This document shows, piece by piece, positions 1 through 51,871 of a DNA stretch of 51,871 nucleotides (position 1 is its first letter; the number at the start of each line of letters is the position of its first letter). Origin of the DNA: Octopus bimaculoides. Taxonomy: Eukaryota. Position numbers and translations under genes: made by a program. Below the pieces are notes generated by a model that did not search any database, was not told where the DNA came from, and was given only the letters and a program-made list of their open reading frames with translations. The DNA lies in NCBI RefSeq assembly GCF_001194135.2, contig NC_068996.1, positions 49,672,827 through 49,724,697 of the forward strand. Reading direction: 5' to 3'.

Positions 1-766
1 CTATATATTTTATATATATTTTATCTATGAAGCTCAATTTAATCTTAATTTTTTATAAATTGATTCTAATTGAGTTTTTACCTGTAATTTTCGATTTTGT
101 CCCTAATATTATTATTATTATATATATATATATATATATATATAGCTTTAGGTTCAGCCCCACTGCACAGCACTTTGGACATCAGCCACAATAGTCCTGG
201 GTTTGCTTCAGAGTGAATGTGTTAGACGAAAACTGCATGAAAGTCTCGCGTATTTGTGTGCATAACCAGGTCTATGTCAAACTGTCCAACCTATGCCAGC
301 ATGGAAAGCGGATGTTAAACGATGATGATTATGATGATATACATACATAGATATATATATATAAGATTTTATAGTTTGCTTGAAGCATTGTATATGGAAT
401 ATAATGTTGAAAGATGTAAAAGGCCAAACAATGCGGATAGATTTTAAGACGAGGTAACATAAACTAAAAGTAAGTTACCTGGTAATCTTTGGTCTTATAT
501 GTATCCAATATTTCGGGACATACAAGTCCCTTCTCCAGGGTTAAAAAGGAGCTGTTCTTAGTAAGATGTGTATANNNNNNNNNNNNNNNNNNNNNNNNNN
601 NNNNNNNNNNNNNNNNNNNNNNNNNNNNNNNNNNNNNNNNNNNNNNNNNNNNNNNNNNNNNNNNNNNNNNNNNNNNNNNNNNNNNNNNNNNNNNNNNNNN
701 NNNNNNNNNNNNNNNNNNNNNNNNNNNNNNNNNNNNNNNNNNNNNNNNNNNNNNTATATATATATA

Positions 767-993
767 CTTTATTTAAAAGCAGCAGAAATATAACAAAAAA
801 ACTGTTACTCAGAGTTTCACGTTCCCGTTCATCGGGCAGTTTTGTTAGAAAAGGGATGAACGGGAACGTGAAACTCCGAGTAACAGTTTTTTGTTATATT
901 TCTGCTGCTTTTAAGTAAAGCATATTACTCTACCTCTGGCATTTGAGTACTCTTTTTTTCCGCCTTGTTGTACATTTCATGTGCTTACTCCGG
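767..993. mobile_element. (TA)n-flanked foldback element with two inverted hammerhead arms
   Basis: ~67-bp inverted arms (767-833 / 855-920) plus ~70-bp unique tail. Minus arm reads AAAACUGC-CCGAUGA-ACG GGAA CGU-GAA-ACUC U GAGU-A^ACAGUUUU; plus-arm core is broken. Confidence 0.7.
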
Positions 994-1036
<43 letters not shown>

Positions 1037-1429
1037 ACGAGTGTCTTTTTACTACTTAGCAGCTGGTGTTGGTTTGTTTATAGCCTAGTAACATAGAACT
1101 TTGGCAAAAGGGACCGATAAACTTAGTGCCATACTTCAAAAAAAGCCAATACGTACTGGGTCGATCTGATTGACAAAACCTCTGTAGGCAATGTCTCAAC
1201 ATGACTGAAGCCTAATGACCAAAACAAGATAAAAAGGAATTTGTTATAACATAGGAATCTCTTTCTTTCGGTCACCACACACACTAAACTTAACACTACC
1301 ATAAATCAAGCAGTTTTCCAACTGCTATAAATCTACTAACGTCCATAAAGCATTAAACTAGGCTTAGTCTGATCCAGGCTATATTTTGTAGGCTTATAAA
1401 CCAGATTTGTTAATTAGATATTATCAGTG

Positions 1430-1687
1430 GTCATCATCATCATCAACATTTTAATATCCACTTTTCCATGCTTGCATGGGTCAGACGATTTACTGAGGCA
1501 GACCTTCATGACAGGATGCCCTTCTCTATCACCAACCCCTGCATGTTTCCAAGTAAAGATAATATCTCCCTCTCCCCTTGACCAGACGGGTTTTCACAGA
1601 AGATTAGAAACAATGAAGGACATTGCCTGCATGATGGTGATGGCACTTGTTTGTAACTATCACACTAAGTCAGGAAAAGGGGACAGC

Positions 1688-1736
<49 letters not shown>

Positions 1737-1910
1737 ATCAACATGTTAACATCGACTTTTCAATGCTTATATGGGGTCAGAAAGAATTTGTTGAGGTAAA
1801 TTTTCTATCACCAACCCTTACCTGTTGTTTCCAAGTGAGGCAATATTTCCCCATGAATAGGCAGGTTCTTATGGAGGATTAGAAATGAAGACGAACACTG
1901 CTTGAATGAG
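1430..1910 (-). mobile_element. Two family-C-related fragments around a (CA)n tract
   Basis: catcatcatcaacattttaatatccacttttccatgc; repeated ctatcaccaaccc..tgtttccaagt at ~1527 and ~1806. Confidence 0.55.
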
Positions 1911-2085
1911 TATAACACTCTACATTGATCACATGATCGTTAGACTGAGATGGGAATCCCCCACCCCCACCACCAATGTGCTGTTCCCTGGATGTGCAAC
2001 ATCAACAACTTAACCCCTTGTTCTGGCTCAAAGTTTGATTATGAAGTTCAGGCATTTGACAGAGAACTGGAGATTACATTCTATA

Positions 2086-2450
2086 GGTGCAGGCATGGCT
2101 ATGTGGTCAAAAGGTTTCTTCCCAACCACATGGTTCCGGGTTCAGACCCACTGCATGACACCTTGGGCAAATGTCTTCTACTATAGCCTCGGGCCAACCA
2201 AAGCCTTGTGAATGGATTTGGTAGATGGAAACTGAAAGAAGCCCAGTGTGTGTATGTGTGTGTCTGTTTGTCCCCACCACCACCACTGGGCAACCAGTGT
2301 TGATGTGTTTATGTCCCTGTAACTTAGCAGTTTGGCAAAATAGACCAATAGAATGAGTACTAGGCTTTAAAAAAGTCCTTAAAAATGTCCTTCAAGGTGG
2401 TGCCCCAGCATGGCCACAGTCAAATGACTGAAACAAGTAAAAAGAAAAGA
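2086..2450 (+). mobile_element. tRNA-derived SINE family A
   Basis: A-box-like tggctatgtgg, B-box-like ggttcagaccc, CORE-like accttgggcaa, internal (TG)n, tail gactgaaacaagtaaaa. Confidence 0.85.
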
Positions 2451-2981
2451 AAAATTGAATTGAACTCTAGCAGTCTAAAATATGACAAAATAACATCATG
2501 GAGTAACAAGATTATCAAGCCAGTAACATACCAGACCTTTGTTAATTCATAGCCATACTTCAAATAATGAGTAATTAATGGTAATCACTGATGATAACAT
2601 TGATAACACAACAACAAATGATGACAACATGGTAATCCCACTCAGAAATTACTTAGTTTGTCAAAAAAAGCATAATTGGGGAGAGGGGGTTAAATGGTAA
2701 TGTTTACAATTCTACAAAAACAAAAAAAGAAAAGTTTTTTGTCCATCCGCTTTTTTGATTGTCTGGGAAAATTTTCCGGATTAATGCTTTAAACATCTAA
2801 CATTTACATTTCAGAGAAATATATATAAATTTCAACCCCTACACTACATTTTTGTCCCCATCCCACTGATTCATATCGTTTTTTTTTGTTTTTTTTTCTT
2901 CTTAAATCAGAAATTTTGACATTATTTCAGAAAAAGTTTGCAATTTTTAACAAGTAAATTAGCAAGTTAGAAAATCTCATA

Positions 2982-3385
2982 GGCATAGGAGTGGCTGTGT
3001 GGTAAGTAGCTTGTTTACCAGCCACATGGCTCCGGGTTCAGTCGCACTGCGTGGCACCTTTGGCAAGTGTCTTCTACTATAGCCTCGGGTCTTACACTAG
3101 AGCCTTGTGAGTGGATTTGGTAGACGGAAACTGAAAGAAGCCCAGTGTGTGTATGTGTGTGTCTGTGTGTGTGTGTGTTTGTGTGTCTGTGTTTGTCCCC
3201 CCAACATCACTTGACAACCGATGGTGGTGTGTTAATGTCCCCGTAACTTAGCGGTTCGGCAAAAGAGAGCCGATAGAATAAGTACTAGGCTTACAAAGAA
3301 TAAGTCCTGGGGTCGATTTGCTCGACTAAAGGCAGTGCTCCAGCATGGCCAGTCAAATGACTGAAACAAGTAAAAGAGTAAAAAG
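2982..3385 (+). mobile_element. SINE family A, full length
   Basis: ggcataggagtggctgtgtggtaagtagc...aagtaaaagagtaaaa; CpGs largely retained. Confidence 0.9.
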
Positions 3386-4229
3386 ACGAGAGCAATAACT
3401 CTACTGAAGAGCAATGTTTATTGCCACTAAAACATAGATGTTTCATAGGAACCAATTTTTAACCCCAGGAGAATGCCTCCTCCAGCTGATAGAAATAGCA
3501 GCTCACTCTGGCTCACAATATGTAATCTTGCAATAAGCAAATTAGCTTGTTAGACAATCTTTGTAAGAGATTAGAGCAGTAACTATAATGAGAAATAATG
3601 TTTATCCCCGTTTAAACATGGCTGTTCCATAGGAACTGACATTACTGCTATTTATAACCCCAGGAGGACACCTCTTCCAGCTGGTTATTCTACATAACCT
3701 GCACCCACTTTGAAATATTTTTCAGATTAACACTGGTTTGGTTGTGCGGTTAAGAAGTTTGCTTCTCAACCATGAAGCTTCAGGTTCAGTCCCCACTGTA
3801 TGGCATCTTGGGCAAGTGTTTACAACCGAAGCCCTAGGTTGTGAGTGTATCTGGTACACAGAAACTGAAAGAGGCCCATTGCGTGTGAGAGAGAGAGAGA
3901 ATATGTATATAGGTAAGTTTGCACTTCCGTCATCTCTACATATTCATTCATTGATTGTAAACAACCAGTTTTGAAAATAATATCCTTTGCTTGCAGTCAA
4001 CTATGAAAGTATGTCTGGGCTGCTTGACATGCAGTGCAATCTTGGTAAACAAAAGGCTTGCATGCAGAGTGTCATTTGTTTTCACTTTGTTGCCATAAAA
4101 CATGTCTGGGTTGTTAAGTTTAATAGATTGGGAGTTTAATAGACTGGGCTATAGAAAACTTGGCCACATGTAAGTATGGTAAAATAGGTGTTCAAATGAT
4201 TATGATGATTCACATTTTTTTTTTTCAAG

Positions 4230-4731
4230 GCTTTAGCATTTAAACCAGCCATGACCGTTTTATGTTAAAACTGGCCTCTCTCACCTACCCTACAATGTCA
4301 TTCTAAGAATAAACAATTACATCATTGAAATCTCAAAGCTATGAGATAATGCATAATTATTTCAAAACATTCCGAGTAAAAGAGCATTGCATTTGACAGA
4401 GTAACCTGAATGCTAAAGGGTTAAACCAGCCATATCTGACATCTCATACCTACCCTACAATGTCATTCAAAAAAAATAAACAATTAATCACATCATCAAA
4501 ATCTCAAAGCTATGAGATAATGTGTAATTATTTCAAAACACAGTGAATAAATAAGTAATTACATTTGAGAGAGTAACCTGAATGCTAATCAGTTAAACCA
4601 GCCATATCTGGCCTCTCTCACCTACTCTACAATGTCATTCTAAGAATAAAAAATCACATCATCGAAATCCCAAAGCTATGAGATAATGTGTAATTATTTC
4701 AAAACACAGTGAATAAATAAGTAATTACATT
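4230..4731 (+). mobile_element. Three tandem units of a TTAA piggyBac-like MITE (CCCTTTAGCATT family)
   Basis: Units start ~4230, 4421, 4593, with shared ctaccctacaatgtcattc...atctcaaagctatgagataatg; right end aatgctaaaggg-TTAA; runs into an N-gap. Confidence 0.8.
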
Positions 4732-5445
4732 NNNNNNNNNNNNNNNNNNNNNNNNNNNNNNNNNNNNNNNNNNNNNNNNNNNNNNNNNNNNNNNNNNNNN
4801 NNNNNNNNNNNNNNNNNNNNNNNNNNNNNNNNNNNNNNNNNNNNNNNNNNNNNNNNNNNNNNNNNNNNNNNNNNNNNNNNNNNNNNNNNNNNNNNNNNNN
4901 NNNNNNNNNNNNNNNNNNNNNNNNNNNNNNNNNNNNNNNNNNNNNNNNNNNNNNNNNNNNNNNNNNNNNNNNNNNNNNNNNNNNNNNNNNNNNNNNNNNN
5001 NNNNNNNNNNNNNNNNNNNNNNNNNNNNNNNNNNNNNNNNNNNNNNNNNNNNNNNNNNNNNNNNNNNNNNNNNNNNNNNNNNNNNNNNNNNNNNNNNNNN
5101 NNNNNNNNNNNNNNNNNNNNNNNNNNNNNNNNNNNNNNNNNNNNNNNNNNNNNNNNNNNNNNNNNNNNNNNNNNNNNNNNNNNNNNNNNNNNNNNNNNNN
5201 NNNNNNNNNNNNNNNNNNNNNNNNNNNNNNNNNNNNNNNNNNNNNNNNNNNNNNNNNNNNNNNNNNNNNNNNNNNNNNNNNNNNNNNNNNNNNNNNNNNN
5301 NNNNNNNNNNNNNNNNNNNNNNNNNNNNNNNNNNNNNNNNNNNNNNNNNNNNNNNNNNNNNNNNNNNNNNNNNNNNNNNNNNNNNNNNNNNNNNNNNNNN
5401 NNNNNNNNNNNNNNNNNNNNNNNNNNNNNNNNNNNNNNNNNNNNN
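4732..5445. other. Assembly gap (others: 575-754, 6717-6855, 13299-13405, 14872-14970, 32190-32199)
   Basis: Runs of N, mostly flanked by simple repeats. Confidence 1.
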
Positions 5446-5514
<69 letters not shown>

Positions 5515-5875
5515 AGAAACTATGAGGAACACACTGAAGTTGATTTGGTCAACTAAAACCCTTCAATGGATGGTCGCAGTCCAATGACTGAAACAAGCAA
5601 AACAGGTATTTCCTGACATCTACACAATGTTTAATCAAACTTTTTCTAATATTTCAGACAGAAAACTCTGGGATGTCTGATAATACAACACCCTATTTTC
5701 TTTTTAATGAAAGCAATTTGCTATTGAATAAAGTAAAAGAATATTAGAATGAAATAGATGCAAAGAAAATAAAATGAAATACCCCAATCTTTCTCTAAAT
5801 TTTGAAATAATCTGTAAATTTTTTTTTTTAATGCAATAGGGTTATCTGAAATTACAACTGTCTTTTCTTTTACCT

Positions 5876-6205
5876 CATCATCATCATTGTCTAACATCCA
5901 CTTTCCTTGCTGGCATGGGTTGGACGGTTTGACTGAGGACTACTAGCAAGCCAGGAGCCTGCACCATGTTCCAGTCTGTTTTGGCATGGTTTCTACAGCT
6001 GGATGCCCTTTTTCAATGCCAACCACTTCGAGAGTGTAGTGGGTGCTTTTTACATGCCACCGGTACAGGAGCCAGTCAAGCAGCACTGGTATTGACCATG
6101 CTCAAACGGTGCTTTTTAGGTGCCACCGGCACGGGAGCCAGTCAGGTGGCACTGGCATAAACCACGCTCGAATGATGCTTCTTATGTGCCACCAGCATGG
6201 GAGTA
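5876..6205 (-). mobile_element. SINE-like family C ((GAT)n tail, internal ~66-bp tandem units)
   Basis: catcatcattgtctaacatccactttcc..catgggttggacggtttgactgagg..tttctacagctggatgccc. Confidence 0.75.
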
Positions 6206-9128
6206 GGAAAGTAATGTCAAACCCAGAAGTAGAATATCATAACTACGTTTTGTGTGTAGGAGACAATGACAAAAGATCTGATAGATGCATTAAGAACAGA
6301 ATATTATAAGTTCTAGTCACTGATAGACAGAATATTTTAAAGGAGGAAGGGAGAGGGAGAGAGAGGGTGAAAGGCAGAAAGAGTGAAAGTGATTTGTTTT
6401 CTTTACAATATAAGTGAAAGGTTTCATATTAAACACTAGCTTAAAAGCTGCACTTCATGTAGAACTTTAAGTTAGCTCCTGCAGAAGGCTAACTGGGCTT
6501 GCAGCCCAAAACTAAAGAGAGCTAAATAGCATTACTACAATGCATGTATAATGACTATATGTCCCGGTAGTGTTAGGTCAGAGGTTAAGGACAGATGAGA
6601 ATTAATTCTGTAATGCAATCATTCTATTTTCCAGTCCCAAGTTGAATTCCAACCGTTGGCTAATTTGTCCTAAAGTTCTTATCTCAACAAAGTGAATGTC
6701 ATTTGCCCCCCCCCCCNNNNNNNNNNNNNNNNNNNNNNNNNNNNNNNNNNNNNNNNNNNNNNNNNNNNNNNNNNNNNNNNNNNNNNNNNNNNNNNNNNNN
6801 NNNNNNNNNNNNNNNNNNNNNNNNNNNNNNNNNNNNNNNNNNNNNNNNNNNNNNNACCACTTGATCACTGATGTCATCTGACAAACGCCAACCAAGATGG
6901 TGTGAATCAGCCAAGCTTTACCTGCTAAAAATAGCAACCCAAATGCTTTTTAAATTGGATCCCAATGCTGGATGTTCAAGAACCAAATGAAGGCCAAATT
7001 TTTGATCCCAGGATCATCCTGATTCCAAAAAGGTATAATATATCTATGTAGAGCAAATGTAAGCTGAGATACAGGGGTCCCAAATGGACAGATGGAATTT
7101 TGCTATTATTATTATTGTTATAGATGAAATTCAAAGCCACAAGTCACTAAAATTTGATCCTATTACAGTAATGTCAAATCTGTTCAAATGCAGGACTCAG
7201 GATGCATTAATTCAAAAGGGTCATGGATAAAACTCATGCTTTCTACAATGGTTGCTTGAAAAAAATTTGCTGTATCTTTTGGCCCCCAACAGTGTCAAAT
7301 GGGGAAGGAGTTGCACAATAAAACTAGTTTCATTAACATGGTCCCCAGAATGAATATCAATGATCCAGATGTCACAAATATAATGTAGTTTATGACATTG
7401 AGCAACTGGATCAAACATTACTACTCAATGTATGTTTCACTGTTATGGTTGCTTGGAGCTCTGAACTGGATGTTCTGTGTGACATTGGATGCTTGAACAG
7501 AATGGATCATCGAGGGAACACTTTATTGCATTAAGTTACAGAGAATTAAAGTCAAGAGTTGGTAGATGGCAAGACATTTTATAAGTGTTTGGAAAGGGAA
7601 ACAAAGAAATCAATTAACAGAGAAAGAAAAAGAGGGACTAAGGAACAAGTGAAAGACAAAGAAGACAAAGAGAGAATAAAGGGAGACAAAAGATAGAAGA
7701 AAAAAAGGAGAAAGTTGGACAACCATAAAAGGGATAAATAAAAATATAACATGGAAAGTGAAATAAATATATAAATAAATACACCCAAGTGATAGAGAAA
7801 GAGAGACAGACAAGAAAGAATAGGAAGAAAGAGAAAATGAGAGGGAGGGAAATTATAAAAAAGGGGACTCAATTGTGAGACAGTAACATATTGAATGAAA
7901 CCAAAGCAATTAGAAAATGAATGTAACCACAAATGTATACTTAAATAAGAGTAGATCATGACCGCATGTATGACAGGTGTCCAAAGTTCATTTTGTATAT
8001 TTCAAAAGATTAATTATAAACACCTTTTCTAGGTACAAAAGTATACATTCATACAGACACATAGCTACATGCTGGTGCGCACACATACACACAAACCAAT
8101 ATACAAACATACACATGGACTTAAATATTGAGGTAGTAAGGTAGATAAACACAATTAGGCTTGAAACACATTTACATGGAGCTCAAAATATAGATTATGC
8201 AACGTTTTATCTTAACAGTCATTTCCATTTCCTTAAGTGCACGAAAGGTGTTCAACAAGAGACAAGTCCAGATGAAAGTAAGTTATACTTCCCTTTTCAG
8301 GAGTGGTAAATGTGAGTTGTCTAGTAGTGTTTGCAAATATAAGGACTGGAAGAAGTGGGTGGAAATAGTGAAAGAGAACGGGTGGTTAAGTGATGAGATG
8401 AGACGAAGATACCACCTGACAAAGACCATGTATAAAAAAGATGAAGTTAATAGCTGGCAGAAGGAATAGTGTTGTCAATTAACCTAGTGGAGTAAAGAGG
8501 ATCAAAGTAGTTGTTCTCAGACAATGAAACAGTTCACATCAGAGGCAAAAAACACATAGATGTGGGGGAAAATTAAGCAGTAGGAGGAAACAAGTATGAT
8601 AAGAAAAAAGAATGAGGAGAAAATATGATTTTACATAAAGAGCAAAGGTGATATAGAATTTATGTTTGCCAGTGATAACATCAGAGAATCAATTAAGAGG
8701 TCTTATTTTGGTGAGACTCTAACCTGATGGGAACATGAAGTTTGTGACTAGACTATAATGTTATAACACAAGCAATGCTCCTTTAAAGGACAGAGTTGGA
8801 AGGGTCAACACTTAGGGGCTTTCCTACTCCTAAGAGATTTGAGCTCAGTCAGTATTTTAAGTTGGTTGATACAATTGTTTACGCCAGAGGTAAAAGCTGG
8901 TATGTACACATTTAAATAATGTGCACATACTGAGTTGGAAAACCTTTCAAATTTTTAAATGCAAAATGGCTTTTCAACACAATATTTACATGCTGTTATT
9001 TGTAGCTCATGTGCTTCGAAATATTCCATTCCAAAAAAAGAATTACTGTTCTCTCAAAAGTTTACAAAATTTTTACGACATCAAGAAGAAAAATTATCAA
9101 AAGCAAAAAGTAGAAAATCATAACTTAC

Positions 9129-9800
9129 CTTGTACATTGGGTGTGATGTTTAAAGGGTCAGATGATGTGGCATGCAAAGGTATGTGGCTTCTAGGAATCT
9201 TATTTGTATGCACTGTTTGAAGATGACCTCTGTGGTCATCATTATGGACATTTGAATTGCTCCTAGTAGCACCAACTTTTGCAAAGTTACCAAGCATTTG
9301 CATATGAGGATCTGAAGAGCTGCTTTCTAAATTCAGTCCAGCAGTTAATTGTTCAGATGCTAGTTTATCATTCCAGCCATTTAAATGATTGGTGCTTCCA
9401 ATATTCATGTGTTGCTGTACTGGTAGTGGTGGTGGTGGTGGTGGTGGTGGAAGAACTTCTTCTGCACCAACTCTGTTTGTGTATGTATTAGGTAGAGCTT
9501 GGAAATTTTGCCTATTCTGAGAAATACTGTGCGCAAACCGTTCCTCAAGAAAACTCAACCAATCTCGAAACTGGAACCGTTCGTCACTGGTAATGGCAGG
9601 ATGTATGAGAGAGAAAGATAGCAACTGACGACTTTCTTCAATGTGCACTCTGTTGTCAATAGAGTACGACAAAACTTGAGGAATTATTTGTAAGTAAGCC
9701 CTTTTTGCATCAGCATTTCCAGATCGAAGTAATGGTAAATGAGATAGAAGTTGCTTCACAGCCGTTTCTTTTGATTCAGAACATAACTGGCTGATGTAAT
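9129..9800 (-). CDS. SAMD4: Smaug/SAMD4 homologue, coding exon 2 (672 nt, phase 1-1)
   Basis: Pyrimidine tract and CAG acceptor at 9802-9801 joins exon 1 in frame (G+AT=D): DYISQLCSESKETAVKQLLSHLPLLRSGNADAKRAYLQIIPQVLSYSIDNRVHIEESRQLLSFSLIHPA, matching SAMD4A [21 protein letters not shown]...HIEESRQLLSYALIHPA. Later LNGW and HIPLHATSS motifs also match. Donor CAAG/GTAAGT at 9128. Confidence 0.95.
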
Positions 9801-10027
9801 CTGAAAAACAGAAAAAACAAAACGGTAAAGAACAAGTTACTGATGTGGTGGGCTACATGAAAATTAAAATGGAGTTATTGCTAGAACAGCCAGGCCAAAA
9901 AGGGCCCATAGAAGAATATCTCAAAAGTTAGGAATATCTTAATGAAAGCTAAAGAAATAAGGATCAAGATGGACACCATGAGGTTTCTGGTGATACCCTT
10001 AACTGTTTTCTTCCATCCATACTTCAA

Positions 10028-10246
10028 CCCTTTTGATACCAAATGTGCTGAGGCTGCCCTTGGTCTTTAGATACAGGCTTCATGTTTTTCAAGTAACACA
10101 TGCTAAAATCTTCCTGAAATTTCATGTTAATTCATCTCTCAAATACCAGCTTAATAACAACAAAATCGTTTTACTAAACTGTGTATTATTTTGAAAGTTA
10201 ATAACATCAATGGCAATGTATTTCAACAGAAATATGGTAAAAAGGA
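10028..10246. mobile_element. Reverse-oriented copy of the 24187-24408 MITE family
   Basis: cccttttgatacc...caacagaaatatggtaaaaagga-TTAA; inverse colinear with 24187-24408. Confidence 0.65.
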
Positions 10247-10493
10247 TTAATTAATATCTCACAGTTCTTCTTTTCAAACACTTTCTCTACATGACCAATT
10301 CACTTAACCAATCAACCATACACTCTTAAGCCTATTACATGATCTATTAATTCTTCAGTCTGATCTGCACATAGTGAAAAAACTTGAGCAGTGCTCCAAT
10401 CAACTTGCAAAATCCAATACCGCTCTCCAAAGTATGGAAGATCTCTTAAAAAATAAACAACAACAAACAAAAATGTTACACAGGAACAGATTT

Positions 10494-10646
10494 GGCTGTG
10501 TGGAAAGAAGCTTGCTACCCAACCACATGGTTCCGAGTTCAGTCCCACTGTGTGGCACCTTGGGCAAGTGTCTTCTACTGTAGCCCCAGGCTGACCAAAG
10601 CTTTGTCAGTGGATCTGGTAGATGGAAACTGAAAGAAGACTGCCAA

Positions 10647-10692
<46 letters not shown>

Positions 10693-11095
10693 TTTTGTAC
10701 TTGTCTCCCAACACTGTTTAATAACTGGTGTTGATTTCTTTATGTCTCCATAACTTAGCAGTTTGGCAAGAAAGAGCAATAGAATAAGCACCAGGATTAC
10801 AAAAAAAAATTTAAAAAAAGCACTGGGGTCAATTCATTTGATTGAAAACCCCTTCAGGGGGCTGTCCCAGCATAGCCACAGTCCAATGACTGAAACAAGT
10901 AAAAGATAAAAGATATACTGGGATTGATTTGTTCAACTAAAACCCTTCAAGGTGGTGCCCCAGCATAGCCACAGTTCAATGACTGAAACAAGTAAAAGAT
11001 AAAAGATATACTGGGATTGATTTGTTCAACTAAAACCCTTTAAGGTGGTGCTCCAGCATGGCCACAGTCCAATGACTGAAACAAGTAAAAGATAA
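10494..11095 (+). mobile_element. SINE family A with triplicated 93-bp 3' tail
   Basis: tgaaacaagtaaaagat recurs at 10891, 10984, 11077. Confidence 0.85.
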
Positions 11096-12334
11096 GCGGG
11101 TGTGTCTGTAACAGAGCCACAACTAAATCTTCAAACTTCAGGTTCAGAAACAACTTCAAATATGGTCAGCACATGATGCAATGTAAGAGCCAAGGACACC
11201 AAAGAGTTTTTGCTCACATAGCTGAGGCACAACAGTTGTTTGAACTCAATGCTCTACGATACCTCCAAATAGAGGCTATTCAGCTGGTAAAGTAAGCCTT
11301 TACCAGCTGTATCCTGACGTACCATGTTATTAGTCTCTTTTACAATTACTAAAAAAAGGCTCTTATCCTTCTGAACTTAAAATCTGTACTAAAAATAGCT
11401 TAATTCAATCACCCAATCTGATAGCTTTGGAACTCACCCTAACTGCAATCCTTTACAACTCATTCACCATTTACTACTCATATTTCCTCCCTATAGACAT
11501 TGACCTAAAAAAGTTCAAGCTAAGCACCAATAGCATCAACTGGGAGCTCTTTCGGGGGGTCATTTGGTCTGCTAGAACTAGCAGCCAAATCTGCCTTCAA
11601 TTACACCCTAATGACTTAAAAACCACATTATTCATTGTGGATTCCTTGCCAGGAAAACCCTTGTTCATATGTTTGCTTGATCAGAGTTGATCTGAGGCTA
11701 AACAACACCCACCTCACCAGTCTGAGAAGGCAAGCAAAAGTTAAGACCACTGTTGCCCTCCTCCTGGGCCAAATGTAGTTGAAAACAAAATGCAAATTAT
11801 GAATATTTAACAGAATGGCACTAACTGTAATATCTCGTCTCAAAGAATCTGCTAAAAGAAAAACTCGTGGGCTAAGAAACACAGAGCTTGCACAGTGTTG
11901 TTGGCCTATTTTTAGTTAAGAGTGTTTTGAGTTCATTTAGCTTAATCAGTGAAGAGCCCCACCCCCGGACATTCTGAAAGCCTAAAAAAATAAAATAAAA
12001 AAACCTTTGTTCTAATATAGAAATGATTTGTATATACATTATGTTACACACAATTATTTAAATCTAAAGCTGTTTCAATGCATATATATTGATTTAATAT
12101 TCTAGCTTGACCGGCTTTTGCACAAATTAGCAAACATTTTGTTTACTAATTTCTATATCAGAACAAATAATTTTTTTGCTCAACTCAGAATGTTCTGGGC
12201 CTTTATCACTGAGGAGACCAAATGAGATTGAAACACCACCAACATTCTGAGCAACTGTTTTTTTTTTTTTTTAAATAAATAAAAGTTTTAAAAGTTTCTG
12301 AGACATAGCGTTACAGCTAGTGCCATTCTGCATT

Positions 12335-12373
<39 letters not shown>

Positions 12374-12861
12374 CATTATATGTAATGTATATGCAAATGT
12401 AGGCTGATGAAAACTAGTAGTTTGAAACTTGAAAAGCACTGTCACTCCTCTCAAAGAAATATAATAATAAATAGATGCTCAGTAAAAAGTACTGAGCAAT
12501 CCTTCAGTTTAATGGAAATTGTTTTTATCAAAACTCAATATAACAACAAAACATCAATACATATTCATACACACACACACACTGGTTCTCTTCTGAGACA
12601 GAAATCAATTATGTTAATGGTTTGTTTATCAGCTAATTGTTTCCTTTCAATCATAAAAATACATTGATGCCAACACTACATCTCAATTACCTCGACCTGC
12701 AAGTGTCACCATTATGCACTTTGTTTGCTGATATTCAATTTTTTAGTTCGTTATGATATGTGGTTTACACCTGAAGAATATGCTTCAGTTCTCTCAAAAT
12801 GTTAATATTAGTAGCGCTTTAATACATGTATTGTGACCTTTAAATAATAATTATATATATA

Positions 12862-13295
12862 GGTGTAGGAGTGGCTGTGCAGTAAGTAGCCTGCTTACCA
12901 ACCACATGGCTCCGGGTTCAGTCCCACTGCGTGGCACCTTGTCAAGTGTCTTCTGCTATAGCCTCGGGCCGACCAAAGCCTTGTGAGTGGATTTGGTAGA
13001 TGGAAACTGAAAGAAGCCCGTCGTATATATGTATGTATATATATATGTATGTATATATATATGTATGTATGTGTGTGTATATATGTTTGTGTGTCTGTGT
13101 TTGTCCTTCCACCATTGCTTGAGAACCGATGCTGGTGTGTTAACGTCCTTGTAACTTAGCGGTTCGACAAAAGAGACCAATAGAATAAGTACTAGGCTTC
13201 CAAAGAATAAGTCCTGGGGCCAGTTTTCTCAACAAAAGGCGGTGCTCCAGCATGTTCACAGTCAAATGACTGAAACAAGTAAAAGAGTAAAAGAG
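12862..13295 (+). mobile_element. SINE family A, full length
   Basis: Same head, core and tail as 2982-3385. Confidence 0.9.
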
Positions 13296-13484
13296 TATNN
13301 NNNNNNNNNNNNNNNNNNNNNNNNNNNNNNNNNNNNNNNNNNNNNNNNNNNNNNNNNNNNNNNNNNNNNNNNNNNNNNNNNNNNNNNNNNNNNNNNNNNN
13401 NNNNNATAGGTAAAGCAAATTTTAGAGGTAATACTTGATAATTGCAAGCACCTGTATATGCCAGATAGTGGCCGGGGTGAAAGA

Positions 13485-13588
13485 ATAAATTCAAAACGTA
13501 AAATTAAAACAAAACACAAAGGATTCTGCGGTACACGTGTACCGCGGAATCCTTTGTGTTCTGTTTTAATTTTACGTTTTGAATTTAT
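13485..13588. repeat. 104-bp loopless palindrome
   Basis: Axis between 13536/13537 (ACAC|GTGT); 52-bp arms with 2 mismatches. Confidence 0.95.
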
Positions 13589-13739
13589 ATATATATATTA
13601 GTCATTTAGTCATATAGAAGTCAAAGACTAAGAATTTAACAGGATGTTTTCCTCCCTGAGAATCACTGAAACTAGTAACAGTCCAACTCTATTTAAAGTA
13701 AAAGATTTCCTTTTTTCTCAATATCTGCTGGGTCTGGAA

Positions 13740-13990
13740 GAAAGGGCAGTGCCAACAGCCCTTTCACAGATACTTCTTGGCTGGTGAGATTGATGCTATT
13801 AATGTTCCTCTTGAACCTTTACAATTCAACATGCATGAAAGACTCAAAATACACAAACAGGGATGGAATTCCAGGACGAAAAAGCTGAGTATAGTAATTA
13901 GTACAGGGATTGAGGCAGGTGGGGGAAGGATGTTGATGGAAACATGATGAGAGGAGAAGAGACTTGTAGGTCAGGAATGTCTGAGAGGCA
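13740..13990 (-). mobile_element. CR1/L2/Jockey-like LINE 3' remnant
   Basis: Across frameshifts reads PCTNYYTQLF...FESFMHVEL.RFKRNINSINL, resembling RTN.Y..SF...WNSLP...FKR; heavily decayed. Confidence 0.4.
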
Positions 13991-14329
13991 GTGTCATCAA
14001 TCCAGTTAGTGGCTCCGAGAAGCAGAGGCTATTACAATAGCACAAAAAAAAAAAGCAAAGATAGAGAGAGAGGGGAGCTACAGAATAAAAATCACCTGCC
14101 AACAAACAAATATATCTTCTCAATTTCAAAAGTGATTTAGAAAATGATTTGTTGATTCATGGTCGTGTTTTAGTATGGAGATGGGTGAGTTTATCAGCAG
14201 AATTTTGTCTTACACAGTCAGCATTAGTTCAGGCAGATGCATGCCTGTATGTTTTCCCTTCGGAAATTCAAGCCTGCCATCATAGCTTTACAACAGAGAC
14301 TAGTGAAGAAAATTAAATTCAGCAATTGT

Positions 14330-14537
14330 CTCATTTAAACTGGCCATATTCAGCCCAAATATTGTTCAAACTAGCCATATCCAGCCCCTTGTACCTACCC
14401 TGTGATGTCATTCTAAAAACATAATATAACACATTACATCATCAAAATTTTAAAGCTGCAAGATAATGTATGATTAATTCAAAACAATGTGAATAAGAAT
14501 TACATTTGACAGAATAATCTTAATGCCAAATGGTTAA
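14330..14537 (+). mobile_element. Copy of the CCCTTTAGCATT MITE family
   Basis: tttaaactggccatat...tcattctaaaa...aatgccaaatgg-TTAA. Confidence 0.7.
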
Positions 14538-15687
14538 CAAATCCAAGCTATATTCTACCCATTTCAATTGACTGGCAGGAAGTTGATCACCATGACACCA
14601 TGACACTAACCTCTACATGCTAGAAATAAACTTCAACATTTAGGAAATAGTAACAAAATCTCACTTGCATTACACCCAGTCTTACACAAAAAAAAAAGAA
14701 AGATGGACAGGGTAACAAGGACTACATTATCCGTAGTGTCTGGAAAAAGAATCTCAGGACTGGGGTCATGGTTGGAATGCCTATGATCATAGGTCATCTG
14801 GATAAGTAAGAGAAAGAGCAATAGGATGGATTGGTGTCTGTCTATCTATCTATATATATATATATATATATNNNNNNNNNNNNNNNNNNNNNNNNNNNNN
14901 NNNNNNNNNNNNNNNNNNNNNNNNNNNNNNNNNNNNNNNNNNNNNNNNNNNNNNNNNNNNNNNNNNNNNNNATATATATATATATATATATACAGCTAGT
15001 TATTTTACAACCCTAAAGCAACAATTGAAAGCAAAGTGAATAGGAATCAAACACCTAACCAAGAAGATCAATCAAAACTAATTAATGTAAGGCTATTTAG
15101 TGCAGTCAGGTTTAATGAAGTAAAGCTTAATGCTAAGGAATTATAAGGGGAAAAATTCTCTCTTCTTAGACATGGCTGTGTGGTTAAGTTCTTTCACAAT
15201 TTGTCTCAGGTCCAGTTGCACTCTGCAGCATCTAAGTAATCAAAACCTTATGAGGGAATTTGGCAGATGGAAACTGCAGGAAGCCTGTTGTATATGGATG
15301 TGAACTCACACACAAACATGCAAAAATGTTCATATTTCATGTTTGTCACTTGGAGCAAAGCAGTGAGTTGAACTCATTGTTTATATTAAAACTGGTCAGT
15401 CTGCTCTTTCAAACACCTATGGAATAAAGAAATTCCTTTACTTGAAAAAACAGGTAAGGTTTGGCAACAGGAAGAGCATCCAGCCCTAAAATCCTGCCTT
15501 GAGTAACTTGAGCCTACACCCATACTAGCATGGGGGGGGGGGGGGAATAACCCTTTAGAATTCAGATTATTCTGTCAAATGTAATGTTTATTTATTCACA
15601 TTGTTTTCAATTAATGAAGCTTCATATCACAGCTTCAAGATTTCAATGATCTGATTGTTTACTTTTAGAATGAGAATGCAGGTTAGA

Positions 15688-16025
15688 TCATCATCATCAT
15701 CATCATCATACAAAGCTCATTTTCCATGTTAGCATGGGTTGGACAGTTTGACAAGAGTTGGCAAACCAGAAGACTGCAGCAGGCTTCAATGTCTGTTTTG
15801 ACATGGTTTTTTCTTATGGCTGGATGCCCTTGCTAGCACCATACACCTTACATAATGGACAATGTTTTTTTTTACGTAACACCAGCACTGGAGGTCTGTT
15901 TTGGCATGGTTTCTACAGCTGGATGCCCTTCCATATACCAACTACTATACAGTGTAGACTGGATGCTTGTTTTTTTTTACATGGCACCAGCATTGGCAGG
16001 GTCACCAAGTAACTTGCAAAACAAA
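15688..16025 (-). mobile_element. Family C copy
   Basis: (CAT)n then ttccatgttagcatgggttggacag; duplicated ttttggcatggtttctacagctggatgccc. Confidence 0.7.
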
Positions 16026-16469
16026 GATGTAAGAGGCTAAATCTGGACAGTTTCAACCTAAAACAGGTAGAATATTTGAGCAGGATATGGCCACCTTAAA
16101 TGCTAAATGCTTAAACAAATGAACAAACAGAACTAGATAAACAATGGCAGGCTGCCTTTTTATCAATACGATTTCAAGGAGTGGAAACTATTTCCATGTT
16201 TAATCAGAAAAAGTGTAAACATTTGAGGTTTTAGAACTCACAAAAGAAAAGTACTAAAAAGGACCCCACCTTTTTTTTTTGCTTTGTTTTTTTCATACAA
16301 GCCACCTTCTTTTTAATTAATTTAATTTCTAGAGAAGAACATTTAAAACATCAATTTGATTTTTTTTCTTTTTATGGGTACTGATTAAACTGCAGTTCAT
16401 TTTAATTTCAGAAAAAAATCCTGTATAAACTAATTTTTAAATGATTATAATAAGCGATTTTAAAATCTT

Positions 16470-16750
16470 TCTTTTATCTTTTACTTGTTTCACCCATTAG
16501 ACTGTGCCCATGCTGGGGTACCATCTGGAAGAATTTTTTTATTGAATGAATCGACCCCAGTACCTTTTTTAAAAAAAAATACCTGGTACCTATTCTATTG
16601 GTCTCTTTTGCTAAACCACTAAGTTACAGGGAAGTAAACAACAATTGTCAAGCAGTGGTGGGGGACAGACACACACATACGATATATATATACATACACA
16701 CACACACACACTTACATGACAGGCTTCTTTCATTTTTCTGTCTACCAAGT
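16470..16750 (-). mobile_element. SINE family A, partial
   Basis: Reverse complement of tail and body (ttttacttgtttca...ctattggtctcttttgc). Confidence 0.75.
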
Positions 16751-17117
16751 TTATAATTCTATTAATTCTCCAAGGAGAGTTCTTGCTAAATGCTTCTTAT
16801 AAAAGAATATTTCTTTGTAGCAGTTTCATGTGTCAAATGCATGCATGCATTCTTGTCTTTCATAAAGTCTGTTGCCATTAAGACTGCATTCAAACACAAA
16901 TTTTAATGTCTTGGGAGGTTAAAATACAATAATCTCAACTTGTTTGTTTAACTCTGAGTCAACTATGACTAAGCAACATTTTATGACCAAAAGGCATTCC
17001 AGCTTTCTTTGATCAACTCTTTTTTCATTGGCACTGAGCTTCTAGAAAATGCACACAAATGGAGCGATGGCATTATAAGGGTGGTGTTCTAAAAGCAGTA
17101 AGGAAATAAAATTCAAT

Positions 17118-17438
17118 ACTGTGTGGCACCTTGGGCAAGTGTCTTCTACTGAAGCCCCAGGCCGACCAAAGCCTTGTGAGTGGATTTAGTAGATGGAAAC
17201 CGAAAGAAGCCTGTTATAGATGTATATCTATGTGTGTGTGTGTGTGTCTGTGCTTGTCCCCCTCGCCCACCAGCGTTGGTGTGTTTATGTCCCCATAACT
17301 TAGTGGTTCGACAAAAGAGACCAATAGAATAAATACTAGGCCTAAAAAAAAGTTCTGGAGTTGATTTGTTTGACTAAGATTCTTCAAGGGGATGCTCCAG
17401 CATGACTGCAGTCAAATGAGTGAAACAAGTAAAAGAAT
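17118..17438 (+). mobile_element. SINE family A, 5'-truncated
   Basis: ctgtgtggcaccttgggcaag...tgaaacaagtaaaag. Confidence 0.85.
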
Positions 17439-17799
17439 GGGGAGGGAGCTTAACAGCAATTTTTAGCAAATTTCAAAGAGAAGGGGAGATAATTTTATAA
17501 ATTAAATTTCTCAAAATTTATTTTCATGCTTAGAGTAAAAGAGTTTGATCTTTGCAGACAAGGGACAAATGTGATACGTTTTAAAAGTCTATTTCATCTC
17601 ATCAGGATAGTGTAGCCTAACCAAGCTTGTTTAGCTAAGTTGACAAAGAATTTTTTCAGATATACAAAGAGCATTACAATGATTTTTTTTGATTAGCATA
17701 ATTTCCATGACTAAAAGAAAGAAAGAAAAAATCAAACAGGCCAATGACAAAGTCAAGGGGCAACAGGATTATTTCCATATTTATTCTTGATATATTTAT

Positions 17800-17970
17800 C
17801 AGAGTAAGCACATAAATGCGAAACAAAGTGGGGAAAAAATAGTACTCAAATACCAGAGGTAGAGTAATATGCTTTATCAAAAAGCAGCAAAAATATTACA
17901 AAAACTGTTACTCAGAGTTTCACGTTGACATTCATCAAAACTGTCTGACAAATGTGAAACTGAGTAACAC
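17800..17970. mobile_element. Decayed, reverse-oriented copy of the double-hammerhead foldback element
   Basis: Reverse complement of the unique tail (gtactcaaataccagaggtagagtaatatgc) followed by aaaactgttactcagagtttcacg and a truncated second arm. Confidence 0.7.
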
Positions 17971-17984
17971 TTCTTAATAAATAA

Positions 17985-18015
<31 letters not shown>

Positions 18016-18017
18016 GG

Positions 18018-18708
18018 CAGATTCAGAGTCAAATATGCTGCTCGCTGTTGTGTACATTACAAGAGAATAACTCTTCTCTTTTATGATGGCAATGTGTTCA
18101 TAACATACTAGGCTCATAGGCACACAAAATTCTGGGACACCAGTGTTTCAACATGTGTCTCATCAGCCAGAAGTAGCAGCAGATCTAATCCAAGACAAAG
18201 TTACTGGCTTTGTTTAGACTTTCAGCAAACAAATTGTTTGCTCAGTGACGCTTTATTATCTGCCAACCTATAAAAAATATTTATTTGCACTGTGTACAGC
18301 AAGATCTGGAACAATTATTCACATGTTTATTCTTAACATGTCCGGCAGATTCAAACACAAAATATGCTGGTCACTGTAGTGTGTGTCACAGGAGAATAAC
18401 CCCTCTCACTTTTATAACAACAGTATGTTCCACACACTTGGTTCATTCAAGCACAACATTCTGAGACACTAGTGTTTTGGCATAGGGTTAGTCAGCTGGA
18501 AGCAGCACCCTTACTTTTGAGCCTAAACAAGACTCTGGCTTTGTTTATAATTTCAGTGAACAAGCTGTTTACTGACCAGTGCTGATACATGCTAACTATA
18601 AAAAAAAATTTTAAATAAATCATCTTTACTGTGTGCAGTGAGATCTGAAAATGATGATTAGCATATTTGCATTCAATTTGCATATTTTACATATTCTGCC
18701 TGGACATA
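18018..18708. mobile_element. Two adjacent diverged copies (~326-bp offset) of an HHR-bearing element; second copy (18337-18708) bounded by TTAA and imperfect TIRs
   Basis: ggcagattc at 18018 and 18344 with colinear homology. TTAA-catgtccggcaga...tctgcctggacata-TTAA. Second HHR (18459-18502) is decayed but keeps palindromic ACACTAGTGT-C. Confidence 0.65.
18130..18172 (-). ncRNA. Minimal type I hammerhead ribozyme, sense to Smaug intron 1
   Basis: UUCUGG-CUGAUGA-GAC ACAU GUU-GAA-ACAC UG GUGU-C^CCAGAA: perfect 6-bp stem I, canonical core, 3-bp stem II (G.U closing), 4-bp stem III, GUC site; predicted cut 18136/18135. Confidence 0.85.
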
Positions 18709-18712
18709 TTAA

Positions 18713-18915
18713 CCCATTAAGTTCCACTGTCCTATAAATAGGACACTAAATGAGAATATTAAATAAGCTATATCACATTGTCTCAGTGTCCTATTTATAG
18801 GACACCGAGTATTTCCATTTCTACTTGAAGTAAAGGAGTTTTAATAATTATTTTTTTTCATTTTAACCTATTTTCAATCCTCTGTAAAAATTTAAGTACT
18901 CTGGGACTTAATGGG
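18713..18915. mobile_element. piggyBac-like MITE
   Basis: TTAA at both flanks; TIR CCCATTAAGT(T/C)CCA; internal inverted tgtcctataaataggaca motifs. Confidence 0.8.
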
Positions 18916-19299
18916 TTAAGAATAAATAAGCAAGCAATCATTTCAGATCTTATTGTACATGGTGAAAATATTTTTTTTTTAATATTGAATATCAGTCACA
19001 AGAAATTCTGAACTGAAATTTACTAAAAGAGAATCTAAAATGACATTTTCCGATATATCCTTTTAACCCTTGCTAGCACTGACAACAGACATTAGATGAT
19101 GATGTAATTTGAGGGCAATTTCGCTGCCATTTTAGCAAGTCAGATGACCACAAGAAAGCCTTTCTAATTGATTCAATGATTCCAGAATTGCTTAGAATCA
19201 TACATAAAACTTGAAATATAACCATCTTACAGTATGGATAGTAAGATGCACTGCAAATTAAATAATTTATGGGACATGAATAATCTTTCTTTCTTTTTT

Positions 19300-19660
19300 C
19301 TTTACTTTTTTTCAGTTGTTGGACTGAAGCTATACTGGGACACTATCTTGAACTCCAGTACTAATTTCAAGCCTGGTACTTATTCTATCATTCTTTCTGG
19401 CCAAACTGCTAAGTTATGGAGAAGTAAACATCAATACTGATTGTCAAGCAGTGGTGGAGGGACAAACAGATACAAAGACACCTATACATTTATTTATATA
19501 TATGTATAGGCTTCCATACAGCTTTGGTCTACCTAATTTACTCACAAGGCATTGATTGGCCCTGGGCTATGGTAAAATATACTTGCCCAAGATGCTGTGT
19601 AGCAGGGCTGAACCAGAAACCATCTGGTTGCAAAATGAGCTTTTCAACCAAACCATTTGC
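19300..19660 (-). mobile_element. SINE family A, diverged
   Basis: Reverse-complement tail at 19300 through head region (aaccagaaaccatctggttg) at ~19620. Confidence 0.7.
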
Positions 19661-19863
19661 CTATTCCACTCCCCACCACCACCACCACCACCACCACCAA
19701 TGCTGAAAAACATTGAACATGTGTTACCACCTGGCAGACATGTAGCCTTCTTCTCCACTTCCATCTTTTTTAGGTTTTAAACCCTTTTTGTTGTATTTCT
19801 GTAGAATCACACTAACTTTGTTTCAGTTACTTTTTGAAAGTAAATTTTAAGAACTATCATTAA

Positions 19864-20218
19864 GGTGCAGGAGTGGCTGTGTAGTAAGTAGCTTGCTTAC
19901 CAACCACATGGTTCCAGGTTCAGTCCCACTGTGTGGCACCTTGGGTGTCTTCTACTATAGCCTCGGGCTGACCAAAACCTTGAGTGGATTTGGTAAACAG
20001 AAACTGAAAGAAGCCCGTCATATGTGTGTGTGTGTGCGTGTGTGTTTGTCCCCCTACCATCGCTTGACAACCGATGTTGGTGTGTTTACATCCCTATAAC
20101 TTAGCGGTTCAGCAAAAGCAACCGCTAGAACAAGTACCAGGCTTACAGAGAATAAGTCCTGGGGTTGATTTGTTCAACTAAAGGTGGTGCTCTAGCGTGG
20201 CCTCAGTCAAATGACAAA
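19864..20218 (+). mobile_element. SINE family A
   Basis: Head ggtgcaggagtggctgtgtagtaagtagc to tail. Confidence 0.88.
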
Positions 20219-20238
20219 CATATTTTAAAAAAAAAAAA

Positions 20239-20455
20239 GGCAGTGATCTGGCAGAATCGTTAGCATTCTGGGCGAAATGCTGAGCAGTATTTCGTCCGTT
20301 TTTACATTCTGAGTTCAAATTTCACCGTGGTCAATTTTGCCTTTTATCCTTTCAAGGTAGATAAAATAAGTACCAGTTGAGTACTGGGTTGATGTAATTG
20401 ACTATCCCCCTCCCCCAAATTTCAGGCCTTGTGCGTATAGCAGAAAGGATTATTA
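20239..20455 (+). mobile_element. tRNA-derived SINE family B (Meta-domain-like core, tentative)
   Basis: A-box tggcagaatcg, B-box gagttcaaatt, core gcctttcatcctttc..gtcgataaaataagtaccag. Confidence 0.75.
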
Positions 20456-20494
20456 AACTGGTGTTAGAAACAAATTAACATGACATTTTCTATA

Positions 20495-20915
20495 GGCGTA
20501 GGAGTGGCTGTGTGGTAAGTAGTTTGCCTACCAACTACATGGTTCTGGGTTCAGTCCCACTGCGTGGTACCTTGGGAAAGTGGCTTCTACTATAGCCTCG
20601 GGCCAACCAAAGCCTTGTGTGTGGATTTGGTAGACGGAAACTGAAAGAAGCCTGTTGTATGTATGTGTGTGTGTATATATATATATATATATGTATGTGT
20701 GTATATGTTTGTGTGTGTGTCTTTGTCCCCCCAACATCACTTGACAACCGATGCTGGTGTGTTTACGTCCCCGTAACTTAGTGGTTCGGCAAAAGTGACC
20801 GATAGAATAAGTACTAGGCTTCCAAAGAATAAGTCCTGGGGTTGATTTGCTCGACTAAAGGCGGTGCTCCAGCATGACCACAGTCAAATGACTGAAACAA
20901 GTAAAAGAGTAAAAG
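20495..20915 (+). mobile_element. SINE family A, full length
   Basis: Head ggcgtaggagtggctgtgtgg to aagtaaaagagtaaaaga. Confidence 0.9.
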
Positions 20916-21394
20916 ACAGGTTTAAATTTAGATCGCTTTCAAACAGATTTTGTGTCTTAGATCCAAGGGTGGTCTTAGTCAGGTTTGTATCAAGAGGGTT
21001 AATTCCATTACAAGTTTTCTCTCCAACATCAATACAATATAGCACCAATACACGCACGCCCATTCTCAAATTAAGTCGCATGTTCATACCATGCACAGTT
21101 ATTTCTCCTGCATACATCAGCTGTTTTTCATTCATTTGTGCTTTGTCTCTCTATCTTCTAATTAACTTTAAATGTCCAATGAATTGTACTTGCACTGATT
21201 TCTTGTTAGGCACTGCACCGTTTCTGCATTTAGTTGCCCATGTCCCCATACCGTGCAATATCATCAGCTCTGTCAACACTAAACTACAATTCTACACAAA
21301 AATACTGAATGGCCTTTTAATTTCTAATATGATAGGTTGTCAAATAATGCATTATTCAAATTAAATAACTCATTTTATCCAATTGCAATGCTGA

Positions 21395-21596
21395 AGGACT
21401 CCTGCTTGTGTAGCATGGTGCAGAGTCCTGTTGCCAGAGATAGGGTCTTCCAACAGCCACCCTCTTGACCCAGGGCAGCACTACCTCCTCTAGGCACTTG
21501 ATGTAAGCCTCTGTGTTGAATCTGAGGTTGTGTGGGAAGATGAATGGAAGCTTAACATCACCATCACAAGTAATCACTCCAAACACCATATAAGGA
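21395..21596 (-). mobile_element. Internal fragment of the same maT transposase family
   Basis: MVFGVITCDGDVKLPFIFPHNLRFNTEAYIKCLEEVVLPWVKRVAVGRPYLWQQDSAPC aligns to 37.25-37.40 kb. Confidence 0.85.
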
Positions 21597-21811
21597 ATTG
21601 TAAAGGAAGAAGCAGCGCAAGGAGAGACCCAACAACAACTTCTTCCACCACTGAGACAACAAATGCTCTCCACCCCACCCTCAGACACACCTACCCCCAC
21701 CCTCGTGCCTGTTTGCAATTGAACTTGTGGATCCCTCAAGTCACATTCGACTAAACATAGTCACAAGTTCACACAAGCGCAAATCATTCTCGAACCCGAG
21801 AGACTGCCCAC

Positions 21812-21822
<11 letters not shown>
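21597..21822. repeat. Unclassified ~225-bp interspersed repeat ending in (TA)n
   Basis: Colinear with 34227-34446. Confidence 0.8.
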
Positions 21823-21848
<26 letters not shown>

Positions 21849-22719
21849 AACATACATACAATGATCTGTACCAATCTTTGGTTATTTCTTTATTTAAATA
21901 ATGGTTTTGAAGTACAATTTTCTAGGACATCATATCCCTCCCTCAAACAATTAAATCAAAATGTCTAATTTTAATCTAAGCTATCCCTTTCATATTCCAA
22001 CAATACATCTGAATATTTTTTACATATTTTCATAGCATTTATAGTTCTTTCTTTACTCCCAGAAAAAAACAATCATAAAGTCTGATTGCAAAAAAAACGA
22101 AAAACAAAAGTTTTTCAGATATCTGTCTATAGCCACTGTGTTTATAAGCGCCCTATCTAAGTCACCTGAATAACAAAGTATGTATTTGCTCATAAGAACT
22201 ACCACAACAGACTTTAGAGCTGGTTGTGCTAAATTCTACAGTTACCTAAGCCATCTGTTGCCAAATTTCTCATATTTCTGTCTTCTCTCAGCCTCACTAA
22301 GTACGATATATATTTCACCAATACTGATTTTCAAGGCAAAACACTGGATCAATAGAATAATAAATTTATTAAAAAAAAAAAAATACTTTAAGCAATTAAT
22401 GAGAGTATTCAAAGAATCCTGTATATTATATTGAAACAACATTTTGTAATTAGAATTTAACACTTGTTCCAACGGGATTTTTTTTTTTTTTTTTTTTTTG
22501 CTAAAAGCATTAACTAATGCATCAGTAGAATAGTGGTTAAGATTGTTGCTGTTTTTAGTTTAGAAATAAACTTTACTAATCTGAATTTAGATTGGTAAAC
22601 ATATGTTAATACATAAAGTCAGTGATGATGAGTGGAGATCAAAACTTTAACAAGACATTAAATGTTTTAATCTCTTCAAATAAGGTTAATGATATAAAAA
22701 AAATTATCATCTTCATTAC

Positions 22720-23235
22720 AGGGCTCTGCTAAGCCATCAATCCACTTTGCCAGGGTCTTCTTTGTGAGGGTGTCATGTTTCTGCTCCATAGAGGAGAATG
22801 GAGAAGACCAATGCATTGTAGATGCGGAGCTTTGTCTTCTGGGAGACAGAACAATGGTGCCACCAATGCTTCCACAAAATGATGAGAAGAACATTAAATA
22901 GTACCATCATATTTCCAACCTCATAGCCATCCACAGCAAGAACTGGTACAGACACATCCTCTGCCACCTGCCAAATCATCTTATCAGAAGAGCCTTATTC
23001 TCATTTGATGCAGCAGCTGCAGGTTGGAAGAGGCCCTATGGCAGACTCCGTGCCATATAAGCTGGACATGATTAAAGAAGATCTTGATGTCATCTTGGAG
23101 GATGCTGAGTGGCTGGCACAGGACTGCCAGTGATAGGAAGCACTGGTGTACCTGGTCAGCTCTACACACAATGACGCTTCTAGGACCACTAACCTGGGAT
23201 GACCCCAAGTCCCATCAAGTAAGAGCATGAAGCAA
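22720..23235 (-). mobile_element. RTE-clade LINE 3' fragment
   Basis: SVSQKTKLRIYNALVFSILLYGAET is a typical RTE RT C-terminal motif; multiple stops. Confidence 0.7.
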
Positions 23236-23269
23236 CAGAATCTTCATTATAACTATCTCGCACATTTAA

Positions 23270-23702
23270 CCCTTTAGCATTTAACTGGTCGTGTCCAGTC
23301 CAAATAGTAACTGGTTTTATATTCAAACCAACCAAGTCTGACCAGGTCTAGCCTACCAGGAAATGTCTTTAAATTAACCTATCACACCATCAAAATCTCA
23401 AAAGCTACAGGATAGTATACAATTAATTGCAAACAATGTGAATAAACGAGCATTACATTTGATAAAGTTATCTGAATATTAAAGGGTCAATCCATTAGAA
23501 TTTAAACTGGCCATATGCTAAACATTCTATTTGTTTTATGTTCAAACTGGCCAAATCTGGCCTACCAGGCAATATATTTCTAAAACTAAACAATCACATC
23601 ATCAAAATCTCAAAGCTCTGAGATAATGCACGATTAATTCAAAACAGCATGAATAAATAAGCATTACATTTGACAAAATAATCTGGATGTTCCACAGTTA
23701 AA
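23270..23702 (+). mobile_element. Two tandem copies of the CCCTTTAGCATT MITE family
   Basis: TTAA-ccctttagcatt at 23266; second unit from ~23491; both carry atcaaaatctcaaagct and gcattacatttga. Confidence 0.75.
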
Positions 23703-24186
23703 CATTTTAGAATAAGTTTGATTGTTTTGATTTATCAAAAGAAAATATTTCTAACAAATAATAAAGTTTAGATAATCTTCACCACAAATAAAAACATCTA
23801 AGAAAATCTGCCACACCACCAAACCATTTGTTGCAATCATGCAACAAAACTATTGTCTGGATGACGAAACAGAAAGAGAAAAAATACAACTCATACTACA
23901 GTAAAAAATATCCTAAAACAATATTAAGCAGTGCTCACTAAAAATTTCATTAAAAAATTAATCATTAATCAATATTTAAATCAACATTTCTGACTATCAG
24001 AGTTAATGTCAGTTTCACATTAAAATTAATGAATTTGGATATGTTTGTATTGTGTCGAGTTAAAAACAAATCTGATATTGCAGAATGCTGACTCTTCATA
24101 TTTTTCAGTCGTTGGACTGTGGGCCATGCTGGGGCACAGCCTTGATGGGTTTTAATTAAATGAATTAACACTAGTACTTATTTTGA

Positions 24187-24408
24187 CCCTTTTGTTACCA
24201 TATTTCTGTTGAGATGCTCTGTGTTTCTTTCAATTAATTTAAATATAACAAAGAATTTAGTAAAATAACTTAGTTATCATAAAACTAGTGTTAGGAACAT
24301 AAATTTGTGACTAAGGTTTGGTGGAAGATTTTAATTCAAAACTTATGAAAACAAGACATTTGTACTACAGAGCCAGAGGTGATTTCAGCCAGGTTGGTAT
24401 TGAAAGGG
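24187..24408. mobile_element. piggyBac-like MITE (CCCTTT.GTTACC family) interrupting a SINE
   Basis: cccttttgttacc...ggtattgaaaggg-TTAA; SINE-A tail sequence continues on both sides. Confidence 0.7.
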
Positions 24409-24654
24409 TTAAAGTTTGACACTTATTCTATTAGTCACTTTTACTGAACTGTTAAGTTACAGGAATGTAAGCAAACCAACAACTGTGGTCAAGTGGTGGT
24501 GTGAGACAAGCACAGGCAGGCGCGCGCGCGCGCACGCACGCACACGCACGCACGCGAAGGGAACTGAGTTCAGAATATAAAGACCCAGAAGAAAATGATA
24601 AATCAGTTCTGATGAATCTTTACATTCTCAGCTCAAATGTGCTAACTCACTGCT

Positions 24655-24890
24655 TTAATAATCCTTTCCAGTACAGGAACAAGGCCTGAAATTTTGGGAG
24701 AGGGAATGGGGAGTGCTAGAGCCAGTGACATCAACCCGAGTGCTCAACTGGTATTCATTCCATCAACCCTGAAAGGATGAAAGGCAAAGTCAACCTCAGT
24801 GAAATTTGAGCTCAGGACATAAAGACAAACGAAATGCCACTCAGCATTTTGTCCAGCATGCTAATGGTTCCGCCCGCTTGCTGCCTTAAC
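24655..24890 (-). mobile_element. SINE family B
   Basis: aaggatgaaaggcaaagtcaacc...atttgagctcag, inverse of 20239. Confidence 0.75.
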
Positions 24891-25189
24891 TCACTGCTTT
24901 GATAATAATAATAATAATGATAATAATTGTGCCTGTAATAACTGGTGCATTGGAAACTGTAAGCAAAGATATAGACAAATGGTTGAAGGAGATTGGAATA
25001 GAATGTCCCTGTAGAGCTTCTGTAGAAAGTTTGCCACTTAAGGACAGGAAGGATTATCAGGAGGGTTCTAAGCACTTGAAAGACTATTGAAAGCTTGAGG
25101 ATACTTAAGGTTACAGGTAGTAACTGTCTACCCACAGAAACCCTACCAGGGATAAGAACAGACCAGAGTCAAATCATCAATAATAATTC

Positions 25190-25389
25190 TTTCTAATTTT
25201 TGGTACAAGGCTAGCAAATTTGGGGTAGAGGGAGAGGACTTGTCGATTACATTGACCCCAAAGTCCAACTGGTACTTATCTTAACTCCAAAAGGATGAAA
25301 AGAAAAGGATTTGACTCAAGAATGTAAAGATGATGAAAAACCACCAAGCATTTTGTCCAGTGTGCTAACAATTCTGTCAGCTCACTGCC

Positions 25390-25392
<3 letters not shown>
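25190..25392 (-). mobile_element. SINE family B
   Basis: caactggtacttat...gcattttgtccagtgtgctaacaattctgtcag. Confidence 0.7.
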
Positions 25393-25420
<28 letters not shown>

Positions 25421-25782
25421 GAGCACTTAGAGAGCGCAAACCTCCACCAGGGCAACACCAACATCCTCTCAACAATTAGCCAGAGATGATTTTTAAAATG
25501 AGAATAACTGAAATAAACTCAACTGCTCTCAAAAATGAGAATACTAATAATGAACCCGACCGATCTCAAAAATTAAGTAAAAAAAACAAAAATAATTCAG
25601 AATCGTTGCCTGGTGCCGGGTTGATCCCAAAACCTAATCAGTTTGTGCCAGTCACAAGGCCAAACATCTTGGAAGTTTCATCCAAATCCACCCAGTGGTT
25701 CTTGAGATATCTTGTCCAGGGACAAACAAACACGACTGATAACAATACCTCCGCCTTAGTGAAGGCAATAATAATTAAACAA
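25421..25782 (+). mobile_element. Helentron/DINE-1-like non-autonomous element (tentative)
   Basis: Subterminal ctcc(g/a)cc motifs near the 5' end and near the 3' end (aatacctccgccttagtgaaggc hairpin); homologous to 38930-39215. Confidence 0.5.
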
Positions 25783-26164
25783 ATAGTTACTGAAGGAGAC
25801 AGAGGCTCTTCTTGAGTTGCTAGACATGTTCTTTATCACCACACAAATCAAAATATTAGTCATAAGTGAAAGAGAAAAACTTATGGAGAAACTACAATGA
25901 AGGTGGTTGTTATTGCACCATATTTATTCTATTATTCAAGAACATACTCATAAAGATTTTTGATACTATATAGCTTGTATGACTGATGGAGGAAACTTAT
26001 CGACACCCAGGCACAATGCAAATACATAAAGAGGTGGGGTTGTTGTTGAGAGAAAGAAAATATTAGAAGGGACTGGAAAAGAGCCAGTTTAGAAAGTTTT
26101 GTAATTCATCAGGTTTTTTTTGAATTCTGATCATATGCAAACTCATTATATATAGCTTGACAGA

Positions 26165-26575
26165 TTCAACCATCTATCCATCTTCTCTACCTTCTAGAGG
26201 GGTCATGGGTGGGGAGAGTCCTCAGGTACCTCTTCCGTTGGGTCCTTTCAGAAGTAACCATCATTAGACTTTCCTGCTGGGTTTCCAAACACGAACAACT
26301 GAACTATGGATATTCTCCAACCATCTTATTCCTAGTTTATCCCCAAGTCTCCTGCCAGTTGTGGGGCTAGTCCTCTGGCACTTTCTCCATAGGGTCCTAC
26401 CAGAAACAACCATCATCACACTTTCCAGCTGGATTCCAAAACGTGACCAACTTAGACTATGGATATTATCCGACCATTTCATCCTTGGTTTACCCCAACA
26501 TCTCCTCTCAGCTGGTTTGACTTGAAGAATCCGTCTTGCAATTCTTCCCTGCAACATTCTAATCACTTGTTTGAA
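26165..26575 (-). mobile_element. RTE-clade LINE 3' fragment
   Basis: IARRILQVKPAERRCWGKPRMKWSDNI resembles the RTE C-terminus (G.R..GRP...W.D.I). Confidence 0.6.
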
Positions 26576-27111
26576 TTATCTGAGCTGTGACTTTCCAAAG
26601 TGGAGAAGTAGTGGCTTGGCCTGGAGAGACTCCCCAATCTCTGAACCACACACCCTATCCAGTAATGTTACTCCAGATATCCTTTAGAGAAATCCAATTT
26701 TGGTCACTTGTATTCATGAACATACTTTTTCAGTCATTACCCGACATTCATGAAATCAAACTAGTTCGTAACTTTTGTAATGTTAGTATATGATAGTTCA
26801 AAATTTTAATAGGAAGGCCATTCAGTCATAAAAACTCTGCCAAATACAGACACAGAAGTCTGGTGCAGGCTCTTCCCTGGCCAGTTCCTGTCAAACCATC
26901 CAACCCATGCCAGAATGGAAGGTGGACGTTGAATGATGATGAGGAGGATGATGGATTAAGAAGCATACCAAACAAAATTAAGTTTCATCACCAGAGAAAA
27001 CAGTAAAAAAAAAAAGTGAGCTAATGAAGAAGCCTCTACACAATCATTAAACCTGCTAGAAACAGCAGCTAAATCTCTCTGAAGTCACTTACCTTTTATT
27101 ATAATTTTCTT

Positions 27112-27480
27112 TTTTACTTGTTTCAGTCAATGAACAACTATGTTGGGGCACCAACATGAGTTTTGTTGAACAAATCAACCCCAGTACTTATTCTACCAAT
27201 TTCATTTGAACTGCCAAGTTATGAGGAAGTAAATAAACCAACCCATTGTCAAACAATGGAGCAGGGAAGAGAGGGAGACAAACATAAACGTGTGTGTGTG
27301 TGTGTGTGTTTGTGTGTGTGTATATATATAACATATGCACACATACAGTGAGCCTTCACACAATTTCAAACTATCAAATCCACTCACAAAGACATTGGTG
27401 AGCCCAGCGTTATAATAGGAGACACTTGCTCCAAGATGCCACACATTGGGACTGAACTGAAAACCACGTGGTTGCAAAGC
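27112..27480 (-). mobile_element. SINE family A, diverged
   Basis: Reverse complement; atccactcacaaagac...gggactgaac. Confidence 0.7.
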
Positions 27481-27599
27481 GAGACCACACACCCAGACTT
27501 GTCACTTGCAAGCACGTATTACTGCGTAGTACGTGCCATGGTTTTGCTAAATTATTTTAGGGTCCCTCTGTTAGTCTTGAGCTTTACCATTTTCTTCAG

Positions 27600-27975
27600 T
27601 TCTTCCACTTTTGATCCAACAGAACAAAGGTCTGCTACTATAGCCCCAGGACAAACAATGCCGTGTGAGTGTATGTGTGTCAGTGATGTCAGTGTGTGGG
27701 TGATGTGTGCGCACGGGCGGGGGCGATGGTGTGGGCATGATGTGTGTGATGGTGTCTTTATGTCTATGTTTGTCCCTCCACCACCACCACTTGACAACTA
27801 ATATTAGTTTGTTTTTACATCCTTGTAACTTAGCAGTTTGGCAAAAGAAACAGAATAAGTGCCAGACTAAAAAACAAAAAAAAAAATATGTACTGGGGTA
27901 GAGTTGTGAAATAAAACCATTCAAGGCAGTGCTCCAGCATGGCAACAGTCCAATGACTGAAATGAGTAAAAAAAA
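27600..27975 (+). mobile_element. SINE family A, partial/composite
   Basis: tctgctactatagcccc...gtaacttagcagtttggcaaaag...caatgactgaaa. Confidence 0.65.
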
Positions 27976-28027
27976 TTAAGAAAAAAAAGACAGACCAAGA
28001 AATAGAGTTTAAGAAAACTTCCAATGA

Positions 28028-28080
<53 letters not shown>

Positions 28081-28134
28081 TATAATAATAATAATGGAAC
28101 AGTTATTATGAAGCATTGTATAGAATATATTGAA

Positions 28135-28338
28135 TAAAGGATCGTAGGTAAGGCCAGAACAATGCAAAGTAAATGTGAAGTAAAATCACACCTGCAACAT
28201 TCGTTAATTTCTTGAGGATGGACTCATAACCCTGAAATATTGAATGCAAGGTAAGTCTACATTAATTCATATATTTGTTTTCTTGTGATTTGCCTTACTT
28301 TTACTTTGCATTGTTCTGGCCTTACCCATGATCCTTTA
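28135..28338. repeat. Foldback element between (TA)n tracts
   Basis: taaaggatcgtaggtaaggccagaacaatgcaaagtaaa (28135-28173) inverted at 28300-28338; related sequence at ~375-415. Confidence 0.75.
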
Positions 28339-28344
28339 TATATA

Positions 28345-28570
28345 TATATACATAGGTTTCAAATTTTGACACAAGGTCACCAATTTTGGGGGAAGAGGGC
28401 AAGTTGATTACACTGACCCCAATGCACAACTGGTACTACTTATATTTGGCCCCAGGAGGATGAAAGGCAAAGTCAACCTCAGCGGAACTTGAACTCAGAG
28501 CATAAAGATGGATGAAATGCTGCTAAGCATTTTTTGCCTAACGTGCTAACAATTCTGCCAGCTTGACACC
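28345..28570 (-). mobile_element. SINE family B
   Basis: ggatgaaaggcaaagtcaacctcagcggaacttgaactcag. Confidence 0.75.
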
Positions 28571-29299
28571 ATCAATTTGACAGCTATGTTATTAACAAAC
28601 AAAAAAAAAAAGGAAAAGAAAAAAAAAAAATCAACTTAATATCGGTATATCAACTGCTGTAAGTTTTCACCTCTCTATACACAAAACATTTCTCAGTATA
28701 CAAAATATTATGAGGATAATTGGAACATATGTCAGACTATTATTTCCAAAATAATTTTTATTTTAAAATCAATGAAAAACAAAAACATCCCAAAACAAAA
28801 AGTCTTTTTTTTTTCTCAAAGTTATTTGCATAAACCATCTATCTATTAACTGATTCTAAATATCTACCTATTAACTGATTCTTACTCATTACAATAAAAT
28901 TAAAATTGTGTATAAGGATGATCAATTTTTTTTAATGTTTTTTTTTTCTAGAATCTTTTTAGTTAGGAGACATTGTCCACAACTGTTTTTCAGGACCTCA
29001 AAGATTTGTGGTGGAAAGGGAAGACAATATTCTCAAACTGTAAACCTGGCCCAAAAGCTTACAACAGGAGTGGACTAAAGTTCCAGTATTGAAAGTATTA
29101 AACTAGGTAATAAATTAAGACTGCCACCCCAGTAAGCCATGGCAGAATTTGAACTTGGAACCCCAAAAGCAAAATATCACACTGCAAGGCAGTCAATCTG
29201 ACATTCATTCTTACAATTCCATTAATCCACTGCTCTGGATCAGTAAATTTTTTATTGATCCTAGAAAGGATCAATAAAAGCAAAGTTAACCTGTGCTTG

Positions 29300-29642
29300 A
29301 GAAGACCTGTTGAGTCGAGTAAAAATCGCTGTCATGGCTGATGCCAGTGCCGCCTGACTGGTTCCCATGCTGCTGGTACATAAAAGCACCGTTCGAGCAT
29401 GACTAATACCAGTGTTGCCTGATGGCTCACATGCCGGTGGCACGTAAAAAGCACCATTGGAGCATGGTCGATGCCAGTGCTCCCTGACTGGCTCCCATGC
29501 CAGTGGTGCATAAAAAAGGCACCCACTGCACTATCAGAGTTGGTGTTAGGAAGGGCATCCAGCTGTAGATGCACGGATGTAGTCCTCAGTCAAACCGTCC
29601 AACCCATGCCAGCATGGATAGCGGACATTAAATGACGATGAA
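29300..29642 (+). mobile_element. Family C copy with three 65-bp units
   Basis: Units at 29340, 29405, 29470; ends aggaagggcatccagctgtag...cggacattaaatgacgatga. Confidence 0.8.
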
Positions 29643-32600
29643 CCTCAGTGGAATTTGAACTTGAAACACAAGTGCCAATTTCCTACCTTACGGTATGGTA
29701 TATTCCTAAATTGATGTCACTATGATTCTTGTCAAACCACTTTATGTAATTATGTTAAGGATCCCAGTACACCAGTAAATTTCCCCCTTCATAACATTCC
29801 AAGCAAACATTAATATTTGTTTTAATTCAAATGCTATGCAATTTCTCAACATAACTAACTCAGTGGTTTCATTTTCAAGCACGGACATGTTTAGTCATAG
29901 GACTAAAATAATTTGAAATATTAATTTAAGGTTGGCCAACCAGTATGTTGTACTAGTGTTTTTTTTTTCTCTCTCTTTTTTTATCCCCTCCCTACCAGTT
30001 TTTGGTATGTAGGTATTTAATGTCTTGCAGAAGACAAACTACTTAAATAGTAGAACTATGATGTCTGTCCTCACAAGACAGTTCAACAAAATCTTAAAAA
30101 GTAGAGCTTAGCATCAAATTTAAGAAGCATAAATTAAGTCATTTTGATTGTATCCAGAGTTTGTTGACACTAGCTAAAGCTGGTTTAAATCAACAAGATG
30201 ACAAAATTTCCTTTACAGAAAAAAAAAGAAAAAAAAAAAAAAAAAAAAAAAAAAAAGAAGACTTGTTTATATACTTACATCTTACATATACAAATATACC
30301 AACATGTAGTGGGAAACGTGTAAATTAAATAAGTTATCAAAGTCTTTTTGTTTCAATCTTATTTGCACACAACAATTTTAAAACTAGCATCTATTCAACA
30401 ATAATTTACCATCTTGTGAAGAAGCTACCTGATTTTGTTAAACCAATCGTTTCATATGAATTAAATTCAAGAGTTAACAATATCTTAGTCCCAAAGTTGT
30501 TTCCCCGTTCCAAGCTACATGAATGGGCATACCTTTCATGTAATATTTTTGGTGGATCTCCAGCTGTCACAGTGTACTACTAGTGTTCTTGGCAAAGCAT
30601 GACAAATATTTTTTGATAGTAGAAAGGCACCAGATCATGTGTTTTGCTAACGAGAATTTACAAAGGAACTTTGAAATTGCAATAAAAAAAAAAAAAATCT
30701 CCATGACTTACTGAAGCACAATTAGTTTTGTTTGTTGGTGTGAGGAGGAAAGGTAATAATATCCAAAGCTCTGTTTTTAGGTTCTTTTTAAATGGGTGAG
30801 ACTAATGGAATTCTAATAAATTTTTAATACGTCCACAGCTCAGTGGATATGGAGTAGATATAAGCAAAGAAAAATATTCAATTTGAATGAGGTTTTCAGA
30901 GAAGGTAGTGAAATAAAGAATAGAACTAAGTTCCTTGAATATCTTCAGGCTTTTGTGGTTCACAAGCTGTCGTGGAATACAATTCAACAACAGGTTGATA
31001 TTTGCAGAGAGAAATTAAAAAATGAAAGAGAGAGAGAGGGGCTTGCTTAATATATATGTGCAGATAATATCATTGGTACTGTCTGAGAGTTTCCCATGGT
31101 TAACAATGCAATTTCGATGACAATTCCCATGACAAAACTGCATTGACTGAATGTGTTCCTAATGTGCACAAATTAGAGAATAACTAGCTTCCACAAGGAT
31201 GCACAATCATATTGAAAGATCTGAAACTAGTGTGTGTGTGTGTGTGTGTGTGTGAATCATCCACTTATCCGTGTGGGAAGGGACGATGAATAGGTGTCCT
31301 ATGAGACACTGATTATGTTTTCATGTGGAAACAATGTAGGTGTACACACACACACGTAAACCTTTCATTTAGTCATGTACATGAAATGAAATGTAACATT
31401 TGGAGCAGTAGGCAGTAATACTTGATGCAAAGTCCACATTCTAATGATTTGGTCTACATTGTCTTTTTAATTTGCTTCACACACCACCATGTCCTCAACA
31501 CTTACTACAAGCTCTGAAATTACAATTTTCCTCACTAGCTGTTAAACAAGGTATGATTAACCAAATATTTCTAATTCTTAACTATTATGTCCTTCAATTA
31601 AGAAAAAGAAAAAAAAACTTTAACCTTTCATTTTATGAATTTGTAGTATTGTAGGTATGTCGAAAAGTTGACTCTTTTTGAGAGACCATATTCCTTATGA
31701 AATACTTCAATTAGTTTTTGACGAAAAGAAAAGACTTTGGAAAGATTTAGTAAGTTCTTTATTACTAAAGCTGCTGTTTAAAACATAACATGTTCTTATA
31801 TATAATTAAAATAAGCTTTAAGTTAAATATGATCACTTTATTATGGACAGTTTACGACCACAGAAGCAAGGGATTGGTGGTCTCAAATAAAATAATTATA
31901 AGAAGGTTGAAAAGTGTTCAGATGACAAATGAAATGCTTCTAAATAAAACATCTGGATTCCAAAAACTTCAGTAGTTAAGGAAAGCATAAAGCAGTAGTT
32001 TGATTGAGCCTAACAGAAATTCAAAAGCTGACATGAAACCACCTATCATACTATGAAAATTTTATTTGCCTTTTAAAAATGAAAGTACTGAATAGAATAA
32101 CGCTTCGTATTTCTTTTGACTTTATTCTCCAGGTTCAAATTTTGGTCAACTTTGCTTTTCACCTTTTTGGGACTGAGGGGGGGGAAGAANNNNNNNNNNT
32201 GGATGTGTTTACAGTATTTCTCCTAGATTTTTGCATTCTGAGTTCAAATCCATGAGCTCACGGAAAAAGGGTGGAAGCACATCCCCTAAAATTTTGTGGT
32301 AGGCAGTGAAAATGCTTTTGAACATCCTCCTGAAAAACTTAATTGCCAAAAGGAACAAGCCTCGAAACAGTTTTGAACTTACTTGAAACATTACTTTCCC
32401 ATTATTGGATTGATCTGATTTTATTGATGTACAAATATAATAATAATTATTATTATACCCGTGTTTGTTTTGTTATGACTGGGGGAAAAAAAAAAAGTCA
32501 ACTTAGATTATAAAAACATTTTGGACTTGGGTTTGTGTCCTCTAAGCAAATTTTGTTCCCGCACTTATGTTGAAATTCTATCCTGCCCTACACGGGTGGT

Positions 32601-32884
32601 AGATTTAATTCTTCACCTCATTCAACACCACCAACTGGAATGTGCAGAGACCAGTGTTGCCAGCATTCAGGCCAGGTCTTCCTCCCTCCTGCCCGCCCAC
32701 TAGTGTCAGAAGCTCTATAAAGAGTCATGGACATTGCTTTCCCCTCCTGGCATAAAGACAATTTAATTTTTTTTAAATTAAAACATTTCCAATTTTATGC
32801 AAGAGTCTTCCATTAAGTTTGTGATAAGAAACATGAAAAACAAAATTTATTACAAAAAAAAAAAAAAAAAAAAAATCAACATAC

Positions 32885-33092
32885 CTGGATTGTTGGCTTC
32901 CTCCTCGAGTCGTTGTACTTGGGAACAGTCTGAAGCACTCTGTTCAAGAACTTGGGCAATAAATTTAACTTGAATGGGTGATAACCGTTTCAGCAATGAA
33001 TACAAGGCCACTGTTTGCTCGCATTCACTCCAACTCTGAAACCAACTTGATATAGTTTTTACTTGATCTTTAAACATATTATTGGACTTCAT
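32885..33092 (-). CDS. SAMD4: Smaug/SAMD4 homologue, coding exon 1 (69 codons + 1 nt)
   Basis: [69 protein letters not shown] matches the recalled SAMD4A/Smaug N-terminus ([33 protein letters not shown]...EREANSP). ATG at 33092; donor CCAG/GTATGT at 32884, phase 1. Confidence 0.95.
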
Positions 33093-33939
33093 AATGTCAA
33101 GTTTACAGCCGTCTACACTCCTCCGCTTCTTTCTCTATGTTTATTTGCATTCATATGCAAGTTTTGCCAGTGAGTGAATGAGCGAAATATAGAAATAGGG
33201 CAAAAAAGAACGACTAGAAATATCAGAAATAGACAATTTATGAAAAATAAACATTGAATGTTTATGACATCGTTCTTTCTGTATATATAAATATATACGT
33301 TCTTTAAATGCTTTTGTAATGGCTGAATATGAAAATATTTGTTTTACGTTGATAATCCTGAAGAATGTTTGATGAAATTAAAATCTAGAAAGAGGTATCC
33401 GCATTCAAATCGCTCCACACCTCAGCTGTTGAAGACGACGACAAACAGAGACGAGTAGTTCAGGACATCAGAGAAACAGCAGCAGCAGCAGAAATGAAAA
33501 GGAAAAAATATATATATATATATATAAAATAAAGCTAATTTAGTAACAGATAAAGTAAATAAGAAGTAACATAAAACTACAAAAAACAAAAGACATTTAT
33601 ATAGCTCCTCATTGCACGTCTAAATATGTGTGTATGTAAAGATATATACTTAGAGAGAGAGAGAGAGAAAGGCAGCAAGCAAAGATGAAAAAAAAAAAAA
33701 AAAAAAAAAACATAGTTGCACTCACCATTCATATGATGACATTTGAAGTCTATTCAATTTGCTAATGGACAAGTATATTATATAGGTAGACGAAAATAAA
33801 ATGCAATAGAAACAATTTATAAACACGAGACTACGTAAATACCCCATCACAACCCAAAGGCGGACTACGAAACTAAGGAAATTTAGTTTGAAGTGGTAGC
33901 TCTGCTTCCAATATTACGGATGCTTTTATACATATTATA

Positions 33940-33970
33940 CATATATATATATATATATATATGGCACTCT

Positions 33971-34049
<79 letters not shown>

Positions 34050-34442
34050 ATATATATACATACATACAAATGCGTATGATTTTGCTTGCTTTCCTCTTGC
34101 TCAGCGCTCACGCACAAACGCGCGCACGCACGCACACACGCTCAGAAATGTGCAGTGATACAAATGGGGGGAGAAATTGTTTCTACACAGAAGGAAACCG
34201 AAATATAAATCTTAAACAAAACAAGAATTGTGAAGGAAGAAGCAGCGCAAAGAGAGACCCAACAACTTCTCCCACCACTGAGACAACAAATGCTCTCCAC
34301 CACCACCCGACACACACCTACCCCACCCTCGTGCCTGTTTGCAATTAAACTTGTGGATCCCCTCAAGTCACATTCGACTAAACATAGTCACTTACAAGTC
34401 CACACAAGCTCAAATCATTCTCGAACCCGAGAGACTGCCCAC

Positions 34443-34521
<79 letters not shown>

Positions 34522-34690
34522 CATATACATATATATATATACATACACGCACACGCATATACATACACGCACACACGCATATACATACATATACATATAT
34601 ATACATACACGCATATACATACATATATATACATACACGCACACGCATATACATATATATATATATATACATACACGCATACACACACAC
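33940..34690. repeat. Long (TA)n/(CA)n/(TACA)n microsatellite tracts
   Basis: Direct inspection. Similar tracts at 1691-1732, 5446-5511, 10650-10690, 46660-46730, 47325-47357 and elsewhere. Confidence 0.9.
34227..34446. repeat. Second copy of the ~225-bp repeat
   Basis: gaaggaagaagcagcgcaa..gagacccaacaac...ctcgaacccgagagactgcccacaac(TA)n. Confidence 0.8.
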
Positions 34691-34696
34691 ATATGC

Positions 34697-35015
34697 TTTT
34701 ACTTGTTTTGGTCATTGGACTGCGGCCATGAAGTACTGCCTCAAAGGGTTTAGTCGAACAAATCGACTGTAGTACATGATTTTTTTTTCAAGTCTGGTAT
34801 TTATTCACTAGGTCACTTATGCCAAACCGTTACGTTACGGTGGGGTGGGGATTTCAATACAAACACAACGATTCAAACACACACACACACACACACACGT
34901 ATATGCATACATACACGAGCGACAGGCTTCTTTCACTTACCGTCTACCAAATCCAGAAACAGGGATTTGGTCGACCCGGGCCTATAGCAGAAGACACTCG
35001 CCCAAGGGGCGGCAC
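34697..35015 (-). mobile_element. SINE family A, diverged, in the promoter zone
   Basis: ttttacttgttttggtcattggactgcggccatg...ggcttctttcac...ccgtctaccaaatcc. Confidence 0.75.
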
Positions 35016-36505
35016 AGTGACTCCTAAGGCTGGGAAGTAAGCCATACATGTATGTATATATATATGTATGTATATATATATGTATGTATATATATATATA
35101 TATGTATATTATTACATACATACAACCAAAACAAAACGGTGACAATTAAACACGCACAACTATACATAATACACGAGCTGTCACTGGTGTTATATCATCC
35201 ACCCCGCTGACTTTGTTTACCCACAAAACTTTTTAAATTATATTTTTGGGAGGTAGATGAAATTTTGCACAGAAATACTTTTTCGAGAGTATATATTACG
35301 TAATGTTACTGCTTCGAATATAAATGTGAAAAACGAAACAAAGTGAAAAAGTGCTCCAGTTACGGAAATTGTTCGGAAACAAGGTCGATAAAGAAAAAGA
35401 AGAATGAATAGGAACTCCACCAAAAAAAAATTTGTTAGTAAATTTAATCAACATAATCGTATTCTACACCCTCGAAGACATACCTGTGCAATATTTCATT
35501 AGGCAAAAAAAAAAACAAAAAAACCCACATATTTTTCTGAAAGTTACGTAAAAGCAATAATAGAAGTGAGAGGACGGGGAACAAGCAAGTTGTAAGTAAG
35601 TTCTAAGCAAACCTTATGTATGTGTGACACATCCTCTCATTAGCGATGTGTAATAAAACTTAGCTCTTGCCCATATTTGCATAAACGTATTTAGTGAAAG
35701 GGGAAAAAGTTAAAATATTTGATTGCGTTTGAGAATGTTTTCAAAGATCTGACAAAATATATATATATATAATTATACATATGTACACACACGCGCACGC
35801 ACTTAATGACAGGTAGAAGTTCTAGAATAACTCAAGGGCCGAGAGTTTCGTGTTTTAGTACTTATCAATGAACGAAACTCTCTAGCTTTTAGTTAACTTA
35901 GAATGAGGAACTGGATAATGAGGTAAATTCGTGGGACGGAATAGTCAAGGTGGATGTAGCAGGTGTAAGGGGGTCTGCCCGAGAATAATTATTGCGTGCT
36001 GACGGACCCGGAGAACCTGTGTATGTAGAAGATTATGACTACGAGTGGTGGGTAAAAAAAAAAGAAAAGACACCAGCACAATGCCGGAAAGGTGCCACAC
36101 AGTGGGATTGAACACGTTTATATTTTAAAGAAATATAATATAGACATTTTGAAAAAAATAATTGTGTTGTAAAGTTGGCTGCAAAGAGTAATGTAAACGG
36201 TGTTACTACAGGTTCAATGAAATCGCTCGGAGGTGGGGGGGGGGCGAATGGCTTCATTTCATCTTTCATTATATAAATCCATTCCTTTCATTCGTTTTTT
36301 TATTTTTTTGAGGGGTGGTTGTCCCCACCTTATGCTGTCCCCTATATGTAAGGCCTTCATGGCCAATTTCATAAAATAAAGAAGCTTGTTTCCCAATCAC
36401 ATGGATCCATGTTCAGTCCCACTGTGTGGCACCTTGAGCAAATGTCTACTATAGCCTCGAGCCGACCAAACCCTTATGAGTGGATTTGGTAGAAAGAAGC
36501 CCCTC

Positions 36506-36536
<31 letters not shown>

Positions 36537-36551
36537 CGCGCGCACGCACAC

Positions 36552-37781
36552 ATAGGGTGCGAGGGGTAAATTGTCGCCATTTTATATTTTTAATTTCGTG
36601 TATGCACAATGTTTGCTTTTTATTTTGTCACCTACACAGTATGGTAGGGTCTGTTGGGCACCGTCTGTGAGAAAAACAGCACTATGACGCAATTCACTCT
36701 GCCAGAAATTTGAAAATGACACTGTATTTCTTGGCATTCGCGCCAGAAGCTCCAATACTAACATTTCACAGTGCGGAGGATTCGGAAAGAGCTGGATGAG
36801 TCTAATGGTGATTACGAAGGTATGGCAGCTCGGACAACTCACTCTGATCATTCTAAGAAAAGAACTCCTGAATTTCTTGGTGAGATCTAGGCCATGATTG
36901 ACAACGATCCCTCCAAGTCAATCAGGTCCATTGACAAGGACATGGAAGTGTCTCAGTTTCTTATCTGGCAGGTAGCACATGAAAACATTCAGTATTCCTC
37001 ATACAAGATGAGAAAGGGCCAATTTTTATCCCAAGCTATCAAGGACAAGAGGAAAGACTATGCTACAAATCTTCTGAACAAGTTCAAGCATCCCCTACAA
37101 CCGAACATGCTTTCGTTTTTCTCAAACAAGAAACATTTCTGCCAGGATCAGATGATGAACACACAGAACAACTGTTGGCTTGCTGTGTACCCAAAACATG
37201 TACCGAGAGTGATAGAAATCAAACATCCAGTCAACATCATGGTGTTTGGAATGATCACTAGTTATGGTGACGTTATGACTCCATTCATCTTCCCACATGG
37301 CCTCAGACTCAACATGGAGGCCTACATCAAATGTTTAGAGGGGGTAGTGCTGCCCTAGGTGGGCAACAGGACTCTGCACCATGCTACACAAGCAGGAGAA
37401 CCCAGTCATGGCTGCCAGACAATTTCTACAACCACATCACCCCTAACATCTGGCCACCTAACTTCCCAGACTGCAACCCCCTTGATTATTATGTGTGGGG
37501 CACAGTTGAGCGAGAGACCAACAAAACTCCTTGTAACACCAAAGATGAACTGAAGGCAAGGATTATGGCAGCATTCACCAACTTAAAGGAGACCATCCAG
37601 AAGAGTGGCAGGAGATTCTTAAGTTGTCTGGAGGTCATGGTTGAAACCAATGGCGATTCCATTGAAAAAATTTACTCTTTAGTATTTCAAGATATTTTTA
37701 TGTAATTTTGGTAAATATATCAGTTAAAATGAGATGTCAGTTATATTTTCATTTTTGTGTAATTTAGATGACAATATACCT
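36552..37781 (+). pseudogene. Decayed Tc1/mariner-superfamily transposon, DD37D (maT-type) transposase
   Basis: QQDSAP...WPPNFPDCNPLDY with 37 residues between the 2nd and 3rd Asp. First Asp reads N (FSNKK). Stop/deletion at ~37358. Degenerate TIRs (gagg ggtaaattgtcgccat / agatgacaatatacctc). Confidence 0.85.
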
Positions 37782-38042
37782 CATCATCATCATTATCGTT
37801 TAACGTTCACTCTCCATGCTGGCATGGATTGGATGGTTTGGCTGAGAACTGGCATGCCGGGAGGCTGCACCAGGCACCAATCTGATTTAACAAGGTTTCT
37901 ATAGCTGGATGCCCTACCTAATGCCAATCACTCCAAAAGTGTAGTGGGTGCTTTTTACATGCCACCGGCATGGGAACCAGTCAGGTGGCACTGGCATTGG
38001 CCATGCTCGAGTGGTGCTTTTTACGTGCCACCGGCACCAGCA
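37782..38042 (-). mobile_element. Family C copy abutting the maT right end
   Basis: catcatcattatcgtttaacgttcactctccatgctggcatgg... Confidence 0.8.
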
Positions 38043-38309
38043 TATATATATCATTAATCTTCTCCATTAATCTTTAAAATATATCCTACATGTACCCTGG
38101 AATTTCTGGATGTGGATCCAACGATGAATGCAATGTATCGCTGATGATGCCTGATAGCCATAAGTGGTGAACGTGCTCCGCAGACACACTACCTGGGACT
38201 TACCTTGAAACAAGCTTTGGATAATGCTTGTAACACCTTATTTCTTTAACTTTAAATTCGGTGTGTGTGTGTGTGTGTGTGTATGTGTGTGTAATAAAAA
38301 AAATAATAA

Positions 38310-38556
38310 ATAAATGCACCCTTTTAAAGCCTAGCCAGGCTCAGGGGCCCGGTTTCCCGGTTTCAATAGCGTATGTGTTCCCCAGCTGGACAGGACGCCA
38401 GTCCATCGCAGCGTTACTCATTTTTGCCAGCTGAGTGGACTGGAGCAACGCAAAATGAAGTGTTTTGCTCAAGAACACAATGTGTCGCCCGGTCCAGGAA
38501 TTGAAACCACAATCTTACGATCATGGTACTGACACCCTAACCACTAAGCCATGCAC
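38310..38556 (-). mobile_element. tRNA-derived SINE, fourth family
   Basis: Minus strand: tggcttagtggttagggtgtc (A box), ggtttcaattcc (B box), then gtgttcttgagcaaaacacttc core. Confidence 0.75.
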
Positions 38557-38929
38557 TAGAATGAAAAACACAAGCAAGGGATAAAAATATTAAGAATTTA
38601 ATAAACTTGGGAAAGTACAGAACAAGAAGTAAGCCTAAAATAAAAGGAAAGAGTTTAAAATACTGTAGGTAAATATAAAATTCAATAAAAATAATCTGAT
38701 GCTTTATCATAAATTCCCACATATCAAATAAGAATTGTTTTAAGATCTTTGAAATAGAGATTAATTCTTGTTTATTATTAATACAATGTTTTAAAGATGA
38801 TCTTTATTTTCTTTCATTATGATTAACTCTATGACATCTACATTTATTTGAGGGAAACTTAGATTTACGTAAGAGGGAAATGAACTGACAAACAGTTAAC
38901 TAACTAAAAATTAAAACTAAAAGTAAACT

Positions 38930-39215
38930 AAAACAAGAGCACTCAGAGAGCACAAACCTCCGCCAAGGCAACACCAATGTCCTCTCAACGATTAGCCAGA
39001 GATGATTTTTTTTAAATGAGAATATCTGAAATAAATTCGACTGCTCTCAAATGAGAATACTAAAAATGAACCCAACCACTCTCAAAAATTAGGGAAAGAA
39101 ACCAGAAAAATAATCCAGAATCCTTGTCCAGTACTGGATTGATCTCAAAATTTAATCAGTTCGTGTCAGTGCTGACGCAAAACATCCCTTAAAGCTTCAT
39201 CCGAATCCATCCGTC
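38930..39215 (+). mobile_element. Second copy of the Helentron-like family, 3' end replaced by a SINE
   Basis: aagagcactcagagagcacaaacctccgccaaggcaacacc shared with 25421. Confidence 0.55.
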
Positions 39216-39224
39216 ATATATATA

Positions 39225-39380
39225 TGACGGGCTTCTTTCAGTTTCCGTCTACCAAATCCACCCACAAGGCCTTGTTCAACCTGTGGCTATGGTAGAAGAC
39301 ACCTGCCCAAGGTGCCACGCAGTGGGACTGAACCCGGAACCATGTTGTTGGTAAGCAAACTACTTACCACACAGCCACTC
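39225..39380 (-). mobile_element. SINE family A, 5' half
   Basis: gacgggcttctttcagtttccgtctacc...cacacagccactcc. Confidence 0.85.
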
Positions 39381-39549
39381 CTTGAACAAATGTAGCTTAC
39401 CACTGGTCCATCATATTGGACAAAACCGAATTAAGATTGAACTAAAACTGAATTAGTTGTAAAGCATTAAATTGACCGCGAGTGAGTAAAGGTTGACCTT
39501 AAGAATATTATTCACATACTGCCGTGTGTGAATATGCATGCATCTATCC

Positions 39550-39975
39550 ATGTGTGTGTGTCTTTGTGTTTGTGTCCCCCACCCCATCACTACTTGACAA
39601 CCAGTGTCAGTGTGTTTATGTCCCCATAACTTAGCAGGTCAGCAAAAGAGACCAATAGAATAAGTACTAGGCTTATAAAGAATAAGTCCTGGGGTCGATT
39701 TGCCTGACTAAAAACCCTTGAAGGTGGTGCTCCAGTATGGCTGCAGTCTAATGGCTGAAACAAGTAAAAGAATAAAAGGATATATATATATATAGGCATA
39801 GGAGTGGCTGTGTGGTAAGTAGCTTGCTTACCAACCACATGGTTCTGGCAAAAGAGACCGATAGAATAAGTACTAGGCTTCCAAAGAATAAGTCCTGGGG
39901 TCAATTTGCTTGACTAAAGGCAGTGCTCCAGCATGGCCACAGTCAAAAGACTGAAACAAGTAAAAGAGTAAAACA
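39550..39975 (+). mobile_element. SINE family A 3' half followed by an internally deleted copy
   Basis: 39550-39778 tail; 39794-39975 head fused directly to tail. Confidence 0.85.
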
Positions 39976-40619
39976 GTATATACTTACGTTTTGAGTTTTT
40001 TATTTCCTTTTTGCATCACCAAACCTACACAAACACACACACATGTGCACACATACATACACGTTTCACTTAAGCATACTAATGCTAAAAACCTGGTGTC
40101 AGAACTTGAGTGAGCGAGTGAGTGGGAGAGTGAGTGAGAAAGTGAGAGAGTGAGTAAATGAGAGAGTCAAATACACTCTCATATTCTTCTTTTGTTATTT
40201 TGTCATTTGATCAGAGCCATTCTGGGACACGCCTGCAACTATTTCAGTCATATTGGCTCCAGTACTCGTACTCATTCATTCTGATACTTTATCAATTTCA
40301 AATTATCAGATAGTAAGATGTAAAGGGACACACCACAGAAAAGGTGGGTTTCTAGATCAGCATAAGCACATAAAAAGGAGTGTATATACATCAGGCTTTT
40401 GCACAGTTTCTGCCTCTTAGATTCCACAATTCATTTGGGCCAACCTAAGGTTACTGTAGAATACAATTCTCCAAAACATCCAATGAGATTTTTATATCCT
40501 TGGTTGCGGATATATGATCTTAACAAAGCAGCGGTAAAGCAATGTATTCACAGACATGACTTCTGACTACCAACATGCAATACTCCAATGCCTTCCTTCT
40601 GTCTCAATGAGTCCACCTT

Positions 40620-42140
40620 GTTATCACAACATCTCCCCTTTTGAGACTGACTTCCACTAGAAGTGAATAAATATTTTTTTTCTTTCGCACAACATCTCCC
40701 TTTTAGAGATTTACTTCCCTCAAGCTTAATATTTTTTTTTATTTTGGAACTACCTCTAACAATTCTGTTTTCTTTTTCTTGTACTGGTACACCTTGGTTT
40801 CATGATTTCCTGCAGAGTTGGCACATCAAAAATATCATAAAGAACTTCCATGGGTACTTCTTTTCTTGTAACCCTTTCTTCAGCAAACCTTTTCTGCTGA
40901 TTCATGTGTCTTTTATGTTCCCATTTTGAACCTTTCCCCACATACGTCATTTTACCAATCTGTTTTATTATTTCACTATCTTCCCAATCTCCTTTTTCTA
41001 TTTCTGTAAAACTCTGAAAAACACCTTATCACCAGTTTCTAAATACTTGGTCATATTTTTAGTTTTTTTCCCCAGTTTTTGTTTTTCTTCCAAGTAATAA
41101 TTTGTCAAAAACTGACTTAATTTTTCTTGCAAACAACAGTTCCGCAGGCGACATGCCTGAAAGGGTATTTAGGTTTAGCGTTACACAGTAAACTCTCAGG
41201 AATTGTTGCAATGCTACATCATCCACTACCTCATTTCTGGATTTCCTTGGTGTCTTTTTGAACATGTCCACAAAGCGTTCAGCTAGTTTGTATGATCTTG
41301 GATAATAAGGAGTGATATATTCAATTGAGAACATCTTGCAAAATTTCTTAAATTCACTCGCAGTAAATTGTGTACCGTTATGGAGATTATGGTGTCTAGA
41401 ACACCATGCCTTGCAAAAAGTCCTCGTGGAAAATCCATTGTTACCGTGGAGGTTGGTTTTCTACATTTACACATTTCTGACCGTTTTGTAAAGCCAACTA
41501 CCACTATTAGATAATATGATCCATTTAATGGTCCTGCAAAGTTTATGTGTAGCCTAGTCCATGGAATATCAGTCTTGGGCCAAGGTTGAAATTTTCTAGG
41601 AGGTCATTTTACTGCAGGATTTTCCCAACTTCTCAATATCTAGATCCATTTTCAGCCAGTAAACACAACTCCTCGTAAGTGACTTCATCTTAGAAATTCC
41701 TGGATTCCAGCATGGAATTCCTTTAACATCTCATTTTGTAGTTAGACAGGCATTACTACCCTCTGTGCATACATAAGCACATTATTACATATTGAATACA
41801 AGTTCGAAACTGTATTTCATCCAGCAACACATTTTTTTTTTATTTGTTTCTTCTGATCTCACTATTTTTCCATTTTCATGATAAACTCATCCATCTCTGC
41901 TTCAATTTTTATTTCCTTTAATGTGATAGGCAATTCATTCACAATGTTGCACAATATACCTTTTATATCATTTTCAGCTCTTAACGCTGCTAGCACAGTG
42001 TCTTCTAGTATTTTGGCATTAACCTTGACAAACCATCTGTATGTCCCAATTTTTCAGATGGCAAATACTCCATCTTGAAATCTTAATTCAGAAGGATTGT
42101 ACTCCAGCGCTGCAATCTGTTAGCTGTATAATACATTTTT
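40620..42140 (-). pseudogene. Decayed Ty3/Gypsy LTR retrotransposon pol (RNase H end, integrase, 3' region, PPT)
   Basis: Reading across stops/frameshifts: YTANRLQRWSTILLN.DFKMEYLP..KLGHTDGLSRL; GHPG-type zinc finger region; WTRLHINFAGPLNG; SDNGTQF-like region; AERFVDMFK; polypurine tract + TGTTG at ~40704-40690. Confidence 0.8.
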
Positions 42141-42146
42141 AAATCT

Positions 42147-42544
42147 CTAAACAACAGTAGTATTATTCCCTTCATGGGACTGTCACATTAAATTGACAGC
42201 ATACAACTACTTCAACGTATCACTACTGCAAGAAATGTATTATTTCTAATTTTGAAATCAGTGAATGTATTTCACTAGAATTATAATATGTTTACAAGAG
42301 CTTGACAGGCATCTTCGACTAGCAGGACATGCTACTCCAGACTGATGACGAGCAAAGACTCAGAAACATGTCTCTGGATGCAGGCTTAGCTAGGTGGAGG
42401 TACTTGTCTCCCCCTTGCAAACATAAGTACACAGGAAATGTGTCAAGGCCGACAGGAAGCGGTGCAGCTTCCTAGGGCTAACCAACAGTAGTATTATTCC
42501 CTTCAGGGGACTGTCACATTAAGTTGACAGCATATAACTACTTC
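42147..42544 (+). mobile_element. Retrozyme-like non-autonomous element (331-bp unit plus 67-bp terminal direct repeat) containing the HHR
   Basis: 42147-42213 repeats at 42478-42544 (4 mismatches), period 331; HHR internal; no ORF. Confidence 0.7.
42336..42378 (+). ncRNA. Minimal type I hammerhead ribozyme (canonical core, GUC site)
   Basis: UCCAGA-CUGAUGA-C GAG CAAAGA CUC A-GAA-ACAUGU-C^UCUGGA: 6-bp stem I, 3-bp stem II with C.A closing mismatch, palindromic stem III ACAUGU; predicted cut 42372/42373. Confidence 0.85.
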
Positions 42545-43156
42545 TAAAACTTTAGGTTCAATAAGGTTTGCACAGCACCTCACAGACCCTATCCACTCTA
42601 CTGACATGATCCAAAGACAAAACCAGGGCAAGATATTCAGTGCCAACGTGAGTTGCAGGCTCAGGAATGTGGGAGCACCACCATATCAATTCCAACGCCA
42701 TTCCCTGCACATCTGGTTTTATATCAAAATGACCTTCTCCTAGAGACATGCTTTAGAAAAAAACTGAGGAGTGCCACACTCCCAGTAACCTTTCACCATA
42801 CCAGACACCAACCCAAAATTTCTGAAGGCATGTACTATTTCTAGATAGTCATCGAACCTACACTTAGTTCATCCATCACTTTAATAGGTCATGCTTTTAG
42901 TACTAGGCGACCTGGCCATTCACGAAACCTCGCAAATGACCTTACAGACATACACTCCAAGACGTGGCAATAGTTTAACAGATGTCTGACCACTAAGTAA
43001 GAATTTCTAGGGAGAGCTGAAAAGCAGGAGACCTTTAGAGAAGAAACCCACCCACCCCTCATTCAAGTATTTCAGCCCTTAACACCTTACAAAGTAAAAG
43101 GGCCAGACTGTACCTGGTCATGATTCCTAGATATTTCCCTGCTTCAACATTTTGTT

Positions 43157-43386
43157 ATTTCTTTATTGCCCACAAGGGACTAAACATAGAGGTGACAAAC
43201 AAGGACGGACAAAGGGATTAAGTCGATTACATCGACCTCAGTGAGTAACTGGTACTTAATTTATCGACCTCGAAAGAATGAAAGGCAAAGTCGACCTCGG
43301 CGGAATTTGAACTCAGAATGTAACGGCAGACGAAATACCGCTAAGCATTTCGCCCAGTGTGCTAACGTTTCTGCCAACTCGCCACC
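43157..43386 (-). mobile_element. SINE family B, young variant
   Basis: CpG-rich: gtcgacctcggcggaatttgaactcagaatgtaacggcagacgaaataccgctaagc. Confidence 0.85.
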
Positions 43387-44734
43387 TTCGTAAAGTAAAG
43401 ACAGAAAGTGTACAAGTATTTTGCTTTGTCTAGAGAGAGTCATTATGCCAATATTAATATTCCACATTTTGTGCTACTGTCTACATTTTAACACTTCTGA
43501 ACGGTTAAGGCGCCCCACTTAAAATAAAGAATTCAAAGATAGATTCCAAGAGTGGATAAAATATATACAATCCATAACTGTTAGTCTAATAAAATATATT
43601 TTGTCGGACTAACGATTATGGGTTAAATATAGAGTGTATTTGTATATGTGCGCACGCATCTTTATTGATTGTAGGACGATATGTTTAGGCTGAACAAGCC
43701 AATGAAGCAAAACTACAAAGCCCTATCGACTGAACTCATTTTGAATCAAGGAAGCTTGGTCACATGACTTAAAAGAAATAGAAACCATATCATTTGTGCC
43801 ATACTCTGCTGCCTGGACAAACACATTAGACAATGTAATCCTATAACAGGGTGGATCAGTCACAGCTGAATTACTTCTGATCATTAATAGGCCAGCAAAA
43901 TTAGGACTGACAACATACATGCATAACACACAGATAACACACACACACAGCTAACAGTCAACTATTTTGATAATTAAAAAAAAAAACCATACACATGTAC
44001 ATACAGGTACAAATAAGATGACTGTATGACTAAGAAGTCCACTTTGCCAACATGCGATTCTCGGTTCGATCTCATTGCACTGAATATGTATGTGTGTGTG
44101 TGTACGCGTAATTAACACTGAAATATAACTTCACAGGATAAGAAAATTTCACGTTTAAATGGTTTCTGAAAGACATCAATGAATAAAAAGACCTAAAAAT
44201 ACCTCAATCGGAACACTGATGTATTAAATATCTTGATATATAAAATGTACTTAACCAACAACCAGTTCACAAGACTAGAAGTACTCTTTCGTTTCAAACG
44301 TAAAGGATTTTATAAAGAAAAATTACAACGAAAAGACAAAAAAATACTCCACTTCGTACTAACAAATGAAAGAGTGTTGTTTCAAACCAGTAGAGTATAA
44401 TTTAGTTAGACATGTCAAATAACATACAACATAAATTTTTGATTAACATGGATATTTTGTTGTGTCTGAGAAGAGTCATTCTGCCTTAATGTCTTAATAT
44501 GTAATACACTCACCAGTTCGATTTCCACTCGTTTATTATTAATTATATATTTTTAGTATATTACTTGTATATTTCGTTTTTGTATTTGATTTGCAAGATT
44601 CTTTAAAATCTGTAAATAATAATATTTGATAAGCTTAAAGCTTATAAGTGATTACTGGTCATTGATTAAGGTAAATAATCTAATATTGGAGCATATAAGA
44701 TACTTTATGTAAAATTTGTGTGTTGAAACAAATT

Positions 44735-44965
44735 TTGCTGTGTCTAGGGAGAGTCATTACGCCAATATTAATAACAGACACACACACAGGTTCAATTCCA
44801 CTTCTTTATTACTAATCAATTGGTTAGATATCTATCCAACAAACTAATCGATCTTTAATCAATTGACTAATGATAAAGGAGTGAAACTGAACCACTATGT
44901 ATGTCATTAATATTAGCATAATGACTCTCTAGACAAAACAAAATACTTGTACGTTTTCTGCCTTT
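44735..44965. repeat. Foldback element; related fragment at 43395-43465
   Basis: tctagggagagtcattacgccaatattaat ... attaatattagcataatgactctctaga inverted arms. Confidence 0.7.
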
Positions 44966-44974
44966 ACTTTTTCC

Positions 44975-45285
44975 AGTTATTAGACTGTGGCCATGCTGGA
45001 GCACCACCTTGAAGAATTTTAGTCAAACCTAGTACGTTTTTCTATCCATCATTGCCAATCTGCTAAGATACTGGGACGCACCAACACTGGCTATCAATCA
45101 GTGGTGGTGGTGACAGACACATACACAAAGATACACACACATATATATACATATACGAAAGGCTTCTTTAAGTTTCTGTCTACCAAATCCACTAATAAGG
45201 CTTTCATCAGCCCAGGGCTATAGTAGAAAATATTTGCCCAAGGTTCCACCTAGTGTGGCTGAACCCGGAACCATACAGTTGAGAG
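44975..45285 (-). mobile_element. SINE family A
   Basis: ggccatgctggagcaccacc...gaacccggaaccat. Confidence 0.75.
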
Positions 45286-45564
45286 CCATTAGCTACTTTG
45301 AGTCTTATCTCATTTTTGTTTATAATTTACTTAGGCTGAAAGCCATTATGCTTCACTTTTCATAAATACACATTCTGTTAGAAGGAAGCCACAAACAACA
45401 GATCAAAAGAACGTATTTGGTTACACAAGGCTTCCATTAAAGTTTTTCATTCGAGCATGGTTCAGAAAATACTTCTTAAAACTGTTAGAGCATGCGAAAG
45501 TGCCCACGGGTCATGATCAAAGGGAAGTACATCGAGTAAATGAACATACTACATACCTACATAT

Positions 45565-45957
45565 ACTCTTTTACGCTTTTATACTCTTTTAATTGTTTCA
45601 GTCATTTGACTGCGGCCATGCTGGAGCACCGCCTTTAGTAGAGAAAATCGACCCCAGGACTTATTCTTTGGAAGCCTAGTACTTATTCTATCGGTCTCTT
45701 TTTGCCAAACCGCTAAGTTACGGGGACGTTAACACACCAGCATCGGTTGTCAAGCAATGTTGGGGGGACAAACACAGACACACAAACACACATACATATA
45801 TACGGCAGACTTCTTTCAGTTTCCATCTACCAAATCCACTCACAAAGCTTTGGTCGGCCCAAGGCTACAGTAGAAGACACTTGCCCAAGGTGCCACACAG
45901 TGGGAATGAACCCAGAACCATGTGGTTGGTAAGCAAGCTACTTACCACACAGCCACA
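45565..45957 (-). mobile_element. SINE family A, near full length
   Basis: Reverse complement of tail through head (cttaccacacagccac). Confidence 0.9.
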
Positions 45958-46247
45958 TACATTATTACTATTATTATTATTATTATTATTATTATTTAAA
46001 ACATTTTAATTCGGCTCCTTGCAGCTCAAATTTTCACAGGCTTCTAACAGAAATCTACCTTGTTCAAGCTTAGATTACCAGTAATCTGGCCTAGTTAGTT
46101 TCTGTTAGAAGCCTGCAAAACTTTAAGTTACATGGAACCAAATCAAACTGTTTTAGATAATAATATATGTAACTCCTAGTAAATGTGTTGAGTACCCTTT
46201 TCTTTCATTTATCCACTCTCCCATATATATATATATATATATATATA

Positions 46248-46655
46248 GGCGCAGGAGTGGCTGTGTGGTAAGTAGCTTGTTTACCAACCACATGGTTCCG
46301 GGTTCAGTCGCACTGCGTGACACCTTGGGCAAATGTCTTCTACTATAGCCTCGGGCCGACCAAAGCCTTGTGAGTGAATTTGGTAGACGGAAACTGAAAG
46401 AAGCCCGTCGTATATATGTATATATATATATATGTATGTATGTGTATATGTTTGTGTATCTGTGTTTGTCCCCCCAACATCACTTGACAACCGATGCTGG
46501 TATTTATGTCCCCGTAACTTAGCAGTTCGGCAAAAGAGACCGACAGAATAAGTACTAGGCTTGCAAAGAATAAGTCCTGGGGTCGATTTACTCGACTAAA
46601 GGCGGTGCTCCAGCATGGCCGCAGTCAAATGACTGGAACAAGTAAAAGAGTAAAA
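46248..46655 (+). mobile_element. SINE family A, full length
   Basis: ggcgcaggagtggctgtgtgg...aagtaaaagagtaaaa. Confidence 0.9.
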
Positions 46656-46659
46656 GGGG

Positions 46660-46731
<72 letters not shown>

Positions 46732-46903
46732 TATACAAGCAGAGATGATGGTATGTGAATATAGTGTTTGATTTGTAACCATAAGTTTTATTCTATTGCA
46801 TGGCACTTTGGACAAGTGGATCCCAGTTTGAAAGTGAAAATGGTACATAGAAACTGTAAAGAAGACTGTCATGCACACACACACAGACACACACACATAC
46901 ACA

Positions 46904-46937
<34 letters not shown>

Positions 46938-47311
46938 AACCAGTGTTATTTCCAAGATGTTGTGAAAACATTCTGGCCATGGGAAAATATTACCTTTACA
47001 TGGAAACAGGTAAGAGTTGGTAACAAAAGGGCATCCAAACATAGAAGATTTGTGCCAATAAACTCCATTATATCCATGCAAGCATGGGGAAAATGGATGT
47101 TAAAATGACGATGATGAAGAGAACATTCTTTATTCATTTATTTAGTTATTTCCTACAAAAATTTCTTGCTTTGAAACAGAAAGGTAGAAGACAATTTAAG
47201 AATAAAACAATATTTATACATTATACAAAAGACTGTAACCAATAACTTTGGCACATATTTTAAAATCTATTTGACTGAACATATAACCCAAAATAATTTA
47301 TAACGAAAGCA

Positions 47312-47360
<49 letters not shown>

Positions 47361-48529
47361 CACTCATTTATAGCTCACCTTCTAAAAGGAACATGACAAC
47401 AGTTAATGTATACGATACTCGTGATTCATAGCATTGTATAAAACACGTTTTGTAAATTGTGAGAAGGTCGTTTGTAGAACACCCTCGCCCTCAACACATC
47501 CCTAAAGATATTTTAAAACATCAAGACACACCTTTCGTGCATGACGAAGCATATAAGATTACTTCAGGTATACACTGAGAAATAAAACATTTAGGACAAA
47601 ACTGGGATAAATTTTAAAATTTATGTAATCAAAATTTTGATTATATATTCAATTCAAAACTCTGGTGTTTTATCAAAAGCAAATCACTGAGAAATTGTGA
47701 CAATTTGTAAACTTGATAAAGGACAACGTTACTACTGAACATGAAATGCTTATTCTGGGTAGCTATTTACCAATGAAGCGCCTACAAAATGTCACAGCTA
47801 GGCAACATTGTCATGTAGTGAAGAAAGCAATTGTTCAGGTTCTTAAGATGATGAATTTCTTATCTATGTGAATGTGGAAACAACGAATTGACTTATTATT
47901 CTGGATTACATAAGGCAGCAAGCTGGAAGAATTGTTGGTAGAGGTAGAGGGGGAGGTAGAGAGGGAGAGAGGGGGAGGGAGAGAGGGGGAGGTAGAGAGG
48001 GAGAGAGAGAGAAATATTAAAATTTGGATATCAAATAAGTCACCATCAAATCAGTGGTGCCAAATGTTTAGTGTCAAAGAGGACTCACTCTGCTGGGTCA
48101 TACTTAACCCAAAATATGTAAGGCAAACTTTAACACCCATTGGATCTGAAACTGGGACAAGCTGTGAGACTATACAACCAAGCCAAACCTTAGTCTAGCT
48201 CTTAACTATCATCCAGAAAGTAACAAGAAGAAAAAAAGTTTTTGTACAGGTGTTAATAACTTAATTATGAAAGAAGAGAAGAAAATTAAGCTATGGGTTT
48301 TAAGTCTTTTGTTACTGTATTTCTCTTGAAATACACTGCTCCTATTTCAATTAGTTTTGAAAATAATGAAGAAAATAAAGTAATTTTGTCATTGTTAAGC
48401 TGGTATTTAAAACCTAAGATTCAGATTTTGATGAAAAGTTTTAATCTAGGTCTCTTTAAAACAGGAAATTTGTATCATTAGAAGAACAAATGGTGTTCTC
48501 AAAGGTTTTTATCAAAAGGATTAAATTAA

Positions 48530-48832
48530 AGAGTTGTGCCGGTGGCACATGAAAAGACATCCGAGCGAGATCGTTGCTAGTGTCGCCAGACTGGCTCCTG
48601 TGCAGGTTGCACGTAAAATACACCATTTTGAGCGTGACCGTTGCCAGTACCGCCTGACTGGCCTTCATGCCGGTGACACGTAAAAGCACCCACTACACTC
48701 TCTGAGTGGTTGGCATTAGGAAGGGCATCCAGTTGTAGAAACTCTGCCAAATCAGATTGGAGTCTGGTGTCCTCAGTCAAATCGTCCAACCCATGCTAGC
48801 ATGGAAAGCGGACGTTAAACGATGATGATGAT
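48530..48832 (+). mobile_element. Family C copy
   Basis: ggcattaggaagggcatccagttgtagaaactctgcc...gcggacgttaaacgatgatgatg. Confidence 0.85.
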
Positions 48833-49005
48833 AGCAATGGCAAACTGGGATATTTTTTTAACATTTTGCTAATCATAAAATAACATTGGTTAGTTATCAG
48901 TGTTGTTCCTTTTTTTTTTAATATAATTATAATACAGTAAAAAATGTATTAAATATAACTTAAAAGATATGGATGTATAAATGCCCTCACGTAGGTTGTA
49001 TAGCA

Positions 49006-49300
49006 CAGGGGTTTTCAAACTGTGGTCCACGGACTACAGGGGGTCCGCAAGGACAAGACAGGGGGTCCGTAGACAGCAAATACTTTTTATGGGCAATTTG
49101 ATTTTATATATGTTTTTTAATCGAAATCTTTTAATTGACAATAAACCTATTTGTTAAATACTGTTAAATAAATAAATGTAAAAATATGTAATTTTAAGCA
49201 AATATTTATGTATAAATTTCATAAGCGTTTATAAGGGGGTCCCTAAGGTAAAGCCTGAAATATAAAGGGGTCCGCAAGTCAAAAAGTTTGAAAACCCCTG
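49006..49300. mobile_element. hAT-type MITE
   Basis: Perfect 16-bp TIR CAGGGGTTTTCAAACT/AGTTTGAAAACCCCTG; perfect 8-bp TSD GTATAGCA at 48998-49005 and 49301-49308. Confidence 0.92.
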
Positions 49301-49469
49301 GTATAGCATACATACACTCGCTCATACAAACATCCACAAAGGTATAAGCATAAGCAAACGTGTGGTTTGGTGCACATACATTCACCTAGCAAATTAAAAA
49401 GCTACTTGGTGTTTATAAAAACGGGGAGGTTAAAGCTAAATTCAATTCATTCATACCATTGCTTTACAC

Positions 49470-49660
49470 AAAGTGAGAAGATACATTGCAGAACTGTTAT
49501 TTTAATGAGTTATATCTTTTATCACCTGAAGAGACACATCTACACCATTGGATGCTCCTAAACCAGTTGTTAAGTTTCCCATCCGTGAGTGATCAATGCT
49601 AGATGGATTGAAACAAATGTAATGATTAATAAAAATTCTCATATCTTCCATTTCATTAAC
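49470..49660 (+). repeat. ~190-bp repeat, also at 51195-51375
   Basis: Shared tgttattttaa...tcacctgaagagacacatctaca...atcaatgctagat. Confidence 0.75.
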
Positions 49661-50094
49661 CAAATATAAATGTGTGTGTGTGTATTAATATCAAACAATG
49701 AGAATGAGTGCTCAACACTGCAATGGACAAAAATTCTTTATGGTTTATGGCTACCATTGGTTTCATGTAAGTGATAAATCCCTTAACAATTATCAAGCCT
49801 GCAACATGGAACATTGGTGTTCATCTCCATCTTGGATTAAAACAATAAAATCACATAAGATCATGATAAAATATTGTGAGATTTTAGGTAAACAAAACAA
49901 ATATCAGGGGCAACAACTTTTGAATTATTATCTCCCTTGCCTCAAATTTAGGTTAAATTTGATTTGAACTGTTCAAATATTTGCTAACATAAAATTTTTA
50001 TAAACTTTCAAGAGAACATGAAATAATAATTTTTTTCTTTTAATAGATTTCAAAGCACACATATTTTGCTATAAATAATAGCATATAAATATCA

Positions 50095-50437
50095 TTTTTC
50101 AAATTTTGAAACAAGGCCAGCAATTTCGGGGAGAGGATAAGTCAACTGCATCAACCCCAGCAGTCAACTGGTACTTATTTTCAGTGGACCCTGATGCAGT
50201 CCTCCAGCTTGTCAGATCCTGTCTGATTGTCCAACCCCTGCCAGCGTGAAACATGAGCATTAAATGATAATGATGATGAAATGGGTCAATTACATTAATC
50301 CCAGTGCATAACTGGTACTTATTTTATTGACCCTGAAAGGATGAAAGGCAAAGTTGACTTCAGTAGAATTTGAACTCAGAACAGACAAAATGCTAAGCAT
50401 TATACCTGGAGTGCTAACAATTCTGCTAGCTCACCAT
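50095..50437 (-). mobile_element. SINE family B fragments with an inserted family C tail
   Basis: Two core copies (caactggtacttatt) separated by a (GAT)n-tailed fragment at ~50200-50280. Confidence 0.65.
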
Positions 50438-50721
50438 TTAAAGGCACAAAAATATTGGGTTGAAAAACCTGTCAGGATACAAACGTCAAAGCTGCCCATG
50501 GAACTCAAATCTACATCTCCTGTAAGCACGGTAGATGTTCTATCATTGGACCAAAGTCAATCCTATGAATTTCTCAATTCACTTTAGAAAATTTGTTCTG
50601 AGCGGAAAGAACTGTATGTTGTTGACGTTATAACAGATGTGGGTTTGAGTCCATGATAAGCTTTTAACTTTATCTATCCAAAAAGGTTTTTAAACATATT
50701 CAAATGGTATTATTTATGGCT

Positions 50722-51085
50722 TTTACCAATCACATGGTTCCGGGTTCAATCCCACTGTGTGGCACCTTGGGCAAGTGTCTTCTACTATAGCCTCAGGCCG
50801 ACCAAAACCTTGTGAGTGGATTTGGAAGACGGAAACTGAAAGAAGCCCGTCATATATATATGTATATGTGTTTGTGTGTTTATGTTTGTGTCTGAGTTTG
50901 TCCCCCCAACATCGCTTGACAACCAATGCTGGTGTGTTTATGTCCCCGTAACTTAGCGGTTCGGCAAAAGAGACCGATAGAATAAGTACTAGGCTTACAA
51001 AGAATAAGTCCAGGGGTCGATTTGCTCAACTAAAGGCGGTGCTCCAGCATGGCCGCAGTCAAATGACTGAAACAAGTAAAGAGAG
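50722..51085 (+). mobile_element. SINE family A
   Basis: accaatcacatggttccgggttc...gactgaaacaagtaaagagag. Confidence 0.9.
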
Positions 51086-51373
51086 TATATGCATAAATGT
51101 TTGTGTGTGTATGTGTGTGTGTGCGGTAAGCTTGCTTTGTAATCCTAAAATCCCAGGTTGTGGTTAATTTACTACTTTTGTATACACATACCGAAAAGAA
51201 ATCTTGCAGAAGAGATGTTATTTTAACAAGATACATCTTGTAATCACCTGAAGAGACACATCTACATCGACGGATACACCTAAACTAGATGTTCAGTATC
51301 CCACCCATGAGGAATCAATGCTAGATTGGTCAAAACAATTGAAGTGATCAATAAACATTCTCTCATTAATCAA

Positions 51374-51602
51374 ATACAGGCTTGGCTGGGTGGGGGTGCT
51401 TGTCTCCCCCTCGTAAACATAAGGACATAGGAAATGTGTCACGGCCGACAGGAAGCGGTGCAGCTTCCTGGGGCTAAATAGCAGTTGTATGATTCCCTTA
51501 TTGGGACTGTCACGTTAAGTTGACGGTATACAACTACTTTATCATATCACTACTGCTTAAGTCTCTCCAAGAGATTTAGAAATGTATCGTTTCTAATTTT
51601 TG
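51374..51602 (+). mobile_element. Second, HHR-less copy of the 42 kb retrozyme-like family
   Basis: Aligns to 42378-42544 then 42214-42254 (e.g. ggaaatgtgtca..gccgacaggaagcggtgcagcttcct; gggactgtcac). Confidence 0.8.
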
Positions 51603-51635
51603 TAATTATATATATTAGATATAGATATATATATA

Positions 51636-51850
51636 CTTTATTTAAAAGCAGCAGAAATATAACAAAAGACTCTTACTCGGAGTTTCACGTTCCCGTTCAT
51701 CGGAAAACTGTCCGATGAACAGGAATGTGAAACTCCGAGTAACAGTCTTTTGTTATATTTCTGCTGCTTTTAAATAAAGCATATTACTCTACCTCTGGTA
51801 TTTGAGTACTCTTATTTCCACCTTGTTGCACATTTATGTGCTTACTCTGG
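51636..51850. mobile_element. Second copy of the double-hammerhead foldback element
   Basis: Near-identical to 767-993. Plus arm ACUGU-CCGAUGA-ACA GGAA UGU-GAA-ACUC C GAGU-A^ACAGU (51707-51746). Confidence 0.75.
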
Positions 51851-51871
51851 TATATATATATATATATATAT

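What the first reader, a model, noticed from the sequence alone, without database searches (positions are those of the whole stretch)
18130..18172. Canonical hammerhead ribozyme in the sense strand of a Smaug intron
All conserved core nucleotides are present (C3 U4 G5 A6 G8 A9 G12 A13 A14 A15.1 U16.1 C17), with a perfect 6-bp stem I, a GUC site, and a 4-bp stem III with a 2-nt loop that is one change from the palindrome ACACCGGUGU. It lies in the transcribed orientation, so it could cut the Smaug pre-mRNA about 8.3 kb upstream of exon 2. Precedents are the intronic CPEB3 HDV-like ribozyme and amniote intronic HHRs. The tight stem III suggests weak monomer activity and a need for dimerisation; the neighbouring copy 326 nt away is core-mutated but keeps the complementary stem III.
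Basis: partly seen in the sequence, partly recalled or inferred. Interest (0 to 1): 0.82.

Follow-up and report, generated by a model that had tools for sequence, protein, structure and literature searches.

The report
Transposon-borne hammerhead motif in Smaug intron
A complete hammerhead self-cleaving RNA motif does lie in the sense strand of a Smaug intron. It sits in one unit of an old, decaying 329-base tandem repeat of the kind that carries such ribozymes in many animal genomes, so it is most likely an ordinary mobile-element relic and not a dedicated regulator of Smaug.

Summary
Minus strand 18172..18130 reads UUCUGG-CUGAUGA-GACACAUGUU-GAAA-CACUGGUGU-C-CCAGAA. All core nucleotides are present, stem I has 6 perfect pairs, the site is GUC, and helix III is a short quasi-palindrome. 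It is the only such motif in the window, against about 0.003 expected by chance. It matches Rfam Hammerhead_1 end to end, but at 28.8 bits, below the curated 34.

It lies in a 23,084-nt GT-AG intron of a Smaug homologue, in sense orientation, 8.3 kb upstream of the next coding exon.

- The motif belongs to a 329-nt head-to-tail repeat (copy A 18016-18344, copy B 18345-18685, 66% identical). An inverted partial unit lies next to it, and the array ends on a (TA)n microsatellite. This is the architecture of metazoan non-LTR retrozymes and Penelope-related repeats.
- Helix II is very weak (G•U, A-U, C-G).
- The hammerhead fold is 9 kcal/mol above the minimum free energy of the 43-mer and 14 kcal/mol above it in context.
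- In a dimer with the dead copy B, the intact A core would cut B's site (18465/18464), not 18136/18135.

I could test neither conservation nor family copy number. My verdict is a new member of a known kind, of low to moderate interest.

The parts
18130..18172 (-). Type I hammerhead motif of repeat copy A. Stem I is 18172-18167 with 18135-18130. CUGAUGA is 18166-18160. Helix II with its loop is 18159-18150. GAA is 18149-18147. Helix III (ACACUGGUGU) is 18146-18137. C17 is 18136, and the predicted scissile bond is 18136/18135.
   Evidence: Sequence. Full-length Rfam RF00163 alignment at 28.8 bits against a gathering score of 34. Unique descriptor hit with 0.003 expected per window.
18016..18344 (-). 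Repeat unit A (329 nt, 37.7% GC). It carries the intact hammerhead core, and its 3' end (…GAATCTGCC) abuts the (TA)n microsatellite.
   Evidence: Direct-repeat families D3, D4 and D14 with spacing 328-331. blastn and nhmmer self-matches. GC content.
18345..18685 (-). Repeat unit B (about 341 nt, 36.7% GC), head to tail upstream of A and 66% identical to it over 324 aligned positions.
   Evidence: Alignments. nhmmer E 3.6e-104 and 1.9e-98 for the two units (self-matches by construction).
18459..18501 (-). Decayed hammerhead homologue of unit B: TTCCAG CTGACTA ACCCTATGCC AAA ACACTAGTGT C TCAGAA. The core is broken (U7/G8 region, G12A) and helix II is lost. The perfect palindrome ACACUAGUGU and the GUC are kept, with C17 at 18465. 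This is the substrate strand that A's core would meet in a dimer-type fold.
   Evidence: Sequence. No Rfam hit even at E<=10. A x B helix III duplex -13.1 kcal/mol. Composite fold -99.3 against monomer fold -92.6 kcal/mol in the 401-nt transcript.
18693..18712 (+). Left part of an inverted (head-to-head) partial repeat unit: a unit end (attctgcc) followed by a unit start (tggacataTTAA). It is split from the rest by the MITE.
   Evidence: Read, compared with the A/B junction …gaatctgcc|ggacatgTTAAgaataaac.
18916..18986 (+). Right part of the inverted partial unit. It matches unit positions about 8-79, and similarity is lost beyond that.
   Evidence: Inverted repeats I1 and I5. blastn 74.6% over 67 nt. 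nhmmer E 3.4e-5.
18713..18915 (.). A later insertion: a 203-bp inverted-repeat element (CCCATTAAGT… / …ACTTAATGGG) flanked by duplicated TTAA (18709-18712 and 18916-18919). It interrupts the inverted partial unit, which shows that the repeat cluster is older than this insertion.
   Evidence: Sequence. Inverted repeats I13 and I15.
17977..18015 (.). (TA)n microsatellite directly at the 3' end of the array.
   Evidence: TRF period 2, 19.5 copies. Sequence.
9801..32884 (-). Host intron (23,084 nt, GT…AG) of the Smaug homologue, between the first coding exon (33077..32885) and the next (9800..9129).
   Evidence: tblastn with P0003: residues 1-64 at 81% identity and 65-282 at 55%. Splice-site sequences. 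Homologues are named Smaug homolog 2 / PHAT_SMAUG.

Best explanation
The motif is the hammerhead of a mobile-element-derived repeat. The repeat is a roughly 329-nt, AT-rich unit carrying a type I hammerhead, of the kind described as metazoan non-LTR retrozymes and related to the terminal repeats of Penelope-like elements.

Inferred history. The element inserted into the Smaug intron as a short multimer, with a head-to-head partial copy, next to a (TA)n microsatellite. It has since decayed. Copy B lost its catalytic core. A TTAA-flanked inverted-repeat element later split the inverted copy. Copy A happens to keep all core nucleotides, but its helix II is very weak.

Inferred function in the original family. 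Hammerheads of tandem units pair through the palindromic helix III, cut multimeric transcripts into monomers, and a host ligase circularises the monomers.

Predicted behaviour at this locus. Only one core survives, so no monomer can be excised. At most a slow single cut of the nascent Smaug intron is possible. That cut would fall at B's site (18465/18464) in the cis dimer-type fold, or at 18136/18135 in the much less favourable monomer fold. I expect little or no effect on Smaug expression.

What is shown and what is inferred. Shown: the motif, the repeat architecture, the decay, the gene context and the fold energies. Inferred: the family assignment, the insertion history and the low activity.
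For: - Motif and significance.
- The 329-nt tandem dimer plus an inverted partial unit.
- Unit GC of 37-38%.
- Tandem duplications with spacing of 100-600 nt cover only about 4% of the window. A chance motif landing in one is therefore unlikely, at about 1e-4 per window jointly.
- The array ends on (TA)n.
- Copy B's core is dead and undetectable.
- The hammerhead segment is as diverged (13 of 43 positions) as the whole unit (34%).
- Weak fold: the monomer hammerhead is -2.8 against an MFE of -12.1 kcal/mol with fold probability 1e-7. Helix II contributes about -0.5 kcal/mol. The intermolecular helix III is -11.8 to -13.1 kcal/mol.
- In the 401-nt context: MFE -106.7, composite A-core/B-site fold -99.3, monomer fold -92.6 kcal/mol.
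- Literature. Animal type I hammerheads lie in 150-450-bp low-GC tandem repeats, including 350-390-bp repeats in mussels and 330-bp repeats in newts and axolotl that work as dimers (PMC7229834). The usual architecture is helix I of 6 bp, helix II of 4 bp and a short palindromic helix III (PMC4209133). Penelope-like insertions often carry an adjacent inverted truncated copy and favour microsatellites (10.1101/2021.04.23.441226). In Xenopus tropicalis 43.9% of non-LTR retrozyme copies are intronic (10.64898/2026.07.22.740005). The giant squid genome annotation lists 235 Hammerhead_1 matches (PMC6962438).
Against: - I found no other family member. The window holds only this locus. The source genome was not searchable. 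A metagenome scan and a protein-space search with translated repeat frames gave nothing relevant. 'Multi-copy dispersed family' is therefore unproven.
- The unit RNA is not unusually structured (z = -1.1), unlike the highly self-paired retrozyme circles.
- The Rfam score is below threshold.
- No Penelope-type reverse transcriptase or GIY-YIG reading frame is evident nearby. This rests on an eye inspection of the stop-free fragments in 11-27 kb, not on a formal test.
- Retention of all 13 core nucleotides in a copy this old has only about a 5% neutral probability per copy. That figure is compatible with one survivor among many copies, but also with constraint.
Confidence: 0.7

Rival explanations
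1. An exapted intronic ribozyme. The element-derived hammerhead, alone or paired with copy B, cuts nascent Smaug pre-mRNA before the downstream exon is spliced. This lowers Smaug mRNA output in the way proposed for the CPEB3 HDV-like ribozyme.
For: - Sense orientation in a 23-kb intron, 8.3 kb upstream of the next exon. That leaves minutes of transcription time for a slow ribozyme (timing is inference).
- All core nucleotides are intact although the unit is old. The neutral probability of this is about 5% per copy.
- A's stem I 5' strand (UUCUGG) can pair with B's 3' strand (UCAGAA), and the two helix III palindromes give a 10-bp duplex of -13.1 kcal/mol.
- Precedent: inhibiting the CPEB3 ribozyme raises CPEB3 expression (PMC10274809, listed).
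Against: - There is no evidence of conservation. The hammerhead segment diverges between the copies as fast as the rest of the unit.
- Helix II is nearly absent, and the hammerhead folds lie 7-14 kcal/mol above the MFE.
- The Rfam score is below threshold.
- Intronic retrozyme copies are commonplace.
Confidence: 0.1
2. A chance hammerhead look-alike inside an unrelated local tandem duplication. On this view the ancestral unit never encoded a ribozyme.
For: - At genome scale, about 0.003 chance hits per 52 kb amounts to more than a hundred sites in a genome of gigabase size.
- The Rfam score is below the gathering score.
- Copy B's resemblance to a hammerhead is no greater than its 70% identity to A would give.
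- Helix II is poor, and no other family members were found.
Against: - The motif coincides with a 329-nt AT-rich tandem unit, the typical carrier of animal type I hammerheads. Such duplications cover only about 4% of the window.
- The helix III decamer is a perfect palindrome in copy B and a G•U variant in copy A. This is a specific feature of dimer-type hammerheads.
- The helix I and helix III architecture matches the metazoan consensus.
Confidence: 0.12
3. A currently active retrozyme locus that produces about 329-nt linear and circular RNAs from the intron.
For: Unit size, tandem arrangement and a type I hammerhead, as in the mussel and axolotl retrozymes.
Against: - Excising a monomer needs two working sites. 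Copy B's core is dead, and the array has only two units that are 34% diverged.
- The unit fold is unremarkable (z = -1.1).
Confidence: 0.03

Closest known systems
Metazoan non-LTR retrozymes (Cervera & de la Peña 2020, PMC7229834), for example the Mytilus galloprovincialis 350-390-bp repeats
   Same: [quoted passage not shown] A mollusc host. No loop-loop tertiary motif is evident, as in the mussel ribozymes. Intronic copies are common.
   Different: Only two units plus a fragment are present here. The units are 34% diverged and one ribozyme is dead. Family copy number and RNA circles were not shown. The unit RNA is not strongly self-paired (z = -1.1).
Newt satellite 2 and axolotl HHR_Amex1/2 repeats (330-350 bp), the classical dimer-dependent hammerheads
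   Same: Nearly the same unit length (329 against 330-350 nt). A short helix III with a palindromic loop that favours a double-hammerhead. HHR_Amex2 also has a weakened base of helix II.
   Different: There is no sequence relationship. Helix III here has 3-4 bp, not 1-2. Helix II here is weaker still: G•U, A-U, C-G with a 4-nt loop.
Minimal hammerheads in the terminal repeats of Penelope-like elements (PMC4209133; Craig et al. 2021)
   Same: A tandem repeat with an adjacent inverted truncated copy and a junction with a microsatellite. A hammerhead expected to work as a dimer and only poorly in vitro.
   Different: No RT/GIY-YIG reading frame lies between or beside the repeats. Penelope minimal hammerheads have a long helix II (7-8 bp) and a short helix I (4-5 bp), the opposite of this motif.
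Amniote intronic hammerheads (Rfam HH9/HH10) and the CPEB3 HDV-like ribozyme
   Same: A self-cleaving motif in the sense strand of an intron of a protein-coding gene. The same conceivable consequence: a cut in the nascent pre-mRNA.
   Different: Those are single-copy and conserved across orders. Here the HH9 model scores 20.8 bits against a gathering score of 52, the motif is part of a repeat, and conservation is untested.

Membership tests
Hammerhead ribozyme, type I (Rfam RF00163) | Conserved core C3 U4 G5 A6 N7 G8 A9 / G12 A13 A14 / A15.1-U16.1 / H17 | tested here: met
   All are present in 18166-18160, 18149-18146 and 18137-18136.
Hammerhead ribozyme, type I (Rfam RF00163) | Three helices around the core, with helix I open and helices II and III capped | tested here: inconclusive
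   Helix I has 6 perfect pairs. Helix III has 3 bp plus a CUGG loop, or 10 bp as a dimer. Helix II has only G•U, A-U and C-G (about -0.5 kcal/mol). The hammerhead fold is -2.8 against an MFE of -12.1 kcal/mol.
Hammerhead ribozyme, type I (Rfam RF00163) | Score at or above the curated gathering threshold (34 bits) | tested here: not met
   28.8 bits. No hit at the gathering threshold.
Hammerhead ribozyme, type I (Rfam RF00163) | Site-specific self-cleavage that gives 2',3'-cyclic phosphate and 5'-OH ends | not testable with these tools
   This needs an in vitro transcription and cleavage assay.
Metazoan non-LTR retrozyme | Head-to-tail repeats of about 150-450 bp, each with a type I hammerhead | tested here: inconclusive
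   Two units of 329 and 341 nt lie in tandem. Only unit A has an intact motif, and unit B's is decayed.
Metazoan non-LTR retrozyme | Low GC (<50%); no LTR, primer-binding site or polypurine tract | tested here: met
   GC is 37.7% and 36.7%. The units are directly adjacent with no internal region.
Metazoan non-LTR retrozyme | A multi-copy family dispersed in the genome | not testable with these tools
   The source genome is not available. Only this locus is in the window. External searches were empty.
Metazoan non-LTR retrozyme | Expressed as highly self-paired linear and circular RNAs of unit length | tested here: inconclusive
   Predicted unit fold is -86.3 kcal/mol with z = -1.1 against shuffles. 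Expression is not testable here.
Penelope-like element terminal repeat (pLTR) | Direct repeats that flank an RT plus GIY-YIG reading frame | tested here: not met
   Units A and B abut each other with no intervening sequence. The stop-free fragments within 11-27 kb show LINE-like and mariner-like remnants only, by eye.
Penelope-like element terminal repeat (pLTR) | Minimal hammerhead with a long helix II (7-8 bp) and a short helix I (4-5 bp) | tested here: not met
   Helix II has 3-4 bp and helix I has 6 bp. The feature definition is from PMC4209133.
Amniote intronic hammerhead HH9 (RF02275) | Score at or above the gathering threshold (52 bits) | tested here: not met
   20.8 bits.
Conserved gene-regulatory intronic ribozyme (CPEB3-type) | Conservation at the orthologous intron position across species | not testable with these tools
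   The orthologous contigs retrieved cover only window 8928-10089 (L003 and L004, 85-87% nt identity). A distant 12.8-kb contig (L005) has no hammerhead and no repeat.

The most novel reading that the evidence does not exclude
The two-unit array has been co-opted as a split ribozyme. The surviving core of copy A uses the catalytically dead copy B, 329 nt upstream in the same nascent transcript, as its substrate strand. The pairing runs through the 10-bp palindromic helix III and the UUCUGG/UCAGAA stem I. This cuts Smaug pre-mRNA at 18465/18464 and tunes the output of a translational repressor in octopods.
Probability: 0.04. Interest if true: 0.7.

Novelty: new member of a known kind. Interest (0 to 1): 0.28.

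Why it matters
If the ordinary reading is right, this is one more decaying retrozyme-type hammerhead in an invertebrate intron. It is useful mainly for annotation, and as a reminder that an intact core is not evidence of function.

It would matter only under two conditions. The orthologous intron of other octopods would have to keep the motif under constraint, and the RNA would have to cleave. In that case it would be an invertebrate counterpart of the CPEB3 and amniote intronic ribozymes, acting on a post-transcriptional regulator of neuronal and maternal mRNAs. It would also be a natural case of an active core using a dead neighbouring copy as its substrate.

Tried and rejected
- Whole-window Rfam scan at gathering thresholds: nothing. 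The motif appears only in E-value mode. Copy B is undetectable.
- TRF did not report the 329-nt array because the units are too diverged. It was recovered with the repeat finder, blastn and nhmmer.
- Metagenome scan with the block shared by A and B (AAACACTRGTGTCYCAGAAT): two hits, both inside a bacterial coding gene, which are chance matches.
- Search of protein space with a concatenation of the stop-free translations of the repeat, hoping for spurious ORFs called on other family copies: 965 word candidates, none with E<=1.
- Orthologous intron. Smaug exon homologues led only to 1.1-1.3-kb Logan contigs (85-87% nt identity, covering window 8928-10089) and to one distant 12.8-kb ENA contig without a hammerhead or the repeat.
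Pfam on six long ORFs returned nothing, including for the Smaug exon, so I put no weight on that negative.
- A miRNA-like reading of the hairpin at 18728-18804 is rejected. mir-4922 scores 32 bits against a gathering score of 82, and the hairpin is the core of the TTAA-flanked inverted-repeat element.
- A monomeric 4-bp helix III with a 2-nt loop is rejected as sterically impossible in the nearest-neighbour model.

Full report
**The observation**

On the minus strand, 18172..18130 reads UUCUGG CUGAUGA GACACAUGUU GAA ACACUGGUGU C CCAGAA. Every conserved hammerhead core position is present: C3-A9, G12-A14, the A15.1-U16.1 pair and C17. Stem I has six Watson-Crick pairs. The scissile bond would lie between 18136 and 18135.

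A type I descriptor that I wrote finds this site and no other on either strand of the window. In 300 dinucleotide-preserving shuffles of the window, the 5/3/3-bp version found 0.003 hits per window and the 6/3/3 version found none. That is below the curated gathering score of 34, so the whole-window scan at gathering thresholds reports nothing. The amniote intronic model HH9 reaches only 20.8 bits against a gathering score of 52. The motif is therefore real and better than chance for a window of this size, but it is a sub-threshold example.

**Gene context**

The ORF at 9118-9759 on the minus strand has homologues named 'protein Smaug homolog 2', and these carry PF26034 (PHAT_SMAUG). A tblastn search with homologue P0003 places residues 1-64 at 33077..32886 (81% identity) and residues 65-282 at 9801..9127. 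The splice sites are canonical: CCAG|GTATGT at the donor and TTTTTCAG|ATTAC at the acceptor. The intron is therefore 32884..9801, or 23,084 nt.

The motif lies inside a unit of about 329 nt that occurs head to tail twice. Copy A is 18016-18344 and copy B is 18345-18685. The two copies are only 66% identical over 324 aligned positions, with 72 transitions and 38 transversions. The Jukes-Cantor distance is 0.45.

At the position homologous to the hammerhead, copy B reads UUCCAG CUGACUA ACCCUAUGCC AAA ACACUAGUGU C UCAGAA. Its core is broken, helix II is gone, and Rfam finds nothing there even at E<=10. It does keep GUC and a perfect palindrome, ACACUAGUGU. The offset between the copies is 329 nt, not 326.

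Further features of the array:
- Upstream of copy B, on the opposite strand, lies a partial third unit (18693-18712 plus 18916-18986). It contains a unit end followed by the first 80 nt or so of the next unit, head to head with B.
- That partial unit is split at a TTAA by a 203-bp inverted-repeat element (18713-18915) flanked by duplicated TTAA. The repeat cluster is therefore older than that insertion.
- The 3' end of the array (…GAATCTGCC) abuts a (TA)n microsatellite.
- The units are 37-38% GC.
- Tandem duplications with a spacing of 100-600 nt cover only about 4% of the window. A chance hammerhead look-alike would rarely fall in one.

**Comparison with the literature**

- Cervera and de la Peña report that most type I hammerheads of animal genomes lie in low-GC tandem repeats of 150-450 bp, which they call non-LTR retrozymes. 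Examples include 350-390-bp repeats in the mussel and 330-350-bp repeats in newts and axolotl. The short helix III of the amphibian ribozymes makes them work as dimers (PMC7229834).
- The typical metazoan architecture is helix I of 6 bp, helix II of 4 bp, and a short helix III capped by a small palindromic loop (PMC4209133).
- Penelope-like elements carry hammerheads in their terminal repeats. They often have an adjacent inverted truncated copy and favour microsatellites.
- A 2026 preprint derives animal retrozymes from those terminal repeats. It finds that 43.9% of the copies in Xenopus tropicalis are intronic.
- The giant squid genome annotation lists 235 Hammerhead_1 matches and also Penelope elements.

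The locus fits this known class in unit length, composition, arrangement and ribozyme type. It does not fit a Penelope terminal repeat proper. No reading frame lies between or beside the units, and the helix proportions are the reverse of the Penelope 'minimal' hammerheads.

**Would it cleave?**

Nearest-neighbour energies argue for weak activity.
- Helix II consists of G10.1•U11.1, A-U and C-G with a 4-nt loop, worth about -0.5 kcal/mol.
- The monomeric hammerhead fold is -2.8 kcal/mol. The minimum free energy structure is -12.1 kcal/mol, and in it GACAC pairs with GUGUC. The hammerhead fold has an ensemble probability of 1e-7.
- In a 126-nt context the minimum free energy structure is again not a hammerhead, and its stability is unremarkable (z = +0.27).
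- The helix III decamer does form a 10-bp intermolecular duplex.

The strand topology of a double hammerhead matters here. Each active site combines the enzyme strand of one unit (stem I 5' strand, CUGAUGA, helix II, GAAA, helix III 5' strand) with the substrate strand of the other unit (helix III 3' strand, C17, stem I 3' strand). In an A-B pair, the live core of A would therefore face B's GUC at 18465/18464. A's UUCUGG can pair with B's UCAGAA using one G•U. A's own site, 18136/18135, would face B's dead core.

In the 401-nt transcript that covers both units, the energies are:
- MFE: -106.7 kcal/mol
- composite fold (A core with B site): -99.3 kcal/mol
- monomeric hammerhead fold of A: -92.6 kcal/mol

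The composite fold is thus 6.7 kcal/mol better than the monomer fold but still 7.4 kcal/mol above the MFE. With only one live core, no unit-length RNA can be excised, so no circle is expected. The unit RNA itself is not unusually structured (z = -1.1).

**Selection**

The hammerhead segment differs between A and B at 13 of 43 positions (30%), against 34% for the whole unit. Under neutral decay at half the A-B distance, one copy keeps all 13 core nucleotides with a probability of about 5%. That is unremarkable if the family has many copies. It is mildly suggestive if this is the only one. I could not decide between these.

The source genome is not in any searchable collection. The searches I tried were these:
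- A metagenome scan with the block shared by A and B gave only chance hits in a bacterial gene.
- A protein-space search with translations of the repeat gave nothing.
- Contigs carrying the orthologous exon from a related octopod are 85-87% identical in nucleotides but cover only window 8928-10089.
- A more distant 12.8-kb contig has neither the hammerhead nor the repeat.

**Verdict**

The best explanation, at about 0.7, is a relic of a retrozyme-type or Penelope-related repeat. One of its hammerheads keeps an intact core by survival rather than by selection, has at most slow activity, and has no dedicated role in Smaug expression.

The rivals are:
- an exapted intronic ribozyme (about 0.1);
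- a chance look-alike in an unrelated duplication (about 0.12);
- an active circle-producing retrozyme (about 0.03).

The finding is a new member of a known kind. The decisive work is a copy census with a family consensus in octopod genomes, an alignment of the orthologous intron, and cleavage assays that map both candidate sites.

Noticed in passing
window 18713-18915 (TTAA at 18709-18712 and 18916-18919): A 203-bp element with terminal inverted repeats CCCATTAAGT…/…ACTTAATGGG, flanked by duplicated TTAA. It looks like a piggyBac-type MITE. Its centre holds a perfect 20-nt inverted repeat (18728-18747 / 18785-18804), which gives sub-threshold miRNA-like Rfam hits (mir-4922 at 32 bits against a gathering score of 82).
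   Followed up: partly
window 4271-4731: A tandem repeat with a 165-nt period and 84% identity between copies, in the next intron downstream. No Rfam family matches it at gathering thresholds.
   Followed up: no
window 36894-37705 (+) and 21356-21760 (-): Two degenerate ORFs that share motifs such as 'QQDSAPCYTSR' and 'FIFPH.LR.N.EAYIKCLE'. By eye they look like remnants of a Tc1/mariner-type transposase. Pfam returned no hit.
   Followed up: partly
window 22776-22994 (-) and 26267-26575 (-): Stop-free fragments with motifs that look like the C-terminus of a LINE reverse transcriptase ('KTKLRIYNALVFSILLYGAET', 'GKPRMKWSDNI'). This was recognised by eye only.
   Followed up: no
window 16582-16645, 17282-17347 (inverted), 19365-19435; similar translated fragments near 13140, 20531-20854 and 39590-39904: A short interspersed repeat (CCTGGTACCTATTCTATTGG…AAGTTAC…) recurs many times in both orientations, usually next to (TG)n/(CA)n runs. 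It is probably an abundant SINE of the host genome.
   Followed up: no
window about 560-760, 6700-6850, 13300-13420: Runs of N totalling 1,250 bases. These are assembly gaps, so the intron lengths given are those of the assembly.
   Followed up: no
L003/L004 (Logan SRR11869391 and SRR11869394): Contigs from another sample carry the same Smaug exon at 94% protein identity and 85-87% nucleotide identity, including about 300 nt of flanking intron. A closely related species therefore exists in public read sets and could be used for the orthologous-intron test.
   Followed up: partly

Follow-up and report, generated by a model that had tools for sequence, protein, structure and literature searches.

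The segment at 42147-42544 of a 51,871-nt stretch of the Octopus bimaculoides genome (contig NC_068996.1; this whole stretch is called the window here) is best explained, at a probability that we put at roughly 0.7, as an old, dead copy of a short non-coding family of non-LTR retrozymes that bears a hammerhead ribozyme (HHR) and is Penelope-dependent. The original prediction had called the segment retrozyme-like. This identity is supported by a 331-nt non-coding, low-GC unit, a type-I HHR, a length greater than one unit and a second copy in another phase. The original prediction had also read this arrangement as the footprint of a circular RNA, which does not stand as a unique inference, because Penelope-type copying of a linear multimer leaves an identical footprint. 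Copying around an RNA circle is thus one of two mechanisms that fit, and is not uniquely supported. The coordinates of the unit, of its copies and of the elements discussed with them are collected in Table 1, in which the family represented at 42147-42544 is called family 1.

Table 1. Family-1 copies, parts of the hammerhead motif and other repeats discussed in the text; positions are those of the window unless a locus is named.
Feature	Position	Strand	Remarks
Family-1 copy 1	42147..42544	+	398 nt; 1.2 head-to-tail units of a 331-nt HHR repeat
67-nt terminal redundancy	42478..42544	+	repeat of 42147-42213; identity 63/67
Predicted long closing helix	42299..42408	+	~42299-42341 pairs with 42373-42408; continues helix I beyond a UAC/U internal loop
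Type-I hammerhead motif	42336..42378	+	direct reading and descriptor; helix I open
Helix I, 5' strand	42336-42341	+	TCCAGA, 6 bp
HHR core	42342-42348	+	CTGATGA
Helix II and loop 2	42349-42362	+	CGAG-CAAAGA-CTCA; C·A plus 3 bp, loop CAAAGA
HHR core	42363-42365	+	GAA
Helix III	42366-42371	+	ACATGT palindrome; A-U pair and palindromic CAUG loop
C17	42372	+	C, completing GUC
Helix I, 3' strand	42373-42378	+	TCTGGA
Ty3/Gypsy pol relic	40819..42130	-	end of RNase H, integrase H2C2 and core; frameshifted, 5'-truncated at left edge of copy 1
Family-1 copy 2	51375..51603 (about)	+	unit positions ~232-331, then 1-~110; 86% identical, 20-nt indel
Unrelated ~190-nt repeat family	49475-49663, 51190-51377	n/a	78% identity; z = 52 against each other
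Family-2 dimer	18024..18708	-	two head-to-tail 329-nt HHR units; descriptor, Rfam; 3' end adjoins (TA)n
MITE, ~211 nt	18709-18919	n/a	separates the family-2 dimer from its inverted stub
Inverted partial family-2 copy, 62 nt	18920..18981	+	upstream of the dimer; z = 6.7
Argonauta hians element	L003 15646-16205	-	1.5-mer of a 355-nt unit; GCA_054771915.1, BAAFZT010000056.1

The 331-nt unit and its copies

Copy 1 is laid out as one unit (42147-42477) followed by its first 67 nt again. From start to start, the two direct repeats are spaced by exactly 331 nt, in agreement with the period that had been proposed. The redundancy had been described as exact; this proved incorrect, as its two copies differ at four positions (42151, 42175, 42192 and 42204). 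The unit has a GC content of 41%, and its longest frame on either strand is 50 codons from stop to stop, showing that it is non-coding, as had been claimed. We found no LTR-like structure in copy 1 and no clear target-site duplication in the flanks examined. The AT content of the flanking DNA is 77% and 70%, compared to 63% for the whole window. Copy 1 is a decayed copy, with a drift of 3-7%, and since it carries a single HHR it cannot release a unit-length RNA by itself.

On its left side, copy 1 adjoins a relic of a Ty3/Gypsy pol gene that lies on the opposite strand. Homology to a related pol query in tblastn runs from 42130 to 40819 and begins at residue 88, exactly at the junction; the proposed position of copy 1 at the truncation point of the relic is therefore correct. 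We considered an empty-site comparison in which the relic would resume beyond the family-1 insertion, and rejected it in view of this same start of the BLASTP and tblastn homology. No RT, protease or gag of the relic was detected elsewhere in the window by BLASTP or by tblastn with the related pol. The nearest named relatives of the relic are those of Argonauta hians and of O. bimaculoides. Another O. bimaculoides locus has SINE-like repeats in common with the window, at 70-83% identity, and SINE copies (GGCGCAGGAGTGGCTGTG...) are found throughout the window.

A sister copy had been announced at 51.4 kb, and the alignment confirms it (copy 2), with 86% identity over 167 ungapped nt. The two copies are ~9 kb apart, in different phases and with unrelated flanks. 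The hammerhead segment is absent from copy 2, which begins 5-10 nt 3' of the point of HHR cleavage, next to the 3' end of a ~190-nt repeat unrelated to it, and which passes at its own 3' end into a TA-rich microsatellite. Copy 2 continues across both ends of copy 1 (42147 and 42544) and its own ends are internal to copy 1. The ends of neither copy are thus termini of the element, and fixed ends common to the copies, the outcome that the original prediction had set against itself, are not seen in the two copies available, each of which runs through the ends of the other. Because copy 2 is continuous through both ends of copy 1, the sequences require a source template that repeated every 331 nt, either as a circle or as units joined head to tail, and not an element with fixed ends. 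With this period and with copy 2 unbroken at the junction, an element of kb size is excluded as the immediate template.

Transitions account for 20 of the 30 substitutions between the two copies. As had been noted, copy 2 keeps CpG where copy 1 has TG or CA, which is the case at three sites, while the reverse is seen at one site. Since the CpG observed/expected ratio of the window is 0.38, CpG decay is plausible.

The ~190-nt repeat that precedes copy 2 is present twice in the window. The copy at 49475-49663 ends in (TG)n, and the copy at 51190-51377 is fused by its 3' end to copy 2. A MAFFT alignment hinted that this repeat might be a diverged HHR half of the family-1 unit, which was rejected by comparison with shuffles (z = -0.8 and -0.1). 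A possible third, very decayed family-1 piece lies at 42780-42843 and corresponds to unit positions 37-102, with 67% identity over 66 nt; the match has an E value of 0.006 in a small search space and a z of 4.6, and the identity of this piece is not established.

Family 1 has two copies in the 52-kb window, which contains no family-1 array with at least two HHRs. No family-1 copy was found in eight cephalopod or related loci (168 kb) that were sampled through relatives of the Gypsy protein; this sampling yielded one new HHR element, in Argonauta. Those matches of a relaxed HHR descriptor (5/6 helix I) that fell inside integrase genes were rejected as false positives. The 26-nt block conserved between the family-1 copies gave no exact match in metagenome and viral contigs, and protein-space searches gave no match either with the 50-aa frame that crosses the family-1 HHR or with a 1166-aa concatenation of the six frames of both copies.

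Elsewhere in the window, a long open frame of 244 codons with a proline-rich middle (9121-9852, minus strand) looks like a host coding exon. We take it, by eye, to resemble Smaug/SAMD4, and Pfam gave no match for it. If it is a host exon, a host gene would be close to the hammerhead elements or would contain them. Judged by eye as well, the frames at 36891-37705 (plus strand) and 21359-21760 (minus strand) resemble relics of Tc1/mariner-type transposases, and the fragments at 22776-22994 and 26267-26575 (minus strand) resemble the C-terminus of a LINE RT. Pfam returned no transposase or RT match for these frames, and the RT-like fragment matched DUF6451 below threshold only. Runs of N mark assembly gaps at 575-754, 4732-5445, 6717-6855, 13299-13405, 14872-14971 and 32190-32199.

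The hammerhead motif and the predicted fold of the unit

Direct reading of the motif at 42336-42378 shows that all invariant core nucleotides are present, with the predicted cleavage site at 42372/42373, and the parts that had been described (a 6-bp stem I, CUGAUGA, a palindromic ACAUGU stem III and GUC) are there as claimed. With its 6-bp helix I and the four positions of its helix II, the motif agrees with the published canonical form of metazoan type-I HHRs, in which helix I has 6 bp, helix II 4 bp and helix III 1-2 bp closed by a palindromic loop of 2-4 nt (PMC4209133). At its base, helix II has a C·A mismatch (positions 10.1/11.1). Both CAAAGA in loop 2 and the UAC that directly precedes helix I are similar to the corresponding parts (CAAAAA and UUAC) of the Hammerhead_HH9 consensus. 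We searched the window with a descriptor that requires six of six helix I pairs, CUGANGA, at least three of the four helix II pairs, GAA, and A15.1...U16.1 followed by H17. Two matches were obtained in the real window, at 42336-42378 (plus strand) and 18130-18172 (minus strand), and none on either strand of 400 windows simulated by a first-order Markov model.

The motif had been called canonical, which is too strong. Rfam reported no hammerhead at the family-1 locus, whether the whole window was searched at the gathering score or a 1.7-kb and a 91-nt slice at E<=10. As a control, the family-2 HHR of the window (18130-18172, minus strand) reached 28.8 bits against Hammerhead_1 (RF00163) in a like search, with a local E of 9.9e-6; this score is below the gathering threshold of 34 bits, which the family-1 HHR does not reach either. 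The lone family-1 hammerhead fold is predicted at -2.6 kcal/mol, compared to -12.4 kcal/mol for a competing fold in which the core AUG pairs with the CAU of helix III. Taken by itself, the 76-nt HHR region folds no better than its shuffles (z = -0.26). In view of the C·A mismatch, the weak lone fold and the silence of Rfam, the motif is real but sub-canonical, and the folding predictions suggest that copy 1 is probably inactive as a ribozyme. The mismatch and the competing AUG/CAU pairing would lead to poor or no cleavage by this copy.

The ACAUGU palindrome, modelled as a bare intermolecular duplex, is predicted to form a 6-bp helix III at -4.6 kcal/mol, which fits a ribozyme that works only as a dimer. 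Metazoan type-I HHRs with a small helix III are inactive as monomers and active as tandem pairs (PMC4209133).

The fold of the entire unit was calculated for the circular 331-nt monomer opened at the cleavage site. Its minimum free energy is -94.9 kcal/mol, while 200 dinucleotide shuffles gave -71.9 +/- 5.0 kcal/mol (z = -4.55). About 61% of its bases are predicted to be paired, and the structure contains an imperfect rod of ~35 bp that closes on helix I. For the complementary strand of the circular monomer, the folding z is -3.7. An A-to-G difference in copy 2 leaves a CUGUCA/UGACAG hairpin paired, as U·G. Known retrozyme circles are stable and highly self-paired (PMC7229834).

Other hammerhead repeats of octopods

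The second descriptor match in the window belongs to another repeat, family 2, whose two head-to-tail units are ~72-80% alike. Its HHR at 18172->18130 is intact, and the one at about 18503->18461 is decayed. Families 1 and 2 have a UGCUAC-helix I-CUGAUGA module in common; a test for homology between them outside the HHR gave none (z = 1.4). The MITE that parts the family-2 dimer from the inverted stub carries ~25-nt terminal inverted repeats, complementary at 84%, and, internally, a perfect hairpin of 20 nt.

A third repeat came from a 20.9-kb locus of Argonauta hians (L003) that was chosen solely for its Gypsy integrase. The redundancy of this 1.5-mer is 171 nt, with 95% identity. It contains one HHR-like motif recognised by the strict descriptor (L003 15912->15867), with a weak match to Hammerhead_HH9 (16.3 bits). 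Its 3' end adjoins (TA)n, and 28 nt from the start of the unit recur in perfect inverted form 9 nt upstream of the element. The family-2 dimer and the Argonauta 1.5-mer show that octopods carry several HHR repeat families of such design. In all three octopod hammerheads the 10.1/11.1 pair is non-Watson-Crick (C·A, G·U and U·U), so the mismatch of family 1, for which CpG decay of a C-G pair had been suggested, may be a trait of the lineage and not decay.

Three HHR partial tandems end at (TA)n on their 3' side (family-1 copy 2, the dimer of family 2 and the Argonauta element), and an inverted upstream stub accompanies two of the elements, family 2 and Argonauta. Since a (TA)>=5 run is no more than 12 nt away from only 3.1% of the window positions, three such junctions are unlikely to have arisen by chance, as far as a post hoc test can tell. 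Partial tandems, an inverted truncated upstream copy and microsatellite or AT-rich targets are structural signatures of Penelope-like elements (PLEs; PMC8557442, PMC11167929).

A foldback element of ~240 nt, made of 74-nt arms and a tail of ~85 nt and with (TA)n on both sides, occurs at 51631-51871, 17790-17969 (minus strand) and 762-1014. Two of these three copies follow a hammerhead element immediately on its 3' side, with order and orientation the same in both cases, and the third comes after an assembly gap.

Relation to known elements, origin and significance

Family 1 closely follows the description of the metazoan non-LTR retrozymes of coral, mussel and axolotl (PMC7229834). Like them, it has a non-coding unit of a few hundred nt with a GC content below 45%, a type-I HHR, a head-to-tail logic and a strongly self-paired predicted circle, and it lacks LTR, PBS and PPT. 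Among the features that define retrozymes are a type-I HHR core (CUGANGA, GAAA, UH) with helices I-III, which is found at 42336-42378 with the caveat of the C·A pair; a low-GC, non-coding unit of 150-450 nt devoid of LTR, PBS and PPT, here of 331 nt and 41% GC; and a stable self-paired circular monomer, which is predicted for family 1 by the folding z and the extent of pairing given above. Retrozymes are further marked by tandems of two or more head-to-tail units in which two HHRs flank a monomer, by self-cleavage with accumulation of linear and circular RNAs of unit length, and by many dispersed or arrayed genomic copies. In contrast to the known retrozymes, the family-1 locus comprises 1.2 units, a single HHR and a 10.1/11.1 mismatch. 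Retrozyme families are recognised to include monomeric derivatives (2026 preprint).

The newt satellite 2 and the axolotl Rtz_331 (HHR_Amex1) have a unit of 330-331 nt and, as family 1, a 1-bp helix III with a palindromic tetraloop; a helix III of the HHR_Amex1 type implies activity solely as a double hammerhead (PMC7229834). The equal unit length of Rtz_331 and family 1, which are likened here by description, is probably a coincidence. Moreover, the amphibian repeats form huge arrays of about 10^5 motifs, whereas octopus family 1 consists of short dispersed fragments. Plant LTR retrozymes (PMC4918200) are also non-autonomous and HHR-delimited, and mobility via a circular RNA has been proposed for them. 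However, they carry type-III HHRs in LTRs of ~350 bp, together with PBS, PPT and 4-bp target-site duplications, exceed 55% in GC content and depend on Ty3/Gypsy elements for their mobilisation. None of these features was seen for family 1, whose HHR is of type I and which has neither LTRs nor a target-site duplication. The Gypsy relic that neighbours copy 1 is on the other strand and simply truncated.

The pseudo-LTRs of PLEs (PMC4209133, PMC8557442, PMC11167929) resemble the octopod elements in their partial tandems, their short terminal 'tail', their AT-rich or microsatellite targets and the position of the HHR inside the repeat, and the PLE-like inverted truncated upstream copy is seen in family 2 and in Argonauta. 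Copy 1 might then be a fragment of an autonomous PLE, i.e. a solo or truncated pseudo-LTR with the hammerhead of the PLE itself, and not a member of a separate non-autonomous family. Pseudo-LTRs do carry type-I HHRs, PLEs insert as partial tandems with short tails and are often 5'-truncated (PMC4209133, PMC8557442, PMC11167929), retrozymes and pseudo-LTRs are sequence relatives in Xenopus, and Penelope families are present in octopus genomes (PMC13282606). We nevertheless consider such an origin improbable. The period of a PLE partial tandem is the full length of the element, which is kb-sized and encodes RT with or without GIY-YIG, whereas the family-1 period is 331 nt; with this period and with copy 2 contiguous across the junction, no ORF fits the element. 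The family-1 HHR is of canonical form, with a 6-bp helix I, a helix II of four positions and a helix III made of A-U and CAUG, in contrast to the minimal HHR of PLEs, which has a helix II of 7-8 bp, a helix I of 4-5 bp and no helix III. In addition, Pfam detected no PLE RT or EN, and no GIY-YIG signal, in concatenated ORF fragments covering roughly the first 26 kb of the window, in a scan whose sensitivity is low, as known relics were missed too.

Copy 1 might also be a scrap of HHR satellite DNA that was moved or left behind by unequal crossing-over, deletion or segmental duplication, with no retrotransposition involved. The HHR repeats of newt and axolotl have the behaviour of satellites (PMC7229834), and this origin would be consistent with the lack of a target-site duplication and of poly(A) at copy 1, with its location at the breakpoint of a truncated Gypsy relic and with the divergence of the family-2 units, which is that of an old array. 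It becomes unlikely in view of two dispersed family-1 fragments that differ in phase and flanks, and of sister elements that end precisely at (TA)n with inverted upstream stubs, as is typical of PLE-type integration. We give even less weight to the view that the likeness to an HHR is incidental, or that the motif died long ago in the whole family, the unit being a common SINE-like repeat, or one of unknown type, with RNA that never self-cleaves. The lack of an Rfam match, the C·A pair at 10.1/11.1, the sequestration of the core AUG in the MFE fold and the poor folding of the 76-nt HHR region are in line with this view, but the descriptor is silent in all 400 simulated windows, the loop nucleotides are canonical, the Rfam-recognised HHR of family 2 has the same UGCUAC-helix I-CUGAUGA module and the unit as a whole folds far better than its shuffles.

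The preferred reading, a dead copy from a Penelope-dependent retrozyme family, agrees with the argument that metazoan non-LTR retrozymes represent non-autonomous PLE derivatives, of which dispersed monomeric derivatives are common (2026 preprint). The mechanism that we propose for this family draws on the present sequences for its first step and on published work in other animals for the following ones. Master loci with at least two head-to-tail units would be transcribed as multimers. The HHRs of neighbouring units, each with a 1-bp helix III and a CAUG loop, would pair as a double hammerhead in which ACAUGU/ACAUGU forms a 6-bp helix III, and would cut after GUC. The freed 331-nt RNAs would fold into a long, stable and mostly paired structure and might be circularised by a host tRNA-type ligase. 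At AT-rich or (TA)n DNA that has been nicked, a PLE reverse transcriptase/endonuclease would then copy a template of more than one unit, be it the circle or a multimer left uncut, with variable start and stop points. The resulting insertions would vary in phase and length, as exemplified by the 1.2-mer at 42147-42544 and the fragment in another phase at 51.4 kb. PLEs routinely insert as partial tandems, and the copying of multimeric linear transcripts with an internal start and an early stop has been proposed for them (PMC11167929, PMC8557442). Copy 1 spans an uncut (or religated) HHR site, which is permitted both by copying of a circle and by copying of a linear multimer.

A broader reading, which we put forward tentatively and hold at somewhat less than even odds, is that octopods possess several sequence-unrelated HHR retrozyme families of the same size (329, 331 and 355 nt) that still yield circular RNAs and integrate by the Penelope route, leaving phase-variable partial tandems at (TA)n with an inverted upstream stub.

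Cephalopod genomes are very rich in repeats and contain active retroelements, and retrozymes are, to our knowledge, the sole natural ribozyme route to small circular RNAs in animals. In the literature searched, we found no description of cephalopod retrozymes: no article paired retrozymes with squid, and pairings with octopus were incidental. To this extent the statement that no cephalopod retrozyme has been described holds. It is softened by the giant-squid genome paper, in which 235 Rfam Hammerhead_1 hits are tabulated without analysis, and by the report of retrozymes across many invertebrate phyla, molluscs included (PMC7229834). Family 1 adds an octopod member to a known class of animal elements, the non-LTR retrozymes; the class is the expected one, the copy is decayed and no new mechanism is involved. 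The (TA)n junctions and inverted stubs of the HHR elements constitute testable support, at the sequence level, for Penelope-type integration. If the reading of several families that use the Penelope route is true, it would provide the first description of cephalopod retrozymes, and the first invertebrate insertion-site evidence for the hypothesis that retrozymes are non-autonomous PLEs, which according to its authors has been tested in vertebrates only (2026 preprint).
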